Shown: positions 1 to 64,000 of the stretch, one piece after another
How the letters are laid out: every line of letters starts with the position of its first letter
How positions within the stretch are numbered: the stretch's first letter is position 1
Assembly: GCA_022827885.1 (NCBI GenBank)
Contig: JAJEIP010000008.1
Coordinates: 768 to 64,767 of the forward strand
Direction: 5' to 3'
Length of the DNA stretch: 64,000 bases
Source: Candidatus Poribacteria bacterium
GTDB lineage: Bacteria > Poribacteria > WGA-4E > WGA-3G
The notes under the pieces: generated by a model
The model's input: only the letters and a program-made list of their open reading frames with translations
Told to the model about the DNA's origin: nothing
Database searches by the model: none
Program-made: the position numbers and the translations under genes

Positions 1-1
1 T

Positions 2-226
2 AGTACCGAGATAGCCACCTATATCGCGAGCGGGGAAACATCGGATAAAGCGGGCGCGTATGGCATCCAAGGACGAGGCGCGGCATTCGTTCGACGCATT
101 GAGGGATGCTATTTTAATGTCGTTGGGCTTCCATTGGCAAGTTTCGTTGAACGCCTATCAAACTTTTCCAAGTCTACTGAAAGTTCTGATATCAAAACCG
201 TAGCCCGTAATGAAATTATGCCTTAA
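2..226 (+). CDS. maf: Maf-like nucleotide pyrophosphatase, C-terminal fragment (5' end outside window)
   Basis: Frame-2 translation ...[36 protein letters not shown]... matches the conserved Maf C-terminal motif. The stop TAA at 224-226 lies in the loop of a repeat hairpin. Confidence 0.75.
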
Positions 227-327
227 ATGGCATAATTTGTCTGTGCTTTACATTTGGAGAGCGACTCGTGATCAAAAACTTTCAAGGTTCTTATCACGAT
301 ACTTATCCGCAAGGTAAAATTAAAAAA
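198..327 (+). repeat. Long-form leader cassette copy 1 (GTAG + hairpin + TTTACATTTGGAGAGC + spacer + CCGCAAGGTAAAATTAAAAAA)
   Basis: Left module 198-263 with a perfect hairpin 213-222/229-238 (AAATTATGCC/GGCATAATTT). Right module 307-327. Confidence 0.8.
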
Positions 328-972
328 CCTACCGAGGGCTACACTGAAATTGTAACACCCGGCGAAATGGGCATCACCAAACTCCATTTCGGAATTCTGA
401 ATCTCACCCCCGAAGCCACCTTTTTTGACCATTCTGATGATACTGAGGTCGCCTTGATTGCGTTAGGTGGGCATTGCACCTTGCTGGTCGGACATAACGG
501 GAACAAAGCAAACGGGATTTTAGGCGAGCGTCCAGACGTTTTTCATGGGGAGGTGTGTGTGGCACATATTCCACATCACACCACTTATGAGGTGCTCGCA
601 GGCGAAGCGGGAATAGAAGTCGCAGTTTGCAAAGTCTCATCATACGCCGAATCCGCTGCACTTATTTTAGAGGCTGGCGAAACAGCCGATGAAGGGGAGA
701 CGCACCTCAGAATATGGGAAAATACCCTATCGGGGTCGGCGGATGTAAATGCCAGGGGCATGCACATGATGCATAGAGGTAAGGAGGCAATCTGTCTGCA
801 CAGGTTCCGAGATATGGATGGCGTTGCTACTCTGGATGTCACGCGCACCGTAGAGACGGTACGCGTGCGATTGCATCACAACGATATATTGGCGATCCCA
901 GAACAGGATAACATTGTATCATTGACTTCCGAAGGTGTTGGTTACCAGTTATGGGTACAGCCAGATTTCTAA
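268..972 (+). CDS. Cupin-fold protein (IolB/KduI-like), function uncertain
   Basis: 234-aa ORF with a GTG start. It has a beta-rich, cupin-like pattern (GERPDVFHGEVCVAHIPHHTTYEV; two cupin-like halves). The N-terminal codons overlap the repeat cassette, so the start is uncertain. Confidence 0.4.
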   Translation: MIKNFQGSYHDTYPQGKIKKPTEGYTEIVTPGEMGITKLHFGILNLTPEATFFDHSDDTEVALIALGGHCTLLVGHNGNKANGILGERPDVFHGEVCVAHIPHHTTYEVLAGEAGIEVAVCKVSSYAESAALILEAGETADEGETHLRIWENTLSGSADVNARGMHMMHRGKEAICLHRFRDMDGVATLDVTRTVETVRVRLHHNDILAIPEQDNIVSLTSEGVGYQLWVQPDF

Positions 973-1075
973 CTGTGGGCGGGGAAACACCCAAGCAAAA
1001 ATACCGTGATTTCTTTCGGACAAGGGATTTCCATATCTATAGAGAAACGATGCCCACGTTCTGATAGGGGAAAAA

Positions 1076-1378
1076 CTATTCGCCTTCGATGAGTTCGCCA
1101 CCTTTTTTCAGAAAAGCGACAGCACTCCGTGAAATTTGAACCTTTACCTCTTGGCTATTCATTTCTCCAACGCTGATGAGAATGATGTTCTTGTCGTTGC
1201 TAAGTCCAAGAATTTTGCCGTGCAATCCGCCATTCGTTACGATTTCATCGCCTTTGGTCAGATTCTCGAGCATGTTCTGATGTTTTTTGCGTTTGGCTTG
1301 TTCCGGACGCCACAACAAAAAATACATAATAGCACCCATCGCGATGAACGGGACAAGCAAACCTGTTATTTGATCCAT
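1076..1378 (-). CDS. yajC: Preprotein translocase subunit YajC
   Basis: 100 aa with an N-terminal TM segment followed by RPEQAKRKKHQNMLENLTKGDEIVTNGGLHGKI, the typical YajC signature. Confidence 0.85.
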   Translation of the reverse strand: MDQITGLLVPFIAMGAIMYFLLWRPEQAKRKKHQNMLENLTKGDEIVTNGGLHGKILGLSNDKNIILISVGEMNSQEVKVQISRSAVAFLKKGGELIEGE

Positions 1379-1399
1379 GAAGTCTCTCCTTCTGTTTTT

Positions 1400-2428
1400 T
1401 TAAAGAATTAGCATGGCATCGCCATAACTGTAAAAACGGTATTTATGTTGGAGTGCCTCTTGGTAAGCCTGCTGGATCAAGTCCTTCCCAGCAAAGGCAC
1501 TCACGAGCATAAGTAAAGTAGATTTGGGTAGATGGAAGTTGGTGACCAACGCATCTACTGCATTGAATCGATGTCCGGGATAGATAAAAAGTTCACTGTA
1601 ACCCCTATACGGATGAACGGTGCCTGTCATGCTTGCAGTTTCTAAGGAACGAACGACTGTGGTACCGATAGCAACGATTTTCCTGCCTGCCTCCCGCGCT
1701 GTGCGAATCCGGTTTACTTCTGTTTCGGCGAGGTGGATGTATTCGGCATGCATCTTATGGGTTTGAATATTTTCCACTTTCACGGGTTGGAACGTCCCAG
1801 GTCCAACATGCAGGGTTAGCATCGCGATTTCTATCCCATTATTTTTCAATCCCTCCAACAATTCTTGTGTAAAGTGCAGGCCTGCTGTAGGTGCTGCGAT
1901 CGCGCCTTCAGTGGCGGCATAGACAGACTGATAACGCACCTTATCTTTAGCGTTCGGTAGACGCTGAATGTAAGGCGGCAAAGGCATCATACCGATATCC
2001 CCAAGGATGGCTGAAAACTCACCGTCATAGCTGAAACGGACGATACAGTGTCCGTCATCCGGTTTCGCGAGAACCTCTGCCGTTAGGGTCCTGTTGCCGA
2101 AGACAACCTGTGTCCCGATTCGAAGACTTCGCCGCGGCTTGGCGAGTACCTCATAAATGTCCGGCTCTTTTTCGCGGATGAGAAGGAGTTCTATCTTTCC
2201 GCCAGTTCCGCTTTTTCTACCGATTAACCGTGCCGGAATAACCTTCGTGTCGTTTAGGACTAACAACGCATCGTTGGGTAAGTATTCCCCAATCTGTGAA
2301 AACCGCGTATGGTGAAAAGCACACGCTTCACGGTCAACTACCAAGAGTCGTGACCCATCACGCTGTTGAAGTGGACTTTGCGCGATCCGATCAGGCGGTA
2401 GATGGTAGTCGAAATCTGTGAGTTTCAT
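1400..2428 (-). CDS. queA: S-adenosylmethionine:tRNA ribosyltransferase-isomerase
   Basis: 342 aa. N-terminus MKLTDFDYHLPPDRIAQSP...RDGSRLLVV and the C-terminal FYSYGDAMLI are hallmark QueA motifs. Confidence 0.9.
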   Translation of the reverse strand: MKLTDFDYHLPPDRIAQSPLQQRDGSRLLVVDREACAFHHTRFSQIGEYLPNDALLVLNDTKVIPARLIGRKSGTGGKIELLLIREKEPDIYEVLAKPRRSLRIGTQVVFGNRTLTAEVLAKPDDGHCIVRFSYDGEFSAILGDIGMMPLPPYIQRLPNAKDKVRYQSVYAATEGAIAAPTAGLHFTQELLEGLKNNGIEIAMLTLHVGPGTFQPVKVENIQTHKMHAEYIHLAETEVNRIRTAREAGRKIVAIGTTVVRSLETASMTGTVHPYRGYSELFIYPGHRFNAVDALVTNFHLPKSTLLMLVSAFAGKDLIQQAYQEALQHKYRFYSYGDAMLIL

Positions 2429-2449
2429 ATTACGGTTGTCAGTAGACGC

Positions 2450-3475
2450 TTAGTAAAACAGTGAGGGTTGGGACGCTACGGGATAGTTAAAATACGCATG
2501 GGCGGCATCGGTTGCGATACGTCCGCCCGGTGTTAGCATCAAAAATCCCTCTTTAATGTAGTAAGGTTCGTAAACCTCTGAGATGGTGCGTTCGTCCTCA
2601 CTCAGGGCGACAGCGAGTGCCTTCAGCCCCGCACGTCCATTGAATTTTTCAATGAGCGTTTGAAAATAGGCATAGTCTTGTCTGTTTAATCCGCGTTCAT
2701 CAATGTCAAAGAATTTGAGTGCCTCTTCCACAACCTCAAGCGAGAGAGAGCCGTCTGCTTCGACTTGGGCGTAGTCCCTAACGTTAGCGAGCAGTTTGTT
2801 TGCGATGCGCATCGTACCGCGCGAGCGGCACGCTAATGTGTATTCTGCATCTTCGTCGATATTAATGTTAAGTTTTGCGCTGTTAATGCGAATCGCCTGC
2901 TGGATGTCTTTTGCTTCGTAGTAATCGAGATGGATACGGATGCCGAACCTGTCGCGGAAAGGACCGGAAAGCAAGCCTTCACGGGTTGTCGCACCAACGA
3001 GTGTGAAGTGCTTAAGAGACATTTGCACGACATCCGATGCGGGCCCCTGACCAATGGCTAAGTCCAACTGATAATCCTCCATCGCAGGGTAGAGCAATTC
3101 CTGAACGTATCCTTTCATCCGGTGGATTTCATCAATAAATAGAATATCCCCATGCTCAAGGTTCATCAAGGTTGAGGCGAGATCAAGTTTCTCCATGACG
3201 GGACCGATCGCCTGTTTATAGGTGCTCTGTATTTCATTGGCGATGATCCGTGCAAGCGTGGTCTTCCCAAGCCCCGGTGGACCCACAAGCAACACGTGCT
3301 CAAGGGCGTCCCCACGCTTTTTGGCGGCTTCGATATGGATACGGAGCTGCTGTTTCACTTTTTCCTGTCCGATAAATTCGCTGAGCGTTTCCGGACGGAG
3401 GCTATATCCGAAATCGTCGTCTTCTTCCGCCAAATCTTGCATCCGATCGAAATCTGGTATTTCGTGGTTATCCAT
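2450..3475 (-). CDS. ruvB: Holliday junction branch migration helicase RuvB
   Basis: 341 aa with LRPETLSEFIGQEKVK, Walker A GPPGLGKTTLA and FIDEIHR. Confidence 0.95.
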   Translation of the reverse strand: MDNHEIPDFDRMQDLAEEDDDFGYSLRPETLSEFIGQEKVKQQLRIHIEAAKKRGDALEHVLLVGPPGLGKTTLARIIANEIQSTYKQAIGPVMEKLDLASTLMNLEHGDILFIDEIHRMKGYVQELLYPAMEDYQLDLAIGQGPASDVVQMSLKHFTLVGATTREGLLSGPFRDRFGIRIHLDYYEAKDIQQAIRINSAKLNINIDEDAEYTLACRSRGTMRIANKLLANVRDYAQVEADGSLSLEVVEEALKFFDIDERGLNRQDYAYFQTLIEKFNGRAGLKALAVALSEDERTISEVYEPYYIKEGFLMLTPGGRIATDAAHAYFNYPVASQPSLFY

Positions 3476-3525
3476 TTTTGGGTCCTAACAGGGATAGTTA
3501 TCAGAAAAAGTCTGAACGCTGTGGT

Positions 3526-4128
3526 TTAATTTCGGATATATCGGAGTGCTTGCGCGATGAGATTTTCCCGTTGCGCAGACTCACCGAGAATTTGTTGTGC
3601 CTTATCGACGGCTTGTTCTGCTTCAAGTTCCGATGCACCGAGGGTATTGACGAGGATTTGGATTGCCTCTGCGACGGACGCACCGGTTGGTTTTCCGAGA
3701 TCGACATCACCTTCGAGTTTCAATTTCATAATGTTCTTTTTAAGTTTGGTGATGATGACTTGGGCGAGATCTTTGCCTAAACGTGGGACCCGCATGAGGG
3801 TGGTTGCATCTCCGCGATGGACAGCGCGTTGGAATTGTGAGGGGGACAGCCGCGCGACGATGTTTTGTGCGAGGGCAGGTCCTACACCCGAAACCGTCAG
3901 CGCCAATTCAAAAACTTTGCGTCCGTCCTTTGAGGTGAACCCGTAGAGCGTAATTTTGTTGTCGCGGTTTTGATGGTAGTATGTATAAAGGGTAACGGTA
4001 TCGCCTATCGGGGGTAAATCCGTTACAGTTCTCGGGGACACGTCGATCATATATCCAATGCCGTTTACATCTACAATAATCTGTGTTGTTTCCTTATCTG
4101 CGAGAACCCCTTTGATATAAGAAATCAT
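3526..4128 (-). CDS. ruvA: Holliday junction DNA-binding protein RuvA
   Basis: MISYIKGVL... is the typical RuvA N-terminus. The ORF track extends to 4173, but ATG 4128 is preceded by CCGGCAAGGAAAATGTAAAA (SD AAGGA 10 nt upstream). Confidence 0.85.
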   Translation of the reverse strand: MISYIKGVLADKETTQIIVDVNGIGYMIDVSPRTVTDLPPIGDTVTLYTYYHQNRDNKITLYGFTSKDGRKVFELALTVSGVGPALAQNIVARLSPSQFQRAVHRGDATTLMRVPRLGKDLAQVIITKLKKNIMKLKLEGDVDLGKPTGASVAEAIQILVNTLGASELEAEQAVDKAQQILGESAQRENLIAQALRYIRN

Positions 4129-4173
4129 TTTTACATTTTCCTTGCCGGTTTTTCTTTGGGTAAACGTCATCAA

Positions 4174-4713
4174 TTACGACTGCATGTATTTGTCACGGCG
4201 TTGAAGGACTTTATAGGAACGGGCATGGCAGAGTGCGAGTGCGAGCGCATCTGCTGCGTGATCAGGACGTGGCGGTTCCTTGAGTTTTAGCAGGGCTTGT
4301 GTCATCTTCTCCATCTGGGATTTTGTGGCTTTTCCGTAACCTACAACTGCCTGTTTAACTTGGGTAGGTGTATATACAGTAACGGAGCAGTCCGCATTCG
4401 CGGCTGCGAGTTTCACGATCCCTTTAACTTCACCTACAACGAACGCACTGCTTATATTTTTACTGAAAAAAATATCCTCAAGCACGATACTCTCGATAGC
4501 GAATTTGGTAATCAGATGGGTTACGGTATCGTAGATGTGTTTCAACCGCAACTCCGACGCTGTTTTTGGGCTGGTTCTTATATTTCCGTAACCCCGTGAA
4601 ACGAGACGGTTCGCGTGCGCTTCAACTACGCCGTATCCGGTATTCGCAATGCCCGGATCAATGCCAAGAATTTTTTTAATTTTCCTTGCGGTTCGATGAG
4701 GTGGGTTTTGCAT
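4174..4713 (-). CDS. ruvC: Crossover junction endodeoxyribonuclease RuvC (start uncertain)
   Basis: ILGIDPGIANTGYGVV... is the RuvC signature. The first 14 codons of the ORF (MQNPPHRTARKIKK) are a translated repeat cassette. The likely true start is ATT at 4671, 11 nt after AAGGA. Confidence 0.85.
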   Translation of the reverse strand: MQNPPHRTARKIKKILGIDPGIANTGYGVVEAHANRLVSRGYGNIRTSPKTASELRLKHIYDTVTHLITKFAIESIVLEDIFFSKNISSAFVVGEVKGIVKLAAANADCSVTVYTPTQVKQAVVGYGKATKSQMEKMTQALLKLKEPPRPDHAADALALALCHARSYKVLQRRDKYMQS

Positions 4714-4775
4714 TTGATATTCCTTCCCGTAGACCCGTCCTCCACTACGTTACGGACTATGTTTTGATGCTATGA
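4671..4775 (-). repeat. Short-form leader cassette upstream of / overlapping the ruvC start
   Basis: The minus strand reads CCGTAACGTAGTGGAGGACGGGTCTACGGGAAGGAATATCAAATGCAAAACCCACCTCATCGAACCGCAAGGAAAATTAAAAAAA. Confidence 0.7.
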
Positions 4776-4780
4776 AAGAT

Positions 4781-4820
4781 TTTTAATTTTCCTTGCGGTT
4801 TGGTGAGGTGGGTTTTGCAT
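4781..4820 (-). repeat. Extra copy of the cassette 3' module (ATGCAAAACCCACCTCACCAAACCGCAAGGAAAATTAAAAA)
   Basis: Differs at about 3 positions from 4674-4713. It lies 3 nt after the yebC stop. Confidence 0.75.
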
Positions 4821-4823
4821 GAG

Positions 4824-5570
4824 TTAAGCTGCAGCTTCTAAAAGGTTATCGGGAATATCGAAATTGGCGTAGACTTTCTGGACATCATCGAGTTCGTCGA
4901 GAGCGTCCATGAGGCGTAGCATCCGTTCCGCCTCTTTCCCTTCAAGTTTCACGGTGTTTTGCGGAATCATGCTGATTTCAGCGAGTTGAATTTCAGCGGA
5001 TGTTTCTTGAACTGCCGTTAAAACGCTATCGAACGTCTCAAAGGGTGTGACAATTTCCATACCTGTTTCGGAGGCGGTTACATCTTCAGCACCGGCTTCA
5101 ACTGCGATGAGGAACAGTTCTTCTTCATCAATACTATCAGGCGCAACAACGATCAATCCGCATTTATCAAAACCCCATGCGACACATCCCCGCTCTCCGA
5201 TTCTGCCTTCGTGTTTGCTGAAAGCGTGTCGAATGTCTGCGACCGCTCGGTTGCGGTTGTCGGTCAGCACTTCTATCATGAGTGCGACACCCCCGGGTCC
5301 GTAGCCCTCATAAAGAATTTCCTCGTAGGTTTCACCCTCAAGTTCACCCGTGCCTCGAAGGACGGCTTTCTCAATGTTATCGTTAGGGACGTTGCTTGAT
5401 TTTGCTGCGGCAATTGCAGTGCGGAGGCGTGGGTTCATGTCTACATCCCTGCCCCCAGCGCGCGCTGCTGCAGTAATCTCTTTCACCAACTTTGAGAAGA
5501 GTTTACCGCGTCTGGAATCGTTTGCTGCTTTTTTATGTTTGATTGTTGACCATTTGGAGTGTCCTGACAT
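4824..5570 (-). CDS. yebC: YebC/PmpR family DNA-binding regulator
   Basis: MSGHSKWSTIKHKKAANDSRRGKLFSKL is a near-invariant YebC N-terminus; 248 aa. Confidence 0.9.
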   Translation of the reverse strand: MSGHSKWSTIKHKKAANDSRRGKLFSKLVKEITAAARAGGRDVDMNPRLRTAIAAAKSSNVPNDNIEKAVLRGTGELEGETYEEILYEGYGPGGVALMIEVLTDNRNRAVADIRHAFSKHEGRIGERGCVAWGFDKCGLIVVAPDSIDEEELFLIAVEAGAEDVTASETGMEIVTPFETFDSVLTAVQETSAEIQLAEISMIPQNTVKLEGKEAERMLRLMDALDELDDVQKVYANFDIPDNLLEAAA

Positions 5571-5769
5571 GGTGTGTATCCTTTCTGATTTATTTAATTA
5601 ATATAGCATAAGATGGAAAAAGATAAAATTAAAATCTACGCTGTGTGTGTGACGTTACGATTTCCTTTCAGGGATTTAACCCCTTGCGAATCATTAAAAA
5701 ATTGGACAAAACTCGAAATCTGTGCTAAACTTGTTACATCCTTCATTTTAGGAGTCTGTATAGGTTGCT

Positions 5770-6552
5770 ATGTTACCTTTTATTTTAAAAATCGCGGACC
5801 AACCGATAGAGCGCTTGCAGCACATTAATGATGAAAACCAGCCCATTGATGTTGATGTGCAGATGGAGCTTTACTCGCGGGACATTGACCGTGCCGATAG
5901 GGAGCGGACGGCGCACCCTCGGCGGTTAAGCCAGTTAATCTTGGACGAAGCCACTGAGAACGCTTATGCCGAATTTACCGGGTTCCTCCGAGATAGTGCG
6001 GAACCGGCGGCTTTTCTGCCGTTTGAACGCCTCTCTCAACATCCGTGTCGGCAATATGCCTTGATTCTTTCTGCGTCCTCTTCTCACGAACTCTTTGAAA
6101 TCTGCCAGATGCAATCCGATACAAGTTCTTCTATCCTGCACTATGGCGGCTATGAGATAGCAATCAAACCGCGCAGATACATTTTGGATACCGCTGCGTA
6201 TTTGGTGGCACCGGATAAATATACGCTTTTTATACGACAGGTGCGGGAAGACGACACAATTCGGGTCTATCGTAGCGATTTTATCAATCTCACTCGAAAT
6301 TCACCACCTCCGTTCAAACTGGATGCCCGCGATATAATTGAGAATGTTCAATTGGAACTCGTGGGAGAACAGGGGCAGGCTTTGCCGATAGAGCAATTGC
6401 TCATGTTTCCACCGAGTTCCGAAGAGGCGAACTCCCTTCGCCCTATAAAGTGTCCAGAGTGTGGAGGGCGTGTGCGCCAACTCGGCAGAGAAGGCGTTTT
6501 CTGTCTTGAGTGTGATTGGGATAACCTACCCCCCCTGAAATATCCACGATAA
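5770..6552 (+). CDS. Hypothetical protein with C-terminal zinc-ribbon
   Basis: 260-aa ORF. The only recognisable motif is CPECGG...CLEC (a 4-Cys ribbon) at the C-terminus. Confidence 0.4.
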   Translation: MLPFILKIADQPIERLQHINDENQPIDVDVQMELYSRDIDRADRERTAHPRRLSQLILDEATENAYAEFTGFLRDSAEPAAFLPFERLSQHPCRQYALILSASSSHELFEICQMQSDTSSSILHYGGYEIAIKPRRYILDTAAYLVAPDKYTLFIRQVREDDTIRVYRSDFINLTRNSPPPFKLDARDIIENVQLELVGEQGQALPIEQLLMFPPSSEEANSLRPIKCPECGGRVRQLGREGVFCLECDWDNLPPLKYPR

Positions 6553-6653
6553 TGGGACATTGGCGCATCGACTCACATTTGTTGGATTTATCGAGGATAG
6601 CGTGGGCATGCCTTCCCAGTCCCTTCAGCAGTAAAGATCGAGGTTCTTGTCTT

Positions 6654-7271
6654 CTAACTTTGGCCCCCAAGGTTCGCCATATATAAAATGAATACCGTGT
6701 TGCCAACAGCGAGCACTGCGCCGACGACGGTTTGGAGAAGTGTGTGTCGTTTTCGGTAAACCCGCGCCCAAGCAATCAGCGGGGTCAACAGAAATAGCCA
6801 GCCGAATTGTGGATTCACGAGCATGACGAGGACGGTCACACATCCCGTGGCGACACTGCTGTGAAAGCTGATTTTCCACATCGGGGTAATTGCGGAAAAA
6901 ATAAGACTATTTACAATGTAAGCAATGCCTGCCCAGACGATTTCCCGTGCCGCACCCAGCTGATGTAGTAGAACAGTCCCGACAACCATACTGATGACTG
7001 TACAGCATAAAGGCAGAAGCCGCTCTTCCCGGTTATGCAAGTGCAGATCGCTGACTTTAGCATACCGCGCCATCACCGCGATTGATAATACCGGTAGCAC
7101 GGTAACAAATAAGACAACAATTGCCAACCAGCGGAGTGCGTTTTGGGGATCCGCGTGTTTTTGGATAACACCCACAGCGGTTGCGATTGGAACCAAAAAT
7201 GGACTGAAGAGAACAGAAGTGCCCCACGCGATGCGCGCCGGCATTGTCGATAAATCGCTACGCTCCATCAA
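6654..7271 (-). CDS. PAP2-superfamily-like integral membrane protein
   Basis: 205 aa with about 6 TM segments. KISFHSS and ARVYRKRHTLLQ resemble degenerate PAP2 motifs (PSGH; SRxxxxxHxxxD). The start abuts the stop of the upstream peroxiredoxin gene. Confidence 0.4.
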   Translation of the reverse strand: MMERSDLSTMPARIAWGTSVLFSPFLVPIATAVGVIQKHADPQNALRWLAIVVLFVTVLPVLSIAVMARYAKVSDLHLHNREERLLPLCCTVISMVVGTVLLHQLGAAREIVWAGIAYIVNSLIFSAITPMWKISFHSSVATGCVTVLVMLVNPQFGWLFLLTPLIAWARVYRKRHTLLQTVVGAVLAVGNTVFILYMANLGGQS

Positions 7272-8282
7272 TTAATTTGACGTTTCCAAATTTTTGAAGA
7301 AATCAATTAAATCCGCACCGTGTGTGCTTGCGTTGACCTCTTTATCAATTTCAAGAATCTTCCCTGTTTTATCAATGATAACAGCTAACCGTTGAATCTT
7401 TCCATCTGGAGCATTCGTCGCGCCAAAGAGGAGTGCGAGGTTCCGTCCGGTGTCTACCAAGAGCGGGAAATTCAACTGATTTTCTTCCGAAAATTTCTGG
7501 TGCGAAGCCGCATCATTCGACGTAATCCCAAAAATCTGTGCATCATATTTCTCAAAACGACTCGACTCATCACGGAGTGAGCAAACTTGAGCCGTTCAGC
7601 CACGCCCAAAATCGCGTGGATAGAAGGCTAACACGACATTCTTTTCCTGATGCAATTCACTGAGTTGGTGCGTTTTACCGGTCCCATCGGTTGCAATAAA
7701 ATCTGGGGCGGGTTGCCCAACCGCTATCCTTGGTAAGACGTCCTGAAGCAGTGCTGCGACATCTTCACCGTGCGTTTTGACATTGACATCTGTATCAATG
7801 GCACGGATGTATCCAGCTTTATCAATGATGAAAGTTACCCGTTTTGAGGCATTGAAACTTTCAATGATACCACTATACTGGTGGCTCACCTCAAATTCGG
7901 TATCGGCTAAGAGTGAAAATCCGAATTTCTGTTCTGCCCGAAACCGCTTGTGCGATTCGACGGAATCAACACTGACCCCGAAAAGGACACTTCCAGTGGC
8001 TTCTATCTCGCTCAAATTATCCCGGAGCGAGCAAAGTTCAGTCGTTCAGCCACCTGTAAAATCTTTTGGATAGAAAGCGAGAACGACATTCTTCTTCCCT
8101 AAATAATCGCTGAGACTCCGCTCAACGCCTTCTTCATCTTTCAATGTGAAATCGGGGGCAACCATGCCTACTTTTAGTGTGTTTGGCGTTGTCACTGCTT
8201 CCTCCCCTGAAGCTGCTGAAATTAAAATCGCTGTTATGAGGATAACAGCCCAGACGCTTGCATTCAATCGCGTTTGAAACAT
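7272..8282 (-). CDS. Secreted tandem BCP/PrxQ-type peroxiredoxin with two in-frame TGA (probable selenocysteine) codons
   Basis: ORF-track pieces 8046..8282, 7596..8015 and 7272..7475 share one frame and are separated only by TGA at 8046-8048 and 7596-7598. The TGAs replace the peroxidatic Cys: FYPKDFTGG[TGA]TTELCSLRD and FYPRDFGRG[TGA]TAQVCSLRD. Each TGA is followed by a hairpin 14 nt downstream. Confidence 0.75.
7561..7581 (-). promoter_or_regulatory. Candidate bacterial SECIS hairpin 2
   Basis: Stem CUCACUC/GAGU(c)GAG (7 bp, one bulge) with loop CGUGAU. The stem starts 14 nt after UGA 7598-7596, the same geometry as hairpin 1. Confidence 0.6.
8007..8031 (-). promoter_or_regulatory. Candidate bacterial SECIS hairpin 1
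   Basis: Stem CUCGCUC/GAGCGAG (7 bp) with loop CGGGAUAAUUU. The stem starts 14 nt after UGA 8048-8046. Confidence 0.6.
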
Positions 8283-8399
8283 CGCGTTATGCCTCCGGTA
8301 AATACGTTAGTTAATGGAATTATACGCTATTTGGCTATAGATGTCAAGTAAATTTGCGTTTAGCATGCCCCTGATGTGGGCTTCGGTAACGGCGTGATT

Positions 8400-9263
8400 T
8401 CAGTTGGAAATGATACCTTTTTCTTCCAGCCATACCTTCAGAGGCACGTCTCCATCTTTGGGTGAAAAATGCCCATTTGCGTTGGTACCACCCCCAAGTA
8501 ACTGCTGTCGAATCGGATCATTCCGCTCAAACATCTCTGAGGGTATGGTCATATCGTCCTTACTCCGTAGCCATCGGTAGCCGTATCCGTAAAAAAGTCC
8601 CTTTCGGGTGATGTCTGAATCGTTTTCGCTGCGGGCATGCCATATCCGTCGATCGAAAAAGACTGCGTCCCCGGGCTTGCAGCAGACGGGCGTTGCCCTG
8701 TCTGGCATCGAACCGTCTTCGGGTCGATCGAGTTTATCCCAGAGATGGCTTCCCGGTATGACATAAAAATTGCCGCGCCCTACTTCAGAGCAGTCGGATA
8801 ACCAATAAACGACTTTTATGGAAAGACGGGGGCGCGGTGAACTTTCTATCTCAAAGTTAACGCGTCCACTGTCCTGATGCCAGCCAAGTGGGCCCGGCTT
8901 ACCGCGAACCGCATCTGGGCGCGGCGGTGTGATGATGAAATGGCTGTGATAGGAGTAAATATTCCATCCCAAGATTCCCCAGACCTTCGGGAACGTTTTA
9001 TACCAATCCAAAATATTCACGAAAGCTTGGTCTGTGCCGAGAAAATTCGGATAGAAGAAATTGTTATGCGCAGTGAGTTGGCTCTTGCTGTATGGATCGT
9101 AACCCGCGTCAAGATGGTTTTGGTAGATGTCGTCTACCTTTGTCTCAAGCCGTTCGACGAGATCTGGCGGGAGCGCGTCTTCGACGGTAAAATACCCGTT
9201 TTCATTCAACTCGCGAAGTTGTTCGTTAGTAATCTGATGTTGTAGATGGCGTTCGTCAAGCAT
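8400..9263 (-). CDS. Phytanoyl-CoA dioxygenase (PhyH) family Fe(II)/2-oxoglutarate oxygenase
   Basis: 287 aa with GWHQDSG and GDAVFFDRRIWHARSEN, giving the HxD...H facial triad spacing typical of PhyH. Confidence 0.7.
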   Translation of the reverse strand: MLDERHLQHQITNEQLRELNENGYFTVEDALPPDLVERLETKVDDIYQNHLDAGYDPYSKSQLTAHNNFFYPNFLGTDQAFVNILDWYKTFPKVWGILGWNIYSYHSHFIITPPRPDAVRGKPGPLGWHQDSGRVNFEIESSPRPRLSIKVVYWLSDCSEVGRGNFYVIPGSHLWDKLDRPEDGSMPDRATPVCCKPGDAVFFDRRIWHARSENDSDITRKGLFYGYGYRWLRSKDDMTIPSEMFERNDPIRQQLLGGGTNANGHFSPKDGDVPLKVWLEEKGIISN

Positions 9264-9308
9264 AGGTTAAATCTCCACTGTGTGATGTTTTCCAAGGACA
9301 CGAATCGG

Positions 9309-10262
9309 TTAGTCCGGTAGCGGACCCTCTATCTGGTCAACAAAACGAATAGAATTTATAACATCACGGAGGTCTGTGAGCGGGACTTGCCGGTTACGGA
9401 CGCACTCCACGAAATGGCGATGCATTGTTAGTACGCCTTCATAGTTCGGTGTATCGCGCTGGTCCACACCGTCAACTTCCCAACCTCCCATAACACTTCT
9501 GTTGTTGTCCTCATAAATTTCGATTTCTTCTGGGATTTTCATGTAACAGCCGATGCCGACACCGTGCAATTCAGAGCGTAGCACGCGTCCCCCAGACGCA
9601 CGACTCCCAAAAAGCACACCTGTGACGTTGTTATCGAACCGGACGAAGGCGGTGTAGAAGTTGCGTTGTTCGGCATCGAATGTATCGCGATGCGCCGTAA
9701 CTTCCACGGGTTCACCCCCTGCCATATAGCGGAGGAGATCGACCACGTGGCAGACATCGTTCCAAAGTGTTGTCGTAAATTCTCGGTTTCCGCCGAGCAT
9801 TTGTTTGTTAAAGGTGGTAACGGCTAACGTAACGGGCCCCTTTTCTGCGACGCGGCGCATCGCTTCGCGTGTAACAGCGGCATATCTCCGCTGAAACCCG
9901 ACCATTCAATAGACATCGTTGGCGACTGCTGCCTCAAGGAGTTGTTGCGTTTCATCGCTATTCGCACCGGGTGGTTTTTCGATGAACAGGTGCTTGCCGG
10001 CGTTGAGGCAATCCAGAGCGGGTTGTAAAATCCACTTCTCGTTCATCACACAATAAACGACATCTAAGTCTAAGGTGTCCAGCATCTTCCGGTGGTCTGT
10101 GAAGGTGTGCGGAAACTCGTATTTCTGGGCAACTTGTGCGAGTTTCTCTTCGTCGAGTTCACAGGCGCCAAGCATCTCGACATCATCTTCCAGTCGATTC
10201 ACGTTTGGATAATGCGCGCCTTGACTGCGTCCCCCTGCACCGATAAATCCTGCTTTAAGCAT
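9309..10262 (-). CDS. Gfo/Idh/MocA family oxidoreductase interrupted by in-frame TGA (9906-9908); pseudogene or recoded
   Basis: N-terminal half: GFIGAGGRSQ Rossmann fold plus the FIEKPP motif. C-terminal half starts MVGFQRRY (the canonical MVGFNRRF). The two ORFs are contiguous and in frame across ...NDVY[TGA]MVGF... Confidence 0.6.
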
Positions 10263-10508
10263 TATGACCTTTCTCCTTCGTCTCCGTGTTCGTTAAATTT
10301 TTGTGTGTCAGAATATCCTTACTTTAGCATAAGACCCAATCGAATGCAAGAAAATTCTTTAAACGTGAGGTGTTGGGCGCGTGTCATCGAAAAGTTTGAT
10401 TTTCGCAATCTTTTGTGCTATTCTTAAACTATATTCGTCTTCAAGTCGTTAAGACCTTTCTCTGTTCGCAGAGTCGTTTGAGATAAATTAATTGATAAGG
10501 AGAGCATC

Positions 10509-11327
10509 ATGTCAGTTTTTGACGCAGAAGCCTTAGAATTTTGGGAAGAGAATGGTTACGTCGTTGTGCCAGAGGCGGTGCCACTTGAGAATTGCCGTGC
10601 CGCGGAACAGGCAGTCTGGGATTTTCTGGAAATGGACCGCGAGGAGCCGGACAGTTGGTATCCCGATCCACCGCGTCGGAGCATTATGGTGGAAATTTAT
10701 CAACACCAAGCGTTATGGGATAACCGTCAGTATCCGCGCGTGCATCAGGCGTTCTCTGAGATTTGGGAAACGGAGAAACTCTGGGTGAGTTTTGATCGGG
10801 CGAGTATGAACCCACCTGAACGTCCAGATTATACGTTCACCGGTCCGTTTTTGCATTGGGATATGTCGTTAGACGATATGCCGGTGCGCTTAAAGGTGCA
10901 AGGTGTTTTGTATTTGGCGGATACCCCTGGGAATCAGGGCGCGTTCACCTGTATTCCGGGTTTCCATCGGAAATTGGAAAAATGGTTGAACGATTTACCT
11001 GATGACGCGAATCCGCGAGAAGTCGTGCGAGACTACCAAGCGGAGGCGGTGCCAGTCGCGGGGAAAGCCGGAGACTTGGTTATCTGGCATAGCGCATTGC
11101 CGCACGGCAGCAGCCCAAATTCCGCTGAGCGTCCCCGAATGGCGCAATACATCACGATGTCGCCAGCACCGGAGAATGGCAATGCTGCGTCCCGAATTGA
11201 AGGATGGCGTGAACGCCTAACGGGCCTCGGAAGAGAGACAAAAGAGAAAGAGCATTACCAGGGTAAGACAGCCGAGTTGACCCCGTTAGGGGAAAAGCTG
11301 CTTGGGCTTGAATCGTGGCATGCTTAA
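10509..11327 (+). CDS. Phytanoyl-CoA dioxygenase (PhyH) family oxygenase
   Basis: 272 aa with LHWDM and GDLVIWHSALPHGSSPN. SD TAAGGAG lies upstream of the ATG. Confidence 0.7.
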   Translation: MSVFDAEALEFWEENGYVVVPEAVPLENCRAAEQAVWDFLEMDREEPDSWYPDPPRRSIMVEIYQHQALWDNRQYPRVHQAFSEIWETEKLWVSFDRASMNPPERPDYTFTGPFLHWDMSLDDMPVRLKVQGVLYLADTPGNQGAFTCIPGFHRKLEKWLNDLPDDANPREVVRDYQAEAVPVAGKAGDLVIWHSALPHGSSPNSAERPRMAQYITMSPAPENGNAASRIEGWRERLTGLGRETKEKEHYQGKTAELTPLGEKLLGLESWHA

Positions 11328-11456
11328 ATACAGTAAAGGCTTTCACCGAACCATAGATGTCAATTTAGGGGTTCCCTACAATTTTGCTAATGGATAGGGT
11401 GGGTTTCTATACCCACCTCACTGATGTGCAGCTGGTGCATAACGGAGGTTCCGCTC

Positions 11457-12755
11457 ATGACGGATTTGTTAGCAGCACGCGCACAGATGGCGATGTCACT
11501 CGCGTTTCATATTATCTTTGCTGTCATCGGTATAGCAATGCCGTTGCTGATGGTAATTGCCGAGGGGTTATGGCTGAGAACGCGAGAAGAGGTGTACCTG
11601 ACGCTTGCGAAGCGGTGGGCAAAAGGCACTGCGATTATGTTCGCTGTTGGGGCAGTCTCTGGCACTGTCTTGTCTTTCGAGCTCGGTTTGTTGTGGCCGA
11701 ATTTCATGGCTTACGCCGGCCCGATTATCGGCATGCCGTTCTCGTTGGAGGGGTTTGCGTTTTTCCTTGAGGCAATCTTCTTGGGGCTTTACCTCTACGG
11801 TTGGGACCGCATCCCAAAATACGCACACTGGTTCGCGGGTGTGATGGTGCTGCTCGGCGGCACTTTGTCCGGCATTTTCGTTGTCACCGCCAATGCTTGG
11901 ATGAACACGCCTACCGGATTTTCGGTTGTGAATGGGGAAGTAACAAACGTCGATCCGATTGCGGCGATGTTAAATCCCTCTTCGTTCAGTCAAACACTTC
12001 ACATGACCATCGCTGCGTTTCTGACGGTCGGGTTCGCTGTGGCGGGTATCCACGCCTATTTTCTGCGGCGCGACCCAAATAACCTTTTCCATCGCCGAGC
12101 GTTCGCTATTGCCTTGAGTGTCGGGGGTGTGTTCGCGCTTCTTCAGCCGATTTCGGGAGACATCAGTGCCAAAAAGGTTGCGAAGTATCAGCCTATCAAA
12201 CTCGCAGCGATGGAGGCACAGTGGGAAACGGAACGCGGCGCGCCCCTACGCATCGGTGGTATTCCTAACGAAGATACTGAAGAGACCCGATATGCGCTTG
12301 AGATACCGAAGGCACTCAGTTTCCTCGCGCATTCTGACTTCAACGCTGAGATTATGGGACTCAAGGCGGTGCCACGCGAAGATCGTCCACCTGTGGCAAT
12401 CGTTCATTTCGCATTTCAGATTATGGTAGCGTGTGGAATTGTGTTGATTGCCGCGGGTGTTCTCGGGGGTTGGCTCGCGTGGAAGCACAAAAGTTTGCCA
12501 ACCCAACGCTGGTACCTTCGGCTTATTACATGTTGCGCACCCCTTGGATTTATTGCTATTGAAGCGGGGTGGACGGTCACGGAAGTCGGGCGACAGCCGT
12601 GGATTATCTATAATTATATGCGCACTGCAGAGGCGGTAACTCCAATGCCGAATCTTGTTGTGCCTTTTATCGGTTTTACGGTGCTTTACATTTTCCTCTC
12701 AATTATTGTCGTTATCCTATTGCGTCGTCAGATATTCCAGAGTCCGCGCTTGTAA
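11457..12755 (+). CDS. cydA: Cytochrome bd ubiquinol oxidase subunit I
   Basis: MTDLLAARAQMAMSLAFHIIFAVIG..., FFLEAIFLGLYLYGW, ANAWMNTPTG and a Q-loop (AMEAQWETERGAPL). GGAGG lies 8 nt before ATG 11457; the ORF track starts at 11424. Confidence 0.9.
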   Translation: MTDLLAARAQMAMSLAFHIIFAVIGIAMPLLMVIAEGLWLRTREEVYLTLAKRWAKGTAIMFAVGAVSGTVLSFELGLLWPNFMAYAGPIIGMPFSLEGFAFFLEAIFLGLYLYGWDRIPKYAHWFAGVMVLLGGTLSGIFVVTANAWMNTPTGFSVVNGEVTNVDPIAAMLNPSSFSQTLHMTIAAFLTVGFAVAGIHAYFLRRDPNNLFHRRAFAIALSVGGVFALLQPISGDISAKKVAKYQPIKLAAMEAQWETERGAPLRIGGIPNEDTEETRYALEIPKALSFLAHSDFNAEIMGLKAVPREDRPPVAIVHFAFQIMVACGIVLIAAGVLGGWLAWKHKSLPTQRWYLRLITCCAPLGFIAIEAGWTVTEVGRQPWIIYNYMRTAEAVTPMPNLVVPFIGFTVLYIFLSIIVVILLRRQIFQSPRL

Positions 12756-12802
12756 GCAGTATTAAGAAATAATCTTCCGATTTTTCCAGAGGTCTCGAAA
12801 CC

Positions 12803-12825
12803 GTAGGGGCGGGGTTTCCCCGCCC
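12803..12825 (+). repeat. REP-like GTAG hairpin (GTAGGGGCGGGGTTTCCCCGCCC) in the cydA-cydB spacer
   Basis: GTAG followed by the GGGGCGGGG/CCCCGCCC stem with a TTT loop. Confidence 0.7.
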
Positions 12826-12873
12826 GCCACCAACTTCCGTTAATTGTAGATTTTGCTGTAATGGAGAAACCTG

Positions 12874-13932
12874 ATGTTAAGCCTTGAATTCTGCATCGCC
12901 TGCGTGATGCTTATTTCTCTGATTATCTATATGTTGACAGGTGGCGCGGATTTTGGTGGCGGCATTTGGGATCTGTTCGCGACGGGTCCACGTGCGAAGG
13001 CACAACGGTCGCTTATCTCAGAGGCTATCGGACCGATCTGGGAGGCGAACCACGTCTGGTTGATTGTGATTGTCGTTCTGCTTTTCGTGGCGTTTCCTGT
13101 CGCATTCGCAGCGATTAGCACGGCTTTGCATATTCCACTGACACTAATGCTCATCGGTATTGTGCTTCGTGGCACGGCGTTTGTCTTTCGCACCTATGAT
13201 GTCCAATCGGATACAACACACCGTCGTTGGAGTCGAATATTCGCCGTTGCGAGTGTCATCACGCCTGTAATGTTAGGGGTTACGTTAGGCGCGGTCGCCT
13301 CCGGCACGATTCATGTTAACGTGGAAAGCGGACAGGTAGAGACGGATTTCATCTCGGCGTGGTTTGCACCGTTCCCGTTTGCAATCGGTTTTTTCACCTT
13401 AACACTGTGTGCCTTGCTTGCGGCGGTGTATCTCACGCTTGAGACTGAAGATCCGGCATTGCGGACGGATTTTCGACGACGTGCTCTCATCGCGGCGGTG
13501 AGTGTTGGCGCGATGGCGGGACTGAGTTTTGTCTTATCTGCTGACGGAGCACCCGCGATTCGACGGGGTCTCAGTAATGCTCCGTGGTCGATTCCGTTTC
13601 ACATCTTGACGGGTGCGGTGGCTCTATGGGCGATCTGGACGGTTTGGAAACGTCAATTTCGGCTGGCGCGCATCCTCGTTCCGATACAGGTTACGCTCAT
13701 CGTTTTCGGTTGGGGGCTGGCACAGTATCCGTATCTCATCACGCCAGACTTAACCTTTTCAAATACTGCTGCCCCGGATGCCGTGCTGCGTCCGTTGCTG
13801 ATTGTGTTAGGGGCGGGTGGTGTTTTGTTAGTGCCTGCATTCTGGTATCTCTACGCCGTGTTTAAGGGGACAGCGCAAAGGACAAGGCGAACTGAAGAGG
13901 AGAGTAATGCGTATCAAGACAACTCGGCGTGA
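12874..13932 (+). CDS. cydB: Cytochrome bd ubiquinol oxidase subunit II
   Basis: 352-aa polytopic protein directly downstream of cydA with GGADFGGGIWDL, the typical CydB N-terminal motif. Confidence 0.85.
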   Translation: MLSLEFCIACVMLISLIIYMLTGGADFGGGIWDLFATGPRAKAQRSLISEAIGPIWEANHVWLIVIVVLLFVAFPVAFAAISTALHIPLTLMLIGIVLRGTAFVFRTYDVQSDTTHRRWSRIFAVASVITPVMLGVTLGAVASGTIHVNVESGQVETDFISAWFAPFPFAIGFFTLTLCALLAAVYLTLETEDPALRTDFRRRALIAAVSVGAMAGLSFVLSADGAPAIRRGLSNAPWSIPFHILTGAVALWAIWTVWKRQFRLARILVPIQVTLIVFGWGLAQYPYLITPDLTFSNTAAPDAVLRPLLIVLGAGGVLLVPAFWYLYAVFKGTAQRTRRTEEESNAYQDNSA

Positions 13933-13984
13933 ATCCTTCGTTTTTCCTTGAGCTTCCCTTATTTTTTGCATTTTCTTTAACCTT

Positions 13985-14416
13985 ATGTGCAACACAATCA
14001 TTTACAGACATTGGCAACCGGGTGATGATGCTGTCTTAGCGTTTCTGCCGAATACCAATGAAGATTGGTATCGACATAAATTTGACGATGAGGACCTCGA
14101 ACCTGAAGGGATTCGCTTGGCATTCCTCAATGAACGGATTGTTGGACATGTAATGGGTGAACGCACGACACTCTTTATTGAAGGAAAGGTCCAGAAATTC
14201 GGAGAGGTTACGGATGTCTTTGTTGCCCCGGACATGCGCCGACAGGGAATTGCAACCCGCTTGATGCAAGAGATGCATACCTACTTTGAGGGCAAAGGGT
14301 ATCGCGGCAGTATCCTTGACCCAGATACGGAGGCTTCTCATCAGTTATATCGGAAGGTCGGGTATCAGAAAACACCGGACGGTAATATGATTTTATTTTT
14401 TCGACAGCATATCTGA
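13985..14416 (+). CDS. GNAT family N-acetyltransferase
   Basis: 143 aa with VFVAPDMRRQGIATRLMQEM, the acetyl-CoA binding Q/RxxGxA motif. Confidence 0.7.
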   Translation: MCNTIIYRHWQPGDDAVLAFLPNTNEDWYRHKFDDEDLEPEGIRLAFLNERIVGHVMGERTTLFIEGKVQKFGEVTDVFVAPDMRRQGIATRLMQEMHTYFEGKGYRGSILDPDTEASHQLYRKVGYQKTPDGNMILFFRQHI

Positions 14417-14535
14417 ACCTTCAGCTGGTTGCTGACAACTGAATGCCTCTGCTGCGCTGTCCCTTTTCCTTGACTTCTGTCTCATTTCCTGCTAAACTTA
14501 AAGCAATTATGGGTATAATGCAAGTTGCCATCTTT

Positions 14536-14558
14536 GTAGCATAACCTGTTAGGTTGTG
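14536..14558 (+). repeat. REP-like GTAG hairpin (GTAGCATAACCTGTTAGGTTGTG)
   Basis: 8-bp stem with one G-T pair and loop GTT, upstream of the TRAP permease gene. Confidence 0.55.
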
Positions 14559-14567
14559 CCTTTAAAA

Positions 14568-14602
14568 GCGTAGATTCTCACTGCGAAGCAAGTCTACGCT
14601 AC
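14568..14602 (-). repeat. REP-like GTAG hairpin (GTAGCGTAGACTTGCTTCGCAGTGAGAATCTACGC)
   Basis: 7-bp stem GCGTAGA/TCTACGC with an 18-nt loop. GTAG prefix on the minus strand. Confidence 0.5.
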
Positions 14603-14630
14603 AAAATCCACGCAAATTTCGCTCAATGCA

Positions 14631-16703
14631 TTGAAACAGCAATCAAAAAACTACATCTTTCTTACAGTTTCGGTGCTGCTGTGCCTCTTTATCTTAGCCG
14701 AGGTCAACTATCCGCAACTGACACCGCAATCGGAGTTAGCACTCTTCGCGATGCTGGGCTTAATAGTGGTATTTCTGAGATACCCTATTCATCCACGCTT
14801 TGCGAGCAATCGTGCTTTCCAACTTTTGGATGTGTTGCTAATAAGCAGTGTGATTCTCTGTTTCGGTTATGTTTTTGTTCAGACGGAACCGGTTTTTCAG
14901 GCGTTCTGGTTAGATGGTAAGTCCCTTGGGGACCGGGCGGGGGCAGAGGTATCACTGGATTACATCATCGGCGGACTCGGACTTCTCTTAATCTTAGAGG
15001 CGACCCGCCGTTCTATTGGTGTAACACTCCCACTGCTCTCTCTCACATTTCTGCTCTATGCCGGCTTTGGACAGTTTATGCCGGATTGGCTCTTCCCGCA
15101 TCGCGGCTATTCCGTTCAACGTATCGTGAGTCAGACATTTTTACACAGTCAAGGCGCATTTGGCATCGCACTACGGGTAATGTTCACGTATGTATTTCTG
15201 TTTGTGTTGTTTGGGACGTTGTTGGAGCGGACAGGCGCAACGAATTATGTCTTGGATTTGGCAAGGCGTGTGTTCGGTTCGAGTGCGGGGGCACCTGCGA
15301 AGGTCGCTGTCCTGAGTAGCGGTATGATGGGATCGCTGTCGGGTTCCGCCGTGGCAAACACGGCAACGACTGGAACGTTCACGATTCCGTTGATGCGACG
15401 CGCCGGGTTTCAACCGGCAATCGCAGGCGGAATTGAAGCCGCTGCGAGTTCTGGTGGGGCGTTGGTTCCACCGATTATGGGTGCCGCGGCGTATATGATG
15501 CTGGAGATCGTAGAGCCTGCTGTTACATATCTGGAGATTATCAAGGCGGCACTCCTTCCAGCGATCCTTTACTACACCGGAATGCTTTGTATGGTGCACT
15601 TTGTGGCGAGGCGTAGTAGACGGACGCCGGGGGATTCCCTTCACAGTCCTGAAGAGTCGGATTTGAAGTTGGAAACCCCTCCCACACAGGAAGAAAAAGG
15701 CGGAAAACTTCTAACGCTGCAAGGCGGGATCTTTCTCGCGGCGTTTGTTACACTCATTGGCGTGCTGCTGATGGGGACTACGGCGTTCCGGGCGGTGAGT
15801 TGGAGTCTGTTGGTAGTCGTTGCGATAAGTCTGTTGGACTTCTTAATCCGCCGAATTCGTGGACGGCACTCTACGGAGGGTGCGGAGACCGCGCCTCTAC
15901 AAGCTGGCGTGGGTATTTCGGATTTACGGAAAGGGATAAACTTCTTAATATCGCCTTGTGAGCGGGCAGCACAGAGCGGTGTGTCATTGATTGCGGCTGC
16001 CGCGTGTGTCGGTATCATCTTAGGCGTGGTGACACTGACGGGCATCGGTGGCAAGTTGCCGTCGGCGATCTTACCGCTTGCGTCTACGAACCTGATGTTG
16101 GCACTGTTTTTCCTCATGATTTCAACGATTATTCTGGGGATGGGGTTGCCTTCATCGGTCTGTTATCTGCTGATGGCGATCTTAGTAGGTCCTGTGCTTC
16201 TGGACTTAGGAGTCGTTCCGCTTGCGGCGCACTTTTTCATTTTCTATTTCGGGATGATGTCGATGGTGACCCCACCTGTCGCATTGGCGGCGTATGCTGC
16301 GGCTGCCATCGCGGGTTCAGGGATCATGGCGACTGGATTCGCGGCGTTCAGGTTCGCGCTCGTCGGTTTTGCACTGCCTTACGCCTTTGTTTTGAGACCC
16401 GCGCTGCTCTGGCTCAGTGAGACTGGTGGGACACCGGGGATATGGACGGTTTTCCTGAATTTTTCACTGACGCTCATCGGGACGGTGATCTTGGCAACTG
16501 CTATCGCGGGTTATGTCTTTAACAGATTATCGCTTTGGATGCGCGGCATTCTGTTTGTTGCGGCACTCATACTCTTTTTTGCACCGACAGGTATGCAATT
16601 TGTATGGATTCATGGGATAGTAATCCTCGCAAGTATTGCCATTTTTTATTTTAATTTTACCTTAAAAAACGTAATAAGTAGTTTTGGATTTGGGGAGAAA
16701 TAA
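14631..16703 (+). CDS. TRAP transporter fused 4TM/12TM permease (TAXI-type)
   Basis: 690-aa highly hydrophobic protein. GAPAKVAVLSSGMMGSLSGSAVANTATTG and PPIMGAAAYMM are characteristic of fused DctQM-like permeases. The start codon is uncertain. Confidence 0.75.
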   Translation: MKQQSKNYIFLTVSVLLCLFILAEVNYPQLTPQSELALFAMLGLIVVFLRYPIHPRFASNRAFQLLDVLLISSVILCFGYVFVQTEPVFQAFWLDGKSLGDRAGAEVSLDYIIGGLGLLLILEATRRSIGVTLPLLSLTFLLYAGFGQFMPDWLFPHRGYSVQRIVSQTFLHSQGAFGIALRVMFTYVFLFVLFGTLLERTGATNYVLDLARRVFGSSAGAPAKVAVLSSGMMGSLSGSAVANTATTGTFTIPLMRRAGFQPAIAGGIEAAASSGGALVPPIMGAAAYMMLEIVEPAVTYLEIIKAALLPAILYYTGMLCMVHFVARRSRRTPGDSLHSPEESDLKLETPPTQEEKGGKLLTLQGGIFLAAFVTLIGVLLMGTTAFRAVSWSLLVVVAISLLDFLIRRIRGRHSTEGAETAPLQAGVGISDLRKGINFLISPCERAAQSGVSLIAAAACVGIILGVVTLTGIGGKLPSAILPLASTNLMLALFFLMISTIILGMGLPSSVCYLLMAILVGPVLLDLGVVPLAAHFFIFYFGMMSMVTPPVALAAYAAAAIAGSGIMATGFAAFRFALVGFALPYAFVLRPALLWLSETGGTPGIWTVFLNFSLTLIGTVILATAIAGYVFNRLSLWMRGILFVAALILFFAPTGMQFVWIHGIVILASIAIFYFNFTLKNVISSFGFGEK

Positions 16704-16704
16704 A

Positions 16705-16914
16705 ATGGCTGATAACGATTTTGAACGGGCAGAACAACTGGCACGAGAAGGATATAGTCTGGATGTACCTGGATTCTATCGTGAAGACAGTAATGCTGTT
16801 TTGATGAAGGGAGAATGGCTATATCTGAACGATGAACAACTTACTATTATCCACAAAATCGTTCAGCATTCCAAAGGCAATGGAAAGTCTACCGCTTTTT
16901 TCACTACTATTTAA
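16705..16914 (+). CDS. Hypothetical small protein
   Basis: 69-aa ORF from ATG 16705, preceded by GGGGAG. No recognisable motif. Confidence 0.35.
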   Translation: MADNDFERAEQLAREGYSLDVPGFYREDSNAVLMKGEWLYLNDEQLTIIHKIVQHSKGNGKSTAFFTTI

Positions 16915-16957
16915 TCCCAAAACTACTTATTGCGAAAAAAATAGCGGTTAGTAAACC

Positions 16958-17046
16958 TAGCCTGTAATGAAATGGAGGGCGGATTACGGAAAGGAATGTC
17001 AAAGATTCAGACTCGCCTGACCGATCCGCAAGGAAAAATTAAAAAA
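16958..17046 (+). repeat. Short-form leader cassette (no hairpin) upstream of the DUF3311-like/SSS genes
   Basis: TAGCCTGTAATGAAATGGAGGGCGGATTACGGAAAGGA...CCTGACCGATCCGCAAGGAAAAATTAAAAAA. The 5' end matches copy 21772-21864. Confidence 0.75.
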
Positions 17047-17223
17047 TTGTACTTTTTGCTTGTGCTATTATTCTTACTTCATAATGATTTTTGGCTCTGG
17101 GGAACCCCGCAGCTTGTTTTAGGAGTGCCGGTAGGGTTGCTCTATCATATAGGGTACTGCATTGTCGCAACGTTACTGATGGCGGTTCTCGTCAAAGCGC
17201 GAGGGGATTGGGGTGAACGATGA
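17047..17223 (+). CDS. DUF3311-like small membrane protein, symporter-associated
   Basis: About 58 aa with 2 TM segments (YFLLVLLFLLHNDFWLWG...PVGLLYHIGYCIV), overlapping the start of the symporter gene. The ORF-track start at 16972 is a translated repeat cassette. TTG 17047 lies 12 nt after AAGGA. Confidence 0.55.
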   Translation: MYFLLVLLFLLHNDFWLWGTPQLVLGVPVGLLYHIGYCIVATLLMAVLVKARGDWGER

Positions 17224-18668
17224 GCCTGGCAGTCATTTCTATATACCTCGTGATGGTCTTGGTTCTCGGTGCGTTGAGCCATAAACTTTTCCGAAATACC
17301 GGAGAAGATTACTTCGTCGCGAGTCGAACGATCAATTGGTTTATCCTGTTGATGACGCTGTTCGGCACGAACATGACGGCGTTCTCGATCCTCGGTGCCT
17401 CGGGTGAAGCCTACCATAGGGGTATCGGTGTTTTTGCACTGATGGCTTCTTCCTCGGCAATAGTTGTACCGTGTGTGTTCCTCTTTATCGGGACGCGTCT
17501 GTGGCGACTTGGAAAGCGGTTTGGCTATGTAACACAGGTCCAGTACTTCCGCGATCGGTGGGAATCCGATGGTTTAGGGCTGCTCCTCTTCATCGTGTTT
17601 GTGTTGCTGCTCATTCCGTATCTCCTGATCGGTGTGATGGGCGGTGGCGGGACGTTGGCGACACTCACGGAAGGTCAAATTCCACAATGGCTCGGTGGCT
17701 TACTCATATGTGCAGTCGTTTTGTGTTATGTTACCTACAGCGGTATGCGAGGCACTGCATGGGTGAACACATTCCAAACGCTCGTTTTCATGATCCTCGG
17801 AGGCATCACCTTTTTCGTCATCACGGATCGGATGGGCGGGTTTTCAAATGCTATCGCTAAGGTGGACACGGATTTATTGATGCAGGCGGCGCATATCAAG
17901 CCGTTGGAACTCTTGACCTATCTCTGTGTTCCGCTCTGTGTCGGCATGTTTCCACATATCTTTTCACATTTCCTGACGGCGAGGGATGTGGGAACGTTTC
18001 GGTATGCGATCATTTTGTATCCGTTGTGTATTGCGGTTGTATGGATTCCGAGTGTATTGCTCGGAATACTCGGAAACGTAGATGTCCCAGGTTTGCAGGG
18101 GGCACAAGCGAACAATGTACTGATTCAGATGATCCATATACACGCCCCCGGGGTTTTAGCTGGGTTTTTAGGCGCGGGGGTCTTCGCGGCGATTATGTCG
18201 TCATTGGATTCACAATCGCTTGCTATTGGGAGTATGTTTACGCACGATATTGTCGGACATTACCGGCGGGAGGCGTTTTCGGAGCGGCAACGGGTGTGGG
18301 TGGGCCGCCTATTTGTGAGCGGTGTGCTTTGTGTTACCTACCTCATCTCGCTCATCGCGACACCGAGTATTTTTCGGCTTGCTGTTTGGTCGTTCACTGG
18401 ATTTGCGGGTCTCTTTCCGATTGTCGTTGCGGCGTTGTTCTGGCAGCGTAGCACGAAGCACGGCGTGTTCGCTGCAATCCTAAGTGTAATTCTGTTATGG
18501 CTCTATTTCTTTCTCCAAAACTGGCAGACACCGGGGTATAGTGTCGGTGGTATCGGGATTATGCCTGCTGCGATTCTGGTCGCTGTTTCCTCTGTCGTAT
18601 TGATAATTGTGTCTTTGTTCACAAAACCTCCGAAATTACAAACGCTTGAAAAGTTTTTTAATCAATGA
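17220..18668 (+). CDS. Sodium:solute symporter (SSS) family transporter
   Basis: 482 aa with about 13 TM segments. Has the SSS-like N-terminus (EDYFVASRTINWF) and a GAGVFAAIMSSLDS motif. Confidence 0.85.
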   Translation: MSLAVISIYLVMVLVLGALSHKLFRNTGEDYFVASRTINWFILLMTLFGTNMTAFSILGASGEAYHRGIGVFALMASSSAIVVPCVFLFIGTRLWRLGKRFGYVTQVQYFRDRWESDGLGLLLFIVFVLLLIPYLLIGVMGGGGTLATLTEGQIPQWLGGLLICAVVLCYVTYSGMRGTAWVNTFQTLVFMILGGITFFVITDRMGGFSNAIAKVDTDLLMQAAHIKPLELLTYLCVPLCVGMFPHIFSHFLTARDVGTFRYAIILYPLCIAVVWIPSVLLGILGNVDVPGLQGAQANNVLIQMIHIHAPGVLAGFLGAGVFAAIMSSLDSQSLAIGSMFTHDIVGHYRREAFSERQRVWVGRLFVSGVLCVTYLISLIATPSIFRLAVWSFTGFAGLFPIVVAALFWQRSTKHGVFAAILSVILLWLYFFLQNWQTPGYSVGGIGIMPAAILVAVSSVVLIIVSLFTKPPKLQTLEKFFNQ

Positions 18669-18716
18669 GGATCTGACTAACCAAACACGAAGATTTGGCA
18701 CCACCGTCTTTTTGCT

Positions 18717-18740
18717 GTGGGAGCGATCTCCGATCGCGAT
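18717..18740 (+). repeat. REP-like hairpin (GTGGGAGCGATCTCCGATCGCGAT)
   Basis: GCGATC/GATCGC stem with loop TCC. Confidence 0.55.
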
Positions 18741-18793
18741 ACTTCAATGGACGCGGCAATTCAGAGGTATATCATTAAAAATTTCCAAAGCGC

Positions 18794-18817
18794 GTAGCAC
18801 GCAACAACGGCGCGTGC
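18794..18817 (+). repeat. REP-like GTAG hairpin (GTAGCACGCAACAACGGCGCGTGC)
   Basis: GCACGC/GCGTGC stem with a 9-nt loop. Confidence 0.55.
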
Positions 18818-18897
18818 GGAGCTGACAAAACGCCCTCTTGACCAAAATACTTTGACCGCGCGCAAGCAAAATTAAAATTAAGGATGACAAATAAACC

Positions 18898-19677
18898 GTG
18901 ACGCTGAAAAAAAATATATCGCTGTTTCTGCTGATGGCTTGCATTTTCGCGTGTGGGGAGGCGGAAGAGACAACTGAGTCGGAATCTCAAAAACCGGCAG
19001 CACTCGAATACGGCACAGTCTCTGGATCCATCATTGATGCTGGAACCGGAAATCGTATTCCTGGGTCAACTGTGACGCTGCTCGGACAGTCCTTTGAAAC
19101 TGGCATAGACGGCAATTACACGTTTCAAGGTGTTCTTTACGACGATGTTCATACCTTGATCGTTATTGATCCAGATTATAAGCCGTATAGCCAGCCGGTT
19201 GTCCTTAAACAGGAACGGTTGGTTGTGGATATTATGTTGACCCCCTTAAAAGATCCGGTGGTAGAGTTACGAGATTTTTTTGACAATTTTGCAGCCCTGC
19301 TGGAGTCGGTAGATTTCAAAAACATTGAGGCAATTGAAGCGCTCTTCTCGGAAACCTACGTTGCTGCAGACGATCCAGCCACGCTTTTCGGGGTGGCATC
19401 CGGAATTATTCCTGAAAATTATGCGGATGTGATTCCGGCAATGACCCAACTTTTTGAGGAATACGTCTCGCTGCAATTCCTCTTCCAAGATATAGAGATG
19501 AATATAACGCATGCCCGGAAGTCGGCAGCGACGCTTCAGTTGGATGTTGACGCGGAAAAAGGAGAAGAGCGAGACTTACGAGAGCTCAAAGCCAGCTGCA
19601 GATTTGAATTCCGGCGTGAAGAACGGGATTGGAAAATTGTGTATTGGCAACTCTTTGAATTAGATATCCGCTTATGA
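18898..19677 (+). CDS. Lipoprotein with CarboxypepD_reg-like and NTF2-like domains
   Basis: Lipobox LMACIFAC-G. GSIIDAGTGNRIPGSTVTLLG...GNYTFQGV is a carboxypeptidase-regulatory-like fold. Confidence 0.5.
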   Translation: MTLKKNISLFLLMACIFACGEAEETTESESQKPAALEYGTVSGSIIDAGTGNRIPGSTVTLLGQSFETGIDGNYTFQGVLYDDVHTLIVIDPDYKPYSQPVVLKQERLVVDIMLTPLKDPVVELRDFFDNFAALLESVDFKNIEAIEALFSETYVAADDPATLFGVASGIIPENYADVIPAMTQLFEEYVSLQFLFQDIEMNITHARKSAATLQLDVDAEKGEERDLRELKASCRFEFRREERDWKIVYWQLFELDIRL

Positions 19678-19693
19678 TTTTTATTTTTTTTAC

Positions 19694-20548
19694 TTAATAA
19701 TTAAAAAACAAAAAATTTGCGAGGGCGGCGAATTCTGTGATATCCAATGTTTCAGCACGCCGCTCTGGCGCGATACCGAGTTCCTCAAATGCAGCCGCTA
19801 ATACCTTCGCCGGTGCCAGCCTACCCCTAACTAACGTATTTTTTAGCATCTTCCGCCGCGTCCGAAACGCCGTCCGGACGACTTTAAAGAAGAATTCCTC
19901 ATTTTCAACCTTAACCTTTGGATTTTCACGCATCGTCAGTTTTAAGAGTGCCGAATCCACTTTCGGTGCCGGATAAAAGTTTTCTGGCGACAGGGTGGCG
20001 ATAAGTGTCGCGTCCGTCCGATACGTGACACCGATTGTTAAGGCACCGTAATCCTTTCCTCCCGGTTCAGCAACAATCCTTTCAGCAACCTCTTTCTGCG
20101 TCATCAATACGCAGCTATGAATCTGTTTGTGATGATCGAGCAGTTTCCACAAGATTGGCGTCGTAATACTATAAGGCAGGTTCGCTATAACCTTAAAAGT
20201 AGTAGGCACAGTCTCTGTGCCGTCAGACAACAATGAATTGAGTTCCAGTTTAAGGATGTCGGCGTTAAGGAGGTGAACGTGTGAATTTGCTGAGAATTGC
20301 GCTGCTAACGCCTTGTATAACAACTCGTCCACTTCAACAGCAATAACACGTTTGGCACGTCGCGCTAAAGCGTCCGTGAGGCACCCTAAACCCGCACCAA
20401 TCTCTATAACGGTGTCGGTATCCGTGAGTTCTCCCGCTGCAAGAATAATTTCGAGAGCTTCTGGGTTAACGAGGAAGTTTTGTCCTAATTGTTTTTTGGG
20501 ACGGGTGTGATTGAGGGCAAAGAAGTCGCGGACCTGTCGATGGTTCAT
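19694..20548 (-). CDS. rsmA: 16S rRNA (adenine1518/1519-N6)-dimethyltransferase
   Basis: KKQLGQNFL, EIGAGLGCLT and ANLPYSITTPIL are KsgA/RsmA signatures. Confidence 0.9.
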   Translation of the reverse strand: MNHRQVRDFFALNHTRPKKQLGQNFLVNPEALEIILAAGELTDTDTVIEIGAGLGCLTDALARRAKRVIAVEVDELLYKALAAQFSANSHVHLLNADILKLELNSLLSDGTETVPTTFKVIANLPYSITTPILWKLLDHHKQIHSCVLMTQKEVAERIVAEPGGKDYGALTIGVTYRTDATLIATLSPENFYPAPKVDSALLKLTMRENPKVKVENEEFFFKVVRTAFRTRRKMLKNTLVRGRLAPAKVLAAAFEELGIAPERRAETLDITEFAALANFLFFNY

Positions 20549-20569
20549 CTTTTAAGGGTTGACTGATAA

Positions 20570-21850
20570 CTATGACCTGAGGGAAATAACTTTTGTCAGA
20601 ATAGCATCCGCCACGTCGCGTTTTGAGGCACGTGGGAGTTGTTCGCAGGTGCCGTCTCGCTCCAGCAGGGTTACAATATTCGTATCGACGCCGAATCCGG
20701 CTCCCTCCGCAAGGATGTCATTCGCGACAATGAGATCGCAGTTTTTGCGTATCAGTTTCTTTTGGGCGTTTTCAAGGATGTCGTTCGTTTCGGCGGCGAA
20801 GCAAACGAGGGTTTGGTCGGTTTTCTGTTCGCCAAGTGCCTCGGCGATGTCCGGATTCCTTTCGAGTGGAAGTGTCAAGGTTTCGGCAGTTTTTTTGATT
20901 TTATGGGGCGTAAATTCGCTCGGTCGATAATCGGCAGGCGCGCCCGCCATGATGACAATATCTGTTTCTTTGAAAGTTTGCAAGAGTGCATCATACATCT
21001 CAAGCGTCGTCTCGACGTGCTGGATTTCAATGTCGGCAGGGGCAGGGACGGTCGCAGCGCCGCTAATCAGACGCACCTCTGCACCCCGCTGTGCAGCCGC
21101 TTCAGCAATGGCGTATCCCATCTTACCACTCGAACGGTTGGTGATAAAGCGGACCGGATCGATATATTCGCGTGTTGCCCCGGCTGTGACGAGAACGCGT
21201 GTCCCTCGTAAATCAGATGTTTCGGTTTTGGATAGACTGTTCGATCTGGCATCCGAAAGAATATCATTTATCCGTTGCAGGATTGCATCCACTGTGTTCA
21301 GCCGTCCCGTCCCTTCATAACCGCAGGCTAAATCGCCGCTATCGGGTTCAACGAAATGAATCCCGTGCGTTTTCAAGGTGTCAATATTCCGTTGCACAAA
21401 CGGATTGTGGTACATATGTCCGTTCATCGCCGGTGCGAGGAGAATTGGACAGTGGACGGAAACCGCAACGGTCGAGAGCGCGTCGTCAGCGATGCCGTTT
21501 GCCATCTTACCGATGATATTCGCTGTCGCGGGGACGATTGCGAGGAGATCCGCACGATCGGCGAGATCAATATGCGGGGGTTTCCAGTCTGTTCCAGCGT
21601 CGAATAGGTTCAGGAGGACAGGATTCCGTGAGATGACTTGGAATTGCAGTGGCTGCACGAGGCGTGTGGCGTTTTCCGTCATGACGACGTGGACGGATGC
21701 TCCGTCTTTGACGAGTTGGCTCGCCACATCAATCGACTTGTGGATAGCGATGCCCCCTGTGACACCTAAGATAATATTTTTAATTTTTCCTTGCGGTTCG
21801 GTGAGGTAGATTGAAGGAACAACGATCCTCTCCGTATATCCGCCCTCCAT
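20570..21850 (-). CDS. coaBC: Bifunctional phosphopantothenoylcysteine decarboxylase/synthetase (start uncertain)
   Basis: ILGVTGGIAIHK and PAMNGHMY, plus the C-terminal CoaB half (VTAGATREYIDPVRFITNRSSGKMG). The first 25 or so codons of the ORF are a translated repeat cassette. The likely start is ATT at 21775. Confidence 0.9.
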   Translation of the reverse strand: MEGGYTERIVVPSIYLTEPQGKIKNIILGVTGGIAIHKSIDVASQLVKDGASVHVVMTENATRLVQPLQFQVISRNPVLLNLFDAGTDWKPPHIDLADRADLLAIVPATANIIGKMANGIADDALSTVAVSVHCPILLAPAMNGHMYHNPFVQRNIDTLKTHGIHFVEPDSGDLACGYEGTGRLNTVDAILQRINDILSDARSNSLSKTETSDLRGTRVLVTAGATREYIDPVRFITNRSSGKMGYAIAEAAAQRGAEVRLISGAATVPAPADIEIQHVETTLEMYDALLQTFKETDIVIMAGAPADYRPSEFTPHKIKKTAETLTLPLERNPDIAEALGEQKTDQTLVCFAAETNDILENAQKKLIRKNCDLIVANDILAEGAGFGVDTNIVTLLERDGTCEQLPRASKRDVADAILTKVISLRS

Positions 21851-21864
21851 TTCATTACAGGCTT
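21772..21864 (-). repeat. Short-form leader cassette upstream of coaBC
   Basis: The minus strand reads AAGCCTGTAATGAAATGGAGGGCGGATATACGGAGAGGA...CTACCTCACCGAACCGCAAGGAAAAATTAAAAAT. Confidence 0.75.
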
Positions 21865-21905
21865 GATTTTCCTTTTGCTGGTTTTGGAGTGATACAGGGT
21901 TTAAT

Positions 21906-22559
21906 TTAATCTATGCTGTCCATGCCGAGTAACGGGTTGAGTGTCTCTATCAGTTTGGCATCAACGCGAGATCGTTCGGCAGTGATAATCGTCTGGATTT
22001 GCTGAACTGCTTGTTTGACGCCGCCTTGTGGGTTGCTAACCCAGTAATCGTAGTGCTGAATCTCGCGGACTTCGGATTTTGCTATATCCAAGCGTTGTTT
22101 CAGTTCCGACTCCGATTCTGTGTCTCTGCGGCGGAGACGTTTCTCCAAGGTAGCGAATGAGGGCGGGACAATAAAGATAAGGATACTTCTTGCCGGTGCG
22201 AGGTCTTGTGCTTGGATTTCCAGAGAACCCTTTACCTCGATCTCTAAGATAGAATCTTTCCCGGCTTCGCGGGCATCGACAATTTCAGATTTGAGCGTTC
22301 CATAGAAGTTGTCGCCGTATGCTGCCCATTCTAAGAAACGGTCCTGCCGAATGGACTTTTCAAATTCCGTTTTTGACAGAAAGTGATAATCAACGCCAGC
22401 GACTTCACCGGGACGTGGTTTACGCGTTGTTGCAGAGACAGATAATTGTAAGGTTTCATCTGTTTTGCAGAGGGCATCAATGACGGTGCTTTTCCCTGAA
22501 CCAGAGGGACCGGAGATGACGATGACAAGGTGCGGTTTATAGAGATATGTGTTCGCCAT
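21906..22559 (-). CDS. gmk: Guanylate kinase
   Basis: ISGPSGSGKST P-loop, TTRKPRPGEVAGVDYHF and EWAAYGDNFYGT. Confidence 0.9.
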   Translation of the reverse strand: MANTYLYKPHLVIVISGPSGSGKSTVIDALCKTDETLQLSVSATTRKPRPGEVAGVDYHFLSKTEFEKSIRQDRFLEWAAYGDNFYGTLKSEIVDAREAGKDSILEIEVKGSLEIQAQDLAPARSILIFIVPPSFATLEKRLRRRDTESESELKQRLDIAKSEVREIQHYDYWVSNPQGGVKQAVQQIQTIITAERSRVDAKLIETLNPLLGMDSID

Positions 22560-22661
22560 TGGAAGCGTTTTAGTTTATGGAGTTTAGGGACAAGTCTATA
22601 GAGGTTCGTAAGACAATGCTCTCCGCTCCGCTTAGGGACAGGTTTCTGATAATCCTAAGAC

Positions 22662-22775
22662 GTAGCCTGCAACAATACGCAGAAATACCCAAGCAAAAAC
22701 ACGCAGGCGGCTATACGGAGAGGCACTTTAATATCCAAACCCACCGCATCGAACCGCAAGGTATAATTAAAATAT
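22662..22775 (+). repeat. Variant leader cassette in the gmk-ferredoxin spacer, antisense to the flanking genes
   Basis: GTAGCCTGCAA...AAATACCCAAGCAAAAACAC...GGCGGCTATACGGAGAGGCAC...CCCACCGCATCGAACCGCAAGGTATAATTAAAAT. The AAAYACCCAAGCAAAAAYAC module recurs at about 986-1006. Confidence 0.65.
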
Positions 22776-23239
22776 TAGTCTGCGGCTTCAGCTTCAGCCA
22801 GTTCCACAAGCACGGGGGATTCAATGCGGATAGCGTCCTTGATACAGACCTCTTCACACAACTTGCAGCCGACACAGTCTTTCGGTTTAACGAGTTCACA
22901 GATACCAAAGAAACTTTCAGCGTGTTCACCGGTCTCTGGGTCCTTGAGTTCAAGACACTCCCAGGGACAAATATGGACACAGAAGTCGCATCCCGAGCAG
23001 AGTTCTTCATAGATAACGGCGATAGGTCGGTGCGTGGGTCGACGAATGAATTTGCACACCTCTCCGAACTGGTCACGGATTGCCTCGACTGGACAGACCA
23101 TCCCGCACGCGCTACAATCAATGCAAATATTCGGATCGATGATGTGTAGCATGTTCCGATCGCCCGTGATTGCATCAACCGGGCAGTTCGTCAAACACGC
23201 CATGCACCCGATACACTCGTCGGTGATATAATATGCCAT
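22775..23239 (-). CDS. Polyferredoxin, four [4Fe-4S]-type cluster motifs
   Basis: 154 aa with CIGCMACLTNCP, CIDCSACGMVCP, CSGCDFCVHICP and CVGCKLCEEVC. Confidence 0.85.
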   Translation of the reverse strand: MAYYITDECIGCMACLTNCPVDAITGDRNMLHIIDPNICIDCSACGMVCPVEAIRDQFGEVCKFIRRPTHRPIAVIYEELCSGCDFCVHICPWECLELKDPETGEHAESFFGICELVKPKDCVGCKLCEEVCIKDAIRIESPVLVELAEAEAAD

Positions 23240-23421
23240 GAATCACTTTCCTGTTTTTGGCTTTCAACGCCGGGGTCCCCACCCGTTATTGGGAAGGGCT
23301 AAACTTGCTATTCTAAAATTGGGCAAAATCTTTACGAATATACTCAATACATATATTTTAACACAATCTTTATGAATTGTCAAGCGTGTTTTTTATTTCA
23401 AACAGGGCATTCAATTCTTCT

Positions 23422-23452
23422 GTAGAAGGGATCTCCGAATCCCGACGCCTGC
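23422..23452 (+). repeat. REP-like GTAG hairpin (GTAGAAGGGATCTCCGAATCCCGACGCCTGC)
   Basis: GGGAT/ATCCC stem with loop CTCCGA. Near-identical to 32913-32943. Confidence 0.7.
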
Positions 23453-23552
23453 TTGTTGACAACTATCCCGTTGATATTTTTCGGAAGTATCCGCTATAAT
23501 AGTGACATAGAAATGTTAGGGCTTTCTTTTTAAGCCTATACTATAAAACGAC

Positions 23553-24335
23553 ATGGGAGATCTAATGGACTTAGGACTCAAGGACAAAGTGGTAGTTGTG
23601 ACAGGTGCGAGCCGCGGCATCGGACGTGCTATCGCGCACGGTTTCGCTGAAGAAGGCGCGCGGTTGAGCATCTGTGGCAGAACCCAAGATACACTCCAAA
23701 ACATTAAGGATGAACTCACAGCAAAAGATGCGGAGGTTTTCGCCAAACGCACAGATGTTACGGATGGCGAACAGGTTAACGCGTTCATAGCAGAGACCGT
23801 GGAAACGTATGGTGGAATTGATGTCGTTGTGAACAACGTCGGTGGCAGTCGGTGGACCCCTCTGGAAGAGATTTCAGATACCGAATGGCACGAAATCCTC
23901 GACCTGAATCTGGTATCTGCAGCGCGGGTGAACCGAGGCGTTATCCCTGAAATGAAAAAACGGGGAAGCGGTGTGATTCTGATGATAACCTCCATCTACG
24001 GTAGGGAAGGCGGTGGACACATCACCTATAACGCCGCGAAAGCCGCTGAGATCAGTATGACAAAGTCGTTGGCAAGGGAGCTGGCACCGGACAATATCCG
24101 CGTGAATAGCGTCGCCCCGGGTTCGATCCTCTTTCCGGGGGGTGGCTGGGCGCGTCGCATGGCGGCGGATCCAGAGGCGATGGAAGCCTTTGTGAAAAGC
24201 GATATGCCGCTGGGGAGGTTCGGGAAGCCCGAAGAAATCGCGAATGTCGTCGTCTTTCTCGCATCGGAACGCGCGAGTCTTGTAACGGGTGCCTGTGTGA
24301 ACGTTGATGGCTGTCAGTCGCATTCAAATATTTAA
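23553..24335 (+). CDS. Short-chain dehydrogenase/reductase (FabG-like)
   Basis: TGASRGIGRAIA, NNVG and YNAAKAA (YxxxK) motifs; 260 aa. Confidence 0.85.
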   Translation: MGDLMDLGLKDKVVVVTGASRGIGRAIAHGFAEEGARLSICGRTQDTLQNIKDELTAKDAEVFAKRTDVTDGEQVNAFIAETVETYGGIDVVVNNVGGSRWTPLEEISDTEWHEILDLNLVSAARVNRGVIPEMKKRGSGVILMITSIYGREGGGHITYNAAKAAEISMTKSLARELAPDNIRVNSVAPGSILFPGGGWARRMAADPEAMEAFVKSDMPLGRFGKPEEIANVVVFLASERASLVTGACVNVDGCQSHSNI

Positions 24336-24415
24336 GGGATCGTAGTATTATAGAGATGGGTGAGTCTATGTGTTGTCTTCGGTAAGATAGCGCGTCAGAC
24401 TTGCCCTTTACTGCT

Positions 24416-26161
24416 TCAATCGTCCCCAAGTAGTGGTGAGTTTTCCTTTAAGACACCCGCAACGAGGACAAGGTCCTGTATATTGACAATCCCATCACCA
24501 TTGATATCCGCAGGATTGCTTCCCGATTGCCCAAGATTCGATGCGACCGATACAAGGTCTTGGATGTTAACAATACCATCCCCCGTGACATCCTCTTTGC
24601 GTCTTGTAGGTTCAGTGGTATCTGACATAGTGGATGGATTGAGCTCCCATAAGAGTACGGTGCCGTCATAACTCCCGCTTGCGAGGGTATTGCTATCTGG
24701 ACCAAACGATACGCTGTTAACCTCAGCCGCATGCCCGGTGAGCGTGCGGAGCTCGCTACCCGTGTTCACATCCCAGAGACGGACGGTGCCGTCCCAACTC
24801 GCGGTTGCGACGGTCGTCCCATCTGGACTAAACGAGACGCCGACGATCGCACCCTCATGCCCAGTGAGCGTGTGGAGCTCGCTGCCCGTGTTCACATCCC
24901 AAAGGCGGGCGGTGCTATCGTAACTCCCGCTTAGGATGAGCGTCCCATCCGGACTAAACAATACGCTGGCAGCCCCAGCCGTATGTCCGGTGAGCGTGCG
25001 GATCTCGCTACCTGTGTTGGCATCCCAGAGACGGACGGTGCGGTCATAACTCCCACTGACAATGGTCATCCCATCTGGGCTAAACGCTGCACTTCTGACC
25101 CAATGCGTATGCCCCGTAAGTGTGCGGAGATGGCTGCCTGTGTTCACATCCCAGAGACGGACGGTGTTGTCCCCACTCGCGGTTGCGATGAGCGTCCCAT
25201 CCGGACTAAACGATACATCTCTGATCCAATCCGCATGCCCTCTGAGTGTGCGAAGTGGACCACCCGTGTTCACATCCCACAGACGGGCGGTGTCGTCATA
25301 GCTCCCACTGGCGAGAGTCGTGCCATCGGGACTAAACGATAGGCTGTTGACCTTATCTCTATGCCCTCTGAGCGTGTGGAGATGACTACCCGTGTTCGCA
25401 TTCCACAGGCGGACGGAGTAGTCACCAGCCATCCAACGGCCGATTCGGTCCCCACTCCCGCTGGCGACGGTTCTGCCATCTGGACTCAACGAGACGCTGG
25501 CGACCCCAGCCGTATGCCCGGTGAGTGTGCGGATCTCGCTGCCTGTGTCCGCATCCCACAGACGGAGGGTGCCATCTTCACTTCCACTTGCGATGGTGCT
25601 GCCATCTGAGCTAAACGAGACGCTGAGAACCCCAGGCTTAATAAAGTTTCTGCTCGACTTCGTATGCCCTGTGAGCGTGCGGATCTCGCTACCCGTGTTG
25701 GCATCCCAGAGACGGACGGTGTTGTCTGCACTCCCGCTTGCGATGGTGCTGCCATCTGGACTCAACGAGACGCTGAAGACCTTATCCCTATGCCCTGTGA
25801 GCGTGCGGAGGTGTGAACCCGTACTCGCATCCCAGAGACGGATGTCACTGTCTTCACCCCCGCTTGCGATGGTGCTGCCATCTGGACTCAACGAGACGCT
25901 GTTGACCGACTTCGTATGCCCTCTGATCAGTTCGAGTGCTTCACCTGTCTGTGCGTCGTAGATCCAAATACCGATACTACTTGCGACTGCCAGACGTGTG
26001 CCGTCCGGCGAATATGTTACTTCATTTATCTTCCCTTTGCCGAGACGAGCTTTAGCACCTTCGGGTAATCCGAAGGTTGTGTAGTTTTGTGCCGAGGTGT
26101 TTGGCACGACAGTAAACATCGCCAAAAGTAGAACGAAAATCGAAAATAGTGTAATTTTCAC
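24416..26161 (-). CDS. Secreted WD40 beta-propeller repeat protein with C-terminal tandem dockerin-like repeats
   Basis: Signal peptide, then about 11 near-identical WD40 units (GH...SVSFSPDG.T.ASGS.D.TVRLWD), then 2x DxxGDGIVNIQDLVxVA calcium-binding dockerin-type repeats. The DNA shows a roughly 126-bp periodicity over about 24650-25960. Confidence 0.9.
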   Translation of the reverse strand: MKITLFSIFVLLLAMFTVVPNTSAQNYTTFGLPEGAKARLGKGKINEVTYSPDGTRLAVASSIGIWIYDAQTGEALELIRGHTKSVNSVSLSPDGSTIASGGEDSDIRLWDASTGSHLRTLTGHRDKVFSVSLSPDGSTIASGSADNTVRLWDANTGSEIRTLTGHTKSSRNFIKPGVLSVSFSSDGSTIASGSEDGTLRLWDADTGSEIRTLTGHTAGVASVSLSPDGRTVASGSGDRIGRWMAGDYSVRLWNANTGSHLHTLRGHRDKVNSLSFSPDGTTLASGSYDDTARLWDVNTGGPLRTLRGHADWIRDVSFSPDGTLIATASGDNTVRLWDVNTGSHLRTLTGHTHWVRSAAFSPDGMTIVSGSYDRTVRLWDANTGSEIRTLTGHTAGAASVLFSPDGTLILSGSYDSTARLWDVNTGSELHTLTGHEGAIVGVSFSPDGTTVATASWDGTVRLWDVNTGSELRTLTGHAAEVNSVSFGPDSNTLASGSYDGTVLLWELNPSTMSDTTEPTRRKEDVTGDGIVNIQDLVSVASNLGQSGSNPADINGDGIVNIQDLVLVAGVLKENSPLLGDD

Positions 26162-26281
26162 GCGTAATTTCTCCTTATAGGTTCATGCTATTCATTTTTG
26201 CCATTCCAGTCAGCCGTATGGCTTCTGCTCCTGTAGATATCAATTTCCTAATGTCCTAACTTTAATTTCAGCATTTTCTCC

Positions 26282-26393
26282 TTCCACGAGATTCCCCTGA
26301 TAGAAAGATGGGGTCGCGCTCTATCACCAAAAGACTGAATCTGATTTCAAGTCTTTTAACATTTAACATTAAGTAATGTAATAAGGTTTACAC
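26282..26393 (-). promoter_or_regulatory. Duplicated copy of the ECF-sigma gene promoter/5' leader, now upstream of the WD40 gene
   Basis: Roughly three quarters identical by eye to 30622-30728. It keeps GTAAAC-N17-TGTTAA, the AAAGACT-N13-AGTCTTT inverted repeat, and the SD plus GTG. The ORF decays to a stop within 15-19 codons. Confidence 0.55.
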
Positions 26394-26514
26394 CGTATAT
26401 CATTTTGGTGAAAGTCAGATATTACGCATTTTGAATCGCGGTTGGTAACGCCTGAGTTGAGTGTTGTTGTGTGGGGTATATCAAAGGCAGGGATGTATAA
26501 ATATCTTTTGCCAC

Positions 26515-26657
26515 GCGTTATTTTTATCTACCAGATGATGTACATTGCCTGGGGCATCTGAGAATTTCCGATTTTAAGGTTGGTTTTGGTGTTCTGATTT
26601 GAGTTTTCCCCAACTTGTGGATAGTTTGCCGTTTGCTGCAACAGCACGAAATCCGGT
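26515..26657 (-). pseudogene. LamG-paralog C-terminal fragments (gene remnant)
   Basis: The minus-strand translation ...FRAVAANGKLSTSWGKLKSEHQNQP* (stop 26574-26576) parallels LAVEAGGKLTTTWGRLKQ* of the adjacent LamG gene. 26515-26565 resembles the EFSDASGNAYHLKGK-coding DNA of that gene. There is no start codon or N-terminal domain. Confidence 0.55.
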
Positions 26658-26658
26658 A

Positions 26659-27540
26659 TCATTGTTTAAGCCGTCCCCATGTTGTTGTGAGTTTTCCTCC
26701 TGCTTCGACTGCAAGTGGGATGCTGGTCCTCGCGCCATTTTTACCCTTCAGATGATATGCGTTGCCCGAGGCGTCTGAAAATTCTCGCGTTCCACCGGGT
26801 TCATCAAAATGCCATAAGGCAACCGTTTTTGCGTCATTTTCAAACTTGCCCTCTGGCATAAAATCCTTTTTCTCGACATCGTAACGAGCCTCTGTTGAGA
26901 TGCGGACCTCATCAATATATCCAGTGAAGGAATCCCAAAACCATAGTTCGTTCGGACCAACAGGCACCTCAATTATTTTTCCAAACCCTCCAAGCACGAA
27001 ATCCAGTGGACGCGCAGCATTGTGTCCCAGAGGATCTCCGTGTGGCCATATCGCTACGAAATCATTGACGATCATCGTTGTGTGAGGTCCATTTGACTGA
27101 TAAGCGATGTGGTGCCATTGGTTCGGCGCAAGCGGGATCGGGAAAGGTAATCTCCGACCGAGTTTTCCATCAATATAGGCACTCATTAGCAAGATTAGGT
27201 CTCCCTTGGGAGGCTCGATATTTAGCACATTAGCCAGATCATTTACGAACGGTTGAAACTCATCGTTCACGATGAACATGCGCACCTGTTGATGGAGTAT
27301 CGTCAATGACGTATTCCCGTTATCGGGTGGTTTGATGGGATATACCCATGCTTCGACGGTAAACTCTTCCGTACCGTTGGGTAAAGGTCTACCGAAGGTT
27401 TCAAAATCTAAAACGGCGTGGTCGTTGACCCCATCGAGAACTAAATAGTTTCCGCCTGCCGGTGAAGCGGGTGGAAACGCTTTCGCACTCAGCAGAAGTA
27501 ACATAAGTAAGAGACATGCGAGGAGTTGTCGGTATACCAT
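26659..27540 (-). CDS. Secreted LamG/concanavalin-A-like lectin domain protein
   Basis: Signal peptide. Pattern LDGVNDHAV...FTVEAWVYP...WHHIAYQ...DEVRIS is typical of Laminin_G_3. The C-terminal tail is GKLTTTWGRLKQ. Confidence 0.6.
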   Translation of the reverse strand: MVYRQLLACLLLMLLLLSAKAFPPASPAGGNYLVLDGVNDHAVLDFETFGRPLPNGTEEFTVEAWVYPIKPPDNGNTSLTILHQQVRMFIVNDEFQPFVNDLANVLNIEPPKGDLILLMSAYIDGKLGRRLPFPIPLAPNQWHHIAYQSNGPHTTMIVNDFVAIWPHGDPLGHNAARPLDFVLGGFGKIIEVPVGPNELWFWDSFTGYIDEVRISTEARYDVEKKDFMPEGKFENDAKTVALWHFDEPGGTREFSDASGNAYHLKGKNGARTSIPLAVEAGGKLTTTWGRLKQ

Positions 27541-27606
27541 TTTTTGTCTCTTTTTTGGCCATGAAATGCTAAAACTTCATTAGTTTGAGGCGTAAGCCTG
27601 ACGATA

Positions 27607-27635
27607 CTCGGTGCGGTTCGGAAACCGCACCTACC
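27607..27635 (-). repeat. REP-like GTAG hairpin (GGTAGGTGCGGTTTCCGAACCGCACCGAG)
   Basis: 9-bp stem GGTGCGGTT/AACCGCACC with loop TCCG, between the LamG and sigma-fusion genes. Confidence 0.7.
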
Positions 27636-27711
27636 GGGTCTGGGGCAAATATAGAATTACCGAGATATTTACAGACTTTCACCATAAATATTCAAGTCGA
27701 ACTCACGTTAT

Positions 27712-30669
27712 CTACCGTTCTTCGGAAACCAAGGACGTATGAAATATACCCTGCCTGTCGACGACACCATAGAGTCTATCGTTAGTGATAGCGAGAGAAA
27801 CAATTTCATCTGGCACTTCTGTAGAAATTAACTTCCATCGACTACCAGCCTCCAAGTGGTAGACACCGACATCGCCGATACCATAAACTTTACTTCCATC
27901 TACAACAAAGTTATTTATGATAGGACGGGTGCCTGCGCTATCGGTTAGCACGTGCCAATGTTTCGCGGTTTTGGAAGCCATAACGCCATTATCTGTTGCG
28001 ACGTAAAGGTTTGACCCCACAAAGACCATATCTTTGAAGCGAGTGAAGTGAAGCGGCAGACTTGATGTGATGTCTCTCCAACTCTCCCCTTCATCAAGCG
28101 ACTGAAACAACTTACCCTTCCGTTTGCCAACGTAGACGGTCTCTTCCTGAACTGCTAATTTAAATCCCTCTCCGAATCCGAATTGCCCATTATCCGGGTA
28201 ATCATCGTCTACTAATCCAGTGCCTATCCATTCTGGATCACCAAGTTTCCATTTGTAGAGCTCACCTGCGTATTCTATATAGAAGGTATCATGACTCGCA
28301 GCAGCAGTCTCCGTTTTCAGACGAAATGTACGAATATACTCTCGATCCTCCGACTTATAATAAAATTTTTCATGGCCAATTTTTCTACGATCAAAAATTG
28401 GGACCCCTTGAACTGGAGTTAGCATATGGCTATCCGTTGATAAACGGAAAATCCCCACATTGTCTACTCCTGTTTCTGGACCTGCCAGAGAATAAAGAGT
28501 GTTGCCAACAGGTATTAGTTTTGGCGCGAAAATTATTCTGGTAGTGGGGATGTGAAGTACAGCTTCCCGCTCATGATTCCACAGTTTTTTCCAAGCCCCA
28601 CCTCCATCGGTTGATTGATAAACTTCGTAGCCGGTATGGGCGTATAATCCATTGTTAAACGCGACGAGATCCGCTATACGAGTTCCAATCACCCCATTCA
28701 TAAAGATATGCCACGATGTCCCACCATTTGTCGTGCGGTGAATGCCCCCCAAATTCGCTTTGTAATATGTCTTCTCGTTGACCATTACAACTGGAAGACG
28801 ACTGTTGCCCACAAAACTATGATCCCTTTCAAGTTCTGTCCACGTTTGTCCGCCATCTGTTGAACGAAATTGGGCGTAACTCAATGCCAAGAGCGTGTTA
28901 CCTGTTGCCAAAACCGTTATACCTGCTGGCATAGTTTTGCGAAAACGTTCATTTCTAAACTTTATTTCAGTCCACGACCCGCCTAAGTCAGTCGAATGGA
29001 ATATCTTGACAAAATTTAACCTATCGCTCTGTGGTACCTGCCGTAACTTCGTTCCCGTTAACCTTACCAACAGTTCAGAACCTATCCCAACATAAAGATC
29101 AGTCCCAGAGACTGCCAAAGAACAAACGGCTCCTGATGTATCCAAAGGCAATTTTTGCCAAACATCCGAATCGAGACGGTAGAGACCATTCTCTGTCCCC
29201 GCGAACACTGTTTTTTCAATAGCAGTCATTGCGGAAATCTTTTCCGCCGTCAATCCGTCGTTCAGAGGACGCCAGTGCGCGCCACCATCTGTGGATCGGA
29301 AAATCCCTCTATTTTTCAGGGCGAGATACATCGTAAAAGGCACTTGTGAACTGGACGCTTCCTCGGCATCTGTAATAACGAGTTCAACAGCATCTCCCTT
29401 CGGACGGAGACCGAGGGTTCTCCACGTCTCACCCCTGTTCTCTGAAGCAAATATCTCGTCAGTAGAAACAATATAAATCGTGCCTCCATGGGCTGCCATT
29501 GGCATGAACGACCTGCCAATCGGGACACTTGTGTCGACGCGTGTCCACCCAGTCGCATCCGCTGTTAATCTGTAGATGCCTGTCTGTATGACAGCATAGA
29601 CAGTCCCGTCGGATGTAGCGAAGATGTTGTGTACAGGACCCCCTGGCGGTCCGTTTCCCTGCTGCCATTGTGCGATAGAGAACTTGGTAGAATTCTCTGG
29701 TGCAGTAGATATTGCGGTTACATCAGAAACCTGCGTGCCGGCACTACTGATTTTATCGAGAGTGGTAGCGCGTCCGACTTGATTCCGAACGGCGGGTTTC
29801 GCTGCTATATCAAAGATGATAGGCGCGTCAACGATGTCAATCGTGGGTTCAGATTGTGCCTCGAAACTATACGGCTTCTGGAAACGGGTGAGGTATCGGT
29901 TGCTCGCACCGAGGAGTAAAGCGATCAAAACCGCAGCTGCCCCCAAAGCCATCCAGGGGAGAAAGGGTTTGGGAGCCGAAGACGGTGCGGGATTCATCTC
30001 AGAGACTTGTCGCATGACCTTTTCGCCTAAACTCGCCGGTATTTGCACACCACCGAAAACTTCTTGGATCATCAGCTCTTCGTCCTCTTGCAAACGCTTC
30101 CGTCCGCGACGGAGTCTACTTTTAATGGTATCCACCGACACGCCTAAGAATTTCCCGATCTCTTTGGTCGTCATTTCACCGAGGTAATAGAGTGTTACGA
30201 CTGTGCGTTCACTCTCTGGGAGTTTGGCGAGCAGTTTTTTGACGAGTTCCTGGCGATGCTCAGTAACCTCTGTCTGCCGCTGTTCTGATGCGTGATGTGT
30301 ATAAGAGGATCTTTCGATTTCTTCCACGGGTGTGCCCTCCAGCGATTGCGTTGGGAGTCTTCTCTTCCGGCTCCAATCAATGCAAAGCCGATCCGCGATG
30401 ACATACAGCCAGCCAGAAAACTGATGGTGATTCTTCAGCGTTGAGAGTTTTTTGTATGCCTGAAGGAAGGTGTCTTGGGTAATATCTTCAGCGGTGTGAA
30501 AATCCCCGATCTTTCGCCATACGAGCGCGTGGACGCTTTTCTGGTGTCTTCGGAGCAAGACACCAAATGCCGTATCGTCCCCCGATAAGGTTCTTTGAAT
30601 CAGTTGAACATCGTCTTCTCTCTCCACGAGATTCCCCCTGATGAAAAGGTGCAGTGTCGCTTTCTTCAC
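27712..30669 (-). CDS. ECF sigma factor fused via one TM helix to a BNR/Asp-box beta-propeller domain
   Basis: Sigma70 region 2 (EDITQDTFLQAY, DWSRKRR) and region 4 (TTKEIGKFLGVSVDTIKSRLRRGRKRL). TM helix PWMALGAAAVLIALLLGA. Seven SxDxGxxW Asp-boxes. The probable true start is GTG 30627, with SD GGGGGA upstream. Confidence 0.8.
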   Translation of the reverse strand: MKKATLHLFIRGNLVEREDDVQLIQRTLSGDDTAFGVLLRRHQKSVHALVWRKIGDFHTAEDITQDTFLQAYKKLSTLKNHHQFSGWLYVIADRLCIDWSRKRRLPTQSLEGTPVEEIERSSYTHHASEQRQTEVTEHRQELVKKLLAKLPESERTVVTLYYLGEMTTKEIGKFLGVSVDTIKSRLRRGRKRLQEDEELMIQEVFGGVQIPASLGEKVMRQVSEMNPAPSSAPKPFLPWMALGAAAVLIALLLGASNRYLTRFQKPYSFEAQSEPTIDIVDAPIIFDIAAKPAVRNQVGRATTLDKISSAGTQVSDVTAISTAPENSTKFSIAQWQQGNGPPGGPVHNIFATSDGTVYAVIQTGIYRLTADATGWTRVDTSVPIGRSFMPMAAHGGTIYIVSTDEIFASENRGETWRTLGLRPKGDAVELVITDAEEASSSQVPFTMYLALKNRGIFRSTDGGAHWRPLNDGLTAEKISAMTAIEKTVFAGTENGLYRLDSDVWQKLPLDTSGAVCSLAVSGTDLYVGIGSELLVRLTGTKLRQVPQSDRLNFVKIFHSTDLGGSWTEIKFRNERFRKTMPAGITVLATGNTLLALSYAQFRSTDGGQTWTELERDHSFVGNSRLPVVMVNEKTYYKANLGGIHRTTNGGTSWHIFMNGVIGTRIADLVAFNNGLYAHTGYEVYQSTDGGGAWKKLWNHEREAVLHIPTTRIIFAPKLIPVGNTLYSLAGPETGVDNVGIFRLSTDSHMLTPVQGVPIFDRRKIGHEKFYYKSEDREYIRTFRLKTETAAASHDTFYIEYAGELYKWKLGDPEWIGTGLVDDDYPDNGQFGFGEGFKLAVQEETVYVGKRKGKLFQSLDEGESWRDITSSLPLHFTRFKDMVFVGSNLYVATDNGVMASKTAKHWHVLTDSAGTRPIINNFVVDGSKVYGIGDVGVYHLEAGSRWKLISTEVPDEIVSLAITNDRLYGVVDRQGIFHTSLVSEER

Positions 30670-30728
30670 TGAAAGACTGCATCTAATGTCAAGTCTTTTA
30701 ATATTAAGTCAGGCAATACGGTTTACGC
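30622..30728 (-). promoter_or_regulatory. Promoter/5' leader region of the ECF-sigma fusion gene (copy A of a duplicated segment)
   Basis: On the minus strand: GTAAAC (30726-30721), 17 nt, TATTAA (30703-30698). Followed by the inverted repeat AAAGACT/AGTCTTT (30672-30698), then SD and GTG 30627. Confidence 0.5.
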
Positions 30729-30859
30729 GCTCTATTATTAAAGACGAATTTAAAATCAGAAAAGGTGCAACATGAAAAAAAATCGAATTCCAACCGAGCC
30801 TAACGTTTTCCTTTTTTCCTTGTTTAAAAGACATTGACGTGTTAAAATGATAGGAATGA

Positions 30860-32182
30860 ATGATTGAGGAGAGCGTGGACATGGACGCGAAATTGTGGGT
30901 TCCAGAATACGACGCGCCAGAGTTGTGGCATAAAGAAATCTCACGCCGCTGTTTTGTCAAAAGCGGTATCAGTGGTTTTCTGGGACTCGTCGCGATGCAG
31001 CATTTCAGTGCGAATAGCCTTGCGCAGCTTGAAGATATTGTGCCGCGCGCCAAACGCTGTATCGTGCTGTTCATGAGCGGAGGCGCGAGTCAATTAGACA
31101 CTTTTGATCCGAAACCCGGCACTAAAAATGGCGGTCCCTTTGCAGCAATCCCGACAAGCGTTAGAGGGATAGAGGTTTCCGAACATCTCCCGCAAGTTGC
31201 GGAGCAGGCGCACCATCTCTCCATTATCCGATCGATGGTTTCACGTGAAGGCAATCATGAACGCGCTCGCTATTTACTGCATACGGGGTATGCCCCTGCG
31301 GGTGCGATCAGGCACCCAACCATCGGTTCGCTCACCTCTTATTACCTTGACAATCTCTCCGATCTTCCGAGTTGTGTTAATATCAATTCACCGACCTACG
31401 CCGGCAGTTTCCTCGGTGCAACGCACGATCCGTTCGTCGTCAAAGATCCGATGAAACCTGTAGAAGATCTCTCTTATCCTTCGCAGATGGATACGCACCG
31501 TTTTCGAGAGCGTCTGAAGATGCTTAAAGCGATTGAGGCGGATTTTATCGCAAAACGGACGGGACGCAGCACAGAGGCACATGAAGCGATTTACAAAAAA
31601 GCCGATCAACTCATCAATTCCCCGAAAATCGAGGCATTTCATCTCAATGAAGAACCGATGGCGATCCGCGAGGCGTATGGGATGCATAAGTTCGGCCAGG
31701 GCTGTTTGATGGCACGTCGGTTGATAGAGGCTGGGGTCAAATTTGTCGAGGTTTCGTTGGACGGATGGGATACACATGAAAATAACTTTGCGCGGACGAA
31801 AGAACTCCTCGCGCTGTTAGATCCGGCGTTCGCAATGCTCCTCAAGGAGTTGGCTGAACGGGATCTTCTCGAAGAAACGATTGTGCTGTGGCTCGGTGAA
31901 TTTGGGCGCACCCCGAAAATTAACAATAGAGAGGGTCGCGACCATCATACCCAGGGGTGGTCGGCTGTCGTCGCTGGCGGGGGGACCCGCGGTGGGCAGG
32001 TCATCGGAAGCACAAATGAAGATGGCACTCAGGTCGATAAGGGCACAGTCCGGGTCCCAGACTTATTCGCATCGCTCTGCTTCGCCCTTGGGGTTGATGC
32101 TGATGAAGAGAACTATTCTCGCGCCGGACGACCGATCCGAGTCGTTGACGATGGGTCGGTGATAGAGGAGTTGTTTGAATAG
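30860..32182 (+). CDS. DUF1501 family (sulfatase-fold) protein with Tat-like signal
   Basis: RRCFVKSGISGFLGLVA twin-arginine region, then FMSGGASQLDTFDPKP and WDTHENNF...GEFGRTP, which are DUF1501 hallmarks. The start codon is uncertain. Confidence 0.75.
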   Translation: MIEESVDMDAKLWVPEYDAPELWHKEISRRCFVKSGISGFLGLVAMQHFSANSLAQLEDIVPRAKRCIVLFMSGGASQLDTFDPKPGTKNGGPFAAIPTSVRGIEVSEHLPQVAEQAHHLSIIRSMVSREGNHERARYLLHTGYAPAGAIRHPTIGSLTSYYLDNLSDLPSCVNINSPTYAGSFLGATHDPFVVKDPMKPVEDLSYPSQMDTHRFRERLKMLKAIEADFIAKRTGRSTEAHEAIYKKADQLINSPKIEAFHLNEEPMAIREAYGMHKFGQGCLMARRLIEAGVKFVEVSLDGWDTHENNFARTKELLALLDPAFAMLLKELAERDLLEETIVLWLGEFGRTPKINNREGRDHHTQGWSAVVAGGGTRGGQVIGSTNEDGTQVDKGTVRVPDLFASLCFALGVDADEENYSRAGRPIRVVDDGSVIEELFE

Positions 32183-32186
32183 TTAA

Positions 32187-32321
32187 CGGTTCTCGGTTGT
32201 CAGTGCTCGGTTAAAGAGGGTGCTGGTAACAATCTTCCCCAGTTTGGAATATTCCAAGGCACCGGTGAATTGTTACCAAAAAATCTCTTAACTGAAAACC
32301 GAAAACTGATAACTGACAACC
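32187..32321. repeat. Nested palindromic element built on GGTTNTC/GANAACC heptamers
   Basis: Outer stem GGTTGTCAG 32195-32203 / CTGACAACC 32313-32321. Middle stem TGGTAACAAT 32224-32233 / ATTGTTACCA 32269-32278. Central perfect palindrome TTGGAATATTCCAA at 32244-32257. Confidence 0.75.
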
Positions 32322-32328
32322 ATTAAAC

Positions 32329-32916
32329 ATGAGAGTGATTGCTGGCACATTCAGAGGTAGACGCTTGGCGGCTCCGAAAGGGAATCGGCTCGTCCGCCCT
32401 ACTGCTGATCGGGTTAAAGAATCGGTTTTTAGTATTCTGAAGGAACAGATAGTAGATGCAAATTTCCTGGACCTTTGTGCCGGCACTGGGAGTATGGGAA
32501 TTGAAGCGTTGAGCCGGGGTGCGAAGCATGTCACGTTTTTGGAGCGCGACCCGCGGTGCATCGAGATTATAGAAAGAAACCTTCGAACGTGTGGTCTGCT
32601 TATTGAATCTCACGCGCGGTATCGTCTACTCCGTCGCGATGCGATAAAAGGGATTACGTATCTGTGTAAGCGGTCCACTGTATTTGAAATTATCTATTTT
32701 GATCCCCCATACGGTCTTGATGGAGCAAGGGGATCGCAGCTGTATACGACCTGTTTATCACTGCTTGCCGAGCGTTCGTTGCTCTGTGTCGGTGGCATTC
32801 TGCTCGTTGAACACGCGAAGCAGCATATTGTGCCGGATGCAGTCGGGAGTTTGAGGCGAAGTCGGCAGGCGCGTTACGGGGATACGGTTGTATCGTTTTA
32901 TGAGAAAAATTTGTAG
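32329..32916 (+). CDS. rsmD: 16S rRNA (guanine966-N2)-methyltransferase
   Basis: MRVIAGTFRGRRLAAPKGNRLVRPTADRVKESVFSIL, DLCAGTGSMGIEALSRGA and FDPPY. Confidence 0.85.
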   Translation: MRVIAGTFRGRRLAAPKGNRLVRPTADRVKESVFSILKEQIVDANFLDLCAGTGSMGIEALSRGAKHVTFLERDPRCIEIIERNLRTCGLLIESHARYRLLRRDAIKGITYLCKRSTVFEIIYFDPPYGLDGARGSQLYTTCLSLLAERSLLCVGGILLVEHAKQHIVPDAVGSLRRSRQARYGDTVVSFYEKNL

Positions 32917-32943
32917 GAGGGATCTCCGAATCCCGACATCTGC
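32913..32943 (+). repeat. REP-like GTAG hairpin (GTAGGAGGGATCTCCGAATCCCGACATCTGC)
   Basis: The TAG of GTAG is the rsmD stop codon. 28 of 31 nt are identical to 23422-23452. Confidence 0.7.
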
Positions 32944-32977
32944 AATATAAGGCATCTTGTGCTTTGGGGCAAAAAGA

Positions 32978-33715
32978 ATGAAAATTTTGAATCTTCAATC
33001 CGGAACGCCCTTTCAAATGGGTAAAGGTAAAAACTGGCGTGTTGTCCACCCCGATATGGGGTCCAAACAATTGACTTTAAACCATGGGGTTCACGCGCCC
33101 GGTCAAGAGTTTACGCAGCATTATCATGATGCGTCGGAAGACGCGATTGTCGTTTTAGAAGGTGGGGGTGCTATCCGTCAAGGAGAGGTTTATACACCCA
33201 TTGCCGCCGGGGATGTCATCTTTGTGCCCGCAGGCGAGGTGCATGGAACGGTGAATACGACACCGAACATGGCGCGTTTAATTAGTTTCCAGGCGCCACC
33301 GGATATGGCACTCTACCGGGGTGAACGAGATACGCCAGATACAGTCCCCACACCTCAAGCTGGACATAGAAGTAACGTCCAGGTCATAGGTATGGCGCGC
33401 AGTGGTCCTGTTTTTGGGAAATCCACCGAGTGGCGAAGTGTGGTCTCTCCACAAAAAGGTTCTGTACACCTTTCTTTAGATTACATCCATCTCAACAAAG
33501 GCGAAAACTTTGCGCATGAACCGATAGACAGCGAGTCAATTTATGTGTTGCGCGATGGGTGTGCTGAAGTGACAATGGATACTGGAGAGACATCTACTTT
33601 GGAACGACATGATGTCCTCTTCCTGTCCCCTGGAGACACCTTTTCGCTTTCTCAAGTGGGGGATGAACCCGCAGCGATCATATCTTGTTGGGCAGTTGCC
33701 GCTTCCGGGAGTTAA
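32978..33715 (+). CDS. Bicupin domain protein
   Basis: HYHDASEDAIVVLEGGG...AGDVIFVPAGEVHG (cupin_2) plus a second degenerate cupin half. ATG 32978 is preferred over the ORF-track start at 32957. Confidence 0.6.
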   Translation: MKILNLQSGTPFQMGKGKNWRVVHPDMGSKQLTLNHGVHAPGQEFTQHYHDASEDAIVVLEGGGAIRQGEVYTPIAAGDVIFVPAGEVHGTVNTTPNMARLISFQAPPDMALYRGERDTPDTVPTPQAGHRSNVQVIGMARSGPVFGKSTEWRSVVSPQKGSVHLSLDYIHLNKGENFAHEPIDSESIYVLRDGCAEVTMDTGETSTLERHDVLFLSPGDTFSLSQVGDEPAAIISCWAVAASGS

Positions 33716-33858
33716 TGGCTTGCAGCAAATTGGCTATCGGTTTCCATCAGCCATTGGAAACCATCGACTGACGGTTTTCGGAAAGAGAATCTCTTTCCGG
33801 ATTGCTGGCTGCTGACGGTTATTTTGCTGAAAGCTACTATAAAAAAGGAAATTGATGG

Positions 33859-36411
33859 ATGAGATCAGATGAGATAACAGTTTCACGACAGGGCAACTTG
33901 GTCGTGATAAACCATACGCAATTTGAAATTAAGTTTAACCTTGCAAGAGGGACATGGGATTATATTGATGAGAACGGGGACACAATTATCCGAGAGGGTT
34001 GTACGCAGGTAACCCTTGACGATGGAAAGGTCGTCAAAACTGAGGACGCTGGGACTCGCGAATTTATCACAGAACTTCCGAAGACCGACGCTTTCGGGAG
34101 TTATCACCCAATTCGCTTCTCATACGAAGCGACAGGTAAGTGGATTCGGATAAACACCTATCTCAATTGTTATACCGAACACTCCGCAATACACGTTAAG
34201 GTGAGTATTGAGAACCTAAAGCCGAAACCCATTCGACTCAACAATGTAACTGTGCTTGGGGTTTCAGCCAACCGTAGTGGGGGTGTGTTCCTTGGGGGGC
34301 TTCCATCGGATTGCCATCTCTTTATTAACACGCCACCTGTCTCTCCCGGCATCAGTAGAAAACTCTATGAAGGGTTTCTACTGAGTGAGACCGACGCTAT
34401 GCATCCGAGCAATGATGGCCTCCTTTGCGATACAAAAGGCGGGAAAGCACTTGTCTTCGGATTCCTGACGGCTGAGAAATGGTGGCCCCGAATTCAAGTG
34501 GGCTGCCATAAAAACAGTGGGCGTGGCTCACGCGGGCAAGGTAAGCGGTCATCCGCGTCGGGTGTCAATCCGTGGGCACTTTATCATGAGTGTCGGCAAA
34601 CGTGTGATCCGGGGGAAAAGATCACCTCCGAAACTGCTTACATCAATTTTACAGATACAGCATCTGCAGCCTATGAACATTATATTTCGCTGATAGCCGC
34701 GCAAAACAGCGCACACGAGAGCGAACGTATTCAAAATCAAACGTCCCGCGAATCCGGCACCCCGGCGACTGTGTGGACGCTTTCGGATACAGAAGGATCA
34801 ATTGATGCCAGTGCTATCTTAACCCAAGTGGATGCTCTTGCCGAGAGTCCGATGTTTCAGCCGAACTTTCCCGGCGGCATTGATTCTGTTCAATTGAATG
34901 CAGTCTCGGAATCAGAAGTGGGGATTTTTTCGAAAGGTTCAGATGCCGCAGTATCCCAAAATCGTGAGGAAATAAAAGCGGTTGTCCGTCAGATTCGAGC
35001 GAAGGGTTTCAAAGCGGGGCTCCGGTTCAATCCGTTCTGTGCAGCACTGGATTCGAGGCTTGTTCAAAACCATCCGGATTATTGTATACAAGAGAAAACT
35101 GCCGCCCGAGGTGGCAGAAAATATTCACGGCATCATTCTACGCGTAAAGGCTACAAACCTGCCTCTGTTCATCTACCAGAGAGTGGTAAAGAGGTCGCGC
35201 TTTTGGATGTTTCGCATCCACAGGTGCAGTCACGTATTCGTGAACAGATGAAACAGGTCGTAGGCGAATGTGGATATTCCTTCATCCACGCCGATTTTAC
35301 AGCTTATACGCTGGGGCTCACGAACGCTTCACATAACTTGCACTGGCATGATAGCAGCCTGACCTCAGTCCAACTTTATCGTCTCGCTGGAAAATTACTC
35401 AGAGAGGCGATTGATGAAGGACAGTCAGAAAACGGGCGCCTCAAGGATGATGTGCTGCTGGCAGGATACAATACGGTCCCAGGTCCGTGCATCGGTAGTA
35501 TTGATGTTAATACGCCACTCCTCAGCCCTTCCCCTTCTGCTATCGGCCGGACTTCCAACCGTCCAAGTGACTCATGGCACCATCAACGTGGGACGAAGCA
35601 TCGCCTGAGTCGGTATGCAGCGCATCTCGCGGAACATAACGTTCTCTGGGGACATATTTTCGGTGAGATTGCTGTTGATGAACCCCGTCCGGTTAACGAA
35701 GTAATTGTAGAAATGACAGCAGCTGCGTTGAGCGGTGGGACAGTCTTGTGCGCAGACCCATCTCTGACACTGCGTACCTCGCGTGCGAGTTACTTAGCAA
35801 AAATCTTTCCACTCATAGGCGAGGCGGCTACACCTATAGACCTTTACGATGAACCGTTTCCCAAGATATGGTGCCTACCCGTGTCAACACCGCGCGAATC
35901 CTGGTATCTCACCGCAGTTTTCAACTGGGACGACCATGAAGATGACGCTTATTTTGAATTGGAGGCACTTGGGTTACCCAAATCTAAGGATTTCCTCGTC
36001 CATGACTTCTGGATACGCCAGTATCTTGGAAAGGTTTCGGACAGTGTAACCTTGTTAAACATTCCACCCCGTTCTGCGAAACTGCTCTGCTTCCGTGAAG
36101 AACAGGATGTGCCACAATTCCTCGCTACGGATATGCACTATACACAGGGTGGTGTTGAGATTCTGTCTGCGGGTTGGGATAGACACAGCCAGACTTACAT
36201 GATCGTCTGCAAACCGCTTCGACAAACCGAAGGCACCTGCTTTATTCATGTGCCGGAAGGTTACCTACCCGTAAGTGTGGCAACCTATGGTAGCGATTAT
36301 CAGTATAATTGGGACAAACCGATTTATAAACTAACGTTTACGGGAACGCAGCCGGATCAGCTGGTGCATGCCAGTGTTCACTTCGCGAAAACTTCGGGAG
36401 GCAACTTGTAG
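33859..36411 (+). CDS. Glycoside hydrolase-like protein (GH36 alpha-galactosidase-like)
   Basis: 850 aa. The central segment GFKAGLRFNPFCAALDSRLVQNHPDYCI...ALLDVSHPQVQSRIREQMKQVV..GYSFIHADF follows the GH36/GH27 (beta/alpha)8 motif order. Confidence 0.45.
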   Translation: MRSDEITVSRQGNLVVINHTQFEIKFNLARGTWDYIDENGDTIIREGCTQVTLDDGKVVKTEDAGTREFITELPKTDAFGSYHPIRFSYEATGKWIRINTYLNCYTEHSAIHVKVSIENLKPKPIRLNNVTVLGVSANRSGGVFLGGLPSDCHLFINTPPVSPGISRKLYEGFLLSETDAMHPSNDGLLCDTKGGKALVFGFLTAEKWWPRIQVGCHKNSGRGSRGQGKRSSASGVNPWALYHECRQTCDPGEKITSETAYINFTDTASAAYEHYISLIAAQNSAHESERIQNQTSRESGTPATVWTLSDTEGSIDASAILTQVDALAESPMFQPNFPGGIDSVQLNAVSESEVGIFSKGSDAAVSQNREEIKAVVRQIRAKGFKAGLRFNPFCAALDSRLVQNHPDYCIQEKTAARGGRKYSRHHSTRKGYKPASVHLPESGKEVALLDVSHPQVQSRIREQMKQVVGECGYSFIHADFTAYTLGLTNASHNLHWHDSSLTSVQLYRLAGKLLREAIDEGQSENGRLKDDVLLAGYNTVPGPCIGSIDVNTPLLSPSPSAIGRTSNRPSDSWHHQRGTKHRLSRYAAHLAEHNVLWGHIFGEIAVDEPRPVNEVIVEMTAAALSGGTVLCADPSLTLRTSRASYLAKIFPLIGEAATPIDLYDEPFPKIWCLPVSTPRESWYLTAVFNWDDHEDDAYFELEALGLPKSKDFLVHDFWIRQYLGKVSDSVTLLNIPPRSAKLLCFREEQDVPQFLATDMHYTQGGVEILSAGWDRHSQTYMIVCKPLRQTEGTCFIHVPEGYLPVSVATYGSDYQYNWDKPIYKLTFTGTQPDQLVHASVHFAKTSGGNL

Positions 36412-36496
36412 TTTTAGTCTCGCTCGTCACCAACCCGCGTAGATCCGGAGGCAACTTATAGTTTTAATCTCACTCGTCACCAATCCCGGTCGGTGC
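36397..36496 (+). repeat. 50-bp tandem duplication spanning the 3' end of the GH36-like gene
   Basis: Unit 1 at 36397-36446 and unit 2 at 36447-36496. The first 37 nt differ at 3 positions (GGAGGCAACTTGTAGTTTTAGTCTCGCTCGTCACCAA vs ...TTATAGTTTTAATCTCACTCGTCACCAA). Confidence 0.8.
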
Positions 36497-36515
36497 GGTT
36501 TCTAACCGCACCGAG
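36489..36515 (+). repeat. REP-like hairpin (GTCGGTGCGGTTTCTAACCGCACCGAG)
   Basis: Same stem as 27607-27635 with loop TCT. The prefix is GTCG instead of GTAG. Confidence 0.65.
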
Positions 36516-36566
36516 TCAAAAAGAAGAATCCCTTTGACTATGAGATAATCTGTAGAGATGTGAAAC

Positions 36567-37199
36567 ATGAATAGTGTTCAGACACAGATGCAAGCCCTCA
36601 AAACGCGGGCAAGCGTTTGTACAGCATGCGACCTGGCGAAAACCCGTGCGAATGTTGTTTTCGGTAGCGGGGATGCCACAGCAAAGTTAGCGATTGTTGC
36701 GGAGGGACCCTCTGCTGCTGATAATCGGACAGCCCTGCCATTTTCGGGGCCTGCTGGGGATATGCTGGATGATGTTTTGGCAGTAAATGGGTTGACGCGT
36801 AGCGATATCTGGCTCACGAACATCATTAAATGTCGTGCCGCGAGTCGTAAAGGGGATGTGTTAAAGAACCGTCCACCGAAGGCATCAGAGATTAAGGCGT
36901 GTTCCAAATGGCTGGATGGTGAACTGACTGTGATGCAACCGTCAGTCGTTCTCTGTATGGGCGCGCCTGCCGCGAAAGTGCTTATTCATCGTAGTTTCCG
37001 CATTACAGAGGAACGGGGGGTCTGGTTTACGGATACCACGTATGCTCCCTTCGCAATGGCGACGTTTAACCCTGCGTATGTCCTACGACAGGAGGGTGAG
37101 AATTTTACGGCACTCCGACAAGTCGTTATTGACGATATCGCCGAGGCGGTGCGAAAGGTACAAGAGGCGGTCGAAATTCCACAGTTGACTCTTTTTTAA
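36567..37199 (+). CDS. udg: Uracil-DNA glycosylase, family 4
   Basis: CTACDLAKTRANVVFGSGDATAKLAIVAEGPSAADNRTALPFSGPAGDMLD matches family-4 UDG motifs A/B, and FNPAY lies near the C-terminus. Confidence 0.85.
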   Translation: MNSVQTQMQALKTRASVCTACDLAKTRANVVFGSGDATAKLAIVAEGPSAADNRTALPFSGPAGDMLDDVLAVNGLTRSDIWLTNIIKCRAASRKGDVLKNRPPKASEIKACSKWLDGELTVMQPSVVLCMGAPAAKVLIHRSFRITEERGVWFTDTTYAPFAMATFNPAYVLRQEGENFTALRQVVIDDIAEAVRKVQEAVEIPQLTLF

Positions 37200-37219
37200 T
37201 TAAGCGGACGACTAAAGCA

Positions 37220-37234
37220 GGAGGAATATCCTCC
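37220..37234. terminator. Short hairpin between convergent genes
   Basis: GGAGGA-ATA-TCCTCC, immediately followed by a REP-like hairpin. Located between the udg stop and the LamG stop. Confidence 0.4.
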
Positions 37235-37258
37235 AGGCGCGCCTCGGAGCGCGCCTAT
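37235..37258 (-). repeat. REP-like hairpin (ATAGGCGCGCTCCGAGGCGCGCCT)
   Basis: 8-bp GC stem with loop TCCGAG, between convergent genes. It probably also acts as a terminator. Confidence 0.6.
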
Positions 37259-37281
37259 CGGAGAGTATCTATCGTTTCTGC

Positions 37282-38070
37282 CTATCTGCTGTGTGTCCGT
37301 CCTAACTTAAGGTCCCCCCAATTTGTTGTAAGTTTACCCGCCGGTTCGACGGCAAGCGTGGCTTCTAATCCGTTTTCCATAAGCATCTGAATGTCTTCTG
37401 CCTCCAGGGCGACATCGAAGAGTAGCATTTCATCGAACAGACCCTCCCACTCTCTGCCGCCACCGCTCCATGAACCGATCCGTCCGGGTCCAAATTCCCC
37501 GGCCAAGGGTCCCCAATCCCCCTCTGCATCAAGTTCACCATCGAAATAGACGCGAACGAATTTATTGGGCCTGCTATAAGCCACTGCGAGATGGAACCAT
37601 TTATCCAAGATGTCTTTGTCCGCCGTGAAATCTGAATCGGGCCAACCGGGGTGTCGCACTGGGTTGTTAGAATGGATAGCCATTTCCATCTTGTTGTCTG
37701 GGCGGAATTGATAGTGGACGTATCCCGGAGCCCAGCCATCACGGTTGAAGAAGCATCTCCAGAGTCCGACCCTGCCTGTTGAGTTGAACCATTTCATGAG
37801 TGTGAAATCATCAAGCGGTCCAATCGCTGGGACGGTGACCCAAGCGTCCTTACCATTGAGTTCAATGGCGTTGCCGAATTTACCCTTCACCCATTTAGCA
37901 CCCCCCACAAGGTCGCCGTCGTTGCCATTGTCGGATGAATCTTTGGCGACTTTTCCACCTGTTTCATCAAACAACCACGCACCCACAATAGATCCCGGAT
38001 CGATTTCAGCGTTGCAGAGGTGTGCGAACATGAAACCGACGATGATTAAGCTGATTGTCAAGCGAGCCAT
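37282..38070 (-). CDS. Secreted LamG/concanavalin-A-like lectin domain protein
   Basis: Signal peptide. LamG pattern (NAIELNGKDAWVTVP...FTLMKWF...WFHLAVAY...DEMLLFDVAL). The C-terminal tail is GKLTTNWGDLK. Confidence 0.6.
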   Translation of the reverse strand: MARLTISLIIVGFMFAHLCNAEIDPGSIVGAWLFDETGGKVAKDSSDNGNDGDLVGGAKWVKGKFGNAIELNGKDAWVTVPAIGPLDDFTLMKWFNSTGRVGLWRCFFNRDGWAPGYVHYQFRPDNKMEMAIHSNNPVRHPGWPDSDFTADKDILDKWFHLAVAYSRPNKFVRVYFDGELDAEGDWGPLAGEFGPGRIGSWSGGGREWEGLFDEMLLFDVALEAEDIQMLMENGLEATLAVEPAGKLTTNWGDLKLGRTHSR

Positions 38071-38193
38071 CGCAATTCTCCTTTGTTCATGTGTTTATGG
38101 ATTAGATTTTATCACGAATCGTCAGAAAATTGAATATAATTTTGTTTATGTTCACTAAGAAGGCAGCGAATAGAATGAGCGGTTTGATGCCGA

Positions 38194-38229
38194 GGTAGGA
38201 TAGGTAACGAACGGGTTACCTATCCTACC
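38194..38229. repeat. Perfect 15-bp-stem palindrome GGTAGGATAGGTAAC-GAACGG-GTTACCTATCCTACC
   Basis: GTAGG reads on both strands. Located upstream of promoter P1. Confidence 0.7.
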
Positions 38230-38284
38230 ATTTTCTATCAATTCAAATTTGTCATGTTCTGTGTATAGAAATTGAAAAAATTGG

Positions 38285-38313
38285 TTGACAAACATTTGAA
38301 GATATGTTATAAT
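38285..38313 (+). promoter_or_regulatory. Consensus sigma70-type promoter P1 (TTGACA-17-TATAAT)
   Basis: TTGACA at 38285-38290, an exactly 17-nt spacer, and TATAAT at 38308-38313. It faces the respiratory cluster. Confidence 0.6.
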
Positions 38314-38437
38314 ATTTAACGCTCATTTCGCAAAAGTGCTATGGCTTCAACTGAGCGCGATTTTAAGCGAACTCGTCTGGAATGGATGCATCTGTCCTGT
38401 TTATGCAGCGCAGACGTTTGAATGCGAAAAGATTTTG

Positions 38438-38466
38438 GTGACATTTATTTCAAATTAGGTTATAAT
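38438..38466 (+). promoter_or_regulatory. Near-consensus sigma70-type promoter P2 (GTGACA-17-TATAAT)
   Basis: GTGACA at 38438-38443, a 17-nt spacer, and TATAAT at 38461-38466, about 75 nt upstream of the Rieske gene start. Confidence 0.55.
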
Positions 38467-38539
38467 CTTTTGCGGTTTACCTTACAGTTAATTCGGGGGT
38501 GTTGCGCGTAAGCGTTACCCTACAAGATCGGGGGTATAA

Positions 38540-39028
38540 GTGGTATCTCGACGTAAGTTTTTTAAATTTCTCGGCTGGGGGAATTTCGTTGCAGCATTGG
38601 GCTTGACCTTCGGCCCGGGATTGGTTCGGTATTTATATCCACGCGTGCTGTTTGAACCCTCCTCTGTTTTTAAAGCAGGATTTCCAGCAGAATATCCACC
38701 GGGCAGTGTTAGTGAAAAGTTCAAAAAAGAGCCGTTTGGTGTTTGGATTGTCCGAAAGCAAGACGGTGAATTCTACGCGCTCTTAACGATTTGCACACAC
38801 CTCGGATGCACGCCGCGCTGGCTCGGTTCAGAAAACAAATTCAAGTGCCCCTGTCACGGTAGCGGTTTCGACCGGGAAGGCATAAACTACGAAGGTCCAG
38901 CGCCGCGACCGCTCGAACGTGTTAAAATTACATTGGCAGAAGATGGTCAGATCGAAATCGACAAGGCTGTGAAGTTTTTAGGTGAAAAGGGGCAGTGGAC
39001 CGACCCAGGCTCCTTTTTGAAGGTTTGA
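38540..39028 (+). CDS. Rieske [2Fe-2S] subunit of a cytochrome bc/b6f-type complex
   Basis: Tat-like SRRKFFKFLG. Contains CTHLGC and CPCHGS Rieske boxes. Confidence 0.9.
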   Translation: MVSRRKFFKFLGWGNFVAALGLTFGPGLVRYLYPRVLFEPSSVFKAGFPAEYPPGSVSEKFKKEPFGVWIVRKQDGEFYALLTICTHLGCTPRWLGSENKFKCPCHGSGFDREGINYEGPAPRPLERVKITLAEDGQIEIDKAVKFLGEKGQWTDPGSFLKV

Positions 39029-39111
39029 AGAAAGGAGAGCATTTGTGCCTGGCACTCGTCAGGTAGAAAAGGCGTTTCGGCGTTATACGGTGCCTAACTC
39101 CAAAGCCCATA

Positions 39112-39918
39112 TTGTTAACGTCCACGTCGAAACTTGCTAACAAACGTATGAACGAAGAACGTAAAGGGCTCAAAGAAAAGATTACGAATTCCGACATTTG
39201 GCGCTCTATATTCCGCCACGGGTATGAAGACACCGGGCGCCGTTATACCTTACAGGTCCTCCAAAACGTCTGGCTGCATCTCCATCCTCCCCGGATTTCT
39301 CGGCACGCGCTGAACTTCCGGTTCACATGGTGCATGGGCGGTATCACTTTCCTTATGTTTCTCGTGACAGCCGTCACCGGCGTTCTCCTGATGTTCTATT
39401 ACCGACCCACAGCTGAATACGCTTTCCACGATGTCCAGTACCTTGAATTTGACATTCCGTTCGGGATGCTCTTGCGGAACATGCACCGCTGGGCGGCACA
39501 CGGGATGGTTATTTCTGTGATGCTCCACATGTTCAGGGTTTTCTTGACCGGTTCCTATAAGAAGCCTCGAGAATTCAACTGGGCAGTCGGGGTCATCTTG
39601 TTACTCGTGACATTTTTCCTGAGTTTCACGGGGTATCTATTGCCGTGGGATCAATTGGCGTTTTGGGCGGTGACGGTCGGGACGAACATGGCACGTGCAA
39701 CACCGGTTTTGGGGCATGAGGGTCCATTTGCCCCGCAAGACATCACACAATCCAACGATGTCCGATTCGCACTGCTGGCGGGCACCATCGTAGGTCCCTC
39801 CACGTTATTGAGGTTCTATATTTTACACTGCGTTGCGGTGCCGCTGTTGGCAAGCGTCTTGATGGCTTTGCATTTCTGGCGTGTCCGTAAAGACGGTGGT
39901 ATCTCTGGACCTCTATAG
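39112..39918 (+). CDS. Cytochrome b (b6-like, N-terminal four-helix haem-binding subunit)
   Basis: GVLLMFYY, LLRNMHRWAAHGMVISVMLHMFRVF and FFLSFTGYLLPWDQLAFWA. The two His pairs on helices B and D are present. The start codon is uncertain. Confidence 0.9.
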   Translation: MLTSTSKLANKRMNEERKGLKEKITNSDIWRSIFRHGYEDTGRRYTLQVLQNVWLHLHPPRISRHALNFRFTWCMGGITFLMFLVTAVTGVLLMFYYRPTAEYAFHDVQYLEFDIPFGMLLRNMHRWAAHGMVISVMLHMFRVFLTGSYKKPREFNWAVGVILLLVTFFLSFTGYLLPWDQLAFWAVTVGTNMARATPVLGHEGPFAPQDITQSNDVRFALLAGTIVGPSTLLRFYILHCVAVPLLASVLMALHFWRVRKDGGISGPL

Positions 39919-40041
39919 AGTAGGGTAGGCGCGAGTCTTTTGTATAGGTCGGATCAGCACGAGCGAGGAATCTAATCTTCGGCGGAAGCACGCCAGCACG
40001 GTGATCGTGATCGCGTGACTTCCCAAAAGGAGCAGAAGAAT

Positions 40042-40908
40042 ATGGAGCATTTTATAGCACTGGTGACGAAGCCGGATAATGTCCCCATTGTTGCTATTCT
40101 CTTTTTGATACCTTATTTCATCTATCTTTCATACCGGCAGGCACGCCAGACGGATAAAACGGGTGTCCCTTCGGATGCCGCGCTTAATGATAAGGTTTAC
40201 GTGTGGCCGTATCTGTGCCGGAATGAGTTTATCTGTGCTATTATCGTGATGCTCGTGCTCGGGGTATGGTCAATTATGATTGATGCCCCGCTTGAGGAAC
40301 CCAGCGACCCGACGAAGACACCGAACCCTTCTAAAGCGCCTTGGTATTTCCTCGCACTGCAGGAGATGCTCGTCTACTTCGATCCGTGGATTGCAGGTGT
40401 CGTACTCCCAGGGTTGATCATTGCCGGTTTGATTGCGATCCCCTACATTGACATTAATCCCAAGGGTAAGGGGTATTACACAATAAAAGAACGTCCCTTC
40501 GCGCTTGCAGTCTTCTCCTTCGGATTTATCATTTTATGGATAGTGTTGATGGTGGTTGGGACATTCCTGAGAGGTCCCGGGTGGAACTTCTTCGCGCCTT
40601 GGGAAGCGTGGGATCCACATCTTGTCGTTCCGCTGACAAATGTGAATTTGTCATATCTTTTCGGCATCCGCGACGCCGATACTGCGAACTTTTTCGGGTT
40701 CGTGGTGGTTGCAGGCTATTTCGCAATCGGTCCCGTTTTCTACTTATGGAAGCATAAAAGTAGTCGTTTCTTACAGGAACTCGGTCTTGTTCGATATATC
40801 ATTGTCTCATTTCTGTTCTTAACGATGCTCGCATTGCCGATAAAGATGATTCTGCGCGTCGTTTTAAATGTAAAATACATCTGGGTATCTCCGTGGTTCA
40901 ACATTTAA
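40042..40908 (+). CDS. Cytochrome b C-terminal / subunit IV-like membrane subunit (extended)
   Basis: The KAPWYFLALQEML motif (PEWYFL equivalent) plus extra C-terminal TM helices. ATG 40042 is preceded by AAAAGGAG. Confidence 0.7.
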   Translation: MEHFIALVTKPDNVPIVAILFLIPYFIYLSYRQARQTDKTGVPSDAALNDKVYVWPYLCRNEFICAIIVMLVLGVWSIMIDAPLEEPSDPTKTPNPSKAPWYFLALQEMLVYFDPWIAGVVLPGLIIAGLIAIPYIDINPKGKGYYTIKERPFALAVFSFGFIILWIVLMVVGTFLRGPGWNFFAPWEAWDPHLVVPLTNVNLSYLFGIRDADTANFFGFVVVAGYFAIGPVFYLWKHKSSRFLQELGLVRYIIVSFLFLTMLALPIKMILRVVLNVKYIWVSPWFNI

Positions 40909-40947
40909 GACATTTAAGAATAGTAATCGGAAGGCAGGAGGCAAAAC

Positions 40948-41092
40948 CCGTAGTTCGTAATGAAATTATGCCTTAAATGGCATAATTTGTCTTAGCTTTA
41001 CATTTGGAGAGCAGATCTACGGGGAGGCACTTGAAAGTTTCCAATCCACCTGACCGAACCGTAAGGAAAATTAGAAAAAGGGAGAAAATTTC
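40948..41092 (+). repeat. Long-form leader cassette copy 2
   Basis: Left module 40948-41013, near-identical to copy 1, with hairpin 40963-40972/40979-40988. Middle CTACGGGGAGGCAC...CCACCTGACCGAA. Right module CCGTAAGGAAAATTAGAAAAA at 41059-41079. GTG at 41093. Confidence 0.8.
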
Positions 41093-44000
41093 GTGAGGAG
41101 CAAAAAGGAAATTCCTGCTGAGAGTAAGTCGTATTCTGCTTTGTTCTTTATTCTATCCGGATTGTTGGGATTGGTGACGATATGGGGATTCTGGAGTGAG
41201 ATGATTACTCGGCGCCCATGGAAGCAGATCCAGCAGCAATTTTATCAATATGAGTATGAAAAGACACACGCGGAATTAGAGAACGCAAAATTGGCGTTGC
41301 CTGAACTTCCTACACCTCAAGAGCCGGATGCCAAGGCACTCGCACAGTTAACGAAGGAGGTCAGGAACGCTCAAGTCGCCTTGGATGAAGCACTGCAGGA
41401 ACGCAAATTCCGACAGAGCGAGTCGGATGCTATTAACTATAAATATCAGCACAGCCTCCACGAAGCGAAGGGGAGACACAATGAGACTGTTGACAAATGG
41501 CAGAAGAAGTTAGCAGATTTCGAGTCCCAAATTGAAGGCGAACTCACCGAAGCCGTTTTGGGAGCGGAAGCCACCTTTGCAAGCGCGAACGTAGCTCTGG
41601 CGCAGTTTTATCAAGCCAATGGGGACGCACAAAGTGCCCTGAGTACCTACCTCATCGCCCAGAAATATAGTCCTACAGATACAGAAATCACTACAGGGAT
41701 CACCGCCGCACAAGCCTCTCTTGCGTCACTGCAAGCCGACAAAGCAAAACACGACGAAGTTGCGCTTCTTGAAGAGAAACTACATTCCGTCGGGGGTATC
41801 AAGCGGACCTTCTTGGGGAGTCTGTTAGAGAACCCTTTCCGTGAAACACGCACCATCGTTCAATACTATCTTGAAGACTTCAATCATACCGCAGACAGGT
41901 GTGCTACCTGCCATTTCTCCGCCGATAGAAGCGGTTACGATCAATCCGCGCAAGAGATATTTGAAGTGGAAGGGGATGGCGAGAATCCTGTTGTGCAGCG
42001 TCTCAAGCACGCAAGCATCAAGGTCGGTAGTGAAAATGTTATAATTGATGGATTTGAAGCGGAAGCCGATGAATATACATTGGAGGAAAACGGGACACTT
42101 ACCTTCAGTGACGTGGATGTCTTCGGTGAAGTTGAAATCTCTTATGAGACCGGCTATCGTTCCGTCCTTCAAACGCATCCGCACCGCGATGTCCTGCTCG
42201 ACAAACACCCTGTTGATAGATTTGGATGCACCCCGTGCCACGGTGGGCAGGCACAGGCACTCACAGCGAAATCCGCCCACGCCTTGACACATGCTGAATA
42301 CTGGCTCACGCCTGTCCTCGGATTAGATGAGCATACCGGTAGAACGTCCGAAGAGACGAAAGGCTATATGGAATCTAACTGCCGCCGCTTCCACGACGGC
42401 GTGATGATGTTAGATTACGGTGTGAATCCTGAAACAGATGAACCGCAGGACTATGCCCCGAATTTGACGAAGGGATTGGCACTCTTTGAAGACCTCGGAT
42501 GTCACGGATGCCACGCTGTTGAAGGGTATAGCGCAATCGATAATATCGCCAAAGTGGGTCCATCACTTGCGAAAATCGGCAGTAAGGTGAAAGATACGGC
42601 ATGGCTTGAAAGTTGGATTAAGAAACCCGAAGCCTATCTCGCAAATACGACAATGCCGAATTTCTTCCCTGCTGATGGCATGACGCAGCTTGTCTATCTC
42701 AAGAACGGCGGGCAGCGCACTGGCGTTGTTACCAAAACCGCCACTGGCATTGTCATTAAAACAGACGATGGCACGGAATATCCCTATCCCGACAGTTATG
42801 TCCTTCGCATTGTTGATGAGGTGAAATCTATCTCGGCTTACCTCGCCGCGATGAACGATGCCGATTTGGACGCATCCAGTTCTAATTATTCCACATCCGA
42901 AAGGGCTATTAAGGCAGGCGAGGAGACCGTCAAAACCGTTGGCTGCCTCACGTGTCATGCTGTTGACGGTTTAGGAAGTGATTTTGCCCCGGCACTCGAC
43001 AGTGTTGGTGCAAAAGTTACAGCGAATTATCTCCGCCAGTGGATTGAGGATCCAAAAGCTTATGACCCGGATACAAGTATGCCGAGTTTGCGATTAAGTG
43101 CCGGCGAACTTGACAACGTCGTTTCCTATCTGATGAGTCTGCAGCAAGCAACAACAGACGTGGCTACGGACTCCATCGGTGAGGTAGATGTCGCTGAAGG
43201 TGAAGCACTCGTCAGGACTTACGGATGTTTCGGGTGTCACGAGATTCCCGGTTTTGAAGATGAGTCAAAGGTCGGTGCGGATCTCGGCGAGTTCGGCGCG
43301 AAATTGGCTGATGAACTTGACTTTGGTGATACAGTTGACGTTGAACACAATTGGACGGGATGGACGGTCGGTAAAGTTACCAATCCACGACGTTATCAAA
43401 CGCGACGGATTGCTTCTCGGATGCCGGTCTTCCAGATTAATGATGAAGACGCGAGAGCGATCGCCGTGCTCTTGAAGAGTTTCCAACCCGAGCAGTATCC
43501 GCTGAGTTATATCCATAACCGATCCGAGAAATTGAACGACATTGATGCGGGTAGACGATTGGTGAAAAAGTATAACTGCACGGGATGCCACGAGATTGAA
43601 GGCGCCGGCGGCGATTATCAGGAGGTTATCATCGCACACGAAGGGTTGAGTGAGATGGTTGCCAAACAAGTTGCACCGCCACCCTTGAAAGCGGAAGGCG
43701 CGAGAGTGTATCCAGACTGGTTATTTACGTTCCTCAAAGAACCTTCAGACATCCGATACGGACTCAAGGTCCGGATGCCGACGTTCGAGTTATCTGATGA
43801 CGAAGCGACAACGCTGGTTAAATACTTCTCCGCGCTTGACGATGAGCCGTTCCCTTATGAAACACTTGAAACGCCAACACCGACGCGTGCTGAATTGCGA
43901 GTGGGTAAGCAGATTTTTGACACACTTCAGTGTATCTCCTGTCATCCAGCGAAAGGTGAAGCGATTCCTGAAGGGAGCGACAAGGCAGGACGACCCGATC

Positions 44001-44203
44001 TTGCGTTGGCGAAAGAGCGACTCAAGGCGGATTGGCTCATTGATTGGATGAAGGATCCGCAGTCGTTCCAACCCGGAACAGCGATGCCGCAAGCATGGCC
44101 CCTCGTTGGTGGACAACACATGCCACTCGACGGCTATGCTGATAATGATGCTGAAAAACAGATTCGGCTCGTCCGAGATTACCTCATCTCCTTGGGACGC
44201 TGA
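41093..44203 (+). CDS. Membrane-anchored multihaem cytochrome c (7 CxxCH) of the bc-type complex
   Basis: 1036 aa with an N-terminal TM segment and a coiled-coil-like region. CxxCH motifs: CATCH, CTPCH, CHGCH, CLTCH, CFGCH, CTGCH and CISCH. Confidence 0.85.
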   Translation: MRSKKEIPAESKSYSALFFILSGLLGLVTIWGFWSEMITRRPWKQIQQQFYQYEYEKTHAELENAKLALPELPTPQEPDAKALAQLTKEVRNAQVALDEALQERKFRQSESDAINYKYQHSLHEAKGRHNETVDKWQKKLADFESQIEGELTEAVLGAEATFASANVALAQFYQANGDAQSALSTYLIAQKYSPTDTEITTGITAAQASLASLQADKAKHDEVALLEEKLHSVGGIKRTFLGSLLENPFRETRTIVQYYLEDFNHTADRCATCHFSADRSGYDQSAQEIFEVEGDGENPVVQRLKHASIKVGSENVIIDGFEAEADEYTLEENGTLTFSDVDVFGEVEISYETGYRSVLQTHPHRDVLLDKHPVDRFGCTPCHGGQAQALTAKSAHALTHAEYWLTPVLGLDEHTGRTSEETKGYMESNCRRFHDGVMMLDYGVNPETDEPQDYAPNLTKGLALFEDLGCHGCHAVEGYSAIDNIAKVGPSLAKIGSKVKDTAWLESWIKKPEAYLANTTMPNFFPADGMTQLVYLKNGGQRTGVVTKTATGIVIKTDDGTEYPYPDSYVLRIVDEVKSISAYLAAMNDADLDASSSNYSTSERAIKAGEETVKTVGCLTCHAVDGLGSDFAPALDSVGAKVTANYLRQWIEDPKAYDPDTSMPSLRLSAGELDNVVSYLMSLQQATTDVATDSIGEVDVAEGEALVRTYGCFGCHEIPGFEDESKVGADLGEFGAKLADELDFGDTVDVEHNWTGWTVGKVTNPRRYQTRRIASRMPVFQINDEDARAIAVLLKSFQPEQYPLSYIHNRSEKLNDIDAGRRLVKKYNCTGCHEIEGAGGDYQEVIIAHEGLSEMVAKQVAPPPLKAEGARVYPDWLFTFLKEPSDIRYGLKVRMPTFELSDDEATTLVKYFSALDDEPFPYETLETPTPTRAELRVGKQIFDTLQCISCHPAKGEAIPEGSDKAGRPDLALAKERLKADWLIDWMKDPQSFQPGTAMPQAWPLVGGQHMPLDGYADNDAEKQIRLVRDYLISLGR

Positions 44204-44253
44204 TCTTTATTGTTCAGAGTCTGAAGATCGTTTCGATCCCATAAATTAAAGAT

Positions 44254-44610
44254 ATGAGACACCTTGCGGTCATTATCGTCATGATTATGGTATGGCTCAA
44301 CGGCTTAATCTGGTTGGCTAAGCAGGTTGACCCGAGTACGAAGTATCAGTCAGAGGTTGAATACAAATACGCTCGGTATTGCGCGGGATGCCACGGCAGC
44401 AATGGAGAGGGCAACGGACGTATCGGACGTTTCAAAAAGTTGGATCCCGCAGACCTGACAGACAGCGATCTTTGGGATATGCACAGCGACGAACAGTTGC
44501 TGGAGAGCATCAATGCGGGAAAGCACGATATGCCGGCGTTCTATTATTACCTCAATGATGAGGAGCAACGGGAGATACTCGCCTATATCAAGGAGATGTT
44601 TCGTCCGTAA
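44254..44610 (+). CDS. Membrane-anchored monohaem class I cytochrome c
   Basis: 118 aa with an N-terminal TM segment, CAGCHGSNGEGNG and a distal DMPAF (Met ligand region). Confidence 0.8.
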   Translation: MRHLAVIIVMIMVWLNGLIWLAKQVDPSTKYQSEVEYKYARYCAGCHGSNGEGNGRIGRFKKLDPADLTDSDLWDMHSDEQLLESINAGKHDMPAFYYYLNDEEQREILAYIKEMFRP

Positions 44611-44731
44611 CTTGAAAGCATCTTTTTCGGGAACTTCGTTCGGATTTTAAGTCTTTTTGTTTGCATTTTGAAATTCTGTGGTGTTAATATATTACTGAAC
44701 AAATTTAAAACATATAAGGAGAAACCAAATT

Positions 44732-45481
44732 ATGAAAGTTTTCGTCTCCCTTCTTGTCGGCACGATGCTTGCAAGTGCTGCGTTCGCAGGGACCATCACC
44801 GGCACTGTAATGTATGAAGGCGACGCACCGGCGCGTCCTGCCTTGACGGCTACCAAAGATCAGCATTGCATTGACGCTGTAACAGGTACGAAATCCGAGG
44901 CACTCGTTGTCTCAAAAGGAAAGGGCATCAAAAACGTCGTTATTTACGCCCGCGTCCGTGGCGCGAAACCTGTCGTCCCGGATAAGAACCCAGTGATGGA
45001 CCAGAAGGCATGCGCTTACTATCCGCACGTCCTCGCGGTTGTTGCTGGCTCTACTGTTGATATTACCTCCAGCGATCCGATCGCACACAACGTCCACTCT
45101 CACGCGAAAAAGAACGACGCGATAAACTATCAGATTCCACAGCCCGGCAAGGTCATCCCGCACAAAATCGCCAAGGCTGAGGAAATTAAGTTTACCTGCG
45201 ATATTCACGCATGGATGACGGGTTACATCGTTGCTGTTCCTAACAACTTTTTCACGGTTACGGGTTACAAAAACGCTGATGGCGCATGGATCAGTTCTGA
45301 TGCCTATGAAAAATCCGCGGATACGGGGAGTTATTCAATCGCTGAGGTGCCAGCCGGTAGAGCCCGTGTCGTCGCATGGCATGAAGAGCTCGGTTCCGCA
45401 AACAAAACCGTTGAAGTGCCAGCGAGTGGCGATATTGCTGTAAATTTCACAAGTGCTGACTTCAAAAAACGTGCCAGATAA
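44732..45481 (+). CDS. Secreted cupredoxin (type-1 Cu, amicyanin-like C-x2-H-x2-M) with C-terminal CarboxypepD_reg-like domain
   Basis: Signal peptide. Putative Cu ligands are HNVH...CDIHAWM. The C-terminal segment is GSYSIAEVPAGRARVVAWHEELG. It is a paralog of 51873..52655. Confidence 0.65.
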   Translation: MKVFVSLLVGTMLASAAFAGTITGTVMYEGDAPARPALTATKDQHCIDAVTGTKSEALVVSKGKGIKNVVIYARVRGAKPVVPDKNPVMDQKACAYYPHVLAVVAGSTVDITSSDPIAHNVHSHAKKNDAINYQIPQPGKVIPHKIAKAEEIKFTCDIHAWMTGYIVAVPNNFFTVTGYKNADGAWISSDAYEKSADTGSYSIAEVPAGRARVVAWHEELGSANKTVEVPASGDIAVNFTSADFKKRAR

Positions 45482-45501
45482 ATAGCCGAAAGCCATAAAA
45501 A

Positions 45502-47400
45502 ATGTCTAATAAGAAGCTTTATCTCATACTTGGCTGTGTATTCATCGCGTATACCGTGCTACTAACCGTTGCACCGGCATTTGCACAGGACGCGACCGAA
45601 GCAGAATATCGCGCCTTCCCCAAGATCGGCAGCCGAAATGCGGCATGGATCGCTGCCCAACTCCACCTGTTGTTCGGATCTTTTATCCTCGGTGTCCCGA
45701 TGTTTGCCGTCATCATCGAATTTATCGGCTGGAAGACGAAGGACATGCGATATGATCGGATGGCGCAGGAGTTTATCAAGCTCTGTATGGGCGCGTTTTC
45801 AACGACAGCCTTGCTCGGCGGTGTTCTCGTCTTTATCCTCATCTGGTGTTATCCGAAAGTCATGACGAAACTCAGTGGGATATTCGGACCGACGATGATT
45901 TTTTACGTCATCCTGTTCTTCGGCGAAACCTTTACGCTTTACCTTTACTCCTACGGATGGGATAAGATGCAAGGGCGCCATAAGGGGTGGCATCTCTTCC
46001 TCGGCGTGCTTCTGAATGTATTCGGCACTGCGATTATGTTCGTTTCTAACGCATGGTTGAGTTACCAAACCAGTCCGGCAACCCAATACGGTGTCCTCTC
46101 TGAAGGCAGACGGAAATCTTGGATTGAGGAGAAATTGGCTGCGGATCCAGCACTCACGCCTGAGACCGCTATGGAAGGTGTCACAAGCCATACGATGGTG
46201 CCGCTTCACAATGAAACGACCGGCGAGTTCATGGGAACCGTTTGGGATGCCGTCAACAATTTTACATGGATGCCGGTTAACATCCATCGCCTCGTGGGTA
46301 ACATTGCCTTCGGAGGCTCGATTGTTGCGGCTTATGCGGCGTTCCGATTCCTCGTCGCGAAGACGAAAGAGGACAAAGCACATTACGATTGGATGGGCTA
46401 TACCGGAAACTTCATCGCACTCTGTGGACTGATACCTCTGCCTTTCCTCGGTTATTGGCTCGGTAGAGAAATCTACATGTTCAACAACACGATGGGCATT
46501 AACATGATGGGTAGCCTCTTTTCGTGGCTATTTATCATTCAGGCAGTTATGATCGGGGTCCTGTTTATTGGCGCGAACTACTACCTCTGGTCAGGCATGG
46601 GGCGGATCGAAGGGGCGGAGATCTATGCACGATACCGTCCGTATATGATTACCGTTATCATTATTTGTGTCGCAATCTGGATGACCCCGCGGACGCTTTC
46701 TAAGATTTCAACTGCCAGCGAACTGAGCGCGATGGGCGGTGCAAACCACCCACACCTCGGATTGTTCGGCTTGATGACTGCCAAAAATACGGCAGTTAAC
46801 ATCATCATTCTCACGACCTTCTTGAGTTTCCTATTTTATCGGCGTTCAGGGAAGATACCTACGGCGAGTTGGAAAAAGATAGGCAACATTGGGATCTCCG
46901 CTCTCTTCTTCCTCGCCACCGTTTCCATCGTGGTTATCGGCATCGTTGGGTTTACCGTCCCGACAGATTTGCGGGTCAATATCCTTACGCCGTATCAGGT
47001 CCTGGTTGCACTCGCGGTGATGGCAATCGTCACAATCGTTGATATTTTCATGTACCGCAAGGCGACAACATCTGGCACTATCAAATGGGGGGAGATGACG
47101 GATCGCTCCCAATACGTGTTAATTCTCGTGGCAATTACGTTCACTTCTTTGATGGGACTGATGGGATACGCACGCTCAGGGTTGCGAGAGGCGTGGCATA
47201 TCTTCGGTGTGATGCAAGATACATCTCCGGATGCGTTTACGCCGCTTCTCAGTGAGGCGGTGAACATGGTGGCAATCATCATGGTAGCTTTCTTCGCGCT
47301 CGTCGGATTTATTTTCTGGCTCGGTTTGTGGGGTGAAAAGAAGAAGGAAGAGAAGGCAGCTACCCCCGAAGCCGCTGTTACTGCTGAGGGTGATGACTAA
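45502..47400 (+). CDS. Cytochrome bd subunit I-like (CydA-like) membrane protein lacking a Q-loop and a CydB partner
   Basis: 632 aa. Aligns by eye with the canonical CydA in this window: QLHLLFGSF vs LAFHIIFAV; FFGETFTLYLYSYGW vs FFLEAIFLGLYLYGW; VSNAWLSYQTSP vs TANAWMNTPTG; NIHRLVGN vs TLHMTIAA. It has extra C-terminal TM helices and an N-terminal signal/anchor. Confidence 0.7.
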   Translation: MSNKKLYLILGCVFIAYTVLLTVAPAFAQDATEAEYRAFPKIGSRNAAWIAAQLHLLFGSFILGVPMFAVIIEFIGWKTKDMRYDRMAQEFIKLCMGAFSTTALLGGVLVFILIWCYPKVMTKLSGIFGPTMIFYVILFFGETFTLYLYSYGWDKMQGRHKGWHLFLGVLLNVFGTAIMFVSNAWLSYQTSPATQYGVLSEGRRKSWIEEKLAADPALTPETAMEGVTSHTMVPLHNETTGEFMGTVWDAVNNFTWMPVNIHRLVGNIAFGGSIVAAYAAFRFLVAKTKEDKAHYDWMGYTGNFIALCGLIPLPFLGYWLGREIYMFNNTMGINMMGSLFSWLFIIQAVMIGVLFIGANYYLWSGMGRIEGAEIYARYRPYMITVIIICVAIWMTPRTLSKISTASELSAMGGANHPHLGLFGLMTAKNTAVNIIILTTFLSFLFYRRSGKIPTASWKKIGNIGISALFFLATVSIVVIGIVGFTVPTDLRVNILTPYQVLVALAVMAIVTIVDIFMYRKATTSGTIKWGEMTDRSQYVLILVAITFTSLMGLMGYARSGLREAWHIFGVMQDTSPDAFTPLLSEAVNMVAIIMVAFFALVGFIFWLGLWGEKKKEEKAATPEAAVTAEGDD

Positions 47401-47423
47401 CAGAGGCGATGGAACAAAGTGCG

Positions 47424-47574
47424 CAGCTCGTAATGAAATTAGGTTCTCCTTAAATGGCATAATTTGTCTTAGTTTTACATTTGGAGAGCGGATTTAAGAG
47501 CGGCACGCTAACACCCAAACCTATGTCATTTAACCGCAAGGAATAATTAAAAAGCCGCAAGGAATAATTAAAAA
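47424..47574 (+). repeat. Long-form leader cassette copy 3 (hairpin left arm disrupted; right module tandemly duplicated)
   Basis: CTCGTAATGAAATTAGGTTCTCCTTAAATGGCATAATTTGTCTTAGTTTTACATTTGGAGAGCGGAT. CCGCAAGGAATAATTAAAAA occurs at 47534-47553 and again at 47555-47574, and ATG 47575 follows directly. Confidence 0.8.
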
Positions 47575-49083
47575 ATGTCAAGAGATACGCTGATAAAAAT
47601 CGCGAGTCTCATCTTAATGGTGGTGAGTTTTGTCGCCTATATTGCCGGGGCATCGGCGTTTCCGGTCGCCTCAGAGAACTTGTTACCTTGGTCGGTTTGG
47701 TTTCTCATTTCGGTAATTATAAATATCGTTTTGTGGTCGAACGTCATGAAGCTGTTGACGTTTTCGCTTGCCGTGATATGGTTTTACGCCTTCGTCGCCG
47801 GGCTGGTCCCGGAAAGTTCCACAGCGGTGAATCTGACATCGCTGGATTGGAGCGATCCGGATGCAGTTGCTGAACAGGGTGCCTTAGTCTTTAACGGCAA
47901 AGGGCAGTGTGCCGCATGTCATACCGTTGATCCATCGGCACCACCAGGAAGGTGTCCCGATCTGACAGACATCGGCATTAACGCCGCCAGTCGCGTCCCA
48001 GGTACGGATGCCAAAACCTATCTCATCGAATCGCTTTATGAACCTCACAAATATCTTGTGCCCGGATACGGCAAAATTATGCCAGAGATTTGGAAGGCTC
48101 CCATCGCCCTCTCTAAATTGGAGATTGAGGCAGTTATCGCTTACCTCCAGAGTCTCGGTGGTGAGATCGATCCAACACCCTTTGATGAACCGATAGATCG
48201 GGCGGATGCGGGGACAAGCGCTGAGGCACTTCCACCCCTCCTGACGGGGGATCCAGAACTCGGCAAAAAGGTATTTGTGACTGCAGCGTGTATCTCGTGC
48301 CACGCTGTGACAGGTATAGAAAGTCCAGCTGCAGGTGAGACGAGTACAGATTTTGAAGTCGTCACTGCGCCCGACCTCTCTGAAATTGCCGCCTTTAACG
48401 ACATGCGGTATCTTGAGGAGTCGGTCTTGATCCCCAACGCGCAAATCGTAAGCGGTTACGGTGCCGTTATCGTCCGTGCGAACGGAACGACCTATCAAGG
48501 AACCCTTGTTTCACAGGATACAGAACAGATTGTCGTCCGAACCAAAACCGCGGATGGCGTTGAAGAGGAGCATACCCTCTTATTGAGCGAACTCGACGAT
48601 GAGCCGATTGAAGAACTTAGTAATCTGCAAGCGAGAGGTTATTTTACGTTGACACTAACGCCTACGAATTCGGATGCGCCAGTGAGTGGCGAGATCGTTT
48701 CGGAAACCGATGACACTGTGACGCTTAAGATCGGTGGCGAAGATCGGTCTTTTTCCAAGACAGATGTGAAAAGCCAGATGACGGTTATCACTTTTGATGG
48801 CGATGAAATTGTTGGCGACTACGTTTCAGGCTCGATGGACGACGACGAAATCATCCTCGTCGTTGACGGTAGCGAGGAAATCTTTGATACGTTTGATCTT
48901 GAGGAAGCGACCTTTACCCGTGCCTCTGGCAAGAAATTGCTGGTTACGTCACCGATGCCCGAAAACTTTCCGCTACTGTTATCGGTATCGGATATGAGCA
49001 ATTTGCTCTCCTTTTTAAGCACACTCACTGGCGCGACAGCGGAAGCAGCACCAGTAGAGACAGATGACGCTTCCGCCGAATAA
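47575..49083 (+). CDS. Membrane-anchored dihaem cytochrome c with PVC-type haem-binding-domain tail
   Basis: 3 N-terminal TM segments. CAACH and CISCH. Three small beta-repeat units, then SPMPENFPLLLSVSDMSNLLSFL (the S.MPEGL...DLLAYL-type ending of the Pirellula/Verrucomicrobium haem-binding domain). Confidence 0.8.
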   Translation: MSRDTLIKIASLILMVVSFVAYIAGASAFPVASENLLPWSVWFLISVIINIVLWSNVMKLLTFSLAVIWFYAFVAGLVPESSTAVNLTSLDWSDPDAVAEQGALVFNGKGQCAACHTVDPSAPPGRCPDLTDIGINAASRVPGTDAKTYLIESLYEPHKYLVPGYGKIMPEIWKAPIALSKLEIEAVIAYLQSLGGEIDPTPFDEPIDRADAGTSAEALPPLLTGDPELGKKVFVTAACISCHAVTGIESPAAGETSTDFEVVTAPDLSEIAAFNDMRYLEESVLIPNAQIVSGYGAVIVRANGTTYQGTLVSQDTEQIVVRTKTADGVEEEHTLLLSELDDEPIEELSNLQARGYFTLTLTPTNSDAPVSGEIVSETDDTVTLKIGGEDRSFSKTDVKSQMTVITFDGDEIVGDYVSGSMDDDEIILVVDGSEEIFDTFDLEEATFTRASGKKLLVTSPMPENFPLLLSVSDMSNLLSFLSTLTGATAEAAPVETDDASAE

Positions 49084-49187
49084 TTTTAATCTATTGTTTC
49101 TGAGTTGCTGCGTCCGTTGTCCTTGCAGATATTGAATCGTTAAAAAAATATTTCATAACCTAAAAAAGGTGCTTTATCAATTTTAGA

Positions 49188-49215
49188 TCGGGGTTGACAA
49201 CGGAAACCCCGACCC
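49188..49215 (-). repeat. REP-like hairpin (GGGTCGGGGTTTCCGTTGTCAACCCCGA)
   Basis: 8-bp stem TCGGGGTT/AACCCCGA between two cytochrome c genes. Confidence 0.55.
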
Positions 49216-49234
49216 GAAGCACATAGTTAAAAAA

Positions 49235-50011
49235 ATGAAAAAGCTGTCACTCTTCACAATATGTCTCATAGTTCTGGTGGGTTCTTGGGTTGTCCTGCGG
49301 TTTGCCATTGGTGGCATCGTCTCAGTACCAATACCGGGCAGCGTGATTGCGATGTATATGGGGTTGATTATAATCGCGATCTTGGTGCATATTTCCGTTG
49401 AGGACTCACTCTTTCGGGAATTTCTGCGGCCTATCCGTGAAACACTCGTCGAGGACAGACGTCAAGTCCGCCGCCGCGTGATCGCGGTGTTAATCCCGTT
49501 GTTCCTGCTCGGTTATACCTATTCGATTATCGCCCAGCGCGCGAATCCCCCTGGAAGCCCACGTGACGCGCACCCGTCGCCGCCGCTTGAATTAACCTAT
49601 AAAGATGAGGTTATCGGCACGATGCAAGATGTCGTGAATCCCTTCCGACATTATGAAAAAGATGATCCGGAGGCGTTCAAGGCGCATGTTGAGAACGGCA
49701 GGCGCGTCTACTACCAAAACTGCTTTTACTGCCATGGGGATCACCTTGATGGACAGGGGCATTTCGCACCCCATCTCCAACCGCTTCCTGCGAATTTCCA
49801 AGATCCGGGGATTATTCCTAACTTCCAAGAGGCTTTCTTCTTTTGGCGAATAGCGAAGGGTGGACCCGGATTGCCTGCAGCTGGCACGCCTTGGGATTCG
49901 GCGATGCCTATCTGGGAGAACCACTTAACAAAAGACGAAATTTGGGACGTAATTCTCTTTCTATCTGAATACACCGGTTATCAGTTCCGAACCTTTGGGG
50001 AGGCACACTAA
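49235..50011 (+). CDS. Membrane-anchored monohaem cytochrome c
   Basis: N-terminal TM helices. GRRVYYQNCFYCHGD...MPIWENHLTKDEIWDVILFL follows a class I cytochrome c pattern. Confidence 0.8.
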   Translation: MKKLSLFTICLIVLVGSWVVLRFAIGGIVSVPIPGSVIAMYMGLIIIAILVHISVEDSLFREFLRPIRETLVEDRRQVRRRVIAVLIPLFLLGYTYSIIAQRANPPGSPRDAHPSPPLELTYKDEVIGTMQDVVNPFRHYEKDDPEAFKAHVENGRRVYYQNCFYCHGDHLDGQGHFAPHLQPLPANFQDPGIIPNFQEAFFFWRIAKGGPGLPAAGTPWDSAMPIWENHLTKDEIWDVILFLSEYTGYQFRTFGEAH

Positions 50012-50013
50012 AA

Positions 50014-51735
50014 ATGAAGAACAGAAATGTAACTCTCCTGATGCTGGTTTTGGGAATAGTAGTAGGCACACTCCGTTGTGCCGTAACATACGCCCAAAAT
50101 GCCCCAGAGGCTTCTGAGAAAGGGAAAGAGGTATATGACCAAAGCTGCGCCCACTGCCACGGAACGGAAGGACGCGGCGACGGTTCTGCCGCTGAGAATC
50201 TCCTGCCGAGACCGAGGGATTTCACACGCGGTTTGTATAAGATTCGATCTACAGAGAGCGGTCAACTCCCGACGGATCAGGACCTCTTTGACATTATTAC
50301 CATAGGGATGCCCGGATCGTCAATGCCCGGTTGGGAAACCTCCCTAAGTGCCGACGATCGCTGGGAAGTTGTGGCATATATCAAAACCTTTTACGATGGG
50401 TTTAAAGCGGGGGAAGCCCCCCGGGAAATCAGTCTGGATGGTAAAATCCCTTACGCTGAGCAGAGCGTGGAAACTGGAAAGGGACTTTATGTTGAACTCG
50501 GTTGTGTGGAATGCCACGGTAATATTGGACGGGGTGATGGTACGTCCGCGCCTACGTTGACGGATGAATGGGGGTTCCAGACGTGGCCCGCGAATTTGGC
50601 ACAGAGTTGGAATTTTCGAGGCGGTGCTGACACGGAAGCCATTTTCAAACGATTCATCGGCGGGATCGCAGGCTCACCCATGCCGGCGTTTGAAGGCGAT
50701 AGTTTCCTGCATTTCGGATTGACGGTGGAAGAATCCAAACGGCTCACCGAATTGGAAAACAAGGATGAAATGACGGAGACAGAGGAAGCAGAATCCGAGA
50801 AGTTTTACGAGAAAATGGATGCCGCCGTTAACCTCGCACTCAATCGGACGGAAGGCATAGAGCTGACCGCGGCTGAGCAGCAGACATACGATGACGCGAT
50901 GCAGGTTGTCTATGAAAAGAGTTGGCATTTAGCGAACTACGTTAAATCTCTCGCGCCTGAACAACGTCCGGAACCTGCGATCGGAAAAAACGTCCTCCGC
51001 TCACAATACGTTCAGGATGCACTGCCGGGAATGGAAGACCCTGTGTGGGAAACGCTTCAAGCCAGGCACTTCCCGCTTGTTGGACAGATCGTCATTGAAC
51101 CTCGACAGTTCAATCCAACAATTGATTCTGTGGATGTCAAATCGTTTTATAACGACACGGAAGTGGCGTTCCTCTTCACGTGGGATGATCGGACACACAC
51201 GATTGGCGACGAAACCGATGAGACGACTGGGAAACCCCTTGAGGACGCGTTAGCGATTCAATTTCCAGTGAAGGTGCCACAGGGGCCGACCGCACCGAAG
51301 CCTTATTTCTTATGGGGCGGTAGGTTACCGGTCTATCTCTGGCACTGGAAAGCTTCGACTCCGGAGCAGGTAACCGAGCTGACGGCTAAGGGAATCAACG
51401 CTGCCGAAGTTCAGGAAGCACAAGGGGCGTTACAAGCGCAAGGTGTTTACACAGATGGGCAGTACAAATTGTGGGTAAAACGTGCCTTGAAGACTGATGA
51501 CAAAAAGGACTTACAACTTGACCCTGGCGTCTTTGTGCCTATCGCCTTCTCCGCATGGGATGGCGCGAACGGCGATGTCGATGCAAAACGGGTCGTGTCC
51601 AGTTGGTATACTTTTGTACTTGAACCCGTTCCGTCTTCAAGACGGTTCGTTTATCCGCCTTTGATTGCGATTCTCTCTCTCGGCTTGCTCTTCGGTTTAC
51701 GGGCAGCTGTCCAACGGAGAAATTCAGTTTCCTAA
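50014..51735 (+). CDS. Dihaem cytochrome c fused to an EB_dh (ethylbenzene-dehydrogenase gamma/DOMON-like haem b) domain, C-terminal TM anchor
   Basis: CAHCH and CVECH. EB_dh pattern: DALAIQFPVK...PYFLWGG...VYLWHWKAS...IAFSAWDGANGD...SSWYTFVLEP. The terminal hydrophobic helix is PPLIAILSLGLLFGL. Confidence 0.7.
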   Translation: MKNRNVTLLMLVLGIVVGTLRCAVTYAQNAPEASEKGKEVYDQSCAHCHGTEGRGDGSAAENLLPRPRDFTRGLYKIRSTESGQLPTDQDLFDIITIGMPGSSMPGWETSLSADDRWEVVAYIKTFYDGFKAGEAPREISLDGKIPYAEQSVETGKGLYVELGCVECHGNIGRGDGTSAPTLTDEWGFQTWPANLAQSWNFRGGADTEAIFKRFIGGIAGSPMPAFEGDSFLHFGLTVEESKRLTELENKDEMTETEEAESEKFYEKMDAAVNLALNRTEGIELTAAEQQTYDDAMQVVYEKSWHLANYVKSLAPEQRPEPAIGKNVLRSQYVQDALPGMEDPVWETLQARHFPLVGQIVIEPRQFNPTIDSVDVKSFYNDTEVAFLFTWDDRTHTIGDETDETTGKPLEDALAIQFPVKVPQGPTAPKPYFLWGGRLPVYLWHWKASTPEQVTELTAKGINAAEVQEAQGALQAQGVYTDGQYKLWVKRALKTDDKKDLQLDPGVFVPIAFSAWDGANGDVDAKRVVSSWYTFVLEPVPSSRRFVYPPLIAILSLGLLFGLRAAVQRRNSVS

Positions 51736-51872
51736 TTATCGGGCGTTTGCGCTGCCGTCCACTGTGTTTCAGGCAGGCTTTCGGTCAACTCACGCCTCAT
51801 ACTTAACCAAAAACCATCGCGAAACGTAGTGGAGCGATGCCCAGATTCCAATAGTTAAAAAAAGGAGAAAAA

Positions 51873-52655
51873 ATGAAAACCTATTTCTTGGCAAGTCTTG
51901 CTATCCTTCTCGCGTGCTATTATGTCGGTAGTGCTTTTGCAGCTGACAGCGGTGCGGGCGAAGTGGAAATGTTAGTATTTCCTGATGCCTATAGTGCTGG
52001 AAGCGTCAGCAATGGCGGCACAATTAGCGGCGTTGTGAAGTTTGAGGGAGACATGCCTGAAATGAAAGTACTGGAAATCACAAAAGATCAAGCAGTTTGT
52101 GGTGCTACCGAAAAGTACGATGAATCGGTCGTTGTCGGTGAAGGCAACGCTTTAAAAAATACCATTGTCTACCTCATCGACGTTTCAAAAGGCAAAGATT
52201 TTGACAAAGCCACCAAGCTGGAAATGGATCAGAAAGGCTGCAAGTTCACGCCGCATGTCCAAATTGTTCCGGTTGGTGCTCGGTTGACGATGCTCAATAC
52301 CGATAAAGTGAATCACAACGTCCATATCTTCAGCAGTATCAACAAGCCGGTTAACAAACAGCAGACGAAAAACCGCAGGAAAATGCCCCTTGCTGGTGTA
52401 AAAAAGGCGGAAGGACCCGTCTCTGTCAAATGTGACATTCACGGATGGATGTCCGCTTGGATCGCTTACATCCCGCATCCGTATTTTGCTGTGACGAATG
52501 AAAAGGGTGAATTCACACTTGAAGATGTGCCAGCGGGTACCTATAAACTCGGTTATTGGCATGAAGCATGTGGCACGAACAGCGGTTCTCCCGCTTCTGT
52601 TACCGTAGAAGCCGGTGGTAGCGTAACACAAGATTTCACACTGAAACTGAAGTGA
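51873..52655 (+). CDS. Secreted cupredoxin (type-1 Cu) with CarboxypepD_reg-like domain, paralog of 44732..45481
   Basis: HNVH...CDIHGWM ligand set. GEFTLEDVPAGTYKLGYWHEACG. The stop overlaps the GTG start of the ABC ATPase gene (GTGA). Confidence 0.65.
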   Translation: MKTYFLASLAILLACYYVGSAFAADSGAGEVEMLVFPDAYSAGSVSNGGTISGVVKFEGDMPEMKVLEITKDQAVCGATEKYDESVVVGEGNALKNTIVYLIDVSKGKDFDKATKLEMDQKGCKFTPHVQIVPVGARLTMLNTDKVNHNVHIFSSINKPVNKQQTKNRRKMPLAGVKKAEGPVSVKCDIHGWMSAWIAYIPHPYFAVTNEKGEFTLEDVPAGTYKLGYWHEACGTNSGSPASVTVEAGGSVTQDFTLKLK

Positions 52656-53563
52656 TTGACGTAGAAAATCTCTCGCATTCATATCAGAAACGACGCGCCC
52701 TTGACAAGGTCAGTTTTAGCGTCTCATGCGGCGAGATTTTCGGGCTCCTCGGACCGAACGGGAGTGGAAAAACGACCCTTTTTAAGATTTTGTCCACCCT
52801 GATGCCGATAACCTCCGGTCGTGTGCGTATCTTCGGACATAATGTGGCTGCTGAGGTGAAGACGGTTCGGGAGCTCTTAGGTGTTGTTTTTCAACACCCA
52901 GGACTCGATGGCAAGCTTACCGTCGTTGAGAATTTACGGCACCACGGACACCTGTATGGGCTCGCTGGTAAAACACTCCGTCACCGGACCTCGGAACTCC
53001 TCGAACGTTTTGGGGTCGCCGATAGAGCGAAAGAACCTGTTGAACGCTTATCAGGGGGGTTACAAAGACGCGTTGAAATCGCGAAAGCGATGCTCCATTC
53101 CCCACGTGTTCTACTTCTTGACGAACCAACGAGTGGATTGGATGTCGCTGCGCGCCGGCAGTTCAACGACGCTCTCGGTGCCCTCGCGCATACAGAAAAT
53201 ATCCTCGTTCTGTTGACAACGCATCTCCTCGATGATGCGGAGGCGTGCAACAGGGTCGGTATTCTGGATGCAGGTAGGCTCGTCGGCCTCGGACCTCCTG
53301 ACGAACTCAAGGCGCACGTCGGTGGTGATGTTGTTCTCATAGAGTGCGTAGACACTGAAGTCCTCCGCACCGGGATTGTTGAGAATTTCGGCATTTCACC
53401 AGTGCTGACCGATAATCACCTTCGGGTTGAATGTGAACGCGGACATGAGTTCGTCCGAGATTTAGTTGCCGCTTTTCCAGATGAGGTTCAATCGGTTCGA
53501 TTTGGGAAACCGACGCTGGAAGATGTGTTCATAAAATTGACGGGTCATCTAATTTTTTCTTAA
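52652..53563 (+). CDS. ABC transporter ATP-binding protein (ABC-2/NosF-like subfamily)
   Basis: GPNGSGKTT Walker A, LSGGLQRR signature and LLLDEPTSGLD Walker B. Confidence 0.9.
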   Translation: MIDVENLSHSYQKRRALDKVSFSVSCGEIFGLLGPNGSGKTTLFKILSTLMPITSGRVRIFGHNVAAEVKTVRELLGVVFQHPGLDGKLTVVENLRHHGHLYGLAGKTLRHRTSELLERFGVADRAKEPVERLSGGLQRRVEIAKAMLHSPRVLLLDEPTSGLDVAARRQFNDALGALAHTENILVLLTTHLLDDAEACNRVGILDAGRLVGLGPPDELKAHVGGDVVLIECVDTEVLRTGIVENFGISPVLTDNHLRVECERGHEFVRDLVAAFPDEVQSVRFGKPTLEDVFIKLTGHLIFS

Positions 53564-53564
53564 A

Positions 53565-54335
53565 ATGCCGATTGCAACGATATGGTGGCGTGAAATCATC
53601 AGATTTTATCGCCAGCGGAGTCGACTCTTCAGTGCTATCGCGCAACCGTTAGTATTTTGGTTGCTCATCGGAAGCGGCTTGAGTGCCTCTTTTCAGCCCT
53701 CGGGTGAAACCGGCGAGATGAGTTATATTGAGTACTTTTATCCCGGCATCGTCGTTTTGGTCTTGCTTTTTACGTCCATTTTCGCTACAATTTCTGTCGT
53801 GAATGACCGACGTGAAGGTTTTTTGCAAGGTGTACTCGTGGCTCCCGTGCCAAGATGGCAGATTGTGCTCGCACAGGCGTTAGGCGGCACGACCTTGGCA
53901 CTCTTGCAGGGTGTTCTGTTGCTATTCCTCGCACCCATGACCGACATCCGATTGGGTGCTGCGTCGCTCTTTGCCACGCTCGGTATAATGGCACTTTTGG
54001 CGTTTGGTTTGACAAACCTCGGGCTCCTCATCGCATGGCGGATGGAATCAACGCAAGGGTTTCATGCGATTATGAACCTCCTGCTGATTCCGATATGGTT
54101 ACTCTCTGGCGCGTTTTTTCCGAGCGCGGGCGTACCCAGTTGGTTAGAATGGACAATGAAATTCAATCCGTTAACGTATGGGCTTGCCGCTTTTCGGCAG
54201 AGCCTCTACCTTGACACCCCCGCGAAGGCAATTGGAGAGGGATCGGCGTGGACCCTCTCTTTGCTGATTACCGGTCTGTTTTGTGTTTTGACGTATTTAG
54301 GGGCAACGCTTACCGCGTCTGCACAGGCAAATTAA
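53565..54335 (+). CDS. ABC-2 type transporter permease
   Basis: 256 aa with 6 TM segments. The size and topology are typical of ABC-2 (NosY/NatB-like) permeases, and it lies directly after the ATPase gene. Confidence 0.75.
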   Translation: MPIATIWWREIIRFYRQRSRLFSAIAQPLVFWLLIGSGLSASFQPSGETGEMSYIEYFYPGIVVLVLLFTSIFATISVVNDRREGFLQGVLVAPVPRWQIVLAQALGGTTLALLQGVLLLFLAPMTDIRLGAASLFATLGIMALLAFGLTNLGLLIAWRMESTQGFHAIMNLLLIPIWLLSGAFFPSAGVPSWLEWTMKFNPLTYGLAAFRQSLYLDTPAKAIGEGSAWTLSLLITGLFCVLTYLGATLTASAQAN

Positions 54336-54338
54336 ATA

Positions 54339-54390
54339 GTTGTCGGTTATCGGTAGTTGATTTTCAGTTCACAACTGACAACTGATAACC
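54339..54390. repeat. Heptamer-based palindromic element upstream of coxB
   Basis: GTTGTCGGTTATCGGTAGTTG...CAACTGACAACTGATAACC. GGTTATC 54345-54351 pairs with GATAACC 54384-54390. AGTTG pairs with CAACT. Confidence 0.7.
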
Positions 54391-54407
54391 CTTAAAAGGA
54401 GAATTTA

Positions 54408-55070
54408 ATGCTTCAATGGCTCCCAGAGAACGTATCAACGTTCGGGCAAGGCGTTGATAACCTCTTTTACGGTATTTACTATCTTACCCTTGTTGTGTTC
54501 ATCCTTGTGATGGGAACCCTTATCGTTTTCCTGATTAAATATCGACATCAGGAAGGAAAAAGGGCAGATTACATTGAAGGTAGCACAACGCTGGAAATTG
54601 TCTGGACCGCCGCTACAACGGTGATTGTCTTCGGACTCGCGATGCTTAGTTACCCGCAGTGGAATAATATTAAGTCGCCAACACAATTTCCTGATAATCC
54701 AGATGTCGTCGTCCAGGTCAGTGGAAAACAGTTTAACTGGGATATGACCTACCCCGGACCTGATAACGAATTGGGAACGGATGATGACCTGAAATTGGAA
54801 AACGAATTGCATGTGCCGGTCAACGCGGTCGTGCATATCCGCTTAACCTCTGAGGATGTCATCCACAGTTTTTTTGTGCCGCAATTGCGACTGAAACAGG
54901 ATAGTTTGCCCAACCGATTTATCAACGTCTGGTTTGAGGCAACAAAAGCAGGTCGTTATGAGATTCCGTGCGCCGAATTGTGTGGATTTGGACACTCCGG
55001 GATGCTCGGGTATCTCAATGTGCATACGCAGGAAAGCTACGATGCCTGGGTGCAAGAAAGATGGCCGTAA
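54408..55070 (+). CDS. coxB: Cytochrome c oxidase subunit II (CuA, no fused cytochrome c)
   Basis: 2 TM segments plus a cupredoxin domain. VIHSFFVPQL...CAELCGFGHSGM is the CuA motif. Confidence 0.9.
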   Translation: MLQWLPENVSTFGQGVDNLFYGIYYLTLVVFILVMGTLIVFLIKYRHQEGKRADYIEGSTTLEIVWTAATTVIVFGLAMLSYPQWNNIKSPTQFPDNPDVVVQVSGKQFNWDMTYPGPDNELGTDDDLKLENELHVPVNAVVHIRLTSEDVIHSFFVPQLRLKQDSLPNRFINVWFEATKAGRYEIPCAELCGFGHSGMLGYLNVHTQESYDAWVQERWP

Positions 55071-55085
55071 AGGAGGAGAATAACG

Positions 55086-56909
55086 ATGCACGATAACGAA
55101 CATGCGTCACATCATCACGAAGAAAGTTTTATTAGCAAATATATCTTTTCGCTCGACCACAAGATGATCGGCAAGCAGTTCCTGATCTACGGACTGCTTA
55201 TGTTTTTCCTCGGTGGTGGGCTTGCACTCCTCTTTAGATGGCAACTCGCCTATCCCGAAAAACCGTTACCCATCATCGGGGCATCGGAACAGTATATGGA
55301 AGAGGGTGAAGTCGTCACCGGTGCCGACAGGATGTGGGAGAATATTTACGAATCCGAGAAAGAGGAATGGCTTGAGGTAAACATGCCCAACGGCGTCGTC
55401 GAACCGGCATTTTACAATATGCTGTTTACGATGCATGCCACCATTATGGTGTTCTTCGTCGTGGTTCCGATCTTGGTAGGGGCTTTCGGAAATTTCCTGA
55501 TTCCGTTGATGATTGGCACACGGGATATGGCGTTTCCTATCCTCAATATGCTCTCATTTTGGTTGGCTGTCCTTGCGGCAATTATTATGGTCGTCGGTTT
55601 CTTTGTCCCCGGCGGACACGCTGCAGCCGGATGGACAGGCTACGCACCCCTCTCCTCTGACCCGCAGTGGACAGGTGTTGACTGGGGACAGAACCTCTGG
55701 GCGATTAGCCTGCTCATTCAAGGGTTCTCCTCACTGGTCGGGTCTATTAACTACATTACGACGATTATCAATATGCGCGCACCTGGAATGACGTTCTTCC
55801 GACTCCCGTTGGTCATCTGGTCGCTCTTCATCGTCGCGATTCTGTTGCTACTCGCATTCCCTGTGCTGTCCTCAGCCCTTGCACTTCTCATCTTTGATAG
55901 GCTTGCGGGAACGACGTTCTTTACTGCGACCACAGAAGGCGGCGGCGATCCGCTCTTGTGGCAGCACCTCTTCTGGTTCTTCGGACACCCAGAGGTCTAT
56001 ATCCTTATCTTACCCGGCATGGGGATCGCTTCCGAATTGATTGCTGTCTTCTCACGGAAACCGATCTTCGGATATCGTTCCATGGTCTACGCAATGATCG
56101 CCATCGCGTTTCTGGGATGGATTGTGTGGGGACACCACATGTTCCAGAGCGGTATGCGACCCGGACTCGGCTCTGTGTTCATGACGACAACGATGCTCAT
56201 TGCGGTGCCGTCAGCCATCAAGACATTTAACTGGCTCGGCACAATGTTCCGAGGTGCAATCAAATTCACGACACCGATGCTCCACGGTATTGCCTTTGTT
56301 TCAATGTTTGTGATTGGTGGATTGAGCGGTATCTATATGGCAAATACGCCGGTTGATATCTTTATCCACGATACCTACTACATTGTCGCACACATTCACT
56401 ATGTTGTGTTCGGCGGAAGTCTGTTCGCTATTTTCGGGGGCATTATTTTCTGGTTCCCGAAGATGTACGGACGCTATATGAACGATGTGCTCTCCAAAAT
56501 CCATTTTTGGTTGACGTTCATCGCGTTCAACTGTACCTTCTTCCCGATGCATATTCTCGGCGTGGGTGGACACATGCGGCGTATCTCCAACCCGATGCAG
56601 TATGAATTCCTGCAGACGTTTGAGGGCATGAACATCTTTATCACGATGAGTGCGTTTACCCTTGGGTTTGCACAGTTGATATTGGTCTTTAACTTCTTCT
56701 GGAGCATGTATCGAGGAAAAGTTGCCGAACAGAACCCGTGGCAGGTGACTACCTTGGAGTGGGAGGCACCCACACCTGTCCCACACGGCAATTTCGGTCA
56801 AATTCCGACTGTCTACCGGGGTCCCTATGAATATAGTGTTCCCGGCGAAGAGGATGATTGGACCCCGCAAGCGCGGCCTGAGCATGCGCCCGCAACAAGC
56901 GGTGACTAA
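55086..56909 (+). CDS. coxA: Cytochrome c oxidase subunit I (A-type haem-copper oxidase)
   Basis: 607 aa with WFFGHPEVYILILPGMG and HHMF...VPSAIKTFNW...HDTYYIVAHIHYV. There is an insertion of about 45 aa in the first periplasmic loop. Confidence 0.95.
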   Translation: MHDNEHASHHHEESFISKYIFSLDHKMIGKQFLIYGLLMFFLGGGLALLFRWQLAYPEKPLPIIGASEQYMEEGEVVTGADRMWENIYESEKEEWLEVNMPNGVVEPAFYNMLFTMHATIMVFFVVVPILVGAFGNFLIPLMIGTRDMAFPILNMLSFWLAVLAAIIMVVGFFVPGGHAAAGWTGYAPLSSDPQWTGVDWGQNLWAISLLIQGFSSLVGSINYITTIINMRAPGMTFFRLPLVIWSLFIVAILLLLAFPVLSSALALLIFDRLAGTTFFTATTEGGGDPLLWQHLFWFFGHPEVYILILPGMGIASELIAVFSRKPIFGYRSMVYAMIAIAFLGWIVWGHHMFQSGMRPGLGSVFMTTTMLIAVPSAIKTFNWLGTMFRGAIKFTTPMLHGIAFVSMFVIGGLSGIYMANTPVDIFIHDTYYIVAHIHYVVFGGSLFAIFGGIIFWFPKMYGRYMNDVLSKIHFWLTFIAFNCTFFPMHILGVGGHMRRISNPMQYEFLQTFEGMNIFITMSAFTLGFAQLILVFNFFWSMYRGKVAEQNPWQVTTLEWEAPTPVPHGNFGQIPTVYRGPYEYSVPGEEDDWTPQARPEHAPATSGD

Positions 56910-56924
56910 TTTTCTAATATAGGC

Positions 56925-57860
56925 ATGGACGAAAAAATGAATTATAGCCCATGGCTGCACAGAATGGCGCGTCTCACCGCAGGCGCGACGTTCTTATTGA
57001 TTGTCATCGGTGGGATTGTCACGAGTACAGAATCTGGATTAGCGGTGCCTGATTGGCCGACGACCTTTGGGTATAATATGTTCCTCTATCCACTCTCAGA
57101 GATGGTAGGGGGCATCTTATACGAACATAGTCATCGGCTTATGGGCTCTCTCGTTGGACTTTTGACAGTCGGTCTCTTTGTTGCCCTTTTGGTGAGAGAT
57201 TCACGCAAATGGCTGAAATGGCTTGGGCTTGCCGCACTTGTCGCCGTCATTGTGCAAGGCGTTCTCGGTGGACTTCGGGTCACGCAGATTAATCGCAACT
57301 TTGCCATAGTGCATGCATGCCTCGCGCAAGCGTTCTTTGCCCTGCTGTGTGGAATCGCTTGGTTCACCTCTCGCGATTGGCGGCAGGACACAGGGGAACC
57401 CCTCATCGAGGCAGCACAGAAATTGCGTCGGTTAAGCCTGATTACGACATGTCTCATTTATATGCAGCTCATCTTTGGCGCGATTTTGCGGCATACTGGA
57501 AGCAGACTTGACGCACATCTTCTCTTCGCTTTCTTGGTTGCGCTGCATATCTTTTTGTTGGCAAGGCGTGTGCTTAGTGTAGAGAGTGAGACACACAGGA
57601 TTGGGCAATCGCTGTCGGTACTGTTGCTGGGTTTGCTTGTTATTCAGTTGATGCTCGGCACTGGAGCGTTTTTCGCGAAACTTACTGCTTTCGGAGAAAC
57701 ATTCGCAACCGCACTCACGGTCACGATCACAACTGCCCATGTCGCGGTCGGTGCACTTATGTTGGTGAGCAGTTTTGTGCTTACCTTAAAAATCTACCGA
57801 TTCACTGATGCATCGGTAGTGGTGGGTACATCCGCGAGTGATACGCTGGTCACAGAATGA
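56925..57860 (+). CDS. ctaA: Haem A synthase (COX15/CtaA)
   Basis: IGGIVTSTESGLAVPDWPTTFG and EHSHRLMG are COX15 signatures; 8 TM segments. Confidence 0.85.
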   Translation: MDEKMNYSPWLHRMARLTAGATFLLIVIGGIVTSTESGLAVPDWPTTFGYNMFLYPLSEMVGGILYEHSHRLMGSLVGLLTVGLFVALLVRDSRKWLKWLGLAALVAVIVQGVLGGLRVTQINRNFAIVHACLAQAFFALLCGIAWFTSRDWRQDTGEPLIEAAQKLRRLSLITTCLIYMQLIFGAILRHTGSRLDAHLLFAFLVALHIFLLARRVLSVESETHRIGQSLSVLLLGLLVIQLMLGTGAFFAKLTAFGETFATALTVTITTAHVAVGALMLVSSFVLTLKIYRFTDASVVVGTSASDTLVTE

Positions 57861-57874
57861 GGCAGATATAAAGA

Positions 57875-58810
57875 ATGCGTTCAACAACGGTAACGTTACC
57901 AAACGATACAGATACAGTGAATCCACCGTCAAAGCAGGTGACTTTTGTGCATCGCGTCGCTGACTTTATCGAACTCGTCAAACCGAGATTGGTCGTGATG
58001 ATACTCATCACGACTGCTGCGGGTTTCTATCTCGGGGCACAGCAGACAGTAGATTGGCTCCGATGTCTGCATACACTCGTTGGTGCAGGATTGACAGCGG
58101 CGGGTGTCTTGGGACTCAACCAATATCTTGAACGCGATGTAGACGCGCAGATGAAACGGACGCAGGAGAGACCGCTCCCCGGTGGTAGAATGCATCCGCT
58201 GACAGCACTGCTTATCGGTTCTGTCCTCACGGGTGGTGGGATGCTTTACCTGACAATATGGGTCAATATGTTGAGTGGTTTTGTCATTTCGCTGATAGTC
58301 GTGAGTTATCTCTTTCTCTATACGCCGCTGAAGCGGAAAACCTCACTGTGTACGCTTATCGGCGCAGTGCCCGGGGCGCTCCCGCCTGTCGTCGGATGGG
58401 TTGCTGCACGAGGGTCGCTAACAGGTGAGGCGTGGGTACTGTTTACGATACTCTTTTTGTGGCAGATACCGCACTCTCTCGCAATCGCCTACATCTATCG
58501 CGAAGACTACGCAAATGCGGGATTCCGTTTGTTGCCGGTCATTCACCCGGATGGGACGAGTACGTGTCGTCAAATTGTGGTTAACTGTGTCGCACTCCTC
58601 GGCATAGGTTTGCTACCGACGTTATACAATATCGCCGGTAGCGTCTATTTCTTCACAGCGCTGCTATCAGGGGTAGGGTTTCTGGCGGTCGGTATCTATT
58701 TAGCACGCACACGTTCGGTGAAAGCCGCACGCTATCTGTTATATGCCTCGCTGCTCTATCTGCCGTTGGTGTTTGTGACCATGGCGTTAGACAAAACAAT
58801 CGTCGTTTAA
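57875..58810 (+). CDS. ctaB: Protohaem IX farnesyltransferase (haem O synthase)
   Basis: NQYLERDVDAQMKRTQERPLPGG and YTPLKRKT are UbiA-family CyoE/CtaB motifs. Confidence 0.9.
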   Translation: MRSTTVTLPNDTDTVNPPSKQVTFVHRVADFIELVKPRLVVMILITTAAGFYLGAQQTVDWLRCLHTLVGAGLTAAGVLGLNQYLERDVDAQMKRTQERPLPGGRMHPLTALLIGSVLTGGGMLYLTIWVNMLSGFVISLIVVSYLFLYTPLKRKTSLCTLIGAVPGALPPVVGWVAARGSLTGEAWVLFTILFLWQIPHSLAIAYIYREDYANAGFRLLPVIHPDGTSTCRQIVVNCVALLGIGLLPTLYNIAGSVYFFTALLSGVGFLAVGIYLARTRSVKAARYLLYASLLYLPLVFVTMALDKTIVV

Positions 58811-58830
58811 CCGCAAGGAAAATTAAAGAG
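58811..58830 (+). repeat. Cassette 3' module only (CCGCAAGGAAAATTAAAGAG) before the DUF805 gene
   Basis: Directly between the ctaB stop and ATG 58831. Confidence 0.6.
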
Positions 58831-59196
58831 ATGGCACTATTTGAACTCCTGTTCTCGTTCAGCGGTCGGATTAATCGGGAGAAATGGTGGCTGACGCAGT
58901 TGCTGATATTCGGGGTCGGTACTATCGTTACCGCGCTTGCTGCACTTCTTGATGGGGAAGATTCTGTAGTTTATAGTCTTTGCACGCTCTGTCTTGGTTT
59001 GGCACATTGGGCTACAAGTGCCAAACGCTTTCACGATCGGGACAGATCGGGGTGGTGGATACTCATTGAGTTTACGGGTATTGGTATCTTTTGGATATTG
59101 ATTGAATTAGGGTGTCGCAGTGGAACTTACGGTCGAAACCGCTTTGGACCCGATCCATTGAAATACAAAGTTGTGAGAAATAGGGTGCGTGGATGA
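58831..59196 (+). CDS. DUF805 family membrane protein
   Basis: FSFSGRINREKWW and SAKRFHDRDRSGWW are DUF805 signatures. The ATG lies 11 nt after CCGCAAGGA. Confidence 0.65.
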   Translation: MALFELLFSFSGRINREKWWLTQLLIFGVGTIVTALAALLDGEDSVVYSLCTLCLGLAHWATSAKRFHDRDRSGWWILIEFTGIGIFWILIELGCRSGTYGRNRFGPDPLKYKVVRNRVRG

Positions 59197-59438
59197 TGGC
59201 ACAGATGAATGCACCGGAACATCGCAAGCGAAACCGTCGCCTCGGGCTTATCTTAGTTTTGTTGTTTGTAGGGTTATTTGGTATGGTGACAGCAGTAATT
59301 GTTACGGGGAGCAAAGCCCCACCAATTGTTGAAGAAGTCGCCAAGGGTATGAGTGCACCGGTTTTGGGGGCTATTGGCTTACTATTGCTTATTGTAGCAG
59401 TCGTTGAGATCGTTCTCCGAATCCTCCGAAAGACATGA
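59193..59438 (+). CDS. Small hypothetical membrane protein
   Basis: 81 aa with a basic N-terminus and 2 TM segments. It overlaps the preceding stop (ATGA). Confidence 0.35.
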   Translation: MMAQMNAPEHRKRNRRLGLILVLLFVGLFGMVTAVIVTGSKAPPIVEEVAKGMSAPVLGAIGLLLLIVAVVEIVLRILRKT

Positions 59439-59468
59439 AATAAGAAGCATCTTGATTGCGAGATTGAA

Positions 59469-60020
59469 ATGAGCAACGCACGATTGGGCATATTAGTCCT
59501 GCTCGGTGCTGAGACAATGCTGTTCTCAGGTCTCATCAGTACATTTCTCGTGTTTCGTGTCGGAAATGTCACCTGGCCCCCGCCGTCGCACATCGGGATT
59601 GAACTCCCGCGTGCGGTGACCGGTATCAACACGGCACTGCTCCTATTGAGCGGCTACACGATGTTTCAAGCACGCCGCGCAATTCAGAAGGACCGACTGA
59701 AGCTACTCCGCAATTGGCTACTGCTTACGGGCGGGCTTGGTTTGCTCTTCCTCGGTGTGCAAGGGAGCGAGTGGGTGCAGCTGATTCGCAACGGGCTGAC
59801 GCTCCAATCTGGGGTCTATGGCGGTATCTTTTATGTACTCATCGGATGCCATGCCGTCCATGTGCTGAGTGCTGTTATCTGGCTGTTCATCGTTTTTGGA
59901 ATGGCGATGGCAGGACGTTTCTCTGCTGAACGTTACGTAGGCGTTGATACCTGTGCGATCTACTGGATTTTTGTTGTCGCGCTCTGGCCAATTCTCTACG
60001 TTTTGGTATATCTCTCGTAA
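59469..60020 (+). CDS. Haem-copper oxidase subunit III-like protein (short form)
   Basis: 183 aa with 5 TM segments. GIFYVLIGCHAVHVLSAVIWL...YWIFVVALWPILY follows the subunit III pattern. Confidence 0.7.
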   Translation: MSNARLGILVLLGAETMLFSGLISTFLVFRVGNVTWPPPSHIGIELPRAVTGINTALLLLSGYTMFQARRAIQKDRLKLLRNWLLLTGGLGLLFLGVQGSEWVQLIRNGLTLQSGVYGGIFYVLIGCHAVHVLSAVIWLFIVFGMAMAGRFSAERYVGVDTCAIYWIFVVALWPILYVLVYLS

Positions 60021-60033
60021 AGGAATTGTTAGA

Positions 60034-60303
60034 ATGCATAAATTGTTTTTCTGGGCATCTATCTTGATACTCGTTATGTTCATCGTACCGATGTCTCTTG
60101 AGGCGTGTCCGGGCTGTAAAGAACTTGATGAGCCTATCAGTAAGGGTTTTAATTGGAGTATCCTTTTTCTGATGGCGATGCCGTTTACGGTTTTCGGTCT
60201 CATCGGTGGCACAGTTTATTTACATTGGAATGGTTATCGGTTATCGGTTATCGGTAGTCGGTTAAAGAAAGATTTTCTACGTATCAGAAGTCTCCTTAAC
60301 TGA
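60034..60303 (+). CDS. Small hypothetical membrane protein with CPGC motif
   Basis: ATG 60034 is preceded by AAGGA. It has 2 TM segments, and the C-terminal codons run into a heptamer repeat element. Confidence 0.35.
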   Translation: MHKLFFWASILILVMFIVPMSLEACPGCKELDEPISKGFNWSILFLMAMPFTVFGLIGGTVYLHWNGYRLSVIGSRLKKDFLRIRSLLN

Positions 60304-60327
60304 TTACTGACCGCTAACGACTGAAAC
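60232..60327. repeat. Heptamer tandem repeat (GGTTATC x3, GGTAGTC, GGTTAAA) forming a long imperfect hairpin with CTTAACTGATTACTGACC...
   Basis: Left arm 60251-60267 pairs with 60295-60310 (G-U pairs and one bulge allowed). Same GGTTAAAGA...CTTAACTG core as 32187-32321. Confidence 0.7.
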
Positions 60328-60354
60328 TTTTTTAACGGAAAGGAGTAAAATGTA

Positions 60355-61005
60355 GTGGAACACACTACCACTTTAGATCACACTGAAGATGTATATGAAC
60401 CTTCGCTTACGCCGGACAGCCTTGGTAAACTCGGCATGTGGATCTTCCTCGTCGGAGATACGATGTCGTTTGGCGCGTTGTTGGCGGCTTATGCCGCTCT
60501 CCGGGCAGGTGCAGGTGTAGTCGGTTGGGTCCCGCCAACCGAGATTCTCGGTATTAACCTAACCGCATTTATGACATTCCTGTTGATATGCAGCAGTGTC
60601 ACGATGGTGAAAGCACTGGAGTCGATTCAGAACGGCAATGTCTCGCGCATGTGCATGTTCCTTGGGTTGACGATTGCTGGGGGTTTCATCTTCCTTGGAC
60701 TACAGGCTTATGAATGGTATCATCTGATTAAACACGGATTGACACTGACCGGTATCCCCGATCACGGGTTATCGGGTGCCGCAATCAGCGGTTCCACGCT
60801 TTTTGGTCCGACTTTCTACGCCATCACAGGTTTCCACGGAATGCACGTGACCGGGGGGGTTATCTATCTCATTGTTATCTTGATACACGGTTTACGCGGT
60901 AGATATACGGCTGAATTTAACCATGAGGTAGAAATCGTCGGACTCTATTGGCACTTCGTTGACCTTATCTGGATTATGGTTTTCACCTTCATCTATCTAT
61001 TGTAG
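60355..61005 (+). CDS. ctaE: Cytochrome c oxidase subunit III
   Basis: 216 aa. GMWIFLVGDTMSFGALLAAY, FYAITGFHGMHVTGGVIYL and LYWHFVDLIWIMVF. GTG start after AAAGGAG. Confidence 0.85.
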   Translation: MEHTTTLDHTEDVYEPSLTPDSLGKLGMWIFLVGDTMSFGALLAAYAALRAGAGVVGWVPPTEILGINLTAFMTFLLICSSVTMVKALESIQNGNVSRMCMFLGLTIAGGFIFLGLQAYEWYHLIKHGLTLTGIPDHGLSGAAISGSTLFGPTFYAITGFHGMHVTGGVIYLIVILIHGLRGRYTAEFNHEVEIVGLYWHFVDLIWIMVFTFIYLL

Positions 61006-61010
61006 GGGGA

Positions 61011-61352
61011 ATGAAAATGGCAGAGAATGGACACAAAGAGCATCCAAAATACTTTAAGATTTTCTGGTGGCTTCTTGCACTCACCATTATTGAAGTTGCT
61101 GTGGCAATACCGGAATACTCGATTGTGCTGAAAGCCATCTTACTCATCGGACTGGCATGTTCCAAAGCCGCTTTGGTCGCTATCTATTTCATGCATCTGA
61201 AGTTTGAAAGAAAAACACTGACAGCTATCGTGCTGACACCTTTTATTATCTGTGTTTTTCTCGTTATCATGCTGATGCCGGATCTCACATCAGATGATCG
61301 GCACGAAGGGATAGAGAAGCCGGCGGAAGTCGTGAATACTTCGGCGCATTAG
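61011..61352 (+). CDS. Prokaryotic cytochrome c oxidase subunit IV family protein
   Basis: 113 aa with 3 TM segments. YFKIFWWLLALTIIEV...AALVAIYFMHLKFE follows the COX4_pro pattern. Confidence 0.7.
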   Translation: MKMAENGHKEHPKYFKIFWWLLALTIIEVAVAIPEYSIVLKAILLIGLACSKAALVAIYFMHLKFERKTLTAIVLTPFIICVFLVIMLMPDLTSDDRHEGIEKPAEVVNTSAH

Positions 61353-61354
61353 TC

Positions 61355-61377
61355 GGGCGAGGGAACCTCGCCCCTAC
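61355..61377 (-). repeat. REP-like GTAG hairpin (GTAGGGGCGAGGTTCCCTCGCCC)
   Basis: Minus-strand reading. It lies just after the subunit IV stop and belongs to the same subfamily as 12803. Confidence 0.7.
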
Positions 61378-61393
61378 GATTTGGTGACTGGAT

Positions 61394-62035
61394 ATGGAGA
61401 CACACACCGAAGCTGCCGGTAACGTTAAACGAAAGTTGGATAAAAGCACCTTAATCTGGGTAGTGCTGGGTGTCATCATTATCGGCATTGCGGGGCTCAA
61501 TTTGTGGTCGGTATTTGACACCAAATCGGAAGTGCAGCTCTCTAAAACGACTGCTGTTAGTGTGCCGGACTTTCGCCTGACAACGCAAAACGGAGAACCG
61601 TTAACGTTGTCCGATATGAAGGGCAAAATTTGGGTCGCAGATTTCATTTTTACCAATTGCCCAACGATTTGTCCGGCGATGACACAGGAGATGGCACGCC
61701 TTCAGTCCGAATTTGTTGCGGATCCCGTCTATTTCGTCTCCTTCTCCGTGGATCCGGAGCGGGATACCTCACGCGTGCTCTCGCGCTACGCAAAGGCTTA
61801 TGGGGCTGACGATAGACGTTGGCACTTTCTTACGGGGGACAAGGCGGCTATCTACGCGTTAGCCGAAGACGGATTCAGTTTAGCTGCGGGACACAACGGC
61901 ACTGAACTCCTTCATAGCACACGGTTCGTTCTCGTCGCGCCCGATGGGAACATCCATGACTACTATGATAGTCGAAGTAAACCGGCACTCCTGCGTCTAC
62001 GACGGGATCTCAAGGCACTCCTTAAAAATGAATGA
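61394..62035 (+). CDS. SCO1/SenC copper chaperone (thioredoxin fold)
   Basis: TM anchor. Contains FIFTNCPTICP (CxxxCP) and the downstream His region (LLHSTRFVLV). Confidence 0.85.
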   Translation: METHTEAAGNVKRKLDKSTLIWVVLGVIIIGIAGLNLWSVFDTKSEVQLSKTTAVSVPDFRLTTQNGEPLTLSDMKGKIWVADFIFTNCPTICPAMTQEMARLQSEFVADPVYFVSFSVDPERDTSRVLSRYAKAYGADDRRWHFLTGDKAAIYALAEDGFSLAAGHNGTELLHSTRFVLVAPDGNIHDYYDSRSKPALLRLRRDLKALLKNE

Positions 62036-62300
62036 TGTGAACCTATTAATCTCCGTTGCGGCTTTTGTGGTTCATTTCACGTTCGGGTTTTACCGCGGAC
62101 GGTTTAAAAGGTTCAGCCGTCCGTGGAGCAGATGTCTCTACATACCGATTGTTCTTAACATCGTCGTGCGCCGTTTTGTTCTCGGCTGGGGCTGGCAAAC
62201 CGCGATGATTTACCTATGGCCCGCAACACTGATTGCGCATATCCTCGGCGGCTTCTGCGGTTCGCGTCGAAAACCTGTTACAGGTAGCAGGAAAAAATAA
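62028..62300 (+). CDS. Small hypothetical membrane protein
   Basis: 90-aa ORF from ATG 62028, overlapping the SCO1 stop. It has 2-3 hydrophobic segments and no recognisable motif. Confidence 0.3.
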   Translation: MNDVNLLISVAAFVVHFTFGFYRGRFKRFSRPWSRCLYIPIVLNIVVRRFVLGWGWQTAMIYLWPATLIAHILGGFCGSRRKPVTGSRKK

Positions 62301-62331
62301 AAACGATCACGGTTTTAAAAGGAAAAAAATC

Positions 62332-63999
62332 ATGAAAAAAATCTATGTGCCTGTTGACAATTCGGACTACTCGGACGCGAGTATCGCGCTATCAGTTGCG
62401 TTCGCGAGAATGTTCGGGTCCCAATTGGTAGGCTCGCACGTTTACGCCGCAAAAATGCACGATGTCCGCTTTAAACAGATGGAATATACCCTGCCAGAGG
62501 AGTATCAGGACGAGGTCGAACTGGAGAAACAACGCCGTATCCACGACACGCTCATTACGATGGGGCTCCAACTCATCTCGGATTCCTATCTTGAGGTGAT
62601 GCAGCAGAAGTGCACTGAATTTGGGATCCCGTTTGAACCGAGAATGCCGGAAGGCAAACACTACATAAAACTCGTTGAGGACATTCAGGAAGGCGATTAC
62701 GATCTCGTGATTATGGGGGCACTCGGTATGGGTGCCGTCAAGGATAGTCTCATCGGTGGTGTCTGTGAACGCGTCGTCCGCCGTATCAACACCGATACGC
62801 TTGTCGTCCGGGACCTTGAACCGATTGAAGAGAGTGAAGGAAATATCCTCGTCGGGATTGATGGAAGTCCGGAATCTTTCTCAGGCTTGAAAACCGCGAT
62901 ACACCTCGGACGTAAGTTCAATAAACAGGTGGAAGCCGTTGGTGTCTACGATCCGTATCTACACTACATCGTCTTCAATTCCGTGGTGAATGTGCTCACG
63001 GAACGCGCCGCACGGACTTTCAGATTTAAAGAGCAGGAGCAACTCCACGAAGAGGTAATTGATACGGGTTTGGCAAAAATCTATCAGTCCCACTTAGAGG
63101 TTGCACGCTCCATCGCAAAAGAGGAACACGACTACGCCTTAAAGATTACCCTACTTGATGGCAAAGCCTACGAAAAAATCCTACAATACGCACGAAAAAC
63201 GAACCCGTGGCTCCTCGTCTTAGGCAGAATCGGTGTCCACAGTGAACAGGATGTGGACATCGGTAGCACCGCCGAGAATCTGTTGCGTCTTGCGCCTTGC
63301 AACATCCTCCTATCGAGCCAACGCTATTTCCCGCAAATTGATGTAAAAGCCGAGGAGACGCTCGTCTGGACGCAGGAAGCGTTGGATAGGATGGAGAAGG
63401 CACCACCGCTCGTCCGTGGCATTGCGAAGACAGCCGTCCATCGGTTCGCTATAGAGCGCGGGCATTCCGTAATCACCGAGAGCGTCATTGACATGGCGAT
63501 GGAAGCAATTATGCCACAGCGTGCCTCTGAGAAGTTGACCCGCGTCGCGAAGGAGATTGCTGAGCAAAAAGTGCTGGAATCAGATGCCGTCCAGACGTAT
63601 ATCTGTGGCGAGTGTGGCTACGCCGCGCATAACCAACAGCCCGTGAAATGCCCCGTCTGTAGTTCATCACCGGAACGTTTTCAGAGGGTTGACAAGGATT
63701 CATTACAGAATGTCGCTGTAGACGAAGGCGGCGCTGCCGAAGAAGAGACGTTTGACGGCGTGCGACTCCAGTGGTCAGAACAGGCGAAAAAGGCACTGCG
63801 GGGTGTTCCGCGCGGTTATATGCGCCGAAACGTCAAAGCACGTATTGAGAAATCCGCACGTTCTCAAAAGATTGCTACGATCACAAACGATTTTGCAACT
63901 CAGATTATCAATGAGAGTATGGGAGAAGCGGCGGCAGTCCGTGAAGATGCTCCGGAACTCAGAGCCGTGCAAGCACAGACCGACGCTGGGAACACTGGA
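62332..63999 (+). CDS. Tandem universal stress protein domains fused to PCP_red-like domains and a rubredoxin-type zinc ribbon (3' end outside window)
   Basis: Open frame from ATG 62332 to the window end, so it is absent from the ORF track for lack of a stop. Two USP units (IYVPVDNSDYS...; ILVGIDGSPES...GSTAENLL). WTQEALDRMEKAPPLVRGIAKTAVHRFAIERG and LQWSEQAKKALRGVPRGYMRRNVKARIE are PCP_red-like. YICGECGY...CPVC is the zinc ribbon. Confidence 0.7.
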   Translation, partial: MKKIYVPVDNSDYSDASIALSVAFARMFGSQLVGSHVYAAKMHDVRFKQMEYTLPEEYQDEVELEKQRRIHDTLITMGLQLISDSYLEVMQQKCTEFGIPFEPRMPEGKHYIKLVEDIQEGDYDLVIMGALGMGAVKDSLIGGVCERVVRRINTDTLVVRDLEPIEESEGNILVGIDGSPESFSGLKTAIHLGRKFNKQVEAVGVYDPYLHYIVFNSVVNVLTERAARTFRFKEQEQLHEEVIDTGLAKIYQSHLEVARSIAKEEHDYALKITLLDGKAYEKILQYARKTNPWLLVLGRIGVHSEQDVDIGSTAENLLRLAPCNILLSSQRYFPQIDVKAEETLVWTQEALDRMEKAPPLVRGIAKTAVHRFAIERGHSVITESVIDMAMEAIMPQRASEKLTRVAKEIAEQKVLESDAVQTYICGECGYAAHNQQPVKCPVCSSSPERFQRVDKDSLQNVAVDEGGAAEEETFDGVRLQWSEQAKKALRGVPRGYMRRNVKARIEKSARSQKIATITNDFATQIINESMGEAAAVREDAPELRAVQAQTDAGNTG

Positions 64000-64000
64000 G

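Follow-up and report, generated by a model that had tools for sequence, protein, structure and literature searches.

Classical REPs lie near the 3' end of the upstream ORF, at a variable distance from the downstream ORF, and are common between convergent ORFs (PMC3733652). Putatively mobile promoters are highly similar upstream regions found before non-homologous genes, within a genome or between related genomes (PMC3575422). The pneumococcal BOX element (boxA-boxB-boxC), ERIC and the Neisseria Correia element are non-coding, structured, multi-copy modules of 100-150 nt (PMC3049150, PMC3184786), and the repeats described below are like them in these respects. Further likenesses are gain and loss among strains, co-transcription with neighbours and the presence of exchangeable sub-modules. 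BOX, ERIC and Correia elements can alter the expression of neighbouring genes; to our knowledge, none supplies a ribosome-binding site for about one-fifth of the genes of a genome. Small dispersed repeats nested in other repeats were reportedly described in heterocyst-forming cyanobacteria by Elhai and colleagues in 2008.

Here we characterize three repeats in a window of 64 kb (the whole stretch of DNA analysed) from a Candidatus Poribacteria genome recovered from a sponge metagenome. They are the long-form members of a larger modular intergenic cassette family that is abundant, has so far been found only in Poribacteria, which are sponge symbionts, and is apparently undescribed; our literature search found no paper describing such an element in Poribacteria. 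We favor, with a probability of roughly 0.6, the reading that the family represents an evolutionarily mobile, REP/BIME-like cassette, transcribed as a 5'-UTR or intercistronic segment and carrying a ribosome-binding site.

The long-form copies stand out in the window as repeats: the 22-mer CCTTAAATGGCATAATTTGTCT occurs exactly three times (0 expected in shuffles), TTTACATTTGGAGAGC has three exact occurrences, and a repeat search returned a 69-nt family at 194-262, 40944-41012 and 47421-47489. Their locations, as given in the first-pass annotation, were confirmed in the window sequence. Each combines a near-identical left module of ~60 nt with a right module composed of CCGCAAGG and an A/T-rich stretch, and their parts are as follows.

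192-327, + strand: copy 1, a long-form cassette upstream of a KduI/IolB-family gene, made up of a 5' flank, an insertion-bearing P1, a hairpin spacer and the right module
203-262, + strand: copy 1 P1 (5' stem strand GCCC 203-206, start of the loop GTAATGAAAT 207-216, 39-nt insertion 217-255, GGA 256-258, 3' stem strand GAGC 259-262; one C.A mismatch)
213-238, + strand: copy 1 perfect 10-bp hairpin within the insertion (AAATTATGCC / TTAAAT / GGCATAATTT)
263-306, + strand: copy 1 ACTCG...ACTTAT-type spacer, which includes a 7-bp hairpin (TCGTGAT/ATCACGA)
307-327, + strand: copy 1 right module, CCGCAAGGTAAAATTAAAAAA, with an in-frame ATT (319-321) as the sole start candidate near the domain
40944-41092, + strand: copy 2, a long-form cassette separating the cyt b C-terminal gene from a 1036-aa multihaem gene
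40953-41012, + strand: copy 2 P1 (GTTC 40953-40956, GTAATGAAAT 40957-40966, 39-nt insertion 40967-41005, GGA, GAGC 41009-41012)
41013-41058, + strand: copy 2 spacer, form B (AGATCTACGGGGAGGCAC...CCACCTGACCGAA)
41059-41079, + strand: copy 2 right module variant, CCGTAAGGAAAATTAGAAAAA, followed by a native GGGAG Shine-Dalgarno at 41080-41084 and GTG at 41093
47421-47574, + strand: copy 3, a long-form cassette separating the bd-like oxidase gene from a 502-aa cytochrome c gene
47426-47489, + strand: copy 3 P1 (GCTC 47426-47429, GTAATGAAAT 47430-47439, 43-nt insertion with altered arm 47440-47482, GGA, GAGC 47486-47489)
47490-47533, + strand: copy 3 spacer, form C (GGATTTAAGAGCGGCACGC...GTCATTTAA)
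47534-47574, + strand: copy 3 paired tandem right modules (47534-47554 and 47555-47574), adjoined by ATG at 47575

As first annotated, the Maf ORF (Pfam PF02545) stops on the TAA at 224-226, inside the hairpin loop of copy 1, and copies 2 and 3 lie in a cluster of Rieske, cyt b, bd-like and cox genes, each upstream of a gene for a multihaem cytochrome c. Other particulars of that description required revision. The left arm of copy 3 is indeed altered, not by simple replacement but as a 4-nt longer variant (ATTAGGTTCTCC for ATTATGCC); longer arms of this kind occur in 19 of the 75 distinct long-form copies, and the same locus in a 95%-identical relative has the perfect hairpin. The right module adjoins a start codon (ATG) in copy 3 but not in the others: in copy 2 the module is followed by the gene's own GGGAG Shine-Dalgarno, with the GTG 13 nt on, and in copy 1 no ATG, GTG or TTG follows, the only in-frame candidate being the ATT within the module. 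Although present in all three long forms, the right module is also a separate and far commoner motif, with 11 matches in the window against 0.05 expected.

The order of parts in the cassette is a 5' flank (roughly CCAAAACCGTA), a hairpin designated P1, GG, a variable second spacer and the right module, for a typical length of ~100 nt (~135-155 nt in the long form). The P1 stem, of 4-6 bp, varies in sequence between copies with its complementarity kept, and encloses a conserved loop, either GTAAYGWARTGGA or AACAACGGC, the first type having an apical, covarying Y-GNA-R mini-hairpin; at 21-25 nt, P1 is a small palindromic, hairpin-forming unit of REP size (20-40 bp). The second spacer is locus-variable, takes few sequence forms and is hairpin-forming in places. 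The right module, CCGCAAGG(A/T)A(A/T)AATTAAAAA, amounts to AAGGA plus an A/U-rich stretch, and its 3' end falls at, or shortly before, the start codon. The left module of the long form is P1 with a 39-43-nt insertion (TATGCC..TTTACATTT) in the loop after GTAATGAAAT. The perfect hairpin is not the one that defines the family: it sits in this insertion, within the loop of the covarying P1 that the first description had missed.

In 42 short-form copies, 91.5% of P1 cells are paired, compared with 78% in shuffles and 33-53% with the partner slid; cells with double changes number 52, where 14.2 are expected and none of 500 shuffles has as many, and at least six Watson-Crick stem classes occur. The closing stem of the long form is 97% paired in 75 distinct copies, with fully compensated variants (GCCC/GGGC, GCCT/AGGC, ACGC/GCGT, CCAT/ATGG and ACTC/GAGT). 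Because this stem covaries around the insertion, both strands seem to be needed in one molecule, which, together with RNA contigs spanning the module (see below), weakens the argument for DNA-level conservation originally drawn from copy 3. G-U pairs in P1 (10) are not clearly commoner than A-C pairs (4), so the selected strand is not proven. The second hairpin has modest support (75.5% paired, few compensatory changes), and whole-element folding of copy 3 is no better than that of shuffled sequence (z = 0.23). The GTAG head, ascribed to every long-form copy, fails in copy 3, which reads GCAG; across the family it is the majority form, with GCAG, TTAG, ATAG and CAAG also common, and its last G opens the stem, in a pair that is G-C in 40 of 42 copies.

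Several further structures and identities were considered and rejected. An outer helix pairing the flank CCGTAG with CTACGG, proposed by RNAfold for copy 2, has 64.8% of cells paired and zero compensatory changes; a putative pseudoknot joining GUGG of the P1 loop to a CCAC block was set aside, as that block is unchanged across loop classes. A 17-residue small ORF in the left module is destroyed by the 4-nt arm variant, and the direct repeat once noted between the left and right ends involves the P1 loop on the left, its likeness to the right end not being shown above chance. A tRNA-like element (P1 resembling a D-arm, with GGTTCAAACCC in some spacers) was supported by neither ARAGORN nor Rfam and lacked a consistently paired acceptor; ARAGORN found no tRNA in the window. 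An integron attC site was discounted on the wrong core-site polarity and the dispersed housekeeping genes involved.

Searches for the family beyond these three loci showed it to be neither confined to them nor held there by strict orthologous conservation. The left-module pattern retrieved 71 loci from a collection of 185,579 species genomes, and all 71 belong to Poribacteria (~21 assemblies, with up to ~16 exact copies in one genome); 10 further matches lie on metagenome contigs. Right modules number 128 in 613 kb, 81 of them with no long-form core upstream, and a profile HMM recovered 120 cassettes. The 64-kb window itself holds ~10-13, including, in addition to the long forms, the following.

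4129-4147, - strand: degenerate right module before ruvA
4669-4764, - strand: short-form cassette before ruvC (P1 GTCC/GGAC, form B spacer, right module)
4778-4818, - strand: partial tandem duplicate (3' half and right module) upstream of the ruvC cassette
16953-17048, + strand: short-form cassette with P1 GCCT/GGGC around the loop GTAATGAAATGGA, then a form B spacer and the right module
21776-21866, - strand: short-form cassette before coaBC (dfp)
22657-22776, + strand: short-form cassette (P1 GCCTGC/GCAGGC, with a different nested mini-insert at 22671-22702)
49184-49234, + strand: short-tail cassette (hairpin CGGGGTT/AACCCCG, loop GACAACGGA, then ...CACATAGTTAAAAAA, ATG)
51802-51860, + strand: short-tail cassette (P1 ATCGC/GCGAT, loop GAAACGTAGTGGA, then CCCAGATTCCAATAGTTAAAAAAA, then native GGAG)
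58795-58830, + strand: form C spacer 3' half and right module, before a DUF805 gene

Comparison with described sequences returned no relative. Rfam covariance models gave no match at gathering score in the window and none at E<=1 in two cassette-rich loci, and blastn found no match to the cassette in plasmid or phage sequence; assignment to a known RNA family and an origin as an insertion-sequence end, plasmid or phage were accordingly rejected. Likewise, no sequence similarity to BOX, ERIC or Correia elements emerged from the Rfam, plasmid and phage comparisons.

The placement of cassettes is oriented toward the downstream gene. Among terminal right modules, 114 of 143 (80%) have an ORF start (of at least 90 codons) within 45 nt downstream in the sense orientation; the upstream ORF lies anywhere from 3 to 900 nt away. 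Cassettes lie mostly between co-directional genes, and those that follow them are unrelated (atpG, argD, hisA, hisI, cytochromes, an ECF sigma factor, ruvC, coaBC); in the window, the ruvC and coaBC ORFs read through their cassettes. Other genes of the window have an ordinary AAGGAG at 5-10 nt, a spacing that the AAGGA of the module also fits, and the module either provides or precedes the Shine-Dalgarno, which bears out its first description as a ribosome-binding region. We considered whether the module might instead be a promoter, with (T/A)A(T/A)AAT as a -10 box 5-7 nt before the ATG of leaderless or very short-leader mRNAs. The variants TATAAT, TAAAAT and AATAAT, with ATG 5-7 nt downstream, would suit this; so would the cases with a native Shine-Dalgarno (copy 2 and window position 51873), where a start ~7 nt past the box would yield a short SD-bearing leader, and a scan gives TTATCA-N18-TAAAAT in copy 1. 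Against it are the fit of AAGGA to ordinary Shine-Dalgarno spacing, common spacer forms that have no TTGACA-like -35 at the right distance, locus-specific spacer RNA contigs upstream of the module at gene-level depth, and the absence of the module from all three tRNA promoters seen. We regard this possibility as very improbable.

The RNA evidence comes from assembled contigs of public metatranscriptomes, which are unstranded, break at repeats and may include DNA carry-over. Within these limits, copy 3 is covered by a locus-specific contig (47438-47578) at a depth of 62-70, compared with 70-116 for the flanking genes, and overlapping contigs link it to both flanking genes with no drop or jump in depth. 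The unique spacer of locus L031 also shows gene-level RNA depth, and the ratio of core to flank depth for long forms is 13-22 in RNA and 15-22 in DNA.

These data bear on a second proposal, that the long-form insertion is a portable transcription signal marking a boundary between transcription units, in which TGGCATAAT would act as an extended -10 for the downstream gene and the hairpin with its T-rich tail as a weak terminator for the upstream gene. TGGCATAAT is invariant in all recovered copies, although it was a fixed part of both search patterns; in one copy the sequence is TGGTATAAT, which matches an extended -10 perfectly. However, the motif lacks a -35 on the sense strand, and the block conserved upstream of it lies at a spacing that differs by 3-4 nt among copies. 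No sigma-70 -35/-10 pair at 16-18 nt was found on the sense strand of the cassette, the only matches being antisense ones of 9/12 in the left module, among which AAGACA-N17-CATAAT might be counted in favor; the known promoters of these genomes, those of tRNA genes, are the canonical TTGACA-N17-TATACT. Candidate promoters of other types (a Bacteroidetes-type -33/-7, TAcaTTTG; sigma-54, TGGCA..TTGC; TTTACA as -35) were rejected for wrong spacing or for having no conserved partner. The majority variant (..TCTTTGCTT) was flagged as terminator-like, passing the rule with only 3 G-C pairs, but the three copies of the window fail it. Copies with an altered left arm still keep the right half of the hairpin, yet the stem closing around the insertion covaries, and RNA contigs cross the entire module at copy 3 with steady depth. 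Finally, 29% of long forms fall between divergent genes, in some cases with a second cassette placed back to back only 30-60 nt away, although the enrichment of long over short forms at divergent sites (11/38 versus 9/55) is not significant. On balance we consider a transcription signal of this kind unlikely.

Comparison of orthologous spacers, a check suggested at the outset, revealed differences in presence and absence, and in company with the dispersal of the cassette and the unrelated genes downstream this upholds the initial suggestion of a REP/MITE-like mobile cassette with its own ribosome-binding region. Between the cyt b-C and multihaem genes, the window has a long form, L083/L084 have a short form whose P1 is different, and L085-L090 are cassette-free; the spacer following it has five states, one an inverted cassette pair; and L068 has cassettes at three genes that are cassette-free in the window. 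At orthologous sites cassettes are thus gained, lost, swapped, tandem-duplicated and occasionally inverted, and the hairpin-arm variant flips between orthologues 97-98% identical. Where filled and empty spacers were compared, the right end adjoins native GGAG or ATG and the left flanks are unalignable; at the tightest junctions (L024, L064), whose ends read CCRAAACCGTAG... and ...ATTAAAAA, no MITE-type terminal inverted repeats were recognized by eye. Between species, cassettes stay far more conserved than synonymous sites: over 21 orthologous pairs, identity is 0.76 at third codon positions, 0.76 in the upstream 70 nt and 0.957 in the spacer including any right module. This conservation could stem from gene conversion instead of selection.

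Such turnover raises the question of a purely selfish REP/REPIN- or MITE-like repeat, in which P1 would serve as a single-stranded DNA hairpin for a transposase (for example, a RAYT acting beside the GTAG), covariation would reflect only which copies are still mobile, and the cassettes would settle at gene starts merely because such sites are preferred targets, without benefiting the host. In accord with this, the cassettes share with GTAG-tagged REPs, BIMEs and REPINs a small palindrome beside a GTAG-like head and extragenic copies in the hundreds (PMC3733652). They are also like REPs, which are usually transcribed, in stem-keeping compensatory changes, and in occasional overlap of gene ends (as where Maf ends in copy 1), inverted pairs and mosaic combinations of motifs (PMC3733652). 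High copy number, gain and loss at orthologous sites, tandem stacks and orphan copies, mini-insertions nested in both orientations, conversion-like flips among close relatives and the near parity of G-U and A-C pairs in P1 point the same way, and the ~20% of right modules that are orphan, tandem or reversed fit selfish spread. Classical REP placement (PMC3733652) is, however, reversed here: cassettes are anchored in one orientation, not to the upstream stop but at a fixed distance from the downstream start codon (as in 80% of right modules), where the module replaces or precedes the Shine-Dalgarno. Unlike REPs, they carry a Shine-Dalgarno-like module and a second hairpin, and the G of their GTAG is paired, the tag as a whole being only moderately conserved; the lack of terminal inverted repeats visible at the tightest junctions also tells against a MITE. 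We judge a purely selfish repeat to be unlikely.

A shared regulatory leader was also weighed, in which P1, having a conserved internal loop and a GNA triloop, and the GGA motifs (AUGGAG, ACGGAAAGG, CAAGGA) would bind a CsrA/Hfq/ProQ-type regulator or a small RNA, placing hundreds of genes under joint translational control. CsrA-type sites have an ARGGA core, which CAAGGA in the right module would fit by sequence; each cassette also has a single anti-SD-like tract, CCACCUC, along with several purine tracts resembling an SD. In P1 the stems covary around conserved loop nucleotides, and conservation exceeds that of neutral sites. Yet the downstream genes have no common function, the spacer forms differ so widely that no single extended binding platform is conserved, and members of a regulon do not usually gain and lose their sites as often as these orthologous genes do, all of which make this explanation distinctly doubtful.

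Returning to the mobile cassette with a ribosome-binding site, we envisage that it would form part of the transcript of its gene, either in the 5' UTR or between cistrons, and that the right module would furnish a strong, standardized translation-initiation region for the gene downstream. The hairpins may shield this region against upstream sequence, and probably stabilize or delimit segments of mRNA; copies would spread by copying and be homogenized by gene conversion. BOX, ERIC and Correia elements differ in that they either end in inverted repeats or form one long palindrome overall, and their position relative to start codons is not fixed. Highly similar cassettes before non-homologous genes recall the putatively mobile promoters (PMC3575422), but the cassette has no canonical promoter, contains a covarying hairpin, sits mostly between co-directional genes and has RNA running through it at copy 3; it is a leader more than a promoter. 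As in the nested cyanobacterial repeats, where inserts of ~22-40 nt in either orientation occupy repeats or hairpin loops, we observe a 39-nt insertion and an GGTTTTTGCTTGGGTGTTTC mini-insert, although the phylum and sequences are different and the long-form insertion occurs at only one position of one hairpin loop.

A more far-reaching conjecture, which we put forward as quite unlikely, is that about one-fifth of Poribacteria genes possess a movable, plug-in structured leader RNA, in which P1 would be a recognition hairpin for a phylum-specific processing, stabilizing or localization factor, the right module a standard translation start (in some genes seemingly at AUU) and the long-form insertion a second layer of control within the hairpin. 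The Poribacteria lineage has been reported as compartmentalized, and such a factor for P1, if real, would be of interest in that setting.

If confirmed, the cassettes would provide a phylum-wide case in which small mobile repeats serve as ready-made 5' untranslated regions, so that Poribacteria would have expression signals that are in part modular and exchangeable. Start codons of cassette genes would then be misplaced by gene callers, and assemblies would break at the repeats. The cassettes would also offer natural insulator-plus-RBS parts, and P1 would be a concrete, strongly covarying RNA hairpin with which to seek a partner protein or nuclease in an uncultivated, ecologically important sponge symbiont.

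The three positions proposed in the first-pass annotation were borne out in the window, which contains three instances of the 22-mer CCTTAAATGGCATAATTTGTCT where shuffles contain none and three exact occurrences of TTTACATTTGGAGAGC; a repeat search returned a single 69-nt family at 194-262, 40944-41012 and 47421-47489. All three are long forms, in which the loop of a hairpin, P1, carries a 39-43-nt insertion that short forms lack:

192-327 (+), copy 1
40944-41092 (+), copy 2
47421-47574 (+), copy 3

As had been read, the Maf ORF (PF02545) stops at the TAA in the copy 1 hairpin loop, so that the last ten Maf residues are cassette-encoded, and copies 2 and 3 lie inside the Rieske / cytochrome b / multihaem / bd-like / cox cluster. 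The statement that every copy adjoins a start codon holds for copy 3, which abuts an ATG, but not for copy 2, which has its own GGGAG and then a GTG 13 nt on, or for copy 1, in which no canonical start follows the right module. That module is indeed present in all three copies, but it proved to be a separate and far commoner motif, with 11 matches in the window against 0.05 expected.

Of the 128 right modules present across 613 kb, 81 lack an upstream long-form core; the long form is one variant of a much larger family. The 110 nt upstream of right modules reveal a common plan, comprising a 5' flank approximating CCAAAACCGTA, P1, GG, a spacer, the right module and the start codon. The spacer occurs as form B (ATaTACGGAAAGGcac...CCACCTGACCGAA), form C (ATTTAAGAAAGGCACGTCAAAGTTCAAAcCCACgTcGTTTAA), a third form (ACTCGAA...ACTTAT) or a short tail (CCCAGGAGGCCATAGTTAAAAA). 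A profile HMM trained on 21 form B copies yielded 120 cassettes. In the window, short forms stand before ruvC, coaBC and several further genes, and with the three long forms bring its total to roughly 10-13 cassettes per about 55 genes.

P1, a 4-bp stem with a GNA triloop closed by an apical pair, behaves as a real, covarying helix. When 42 short-form copies were aligned without gaps, 91.5% of cells were paired, compared with 78% in shuffles and 33-53% with the partner slid, and 52 cells were changed on both sides against 14.2 expected, a number reached in none of 500 shuffles. At least six Watson-Crick classes of stem were distinguished (GCCT/AGGC, GCCC/GGGC, GCTT/AAGC, GTCC/GGAC, GCTC/GAGC, GCAC/GTGC), across which the loop is constantly GTAAYGWARTGGA or AACAACGGC. 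What had been described as a left module is this hairpin with an insertion, laid out as GCTC-GTAATGAAAT-[39 nt TATGCC...TTTACATTT]-GGA-GAGC. Its closing stem is 97% paired in 75 distinct copies, and copies with a deviating 3' strand are fully compensated (GCCC/GGGC, GCCT/AGGC, ACGC/GCGT, CCAT/ATGG, ACTC/GAGT). The perfect 10-bp hairpin reported earlier is present, but sits within the insertion and takes AAAT from the old P1 loop. Its 5' arm is ATTATGCC in 56 copies and AGGTTCTCC, AGGTTTCC, AGGTCCTCC or others in 19; its 3' half is unchanged in all recovered copies, most of it being demanded by both search patterns. The left arm of copy 3, taken for a plain replacement, is instead a 4-nt longer variant that recurs among long forms. 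A second hairpin, in the form B spacer, has modest support (75.5% paired, with few compensations, e.g. CGTTTAGG/CCTAAACG). An outer helix of copy 2 suggested by RNAfold was unsupported in the alignment check.

Cassettes are anchored to start codons: an ORF of 90 codons or more begins within 45 nt after 114 of 143 terminal right modules (80%), the remainder being tandem stacks, orphans and reversed copies. The upstream gene is co-directional for 46/55 short and 27/38 long forms. Cassette-free genes of the window use an ordinary AAGGAG at 5-10 nt, and the right module, through its AAGGA, can thus provide a Shine-Dalgarno sequence. Genes downstream are unrelated (atpG, argD, hisA, hisI, cytochromes, dehydratases, an ECF sigma factor, ruvC, coaBC), and we hold it improbable that the cassette is a leader for a global regulator. 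Several genes seem to start at an ATT within the right module (ATT AAA AAA), at the following candidate sites (L numbers denote loci from other Poribacteria genomes or metagenome contigs):

window 4678-4680 (-)
window 21782-21784 (-)
window 319-321 (+)
L027:1379 (oriented coordinates)
L024:2784 (oriented coordinates)

At these genes ATG, GTG and TTG are absent between the right module and the protein domain; the RuvC Pfam domain starts at residue 15, and the CoaBC flavoprotein domain at residue 24, of the longest ORF. The alternative is an in-frame start farther upstream, in which case the cassette would be translated.

RNA evidence came from assembled contigs lacking strand information and read ends. 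At copy 3 a locus-specific contig spans 47438-47578 at depth 62-70, overlapping contigs of the upstream (depth 105) and downstream (depth 70-116) genes; there the long-form core is 13-22 times as deep as its flanks in RNA, a ratio that DNA runs put at 15-22. Gene-level depth was also seen for the unique spacer at L031. The pattern is consistent with the entire cassette being co-transcribed with its neighbours, in contigs that may include DNA carry-over. The 39-nt insertion carries an extended -10-like TGGCATAAT and a weak terminator-like hairpin, and might be a transcription signal, which we consider improbable; contig depth, strandless as it is, showed nothing to suggest that the cassette contains a strong terminator or promoter. 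Promoters of tRNA genes in these genomes are canonical (TTGACA-N17-TATACT), and a pair of this type is absent from the cassette sense strand; a right module acting as promoter for leaderless mRNA is unlikely. At L041 and L048 a divergent gene with its own right-module-like start region is preceded, at about 60 nt, by a reversed long-form module, with no nearby ORF on the forward side; an antisense AAGACA-N17-CATAAT match could be relevant there.

Comparison of 21 orthologous pairs, each drawn from different genomes, gave an identity of 0.76 for third-codon positions, 0.76 for the 70 nt preceding the cassette and 0.957 for the spacer with any right module it includes; the search pattern dictates part of the 0.959 obtained for the module. 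Cassettes also turn over at orthologous sites. Across the window and eight orthologous loci of the multihaem gene, the copy 2 site holds the long form in the window, a short form with a different P1 in L083 and L084 (with the same unusual ATTAGAAAA right module and GGGAGAAAATTTC-GTG as the window), and unrelated spacers of 63-205 nt with a native GGAGGT in L085 to L090. The next spacer shows five states:

L083, inverted cassette pair
L017, long form
L087, degenerate cassette
window, tail only
L088, 13-nt spacer

The copy 3 site has a short P1 and short tail in L017, and L068 has cassettes at three genes that are cassette-free in the window. Hairpin-arm variants switch between orthologues with 97-98% identical coding sequence, which points to gene conversion among copies. 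Cassettes can also harbour a separate nested mini-insert of about 22-26 nt, GGTTTTTGCTTGGGTGTTTC, in either orientation (window 22671-22702; also L023, L014, L019, L044 and L064); it is placed in a P1 loop, behind P1 or within the spacer's 3' half, at times as several tandem copies. The inverted pair, at L083:4324-4520, lies within a co-directional spacer; the right module of its reversed copy abuts the upstream multihaem stop codon and serves no gene. A 136-nt intergenic unit containing a short-tail cassette (window 49099-49234; L005) is tandemly duplicated in the 95%-identical relative OY764016.1 and in the metatranscriptome strain.

The window holds other repeats. Inverted heptamer blocks, (CGGTTAT)n ... 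(ATAACTG)n, flank short spacers adjoining gene ends and form another intergenic family (2433-2452, 32187-32322, 54340-54395, 60237-60320). At least seven 126-nt tandem repeats (24645-26003, minus strand) lie inside a 581-aa ORF (24416-26161), indicating a repeat-domain protein. Two blocks 450 nt apart with 72-77% identity (7311-7643, 7761-8093) look like tandem paralogous small genes on the minus strand, and a 50-nt direct tandem repeat (36394-36493; 82% identity) directly follows the stop of an 850-aa ORF.

The window belongs to a 149-kb scaffold from a sponge metagenome, and runs containing its sequence are sponge or marine metagenomes and metatranscriptomes. The long form is restricted to Poribacteria: an exact scan for ATGGCATAATTTGTCTNNNNTTTACATTTGGAGAG across one genome per species (185,579 species) found 71 loci, all in Candidatus Poribacteria (some 21 assemblies, a single complete genome having as many as about 16 of the copies), and a looser pattern added ten loci on metagenome contigs. 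The cassette is absent from curated families, with no match in Rfam or in plasmid and phage sequence searches, and no description was found in the searchable Poribacteria literature. The closest kinds of element are REPs and BIMEs with a GTAG tag (PMC3733652), modular repeats that are transcribed (BOX, ERIC and Correia elements among them) and reused upstream regions (PMC3575422). The cassette does not obey the position rule of REPs, and terminal repeats of the MITE type were not recognised in it; a purely selfish REP-like element is possible but doubtful. We prefer to class it as a variant of the small-dispersed-repeat kind rather than to assign it to a named family. We infer that the cassette functions as RNA, serving as a portable 5' UTR or intercistronic unit spread by a copy mechanism and gene conversion, whose right module would supply a standard translation-initiation region and whose hairpins may insulate or stabilise mRNA segments.

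Follow-up and report, generated by a model that had tools for sequence, protein, structure and literature searches.

The window analysed here is a stretch of 64,000 nucleotides from Candidatus Poribacteria. On its minus strand, positions 8282..7272 form a single frame of 337 codons including the stop, as obtained by translation of window 7272-8282. This frame is closed by TAA at 7272-7274 and has only two internal stops, TGA at 8046-8048 and TGA at 7596-7598. ORF finding cuts the locus into three pieces with TTG starts. The preliminary description had joined these three minus-strand pieces into one frame broken by TGA only, and had read through it a 336-residue protein made of a signal peptide and two BCP/PrxQ-type domains. 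The ORF listing and the translation agree exactly with the first claim, while translation and Pfam bear out the second. An orthologue set was assembled from 80 Candidatus Poribacteria genomes, at 66-96% amino-acid identity, giving 81 sequences with the window. The features of the locus are collected in Table 1.

Table 1. Features of the tandem peroxiredoxin locus (window coordinates)
Feature	Position	Strand	Details and basis
Tandem peroxiredoxin CDS	7272..8282	-	336 residues, 2 in-frame UGA; translation, Pfam, full-length orthologues in 80 Poribacteria genomes
UGA-1, putative Sec codon	8046..8048	-	Peroxidatic position of domain 1 (residue 79); TGA in 81/81 sequences; opposite Cys in P0022 and PDB BCPs
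UGA-2, putative Sec codon	7596..7598	-	Peroxidatic position of domain 2 (residue 229); TGA in 81/81 sequences, also in divergent homologues L002, L085-L088
SECIS-like hairpin 1	8002..8035	-	Core stem 8031-8025/8013-8007, 11-nt loop CGGGAUAAUUU, lower extension 8035-8032/8005-8002
SECIS-like hairpin 2	7558..7584	-	Includes at most 3 further basal pairs; comparative pairing, synonymous entropy, covariation
Probable Sec-type signal peptide	8205..8282	-	Residues 1-26: Arg5, hydrophobic core 8-21, then AAS|GE; sequence features
Peroxiredoxin domain 1	7800..8171	-	Residues 38-161, AhpC-TSA: P72-xxx-T76-xx-U79, Cys84, Arg148; Pfam, NF006960, PDB Bcp1 3drn E 1.9e-25, Foldseek TM 0.87
Peroxiredoxin domain 2	7329..7721	-	Residues ~188-318: P222, Gly226, U229, Cys234, Arg298; Pfam, FGRG-U/FGTG-U motif in 81/81 sequences
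Putative sigma-70-type promoter	8319..8347	-	TTGACA-17 nt-TATAAT, 12/12 consensus positions; sequence
Shine-Dalgarno GGAGG	8292..8296	-	9 nt before ATG 8282-8280; read from sequence, kept in orthologue upstream regions
Membrane-protein gene	6654..7271	-	Co-oriented, ~204-residue polytopic membrane protein, weakly PAP2-like; starts 0-3 nt after the peroxiredoxin stop

The surroundings of the gene are also shared among orthologues. A near-consensus promoter lies upstream in at least 43 of the 80 orthologous loci, and the membrane-protein gene adjoins the peroxiredoxin (<60 nt) in 78 of them. The Pfam PAP2 match of this downstream protein (E 2e-4) is below the family cut-off. A role as a DsbD/CcdA-like electron donor was considered for it and rejected, as it shows only the weak PAP2 match and PAP2-like motifs.

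The read-through product carries two peroxiredoxin domains. In Pfam, AhpC-TSA is matched twice (E 6.6e-70), with residues 38-161 as the best stretch, and there are also two Redoxin stretches, the best being residues 188-318. The scores for PF00578 AhpC-TSA (233 bits against a cut-off of 26) and NCBIfam Bcp NF006960 (180 bits against 140) are each spread over two stretches. Domain 2 is 39% identical to domain 1, with no gaps, and the pair probably arose when a gene with Sec already in place underwent internal duplication. An AF2 model of the read-through product folds into two complete domains (pLDDT 85), each of which resembles Bcp1 (3drn), BcpB (5epf), and AhpE (1xxu) in Foldseek with TM values of 0.83-0.87. 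Foldseek against the PDB matches one domain at a time (TMq ~0.4), and no two-domain precedent was found there.

Both TGA codons had been assigned to the peroxidatic Cys position, and both indeed align with the Cys of BCP homologues P0021, P0022, and PDB 2ywn. The active site of domain 1 reads FYPKDFTGG-TGA-TTELCSLRD, with P72, T76, U79, and R148 all in place. That of domain 2 reads FYPRDFGRG-TGA-TAQVCSLRD; P222, U229, and R298 are present, and the catalytic Thr is replaced by Gly226. Since domain 2 lacks the motif Thr, which distant homologues keep, its peroxidase activity is less certain. An alternative assignment as a UxxC/UxxU Prx-like thiol:disulfide oxidoreductase was rejected, because TGGUTTELC and GRGUTAQVC represent TxxU with UxxxxC spacing. 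The resolving Cys, said to be retained five residues downstream in both domains, holds for domain 2, where C234 is kept in 80 of 81 sequences, but not for domain 1, where the position of C84 is occupied by C, N, Q, K, or S among orthologues. Judged by these residues, domain 1 as a class is not uniformly of the 2-Cys type.

The N-terminal leader has the features of an export signal. Its Kyte-Doolittle 11-residue means reach 2.9, the AF2 model places a low-confidence helix at residues 8-24 followed by disorder, and hydrophobic N-terminal leaders are also found in orthologues and in single-domain relatives. The mature tandem peroxiredoxin is thus predicted to be exported, most likely to the periplasm.

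Conservation of the two TGA codons is complete among the orthologues. The preliminary description had suggested looking for orthologous tandem genes in related genomes, and these are present in 80 Poribacteria genomes with TGA at both sites throughout (80/80); TGC, TGT, and TGG are never found at either position. More distant metagenomic tandem genes also have TGA at both peroxidatic positions, and single-domain relatives likewise contain TGA. As the codons recur in 80 independent assemblies, among them many closed chromosomes, assembly errors are ruled out as their source. The same conservation speaks to the view that the locus is a pseudogene or a set of three small genes, in which the TGAs are true stops and the fragments of 78, 139, and 67 residues are non-functional or independently translated. 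The three TTG-start pieces returned by ORF finding are what such a reading would predict, and database entries P0018-P0020 do end at the second TGA. Against it, both TGAs and the frame persist across 80 species as well as in remote homologues from metagenomes, and amino-acid conservation runs straight across each TGA in both groups. Stops at these positions would fall inside the active-site helix and leave each fragment a broken thioredoxin fold, whereas the read-through product is modelled as two complete domains. A true window-specific nonsense codon also looks different. In the neighbouring Gfo/Idh/MocA gene, an in-frame TGA at 9906-9908 was considered as Sec and rejected, as the position is TGC or TGT in 70 of 70 orthologues; with TGA in 1 of 71 sequences, it serves as an internal control for a non-conserved TGA in the same loci. 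The pseudogene or three-gene explanation is effectively refuted by conservation and retains very little probability. A scan of the window turned up no further convincing in-frame TGA candidate.

Public protein entries could also suggest that TGA is reassigned genome-wide to Trp or Gly (code 4 or 25), since database proteins P0001-P0017 have W at both sites. The DNA underlying these entries reads TGA, and its translation with table 11 fails to give the database protein; the W residues are code-4 mistranslations of TGA, a gene-caller artefact on short contigs. TGA had been cited as a normal stop at 13930, 18666, and 19675, and all three are TGA; it ends 10 of the 43 long non-overlapping ORFs in the window. 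Moreover, the in-frame TGA codons are confined to exactly two catalytic columns, and an enzyme with Trp or Gly as its peroxidatic residue would be catalytically inactive. Reassignment is already refuted by stop-codon usage, and its probability is negligible.

Each UGA is followed after 14 nt by a stem-loop within the coding sequence. Hairpin 1 consists of CUCGCUC, the loop CGGGAUAAUUU, and GAGCGAG at 8031-8007, and hairpin 2 of CUCACUC (7581-7575), the loop CGUGAU, and GAGU-c-GAG (7568-7561). The second loop base is G in both. These stem-loops, with their spacing and loop G, had been part of the preliminary description and can be read directly from the sequence. Bacterial SECIS elements are characterized by a stem-loop just past the UGA and a small apical loop containing G (PMC1088965). 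The two hairpins would fit a bacterial SECIS whose apical loop lies 21 nt from the UGA and has G as its second base.

Support for the hairpins is comparative, as single-sequence folding does not discriminate: compared with shuffles, neither hairpin folds significantly better (z -1.8 and -0.2). An Rfam scan of the window returned no match and is uninformative for these hairpins. In the orthologue alignment, 93% of cells pair for hairpin 1 and 95% for hairpin 2, and the pairing is register specific. Synonymous entropy falls to 0.12 over hairpin 1 (codons 84-94) and 0.10 over hairpin 2 (codons 233-243), against 0.67 in the rest of the gene, and no sliding window of the gene has lower synonymous entropy than these two stretches (permutation p<1e-5). 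Core Poribacteria hairpins are almost invariant, so that only one or two of their pairs covary; the basal pair of hairpin 1 occurs as C-G, G-C, U-G, A-U, and U-A. Strong covariation comes from the wider family. In 72 related metagenome hairpins, which share the register of hairpin 2 and were recovered with a DNA pattern that fixes three apical pairs, the covariation value is 0.288, compared with 0.113 for shuffled alignments (0/500); slid registers do not exceed 0.058. In this set, pair 24-37 appears as UA (29), AU (15), GU (14), GC (7), and CG (2), and pair 21-41 as CG (54), GC (8), and UA (5). In answer to the check proposed at the outset, the hairpins are conserved, synonymous change over them is suppressed, and the stems covary in the 72-hairpin set.

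The two recoding sites need not be equally efficient. Possibly only one UGA is efficiently decoded, such that the product is mainly truncated, or domain 1 is a decaying relic and domain 2 the functional unit. In a related lineage (P0018-P0020, L002-L004), domain 1 has lost FYP and has Ser in place of Sec, whereas TGA and hairpin are both retained in domain 2. The variable resolving Cys of domain 1 points the same way, as does hairpin 1 of core Poribacteria, which has a shifted register and an 11-nt loop. Against this, P, T, U, and R of domain 1 are present in all 81 Poribacteria sequences, and synonymous suppression at hairpin 1 is the same as at hairpin 2. Furthermore, UGA-1 lies upstream of domain 2, which without read-through would have no signal peptide; decoding of UGA-1 thus appears to be needed for an exported domain 2. 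Either form of this reading, a single efficiently decoded UGA or a relic domain 1, is considered very unlikely.

Evidence for the Sec machinery is spread over several genomes. The preliminary description had pointed to the Sec-incorporation genes as a check, and the outcome is mixed. On a closed Poribacteria chromosome (L074), 2.6 kb separate the orthologue from a selA equivalog (TIGR00474, scoring 614.6 bits where 267.9 is required), and tblastn with SelA matched three loci, the other two (L064 and L072) also containing both selA and the orthologue. For Poribacteria WGA-3G, whose genome (L048) carries the tandem peroxiredoxin gene, PMC5649159 Table S4 lists SelA, SelB, and SelD. Sec-hydrogenases have also been reported in Poribacteria (PMC13582414). 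On the other hand, neither the 64-kb window nor related loci totalling 1.9 Mb yielded selB, selD, or tRNA-Sec. Specifically, tblastn with E. coli SelB and SelD had no match in the related loci (1.9 Mb), and ARAGORN detected no tRNA in the window and no tRNA-Sec in the 1.9 Mb. Pfam analysis of 20 window ORFs, picked for a size compatible with SelA, SelB, or SelD, yielded none of these proteins, the matches including queA, ruvABC, cydAB, transporters, and cytochrome oxidase.

Systems that recode Sec codons to Cys are described in some bacteria. By analogy, SECIS- and SelB-dependent recoding could insert Cys here, via a tRNA(Sec)-like Cys-tRNA or by mis-charging when selenium is scarce, and the product would be an ordinary Cys peroxiredoxin. 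These precedents are countered by the canonical SelA (seryl-tRNA(Sec) selenium transferase) equivalog that adjoins the orthologue in Poribacteria and by the SelD listed for WGA-3G (PMC5649159). There is also no obvious benefit in keeping TGA and hairpin at two sites in 80 species if Cys codons suffice. Insertion of Cys is accordingly judged improbable.

The reading preferred here, with a probability of roughly 0.88, is that the gene encodes one exported polypeptide with two BCP/PrxQ domains and two UGA-encoded Sec residues, each inserted via its own SECIS. SelB with Sec-tRNA(Sec) would bind the hairpin 14 nt past each UGA inside the coding sequence and recode UGA to Sec. Selenium incorporation, export, and activity as a peroxidase are inferred, and so is the reductant. 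Once exported, each domain would use Sec as its peroxidatic residue to reduce H2O2 or organic hydroperoxides. Domain 2 would follow an atypical 2-Cys mechanism, in which the conserved Cys of UxxxxC, five residues past the Sec, resolves the selenenic acid, while domain 1 is probably a 1-Sec peroxidase because its resolving Cys is dispensable in orthologues. A thioredoxin-like protein of the periplasm, itself supplied with electrons by a transporter of the DsbD/CcdA type, is the probable reductant.

A more elaborate version holds that the two Sec centres are non-redundant and form a functionally asymmetric, covalently linked pair, which would be the main envelope peroxide defence for life in sponge tissue. 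The domains are indeed asymmetric: domain 1 has the catalytic Thr and often lacks a resolving Cys, and domain 2 lacks the Thr and has a resolving Cys in 80 of 81 sequences. Given this asymmetry, an inter-domain relay might occur, in which peroxide is attacked at one selenol and resolved via the other domain through a selenenylsulfide or diselenide. If so, the near-consensus promoter and the PAP2-like partner would fit the main envelope peroxide defence of Poribacteria. This extension is speculative and, on balance, unlikely.

The preferred reading of an exported double-Sec peroxiredoxin has several implications. In public data, the gene appears cut at a UGA or, after code-4 calling, with Trp at both catalytic sites, and a dedicated gene model would fix its annotation in Poribacteria and in related marine metagenome sequences. 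The transcript would be a natural bacterial mRNA that needs two SECIS-directed recoding events ~450 nt apart for one protein. As its two homologous hairpins have drifted to different registers, it would be a useful natural model in which to ask how far SelB/SECIS tolerance extends and how efficiently multiple Sec residues are inserted. An apparently exported and probably highly expressed selenoenzyme in 80 of 80 Poribacteria genomes recovered also suggests extracytoplasmic peroxide detoxification and selenium supply as sponge-symbiosis traits. This would fit the enrichment of SelA and SelB reported in sponge symbionts (PMC5649159).

Several known systems share parts of this architecture. Among Cys-dependent BCP/PrxQ and AhpE enzymes, E. 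coli Bcp (NF006960), S. solfataricus Bcp1 (3drn), and M. tuberculosis AhpE (1xxu) resemble each domain in sequence and fold (E 1.9e-25, TM 0.83-0.87 per domain), in the CxxxxC-type spacing of peroxidatic and resolving residues, and in the conserved catalytic Arg. These enzymes differ in having Cys rather than Sec and a single domain. They are also cytoplasmic. Envelope peroxiredoxins such as Caulobacter PprX, which are single-domain Cys enzymes, are reduced via DsbD/ScsB-type electron transporters. They share envelope export with the Poribacteria protein and offer a precedent for recycling a periplasmic peroxiredoxin, but rely on Cys in a single domain. A DsbD/ScsB-type gene was not observed beside the locus, the conserved neighbour being the PAP2-like membrane protein. 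The biochemically characterized PrxU of Eubacterium acidaminophilum (NF040737) is likewise a peroxiredoxin whose peroxidatic residue is Sec. Its profile is longer, however, with 233 positions, and assignment of the Poribacteria protein to this equivalog was rejected at 111 bits against a cut-off of 270.

Among the selenoproteins of marine bacteria, Sec-BCP/Prx proteins with a TxxU motif form one of the most abundant families (PMC1088965; PMC2398784). Like the Poribacteria protein, these Sec-Prx of marine and environmental bacteria (COG1225/PF00578; Sargasso Sea and GOS selenoproteomes, PMC1088965 and PMC2398784; review PMC13188914) have a BCP-type AhpC-TSA fold, Sec in P-xxx-T-xx-U, and a SECIS hairpin immediately downstream within the ORF. 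A metagenome scan found ~30 single-domain relatives with the same hairpin and with a signal peptide. Unlike the Poribacteria protein with its two domains, two UGAs, and two SECIS elements, marine Sec-Prx have one domain and one Sec (PMC13188914 table), and they retain the motif Thr that is lost in Poribacteria domain 2. Bacterial double selenoproteins are known as well, for instance MbdU, the HUGP/GUXX-star fusion, and the methyltransferase/UXPK-star fusion (PMC13188914). They too combine two UGA recoding events in one polypeptide, but consist of unrelated folds or of two different fused domains, and no duplicated peroxiredoxin is listed among them (PMC13188914 table). A literature search on tandem or double-Sec peroxiredoxins and on the Poribacteria selenoproteome found nothing specific. 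The original claim that no described protein matches thus stands for the tandem exported form and not for its components, as both the Sec-BCP/Prx family and double selenoproteins were already known. What appears to be new is the tandem double-Sec architecture, the export signal, and their conservation in every Poribacteria orthologue recovered, a doubled form of the marine Sec-peroxiredoxins that appears to be undescribed.

This locus is a genuine gene encoding a tandem peroxiredoxin (Prx) that is probably exported, and it is conserved in every one of the 80 related genomes recovered, almost all of which carry a Poribacteria title. Judged from sequence comparison, both peroxidatic residues are almost certainly selenocysteine (Sec, U), each with its own SECIS element inside the open reading frame. 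Reverse-complement translation confirms the preliminary description of a single frame with two TGA codons and two hairpins: the TGAs, UGA-1 and UGA-2, are its sole interruptions, and the three ORF pieces first described are identical to the fragments in the ORF listing of the window. With Cys substituted at both stops, Pfam returns the AhpC-TSA domain twice (E 6.6e-70, strongest over residues 38-161) and Redoxin over two stretches, of which 188-318 is the best. Among NCBIfam models, NF006960 (Bcp thiol peroxidase) scores highest (180 bits; cut-off 140), while identity with the PrxU equivalog was rejected (111 bits against 270). The nearest solved structures are Sulfolobus solfataricus Bcp1, other BCPs and AhpE. 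An AlphaFold2 model (pLDDT 85, pTM 0.82) contains two complete Prx folds, each superposing on BCP/AhpE structures with TM 0.83-0.87, and a low-confidence N-terminal helix at residues 8-24. The proposed pair of BCP/PrxQ-type domains is thus borne out. Since the domains are 39% identical without gaps, the tandem indicates an internal duplication. Both TGAs lie in the context F-x-x-G-[TGA]-T-x-x-x-C-S-L-R-D, and in alignment both TGA columns hold the peroxidatic Cys of homologues, as had been claimed.

Features of the tandem peroxiredoxin and of neighbouring genes in window numbering
Feature	Position	Strand	Remarks
Tandem peroxiredoxin gene	7272-8282	minus	336 sense codons and TAA
UGA-1	8046-8048	minus	residue 79, domain 1
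UGA-2	7596-7598	minus	residue 229, domain 2
Domain 1 catalytic set (predicted)	P72, T76, U79, R148		full set
Domain 2 catalytic set (predicted)	P222, U229, R298		Gly226 (codon 7605-7607, minus strand) in place of catalytic Thr
Sigma-70 promoter TTGACA-17-TATAAT	8347-8319	minus	12/12 consensus positions; ~37 nt upstream of ATG
Shine-Dalgarno GGAGG	8296-8292	minus	before ATG, read from sequence
Polytopic membrane protein gene	6654-7271	minus	~204 residues
Gfo/Idh/MocA oxidoreductase gene	9309-10262	minus	in-frame TGA 9906-9908
Oxidase genes: cydA and cydB (cytochrome bd oxidase), second divergent CydA-like ORF, haem-copper oxidase subunit I with cytochrome c genes	11424-13932; 45502-47400; 55086-56909	plus	

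Scanning one genome per GTDB species gave 80 orthologous loci with 66-96% amino-acid identity, many on closed chromosomes. Of these, 77 bear the title Candidatus or uncultured Poribacteria (sponge symbionts), and the other three are MAGs labelled 'uncultured bacterium' and lack a classification. The search for orthologous tandem genes, suggested at the outset, found TGA at both sites in every locus, and never TGC, TGT or TGG. This excludes an assembly error or a recent nonsense mutation. Protein databases hold full-length homologues with Trp at both catalytic positions (P0001-P0017; e.g. locus L001:987-1997); because the underlying DNA is TGA, these residues are artefacts of code-4 gene calling on short contigs. 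Other public calls end at a TGA (P0018-P0020, 200 residues), and mis-annotation of the family, as Trp or as a stop, is systematic.

An alternative genetic code can be rejected, as TGA is the normal stop of 10 of the 43 long, non-overlapping ORFs in the window, including the three cited earlier in favour of local recoding. An internal control is provided by the Gfo/Idh/MocA oxidoreductase gene, which is also split by an in-frame TGA, here in place of a Cys codon and ~12 nt upstream of a fortuitous 6-bp hairpin (CAGCGG/CCGCUG). All 70 syntenic Poribacteria orthologues, one of them 99.4% identical, carry TGC or TGT, so that this TGA is not a conserved selenoprotein codon and represents a window-specific nonsense change or a sequencing error; a nascent Cys-to-Sec change is much less likely. 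The contrast with the conserved peroxiredoxin TGAs is sharp.

Downstream of each peroxiredoxin TGA, a hairpin with a 7-bp stem begins after 14 nt and has G as its second loop base, exactly as first described. Folding energies of the single sequence are not significant for either hairpin (z -1.8 and -0.2), and the decisive evidence is comparative instead. Over a codon alignment of 81 sequences (the orthologues and the window gene), normalised synonymous-codon entropy is 0.12 at codons 84-94 and 0.10 at codons 233-243, against 0.67 in the remainder of the gene. These are the lowest-entropy sliding windows in the whole gene (permutation p<1e-5), with Ser85 as TCG in 79/81 sequences and Leu86 as CTC and Ser91 as AGC in 81/81, so selection acts on the nucleotide sequence exactly at the hairpins.

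Pairing is maintained within Poribacteria. For hairpin 1, 93% of cells pair, against 21-56% for slid registers, and the basal pair varies (C-G 48, G-C 10, U-G 4, A-U 1, U-A 1); for hairpin 2, 95% pair, and one position swaps G-U and A-U. Divergent tandem genes (L085-L088 and L002) share the register CUCNCUC / CGKGAY / GRGN-n-GAG in both domains, which they show to be the ancestral form, and carry compensatory double changes such as AGUC/GACU for GCUC/GAGC. In domain 1 of core Poribacteria, a Glu-to-Asn change (GAG to AAU) removed the inner three pairs. The helix then shifted to the next GAG, yielding CUCGCUC/GAGCGAG with an 11-nt loop, so that a hairpin persisted despite the altered sequence.

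A DNA pattern built around TGA and the hairpin's apical portion was run against JGI metagenomes and recovered 65 loci, five of them spurious. Across a set of 72 distinct hairpins, 94% of cells pair, and covariation scores 0.288, compared with 0.113 in shuffled alignments (0/500 as high) and at most 0.058 in slid registers. The search pattern left the 3' partners of three pairs unspecified, namely 24-37 (U-A 29, A-U 15, G-U 14, G-C 7, C-G 2), 21-41 (C-G 54, G-C 8, U-A 5) and 20-42 (G-C 25, G-U 16, A-U 13). Column 24 is the third, synonymous position of a Ser codon and changes in concert with the first position of a codon for Met, Leu, Ser or Ala. Such covariation, proposed beforehand as a check, shows the hairpin to be a genuine conserved RNA structure whose geometry is as expected for bacterial SECIS elements (PMC1088965). 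Invariant TGAs, synonymous constraint and covariation together support the double-selenocysteine interpretation.

Genes for Sec incorporation, another suggested check, were recovered in part. An Escherichia coli SelA query (tblastn) gave full-length matches of 49-50% identity in three Poribacteria loci (L074, L064, L072). In L074, on the closed chromosome OZ244563.1, the ORF at 5922-7355 (minus strand) belongs to the selA equivalog TIGR00474 (614.6 bits; cut-off 267.9), and the peroxiredoxin orthologue is 2.6 kb away. In the three genomes selA is ~2.6-5 kb upstream of the tandem gene; this linkage is loose and is absent from the window's own gene arrangement. SelA (2), SelB (1) and SelD (1) are listed for Ca. 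Poribacteria WGA-3G (Slaby et al., 2017, Table S4; PMC5649159), whose genome carries the peroxiredoxin gene with both TGAs, and Sec-containing hydrogenases have been reported from Poribacteria (2026 study; PMC13582414). tRNA searches and profile scans found no Sec machinery genes within the 64-kb window, and selB, selD and tRNA-Sec were not found in ~1.9 Mb of related loci.

The retention of a resolving Cys, first described for both domains, holds for domain 2, where the Cys at U+5 is nearly invariant among orthologues, but not for domain 1, where this position is C, N, Q, K or S. Because of this variability, domain 1 probably acts as a 1-Sec peroxidase. In domain 2, U229 and the U+5 Cys would form an intramolecular selenenylsulfide in an atypical 2-Cys mechanism. 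Gly replaces the Thr of the PxxxTxxC motif in domain 2 of all 81 Poribacteria sequences (FGRG-U; FGTG-U in six genomes), while it persists in more divergent tandem homologues (FTGG-U, MTPG-U, FTSG-U). Plausibly, the intrinsically low pKa of the selenol made this Thr dispensable. UGA-1, lying upstream of domain 2 on one polypeptide, would be decoded first. Without its read-through, domain 2 would be cut off from the signal peptide at the N-terminus, and both recoding events therefore appear necessary for the exported product.

The first 26 residues are built like a Sec signal peptide (Arg5, hydrophobic core 8-21, AAS|GE), with neither a lipidation Cys nor a twin-Arg motif at the N-terminus, and similar leaders occur on single-domain relatives; from these features we infer export to the periplasm. 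The perfect promoter, with near-consensus counterparts upstream in at least 43 of the 80 loci, suggests strong constitutive expression. The membrane-protein gene starts 0-3 nt past the peroxiredoxin stop and adjoins it in 78/80 loci, a near-constant pairing of a PAP2-like protein with a probably exported Sec-peroxiredoxin. Its product has a weak PAP2 match (E 2e-4, below cut-off) and conserved PAP2-like motifs (ER..PL, WKISFH, WARxYRxRHT); a role as a DsbD/CcdA-type electron transporter was rejected on this basis. The oxidase genes of the window point to an aerobic or microaerobic organism, a way of life in keeping with a need to defend against peroxide.

Sec-containing BCP-type peroxiredoxins with a TxxU motif form a classic selenoprotein family that is abundant in bacteria. 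They ranked second in abundance among the families of the Sargasso Sea study (COG1225, 43 genes; PMC1088965), and GOS contained 253 genes (pfam00578; PMC2398784). The tandem protein has this TxxU motif and is not a UxxC 'Prx-like' protein. Metagenome relatives sharing the SECIS comprise ~30 single-domain genes, ~20 tandem genes and two with a C-terminal extension, which places the tandem form as a subset within a wider clade of Sec-BCPs that bear signal peptides. The extended pair lies on two high-GC contigs (L093:393-458, L094:2647-2712 and flanking ORFs), the extension being ~230 residues. In a related lineage (P0018-P0020/L002-L004; e.g. L002:10001-10999), domain 1 has decayed, with Sec replaced by Ser and the FYP motif by FCPTE, and domain 2 retains TGA and hairpin; its neighbours are a GDSL lipase and a carbamoyltransferase, unlike those in the window.

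The initial view that no described protein matches stands for the tandem double-Sec form, but not for the Sec-BCP family, which is well known. Literature searches found no tandem or double-Sec peroxiredoxin and no Poribacteria selenoproteome, and NCBIfam has no dedicated model. The fusions noted in GOS join Prx to a PP2C-type phosphatase domain, and no Prx-Prx tandem is noted there (PMC2398784). Recognition of the gene corrects a systematic mis-annotation, provides a natural bacterial mRNA with two SECIS elements, and points to a selenium-dependent defence of the sponge-symbiont envelope against peroxide. A 2026 review table lists several unrelated 'double selenoproteins' and enters the TxxU Sec-peroxiredoxin family with one Sec (PMC13188914), whereas the tandem protein has two domains and two UGAs. 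Its novelty is this architecture within a well-known selenoprotein family, rather than a new kind of system.

Follow-up and report, generated by a model that had tools for sequence, protein, structure and literature searches.

Cytochrome bd-like oxidases of the OR-N family have been described before. Those of the OR-N2 type have been catalogued in nitrite oxidisers and many other phyla, and published work already covers the subfamily itself, its 14-helix architecture and the helices that replace the Q-loop. The operon partners, namely cytochromes c, an ebdC-like gene and two cupredoxins, are also in print, and Poribacteria are listed among the OR-N carriers. Between 2010 and 2019, papers on Kuenenia, Nitrospira and Nitrospina (Lücker 2010/2013, de Almeida 2011, Mundinger 2019) reported this set of genes. 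OR-N is the sole candidate O2 reductase in several cultured Nitrospira, and in N. moscoviensis the bd-like module ranks within the top 40 genes by transcription. The working hypothesis of the field is that OR-N is a cytochrome c-oxidising O2 reductase. No purified or assayed member was found in the literature searched, which agrees with the view of the preliminary description of this DNA that none has been biochemically characterised.

The window analysed here is a 64,000-nucleotide stretch of a contig from an uncultured Candidatus Poribacteria bacterium. With high confidence, the locus at 44254..52655 is an OR-N2-type cytochrome bd-like respiratory module. It is very probably orthologous to the cluster of Nitrospira, Nitrospina and anammox bacteria that comprises a bd-like oxidase, two membrane cytochromes c and alt_NxrC, with or without cupredoxins. 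The module is real and well conserved, and its core is a bd-like protein without a quinol site. It belongs to a previously catalogued type and is not new; the preliminary description overstated its novelty, because the subfamily, architecture, operon partners and occurrence in Poribacteria had been published. All seven module ORFs were found on the + strand, at the coordinates given in the preliminary description. The features of the window are as follows.

11424..13932: canonical CydAB (qOR)
38540..44203, + strand: complex III-like genes (Rieske, cytochrome b, subunit IV-like, 7-haem cytochrome c)
44254..44610, + strand: c1, small membrane-anchored monohaem cytochrome c (CAGCH at 43)
44732..45481, + strand: cup1, paralogue of cup2 (32% identity), with Cu ligands H119/H122, C156, H159 and M162
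45502..47400, + strand: BDL, OR-N2-type cytochrome bd-like subunit of 632 aa (Pfam PF01654, hhalign, AF2, Foldseek)
47575..49083, + strand: c2, membrane-anchored dihaem cytochrome c (CAACH at 112, CISCH at 239)
49235..50011, + strand: c3, monohaem cytochrome c with hydrophobic helices at its N-terminus (CFYCH at 163)
50014..51735, + strand: c4EB, "alt_NxrC"-type fusion of signal peptide, dihaem c domain, EB_dh domain and C-terminal TM anchor
51873..52655, + strand: cup2, amicyanin-like type-1 copper protein of the periplasm, ending in an Ig-like (CarboxypepD_reg) domain
52652..54335, + strand: ABC-2/DrrAB-type exporter pair, between cup2 and coxB
54408..61005, + strand: aa3-type haem-copper oxidase cluster (coxB, coxA, ctaA, ctaB and two coxC-like genes)

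BDL proved to be a CydA homologue, as had been proposed from its motifs. It matched Pfam PF01654 (Cyt_bd_oxida_I) with 62 bits (E 4.9e-17; cut-off 26.2 bits), the match covering only profile positions 3-238 of 418. Comparison with the CydA of the window by hhalign gave 98.2% and E 5e-14, and the four motif pairs noted earlier lined up (H55/H29, E142/E116, SNAWL/ANAWM and H262/H193). The start of that canonical cydA had been placed at 11457; its longest ORF starts at 11424. The AlphaFold2 model of BDL (pLDDT 87, pTM 0.86) retrieved only CydA chains among the PDB top 10 in Foldseek (E 6e-9 to 3e-6). An NrfD/PsrC-type or transporter fold was rejected, since HMM, profile-profile and fold comparison all gave CydA. 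The protein has an N-terminal signal/anchor helix, about 14 membrane helices and no Q-loop. The Q-loop motif AMEAQWETERGAPL (window cydA residue 262) had no counterpart in the alignment of BDL with the window CydA, in line with the earlier reading. The absence of an adjacent CydB also held: no CydB-like ORF was present within +/-10 kb in any of 80 related loci, and hhalign found no CydB-like region inside BDL (E >= 0.12).

The residue signature of BDL (H55, Y135, E142, Y149, Y151, H164, H262, M425/N429 and S559/W565) agreed with OR-N2 as tabulated by Murali, Gennis and Hemp (2021) at all the positions that were mapped. The equivalents of His19, Glu107, His126, His186 and Trp441 were kept in every phylum sampled, and that of the "GRQPW" motif of canonical CydA was kept in BDL. 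The equivalents of Glu99 and Glu445 were an invariant Tyr135 and an invariant Ser559, which leaves it doubtful whether the haem d/b595 pair is retained. H416 and H566 were invariant histidines as well, both of them new. By topology reasoning from the AF2 helices and the positive-inside rule, the haem-ligand candidates would lie on the periplasmic side, and E142 and H164 would lie towards the cytoplasm. These ligands are sequence-based candidates; cofactor content is not readable from sequence.

The electron carriers reported around BDL were all recovered: six CxxCH motifs, split 1+2+1+2 over c1, c2, c3 and c4EB, two type-1 Cu proteins and the dihaem-c/EB_dh fusion. At its C-terminus, c2 carries a long acidic domain and a TIGR02603-type tail. 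It followed BDL in 80 of 80 loci (median gap 15 nt) and has an orthologue in Nitrospirota (E 3e-26). Nitrospirota also have a c3 orthologue (41% identity, E 3e-67), and C163, C166, H167 and M224 of c3 were conserved. The start of c4EB lies 2 nt after the stop of c3, as first described; 2 nt was also the median gap across loci, and the two genes were fused in six Rokubacteria loci. In c4EB, matches were obtained to PF13442 (two copies), PF09459 (EB_dh, 66.9 bits) and TIGR03477 (92.5 bits). The dihaem part matched PDB 6h5l_B (E 2e-44, about 50% identity over the aligned stretch), which is the partner of an anammox HAO-like enzyme. The EB_dh part is DMSO-reductase type II gamma-like and matched 7b04_C (NxrC) and 2ivf_C (EbdC). 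The domain assignment of the preliminary description stands; its haem b label is unproven, because the Met/Lys haem ligands of EbdC and NxrC are not conserved in c4EB.

Pfam did not detect cup1 or cup2 as cupredoxins. A cross-phylum cupredoxin profile matched amicyanin (E 2e-7), a blue-copper protein (5fc9, 6e-7) and the NirK T1Cu domain (4e-6) in the PDB, with the His/Cys/His/Met ligands aligned and invariant. The ligands of cup2 (H148, C187, H190 and M193) were invariant in 26 sequences and at least 90% conserved in 42 orthologues, and cup1 carries the same set. The upstream position of cup1 was confined to Poribacteria, and cup2 was kept with the module across phyla.

Synteny of the BDL neighbours was strongly conserved across phyla, with the core order BDL-c2-c3-c4EB(-cupredoxin) kept in at least seven. 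In 13 Rokubacteria/Methylomirabilota and Gemmatimonadota loci, cup2 was followed on the same strand by coxB-coxA-ctaA-ctaB with gaps of 9-132 nt. The module and the aa3 genes are apparently transcribed together in three phyla. Their linkage also held, with the ABC pair in between, in those Poribacteria loci long enough to show it; the pair was kept in Poribacteria, and in the window the abcA start overlaps the cup2 stop. To describe the module as "inserted between" complex III-like and complex IV genes is thus misleading, since its linkage to aa3 genes is conserved across phyla. The complex III-like genes were tied to it only in Poribacteria and, differently ordered, in Nitrospirota.

The most likely function of the module would be that of a bd-type O2 reductase oxidising cytochrome c or cupredoxin. 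These are the donors the preliminary description had suggested for an alternative oxidase or reductase, and this sequence-based reading coincides with the current OR-N hypothesis. The proposal as a whole, a quinol-independent terminal oxidase, has about an even chance of being right. BDL, c2, c3 and c4EB would assemble into one membrane complex, as suggested by the shared gene order, the short c3-c4EB gap and the fusions. On the periplasmic side, c-type haems, the amicyanin-like cupredoxins or both would take up electrons, probably from the upstream Rieske/cytochrome b complex, and hand them to b-type haems that BDL holds close to its periplasmic face. H262 and M425 are the likely ligands of a b558-like haem, and H55 is the likely ligand of the active-site haem; the third haem has lost its Glu ligand, for which the family-specific H566 may substitute. 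At these BDL haems O2 would be reduced with protons drawn from the cytoplasm via retained bd proton-channel residues (E142 = E107, H164 = H126). The charge separation would build proton motive force, and the enzyme would work in parallel with aa3. The CydA homology, the matched OR-N2 signature and the conserved residues argue for an O2 reductase, as do the published points on Nitrospira given above and the hypothesis of the field. Loss of the quinol route is suggested by the missing Q-loop and by the conserved partners, every one of which is a periplasmic or membrane-anchored high-potential carrier.

Against this reading, orthologous modules occur in strictly anaerobic anammox bacteria, where O2 reduction has no obvious need, and the Glu99 and Glu445 replacements raise doubt about the haem d/b595 pair. 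Canonical bd and aa3 oxidases are present in the genome as well, and with the apparent co-transcription an electron-feeding role fits at least as well as a second oxidase. Instead of an oxidase, the module might be an electron-transfer complex coupled to quinone, with a function like that of complex III or ACIII, though we regard this as rather unlikely. The extra helices of BDL would then contain a newly evolved quinol/quinone site in the membrane, and BDL would connect the quinone pool with the c haems and cupredoxin and feed the downstream aa3, or run in reverse in nitrite oxidisers. Such a role was raised for the module of nitrite oxidisers by Lücker 2013 and Mundinger 2019. It is consistent with the cox linkage, with the anammox occurrence and with the lack of Rieske/cytochrome b genes near the module in the non-Poribacteria loci sampled, apart from the Nitrospirota cluster. 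However, BDL has kept none of the residues with which canonical CydA binds quinol and shows no identifiable new site, while the O2-site His and proton-channel residues are strictly retained. Where a Rieske/cytochrome b complex shares the cluster, in Poribacteria and Nitrospirota, a second quinol oxidase would be redundant.

Reduction of another small oxidant (NO, nitrite, H2O2 or peroxynitrite) at the bd-like haem site by a periplasm-fed detoxifying or respiratory reductase is less likely still. The invariant Tyr135, Ser559, H416 and H566 and the resemblance of the c4EB dihaem domain to 6h5l chain B would fit it. A study of Nitrospinota noted detoxification of O2 and NO as a further activity of canonical bd oxidases, and left the matter undecided for OR-N. 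However, the sequence holds no specific evidence for any alternative substrate, N-oxide genes were absent from the window and sampled flanks, and a role in aerobic respiration is indicated by the linkage to genes for the aa3 oxidase and for haem A synthesis. Finally, the homology of the EB_dh domain to NxrC and EbdC, and the location of the module within or close to the NXR clusters of Kuenenia, Nitrospira and Nitrospina, where it was proposed as NXR anchor, would suit a membrane dock and electron exit for a periplasmic NXR-like type II DMSO-reductase-family enzyme, with the EB_dh domain as gamma subunit. This is very improbable. No molybdopterin or NXR gene was present in the window or adjoining the module in the sampled Acidobacteriota, Rokubacteria, Myxococcota and Gemmatimonadota loci, Nitrospinota that are not nitrite oxidisers also conserve OR-N, and the Met/Lys ligands of true gamma subunits are not conserved.

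To the published picture, this analysis adds the conservation of the core order in at least seven phyla without NXR genes nearby, the c3/c4EB fusion in some Rokubacteria, the position of the module directly 5' of aa3 genes in three phyla, and an EB_dh domain without canonical haem ligands. Compared with OR-N2 (Murali, Gennis and Hemp 2021; the NIDE0901-like or "bd-like" oxidases of Nitrospira), no defining feature differed. Both have about 14 helices, no quinol site, CydA homology concentrated in the first helices, identical signature residues, and an operon that also encodes several cytochromes c and an ebdC homologue, often without a second CydA; cytochrome c is the proposed donor. The cupredoxin pair, the upstream Rieske/cytochrome b and 7-haem c genes, and the downstream ABC pair and aa3 genes are specifics of the Poribacteria locus. 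An N2 + N1 pairing has been proposed in Nitrospirales, whereas the Poribacteria cluster has no OR-N1 partner.

The NXR-associated clusters of Kuenenia, Nitrospira and Nitrospina share the bd-like protein, mono- and dihaem cytochromes c, two cupredoxins and alt_NxrC with the same architecture (c haems, EB_dh domain and TM anchor), and orthologues of BDL, c2 and c3 follow one another in this order in a Nitrospirota locus. In contrast, the Poribacteria locus has no NXR, TorD-like chaperone or multicopper oxidase nearby and is tied to aa3-type oxidase genes, in a sponge-associated, presumably heterotrophic lineage. BDL shares the CydA fold and key residues with canonical CydAB (PDB 6rko/5doq), but lacks the Q-loop and CydB, has Tyr for Glu99 and Ser for the b595 Glu, and gains five or so extra helices, an N-terminal signal/anchor, and cytochrome c and copper partners. 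OR-C bd-like enzymes are also membrane modules with c-type haems and no canonical quinol loop, but their CydA has 8 helices and an internal CxxCH, which BDL lacks. ACIII-caa3 operons likewise link an electron-input complex to an aa3-type oxidase; however, ACIII is an unrelated NrfD/PsrC-type complex, a fold that the fold search excludes for BDL.

BDL, the 632-aa CydA-like product of 45502..47400, proved to be a true CydA homologue by Pfam search, profile-profile comparison and predicted fold. The seven open reading frames that the preliminary description had assigned to the module (BDL with its neighbouring c-type cytochromes and cupredoxins) were all found in place on the + strand, and are listed here with the canonical CydA gene of the window:

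44254..44610 (+), c1, monohaem cytochrome c
44732..45481 (+), cup1, cupredoxin
45502..47400 (+), BDL, CydA-like protein
47575..49083 (+), c2, dihaem cytochrome c
49235..50011 (+), c3, monohaem cytochrome c
50014..51735 (+), c4EB, dihaem cytochrome c fused to an EB_dh domain
51873..52655 (+), cup2, cupredoxin
11424..12755, canonical CydA, with the CydB gene next to it

BDL scored 62 bits against Pfam Cyt_bd_oxida_I (PF01654; cut-off 26.2, E 4.9e-17), the match being limited to profile positions 3-238 of 418; the canonical CydA matched the same model end to end with 520 bits. In hhalign, a profile of 30 diverse BDL homologues gave a collinear alignment of BDL 40-609 with residues 14-435 of the window CydA (probability 98.2%, E 5e-14). 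The signal was concentrated in the N-terminal 190 residues of BDL (E 4e-15), and the C-terminal part alone gave no significant match to CydA (E 0.02-0.03). PDB CydA chains matched the BDL sequence at E 3.5e-6. The four motif pairs claimed between BDL and CydA are real alignment columns (H55/H29, E142/E116, SNAWL/ANAWM and H262/H193). By this alignment, H55 of BDL and H29 of the window CydA correspond to His19, the active-site haem ligand; H55 was near-invariant among the 30 homologues and was found in every sampled phylum.

The AlphaFold2 model of BDL, built from the alignment of the same 30 homologues, had a mean pLDDT of 87.0 and a pTM of 0.86. It consists of an N-terminal signal/anchor helix followed by about 14 membrane-length helices, the total varying with the inclusion of residues 379-393 and of the signal helix. 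In Foldseek the best 10 PDB matches of the model were all CydA (E about 6e-9 to 3e-6, TM-score on target 0.48-0.58); CydB chains followed weakly, and unrelated membrane folds appeared only at E of at least 0.2, which excludes an NrfD/PsrC-type or transporter fold. The reported loss of the Q-loop was borne out: nothing in BDL corresponds to the canonical Q-loop motif, extra helices fill that region, and the quinol-binding residues that canonical quinol-oxidising members (qOR) carry between TM6 and TM7 were not found. The lack of an adjacent CydB also held, no CydB-like ORF lying within 10 kb on either side of BDL in 80 of 80 related loci. Nor did hhalign detect a CydB-like region inside BDL; a CydB hidden in the C-terminal half was rejected at E values of at least 0.12. 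Internal duplication was likewise rejected (E of at least 0.02, half against half), the sole strong match being one of overlapping sub-alignments. No plausible CydX-like small ORF occurred in the intergenic gaps of the module.

The cytochromes c of the module carry exactly the six CxxCH motifs claimed, one in c1 (44254), two in c2 (47575), one in c3 (49235) and two in c4EB (50014). A membrane His of c3, considered as an additional haem b ligand, was dismissed because it is not conserved. In c4EB, two cytochrome c domains are joined to an EB_dh domain, and the protein ends in a hydrophobic anchor. The dihaem domain of c4EB and PDB 6h5l chain B shared ~50% identity where they aligned (E 2e-44). 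The EB_dh domain scored 66.9 bits against PF09459 (cut-off 33.3) and matched PDB 7b04_C (Kuenenia NxrC, E 5e-8) and 2ivf_C (EbdC, E 2e-7), and c4EB reached 92.5 bits against TIGR03477, under the cut-off of 169.85 for that model.

In EbdC the haem b is held by Met and Lys (PMC8840923). Within c4EB residues 340-535, the span of the ligand comparison, the two Met of EbdC in the aligned region fell on invariant Q416 (opposite M96) and on L433/W434. Lys201, which together with Met108 we take to be the EbdC ligand pair in the numbering of Kloer et al. 2006, aligned with R526, and the adjacent K525 was present in only 40 of 52 orthologues. No Met, His, Lys or Cys of the domain was conserved in at least 80% of these 52 sequences; tyrosines alone were, with Y431 a Tyr in 50 and a His in 2. 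The Met/Lys axial ligation of the EbdC/NxrC type is thus missing from c4EB. The domain had been called a haem b domain in the preliminary description; its homology to EB_dh stood, while the haem b itself is an assumption in the face of this lack of conserved ligands. To judge from the alignments, the domain would either ligate its haem in another way or bind none.

The two blue-copper sites claimed for the module were upheld at the sequence level. In Pfam, 44732 and 51873 showed only a C-terminal CarboxypepD_reg-like domain. The products are paralogues with 32% identity, and a cross-phylum profile of 26 cupredoxin sequences matched amicyanin (E 2e-7), the type-1 blue-copper structure 5fc9 (6e-7), the T1Cu domain of NirK (4e-6) and pseudoazurin (2e-4) in the PDB. 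The copper ligands aligned and were invariant (H148, C187, H190 and M193 in cup2, a His...Cys-x2-His-x2-Met set), so cup1 and cup2 are predicted to be amicyanin-like type-1 blue-copper proteins. A Nitrospirota 172-aa CarboxypepD_reg protein, considered as a cup1 homologue, showed no similarity.

The nearest BDL homologues belong to Candidatus Poribacteria (75-93% identity); a Poribacteria MAG chromosome (OY764016.1, locus L030) was 100% identical to the window in the locus scan. The whole family comprised 1032 clusters (50% identity) at E <= 1e-3. Comparison of the ORFs of 80 genomic loci with the window proteins revealed that the order BDL-c2-c3-c4EB is kept in Poribacteria, Latescibacterota, Acidobacteriota, Rokubacteria/Methylomirabilota, Myxococcota and Gemmatimonadota, usually with a cup2 orthologue next, so that the neighbours are conserved with BDL across phyla. 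In a Nitrospirota MAG, orthologues of c2 (E 3e-26) and c3 (E 3e-67) likewise come after BDL. The median gap between c3 and c4EB was 2 nt (69 loci). In six Rokubacteria/Methylomirabilota loci (L060, L065, L067, L068, L073 and L075, at about 12.6-14.9 kb in each), the two were fused into a single ORF, whose product of 752-761 aa has three CxxCH motifs. By Rosetta-stone reasoning, this fusion argues for c3 and c4EB being subunits of one complex.

Several further arrangements were observed in the survey. A Myxococcota MAG (L064:2235-15510) contained two complete divergent modules, whose BDLs share 45% and 52% identity with the query. The BDL homologues of Manganitrophaceae and P0165 were lone paralogues in unrelated contexts. 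The Manganitrophaceae/Nitrospira-type paralogue (36% identity; L081-L083) was solitary, without cytochrome c partners, and adjoined a NuoF-like (Complex1_51K) gene; in L081 the paralogue lies at 10001-11914. In Acidobacteriota and Gemmatimonadota, Usp plus PCP_red proteins and a radical-SAM/SPASM plus PCP_red protein recurred beside the module (L047:14936-17023; L050:12303-14432; L078:6544-9999); these could be regulatory or cofactor-maturation partners.

Downstream, the module was closely linked to aa3 oxidase genes. In 13 Rokubacteria/Methylomirabilota/Gemmatimonadota loci, coxB-coxA-ctaA-ctaB came next after cup2, at a distance of 9-132 nt. Those of Latescibacterota have cox genes downstream of the module in convergent orientation, and in Poribacteria an ABC-2-type exporter pair separates the cox genes from cup2. 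This ABC-2/DrrAB-type pair (52652-54335, between cup2 and coxB) is conserved in the Poribacteria loci, and its ATPase start and the stop of cup2 overlap by 4 nt; a NosFY- or CcmAB-type maturation role was discarded, the pair being DrrAB/ABC-2-like. Downstream of ctaB is a tandem pair of genes resembling cytochrome oxidase subunit III (59469-61005; 183 and 216 aa). The Rieske/cyt b/7-haem c genes upstream of the module were linked to it only in Poribacteria, and the Nitrospirota order differs. Just upstream of the Rieske gene we found a perfect 12/12 sigma-70 consensus with extended TG (38285-38313), preceded by a strong terminator-like hairpin with a 15-bp stem (38194-38229). Beyond this point the scan, which extended to 57900, showed no comparable + strand terminator, suggesting a single long unit from the Rieske gene onward. 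A respiratory transcription unit of more than 20 kb may start near 38285-38313, although the promoter and terminator scans were at chance level overall. Elsewhere in the window, the - strand carries a 581-aa protein with about 10 eukaryote-like WD40 repeats (24416-26161), in the only GC-rich block (0.568 vs about 0.49), and a 985-aa fusion of an ECF-type sigma-70 factor (regions 2 and 4) with BNR/sortilin-type beta-propeller repeats (27712-30669).

In bd oxidases the haems lie near the periplasmic face, and the proton channel is in the cytoplasmic half. With the topology of BDL taken from the AlphaFold2 helices and the positive-inside rule, residues H55, H262/R263, Y361, E407, H416, M425/K428/N429 and R558/S559/W565/H566 are predicted to lie near the periplasmic face, and E73, E142, Y149/Y151, H164 and D296 in the cytoplasmic half. 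H416 and H566 are invariant, family-specific histidines. It may be speculated that H566, which adjoins the Trp441 equivalent, substitutes for the lost Glu ligand (Ser559 in BDL). Beyond the observed homology, architecture, conserved partners and conserved residues, we favour the reading, with about an even chance of being right, that BDL is a bd-type O2 reductase. It would be fed from cytochrome c or cupredoxin, not from quinol; reduction would occur at a P-side haem and consume protons, and charge separation would build the pmf. This reading best fits a protein that has kept the active-site His and the Glu/His of the proton channel but lost the quinol loop, and that has acquired high-potential carriers in the periplasm.

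The main alternative is a quinone-coupled, complex III-like feeder of the aa3 oxidase. We consider such a feeder unlikely. It is supported by the linkage to cox genes at operon level and by the occurrence of the module in anaerobic anammox bacteria; against it stand the co-located Rieske/cyt b complex and the lack of a recognisable quinone site. We regard as distinctly unlikely a further arrangement for Poribacteria, Rokubacteria/Methylomirabilota and Gemmatimonadota, in which the module would be wired via its dedicated amicyanin-like cupredoxin to the aa3 oxidase of the same transcription unit as a hybrid bd-like/haem-copper terminal segment, or BDL would be a previously unrecognised quinol- or donor-side entry complex replacing complex III. 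If either were true, nitrite oxidisers would have recruited a general respiratory module secondarily for the "NXR anchor" role proposed there. Reduction of another oxidant by BDL is a minor and very improbable alternative, and least of all do we expect an NXR-type docking station. The window contained no molybdopterin alpha, FeS beta or NXR gene, nor did the flanks of the module sampled in other phyla, which rules out NXR linkage there. This absence and the presence of the module in lineages that are not known to oxidise nitrite show it to be a respiratory unit of a general kind, not an NXR accessory.

The bd superfamily has been divided into qOR, OR-C and OR-N, the last lacking the quinol site and having its first four helices in common with CydA (Murali, Gennis and Hemp, bioRxiv 10.1101/2021.01.16.426971). 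OR-N1 and OR-N2 are 14-helix subfamilies, and operons with OR-N2 often contain no other CydA-like gene. The OR-N2 signature in Table S6 of that study (H99, Y183, E190, Y197, Y199, H213, H269, M430/N434, S563 and W569) has the BDL equivalents H55, Y135, E142, Y149, Y151, H164, H262, M425/N429, S559 and W565; those of CydA are, in the same order, H19, E99, E107, F114, F116, H126, H186, M393, E445 and W441. The spacings of BDL are those of OR-N2 except for small indels and a longer TM4-TM5 loop. Whereas OR-N1 has Gly at the E107 position, BDL has E142. Like OR-N2, BDL has about 14 predicted TM helices and an operon with several cytochromes c and an ebdC homologue, c2, c3 and c4EB lying directly downstream in an order kept in the 80 related loci. 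Residue signature, helix number and operon content thus assign the module to OR-N2 at the level of sequence and model. Table S3 of the same study lists qOR2 and OR-N for Poribacteria, which are the two bd-family genes of this window, and OR-N for all other phyla of our synteny survey.

A cluster conserved among Kuenenia, Nitrospira and Nitrospina combines an alternative NxrC, one mono- and one dihaem cytochrome c, two cupredoxin-like proteins and a bd-like oxidase of 14 helices, in which three helices take the place of the Q-loop; the alt_NxrC proteins carry c-haem sites and an EB_dh-type domain (Lücker et al. 2013, PMC3578206). In N. moscoviensis, a cluster of bd-like_3, alt_NxrC_2 and two cytochromes is among the 40 most transcribed genes, and another bd-like gene adjoins a complex III (Mundinger et al. 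2019, PMC6606698). In recent comparative papers, OR-N counts as a putative O2 reductase that oxidises cytochrome c, hypothetical even for the reference members, and its conservation is noted to include Nitrospinota that are not nitrite oxidisers. In agreement with the preliminary description, the literature searched yielded no biochemical or structural study of an OR-N member, none having been purified or assayed. That description was accurate on the whole, the module being real, and its interpretation coincides with a hypothesis already held in the field.

The module does not represent a new kind of system but adds a member to one already known. Nitrospira and Nitrospina, both central to the nitrogen cycle, presumably use OR-N enzymes as their terminal oxidases. 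New with respect to these systems are the independence of the module from NXR across many phyla, the c3-c4EB fusion in some lineages, the operon-level linkage to aa3 genes, the EB_dh domain without the canonical Met/Lys ligands, and the invariant H416 and H566 specific to the family. The fusion, the tight aa3 linkage and the ligand loss turn the OR-N2 module into a defined four-subunit structural target with a testable link to the aa3 oxidase.
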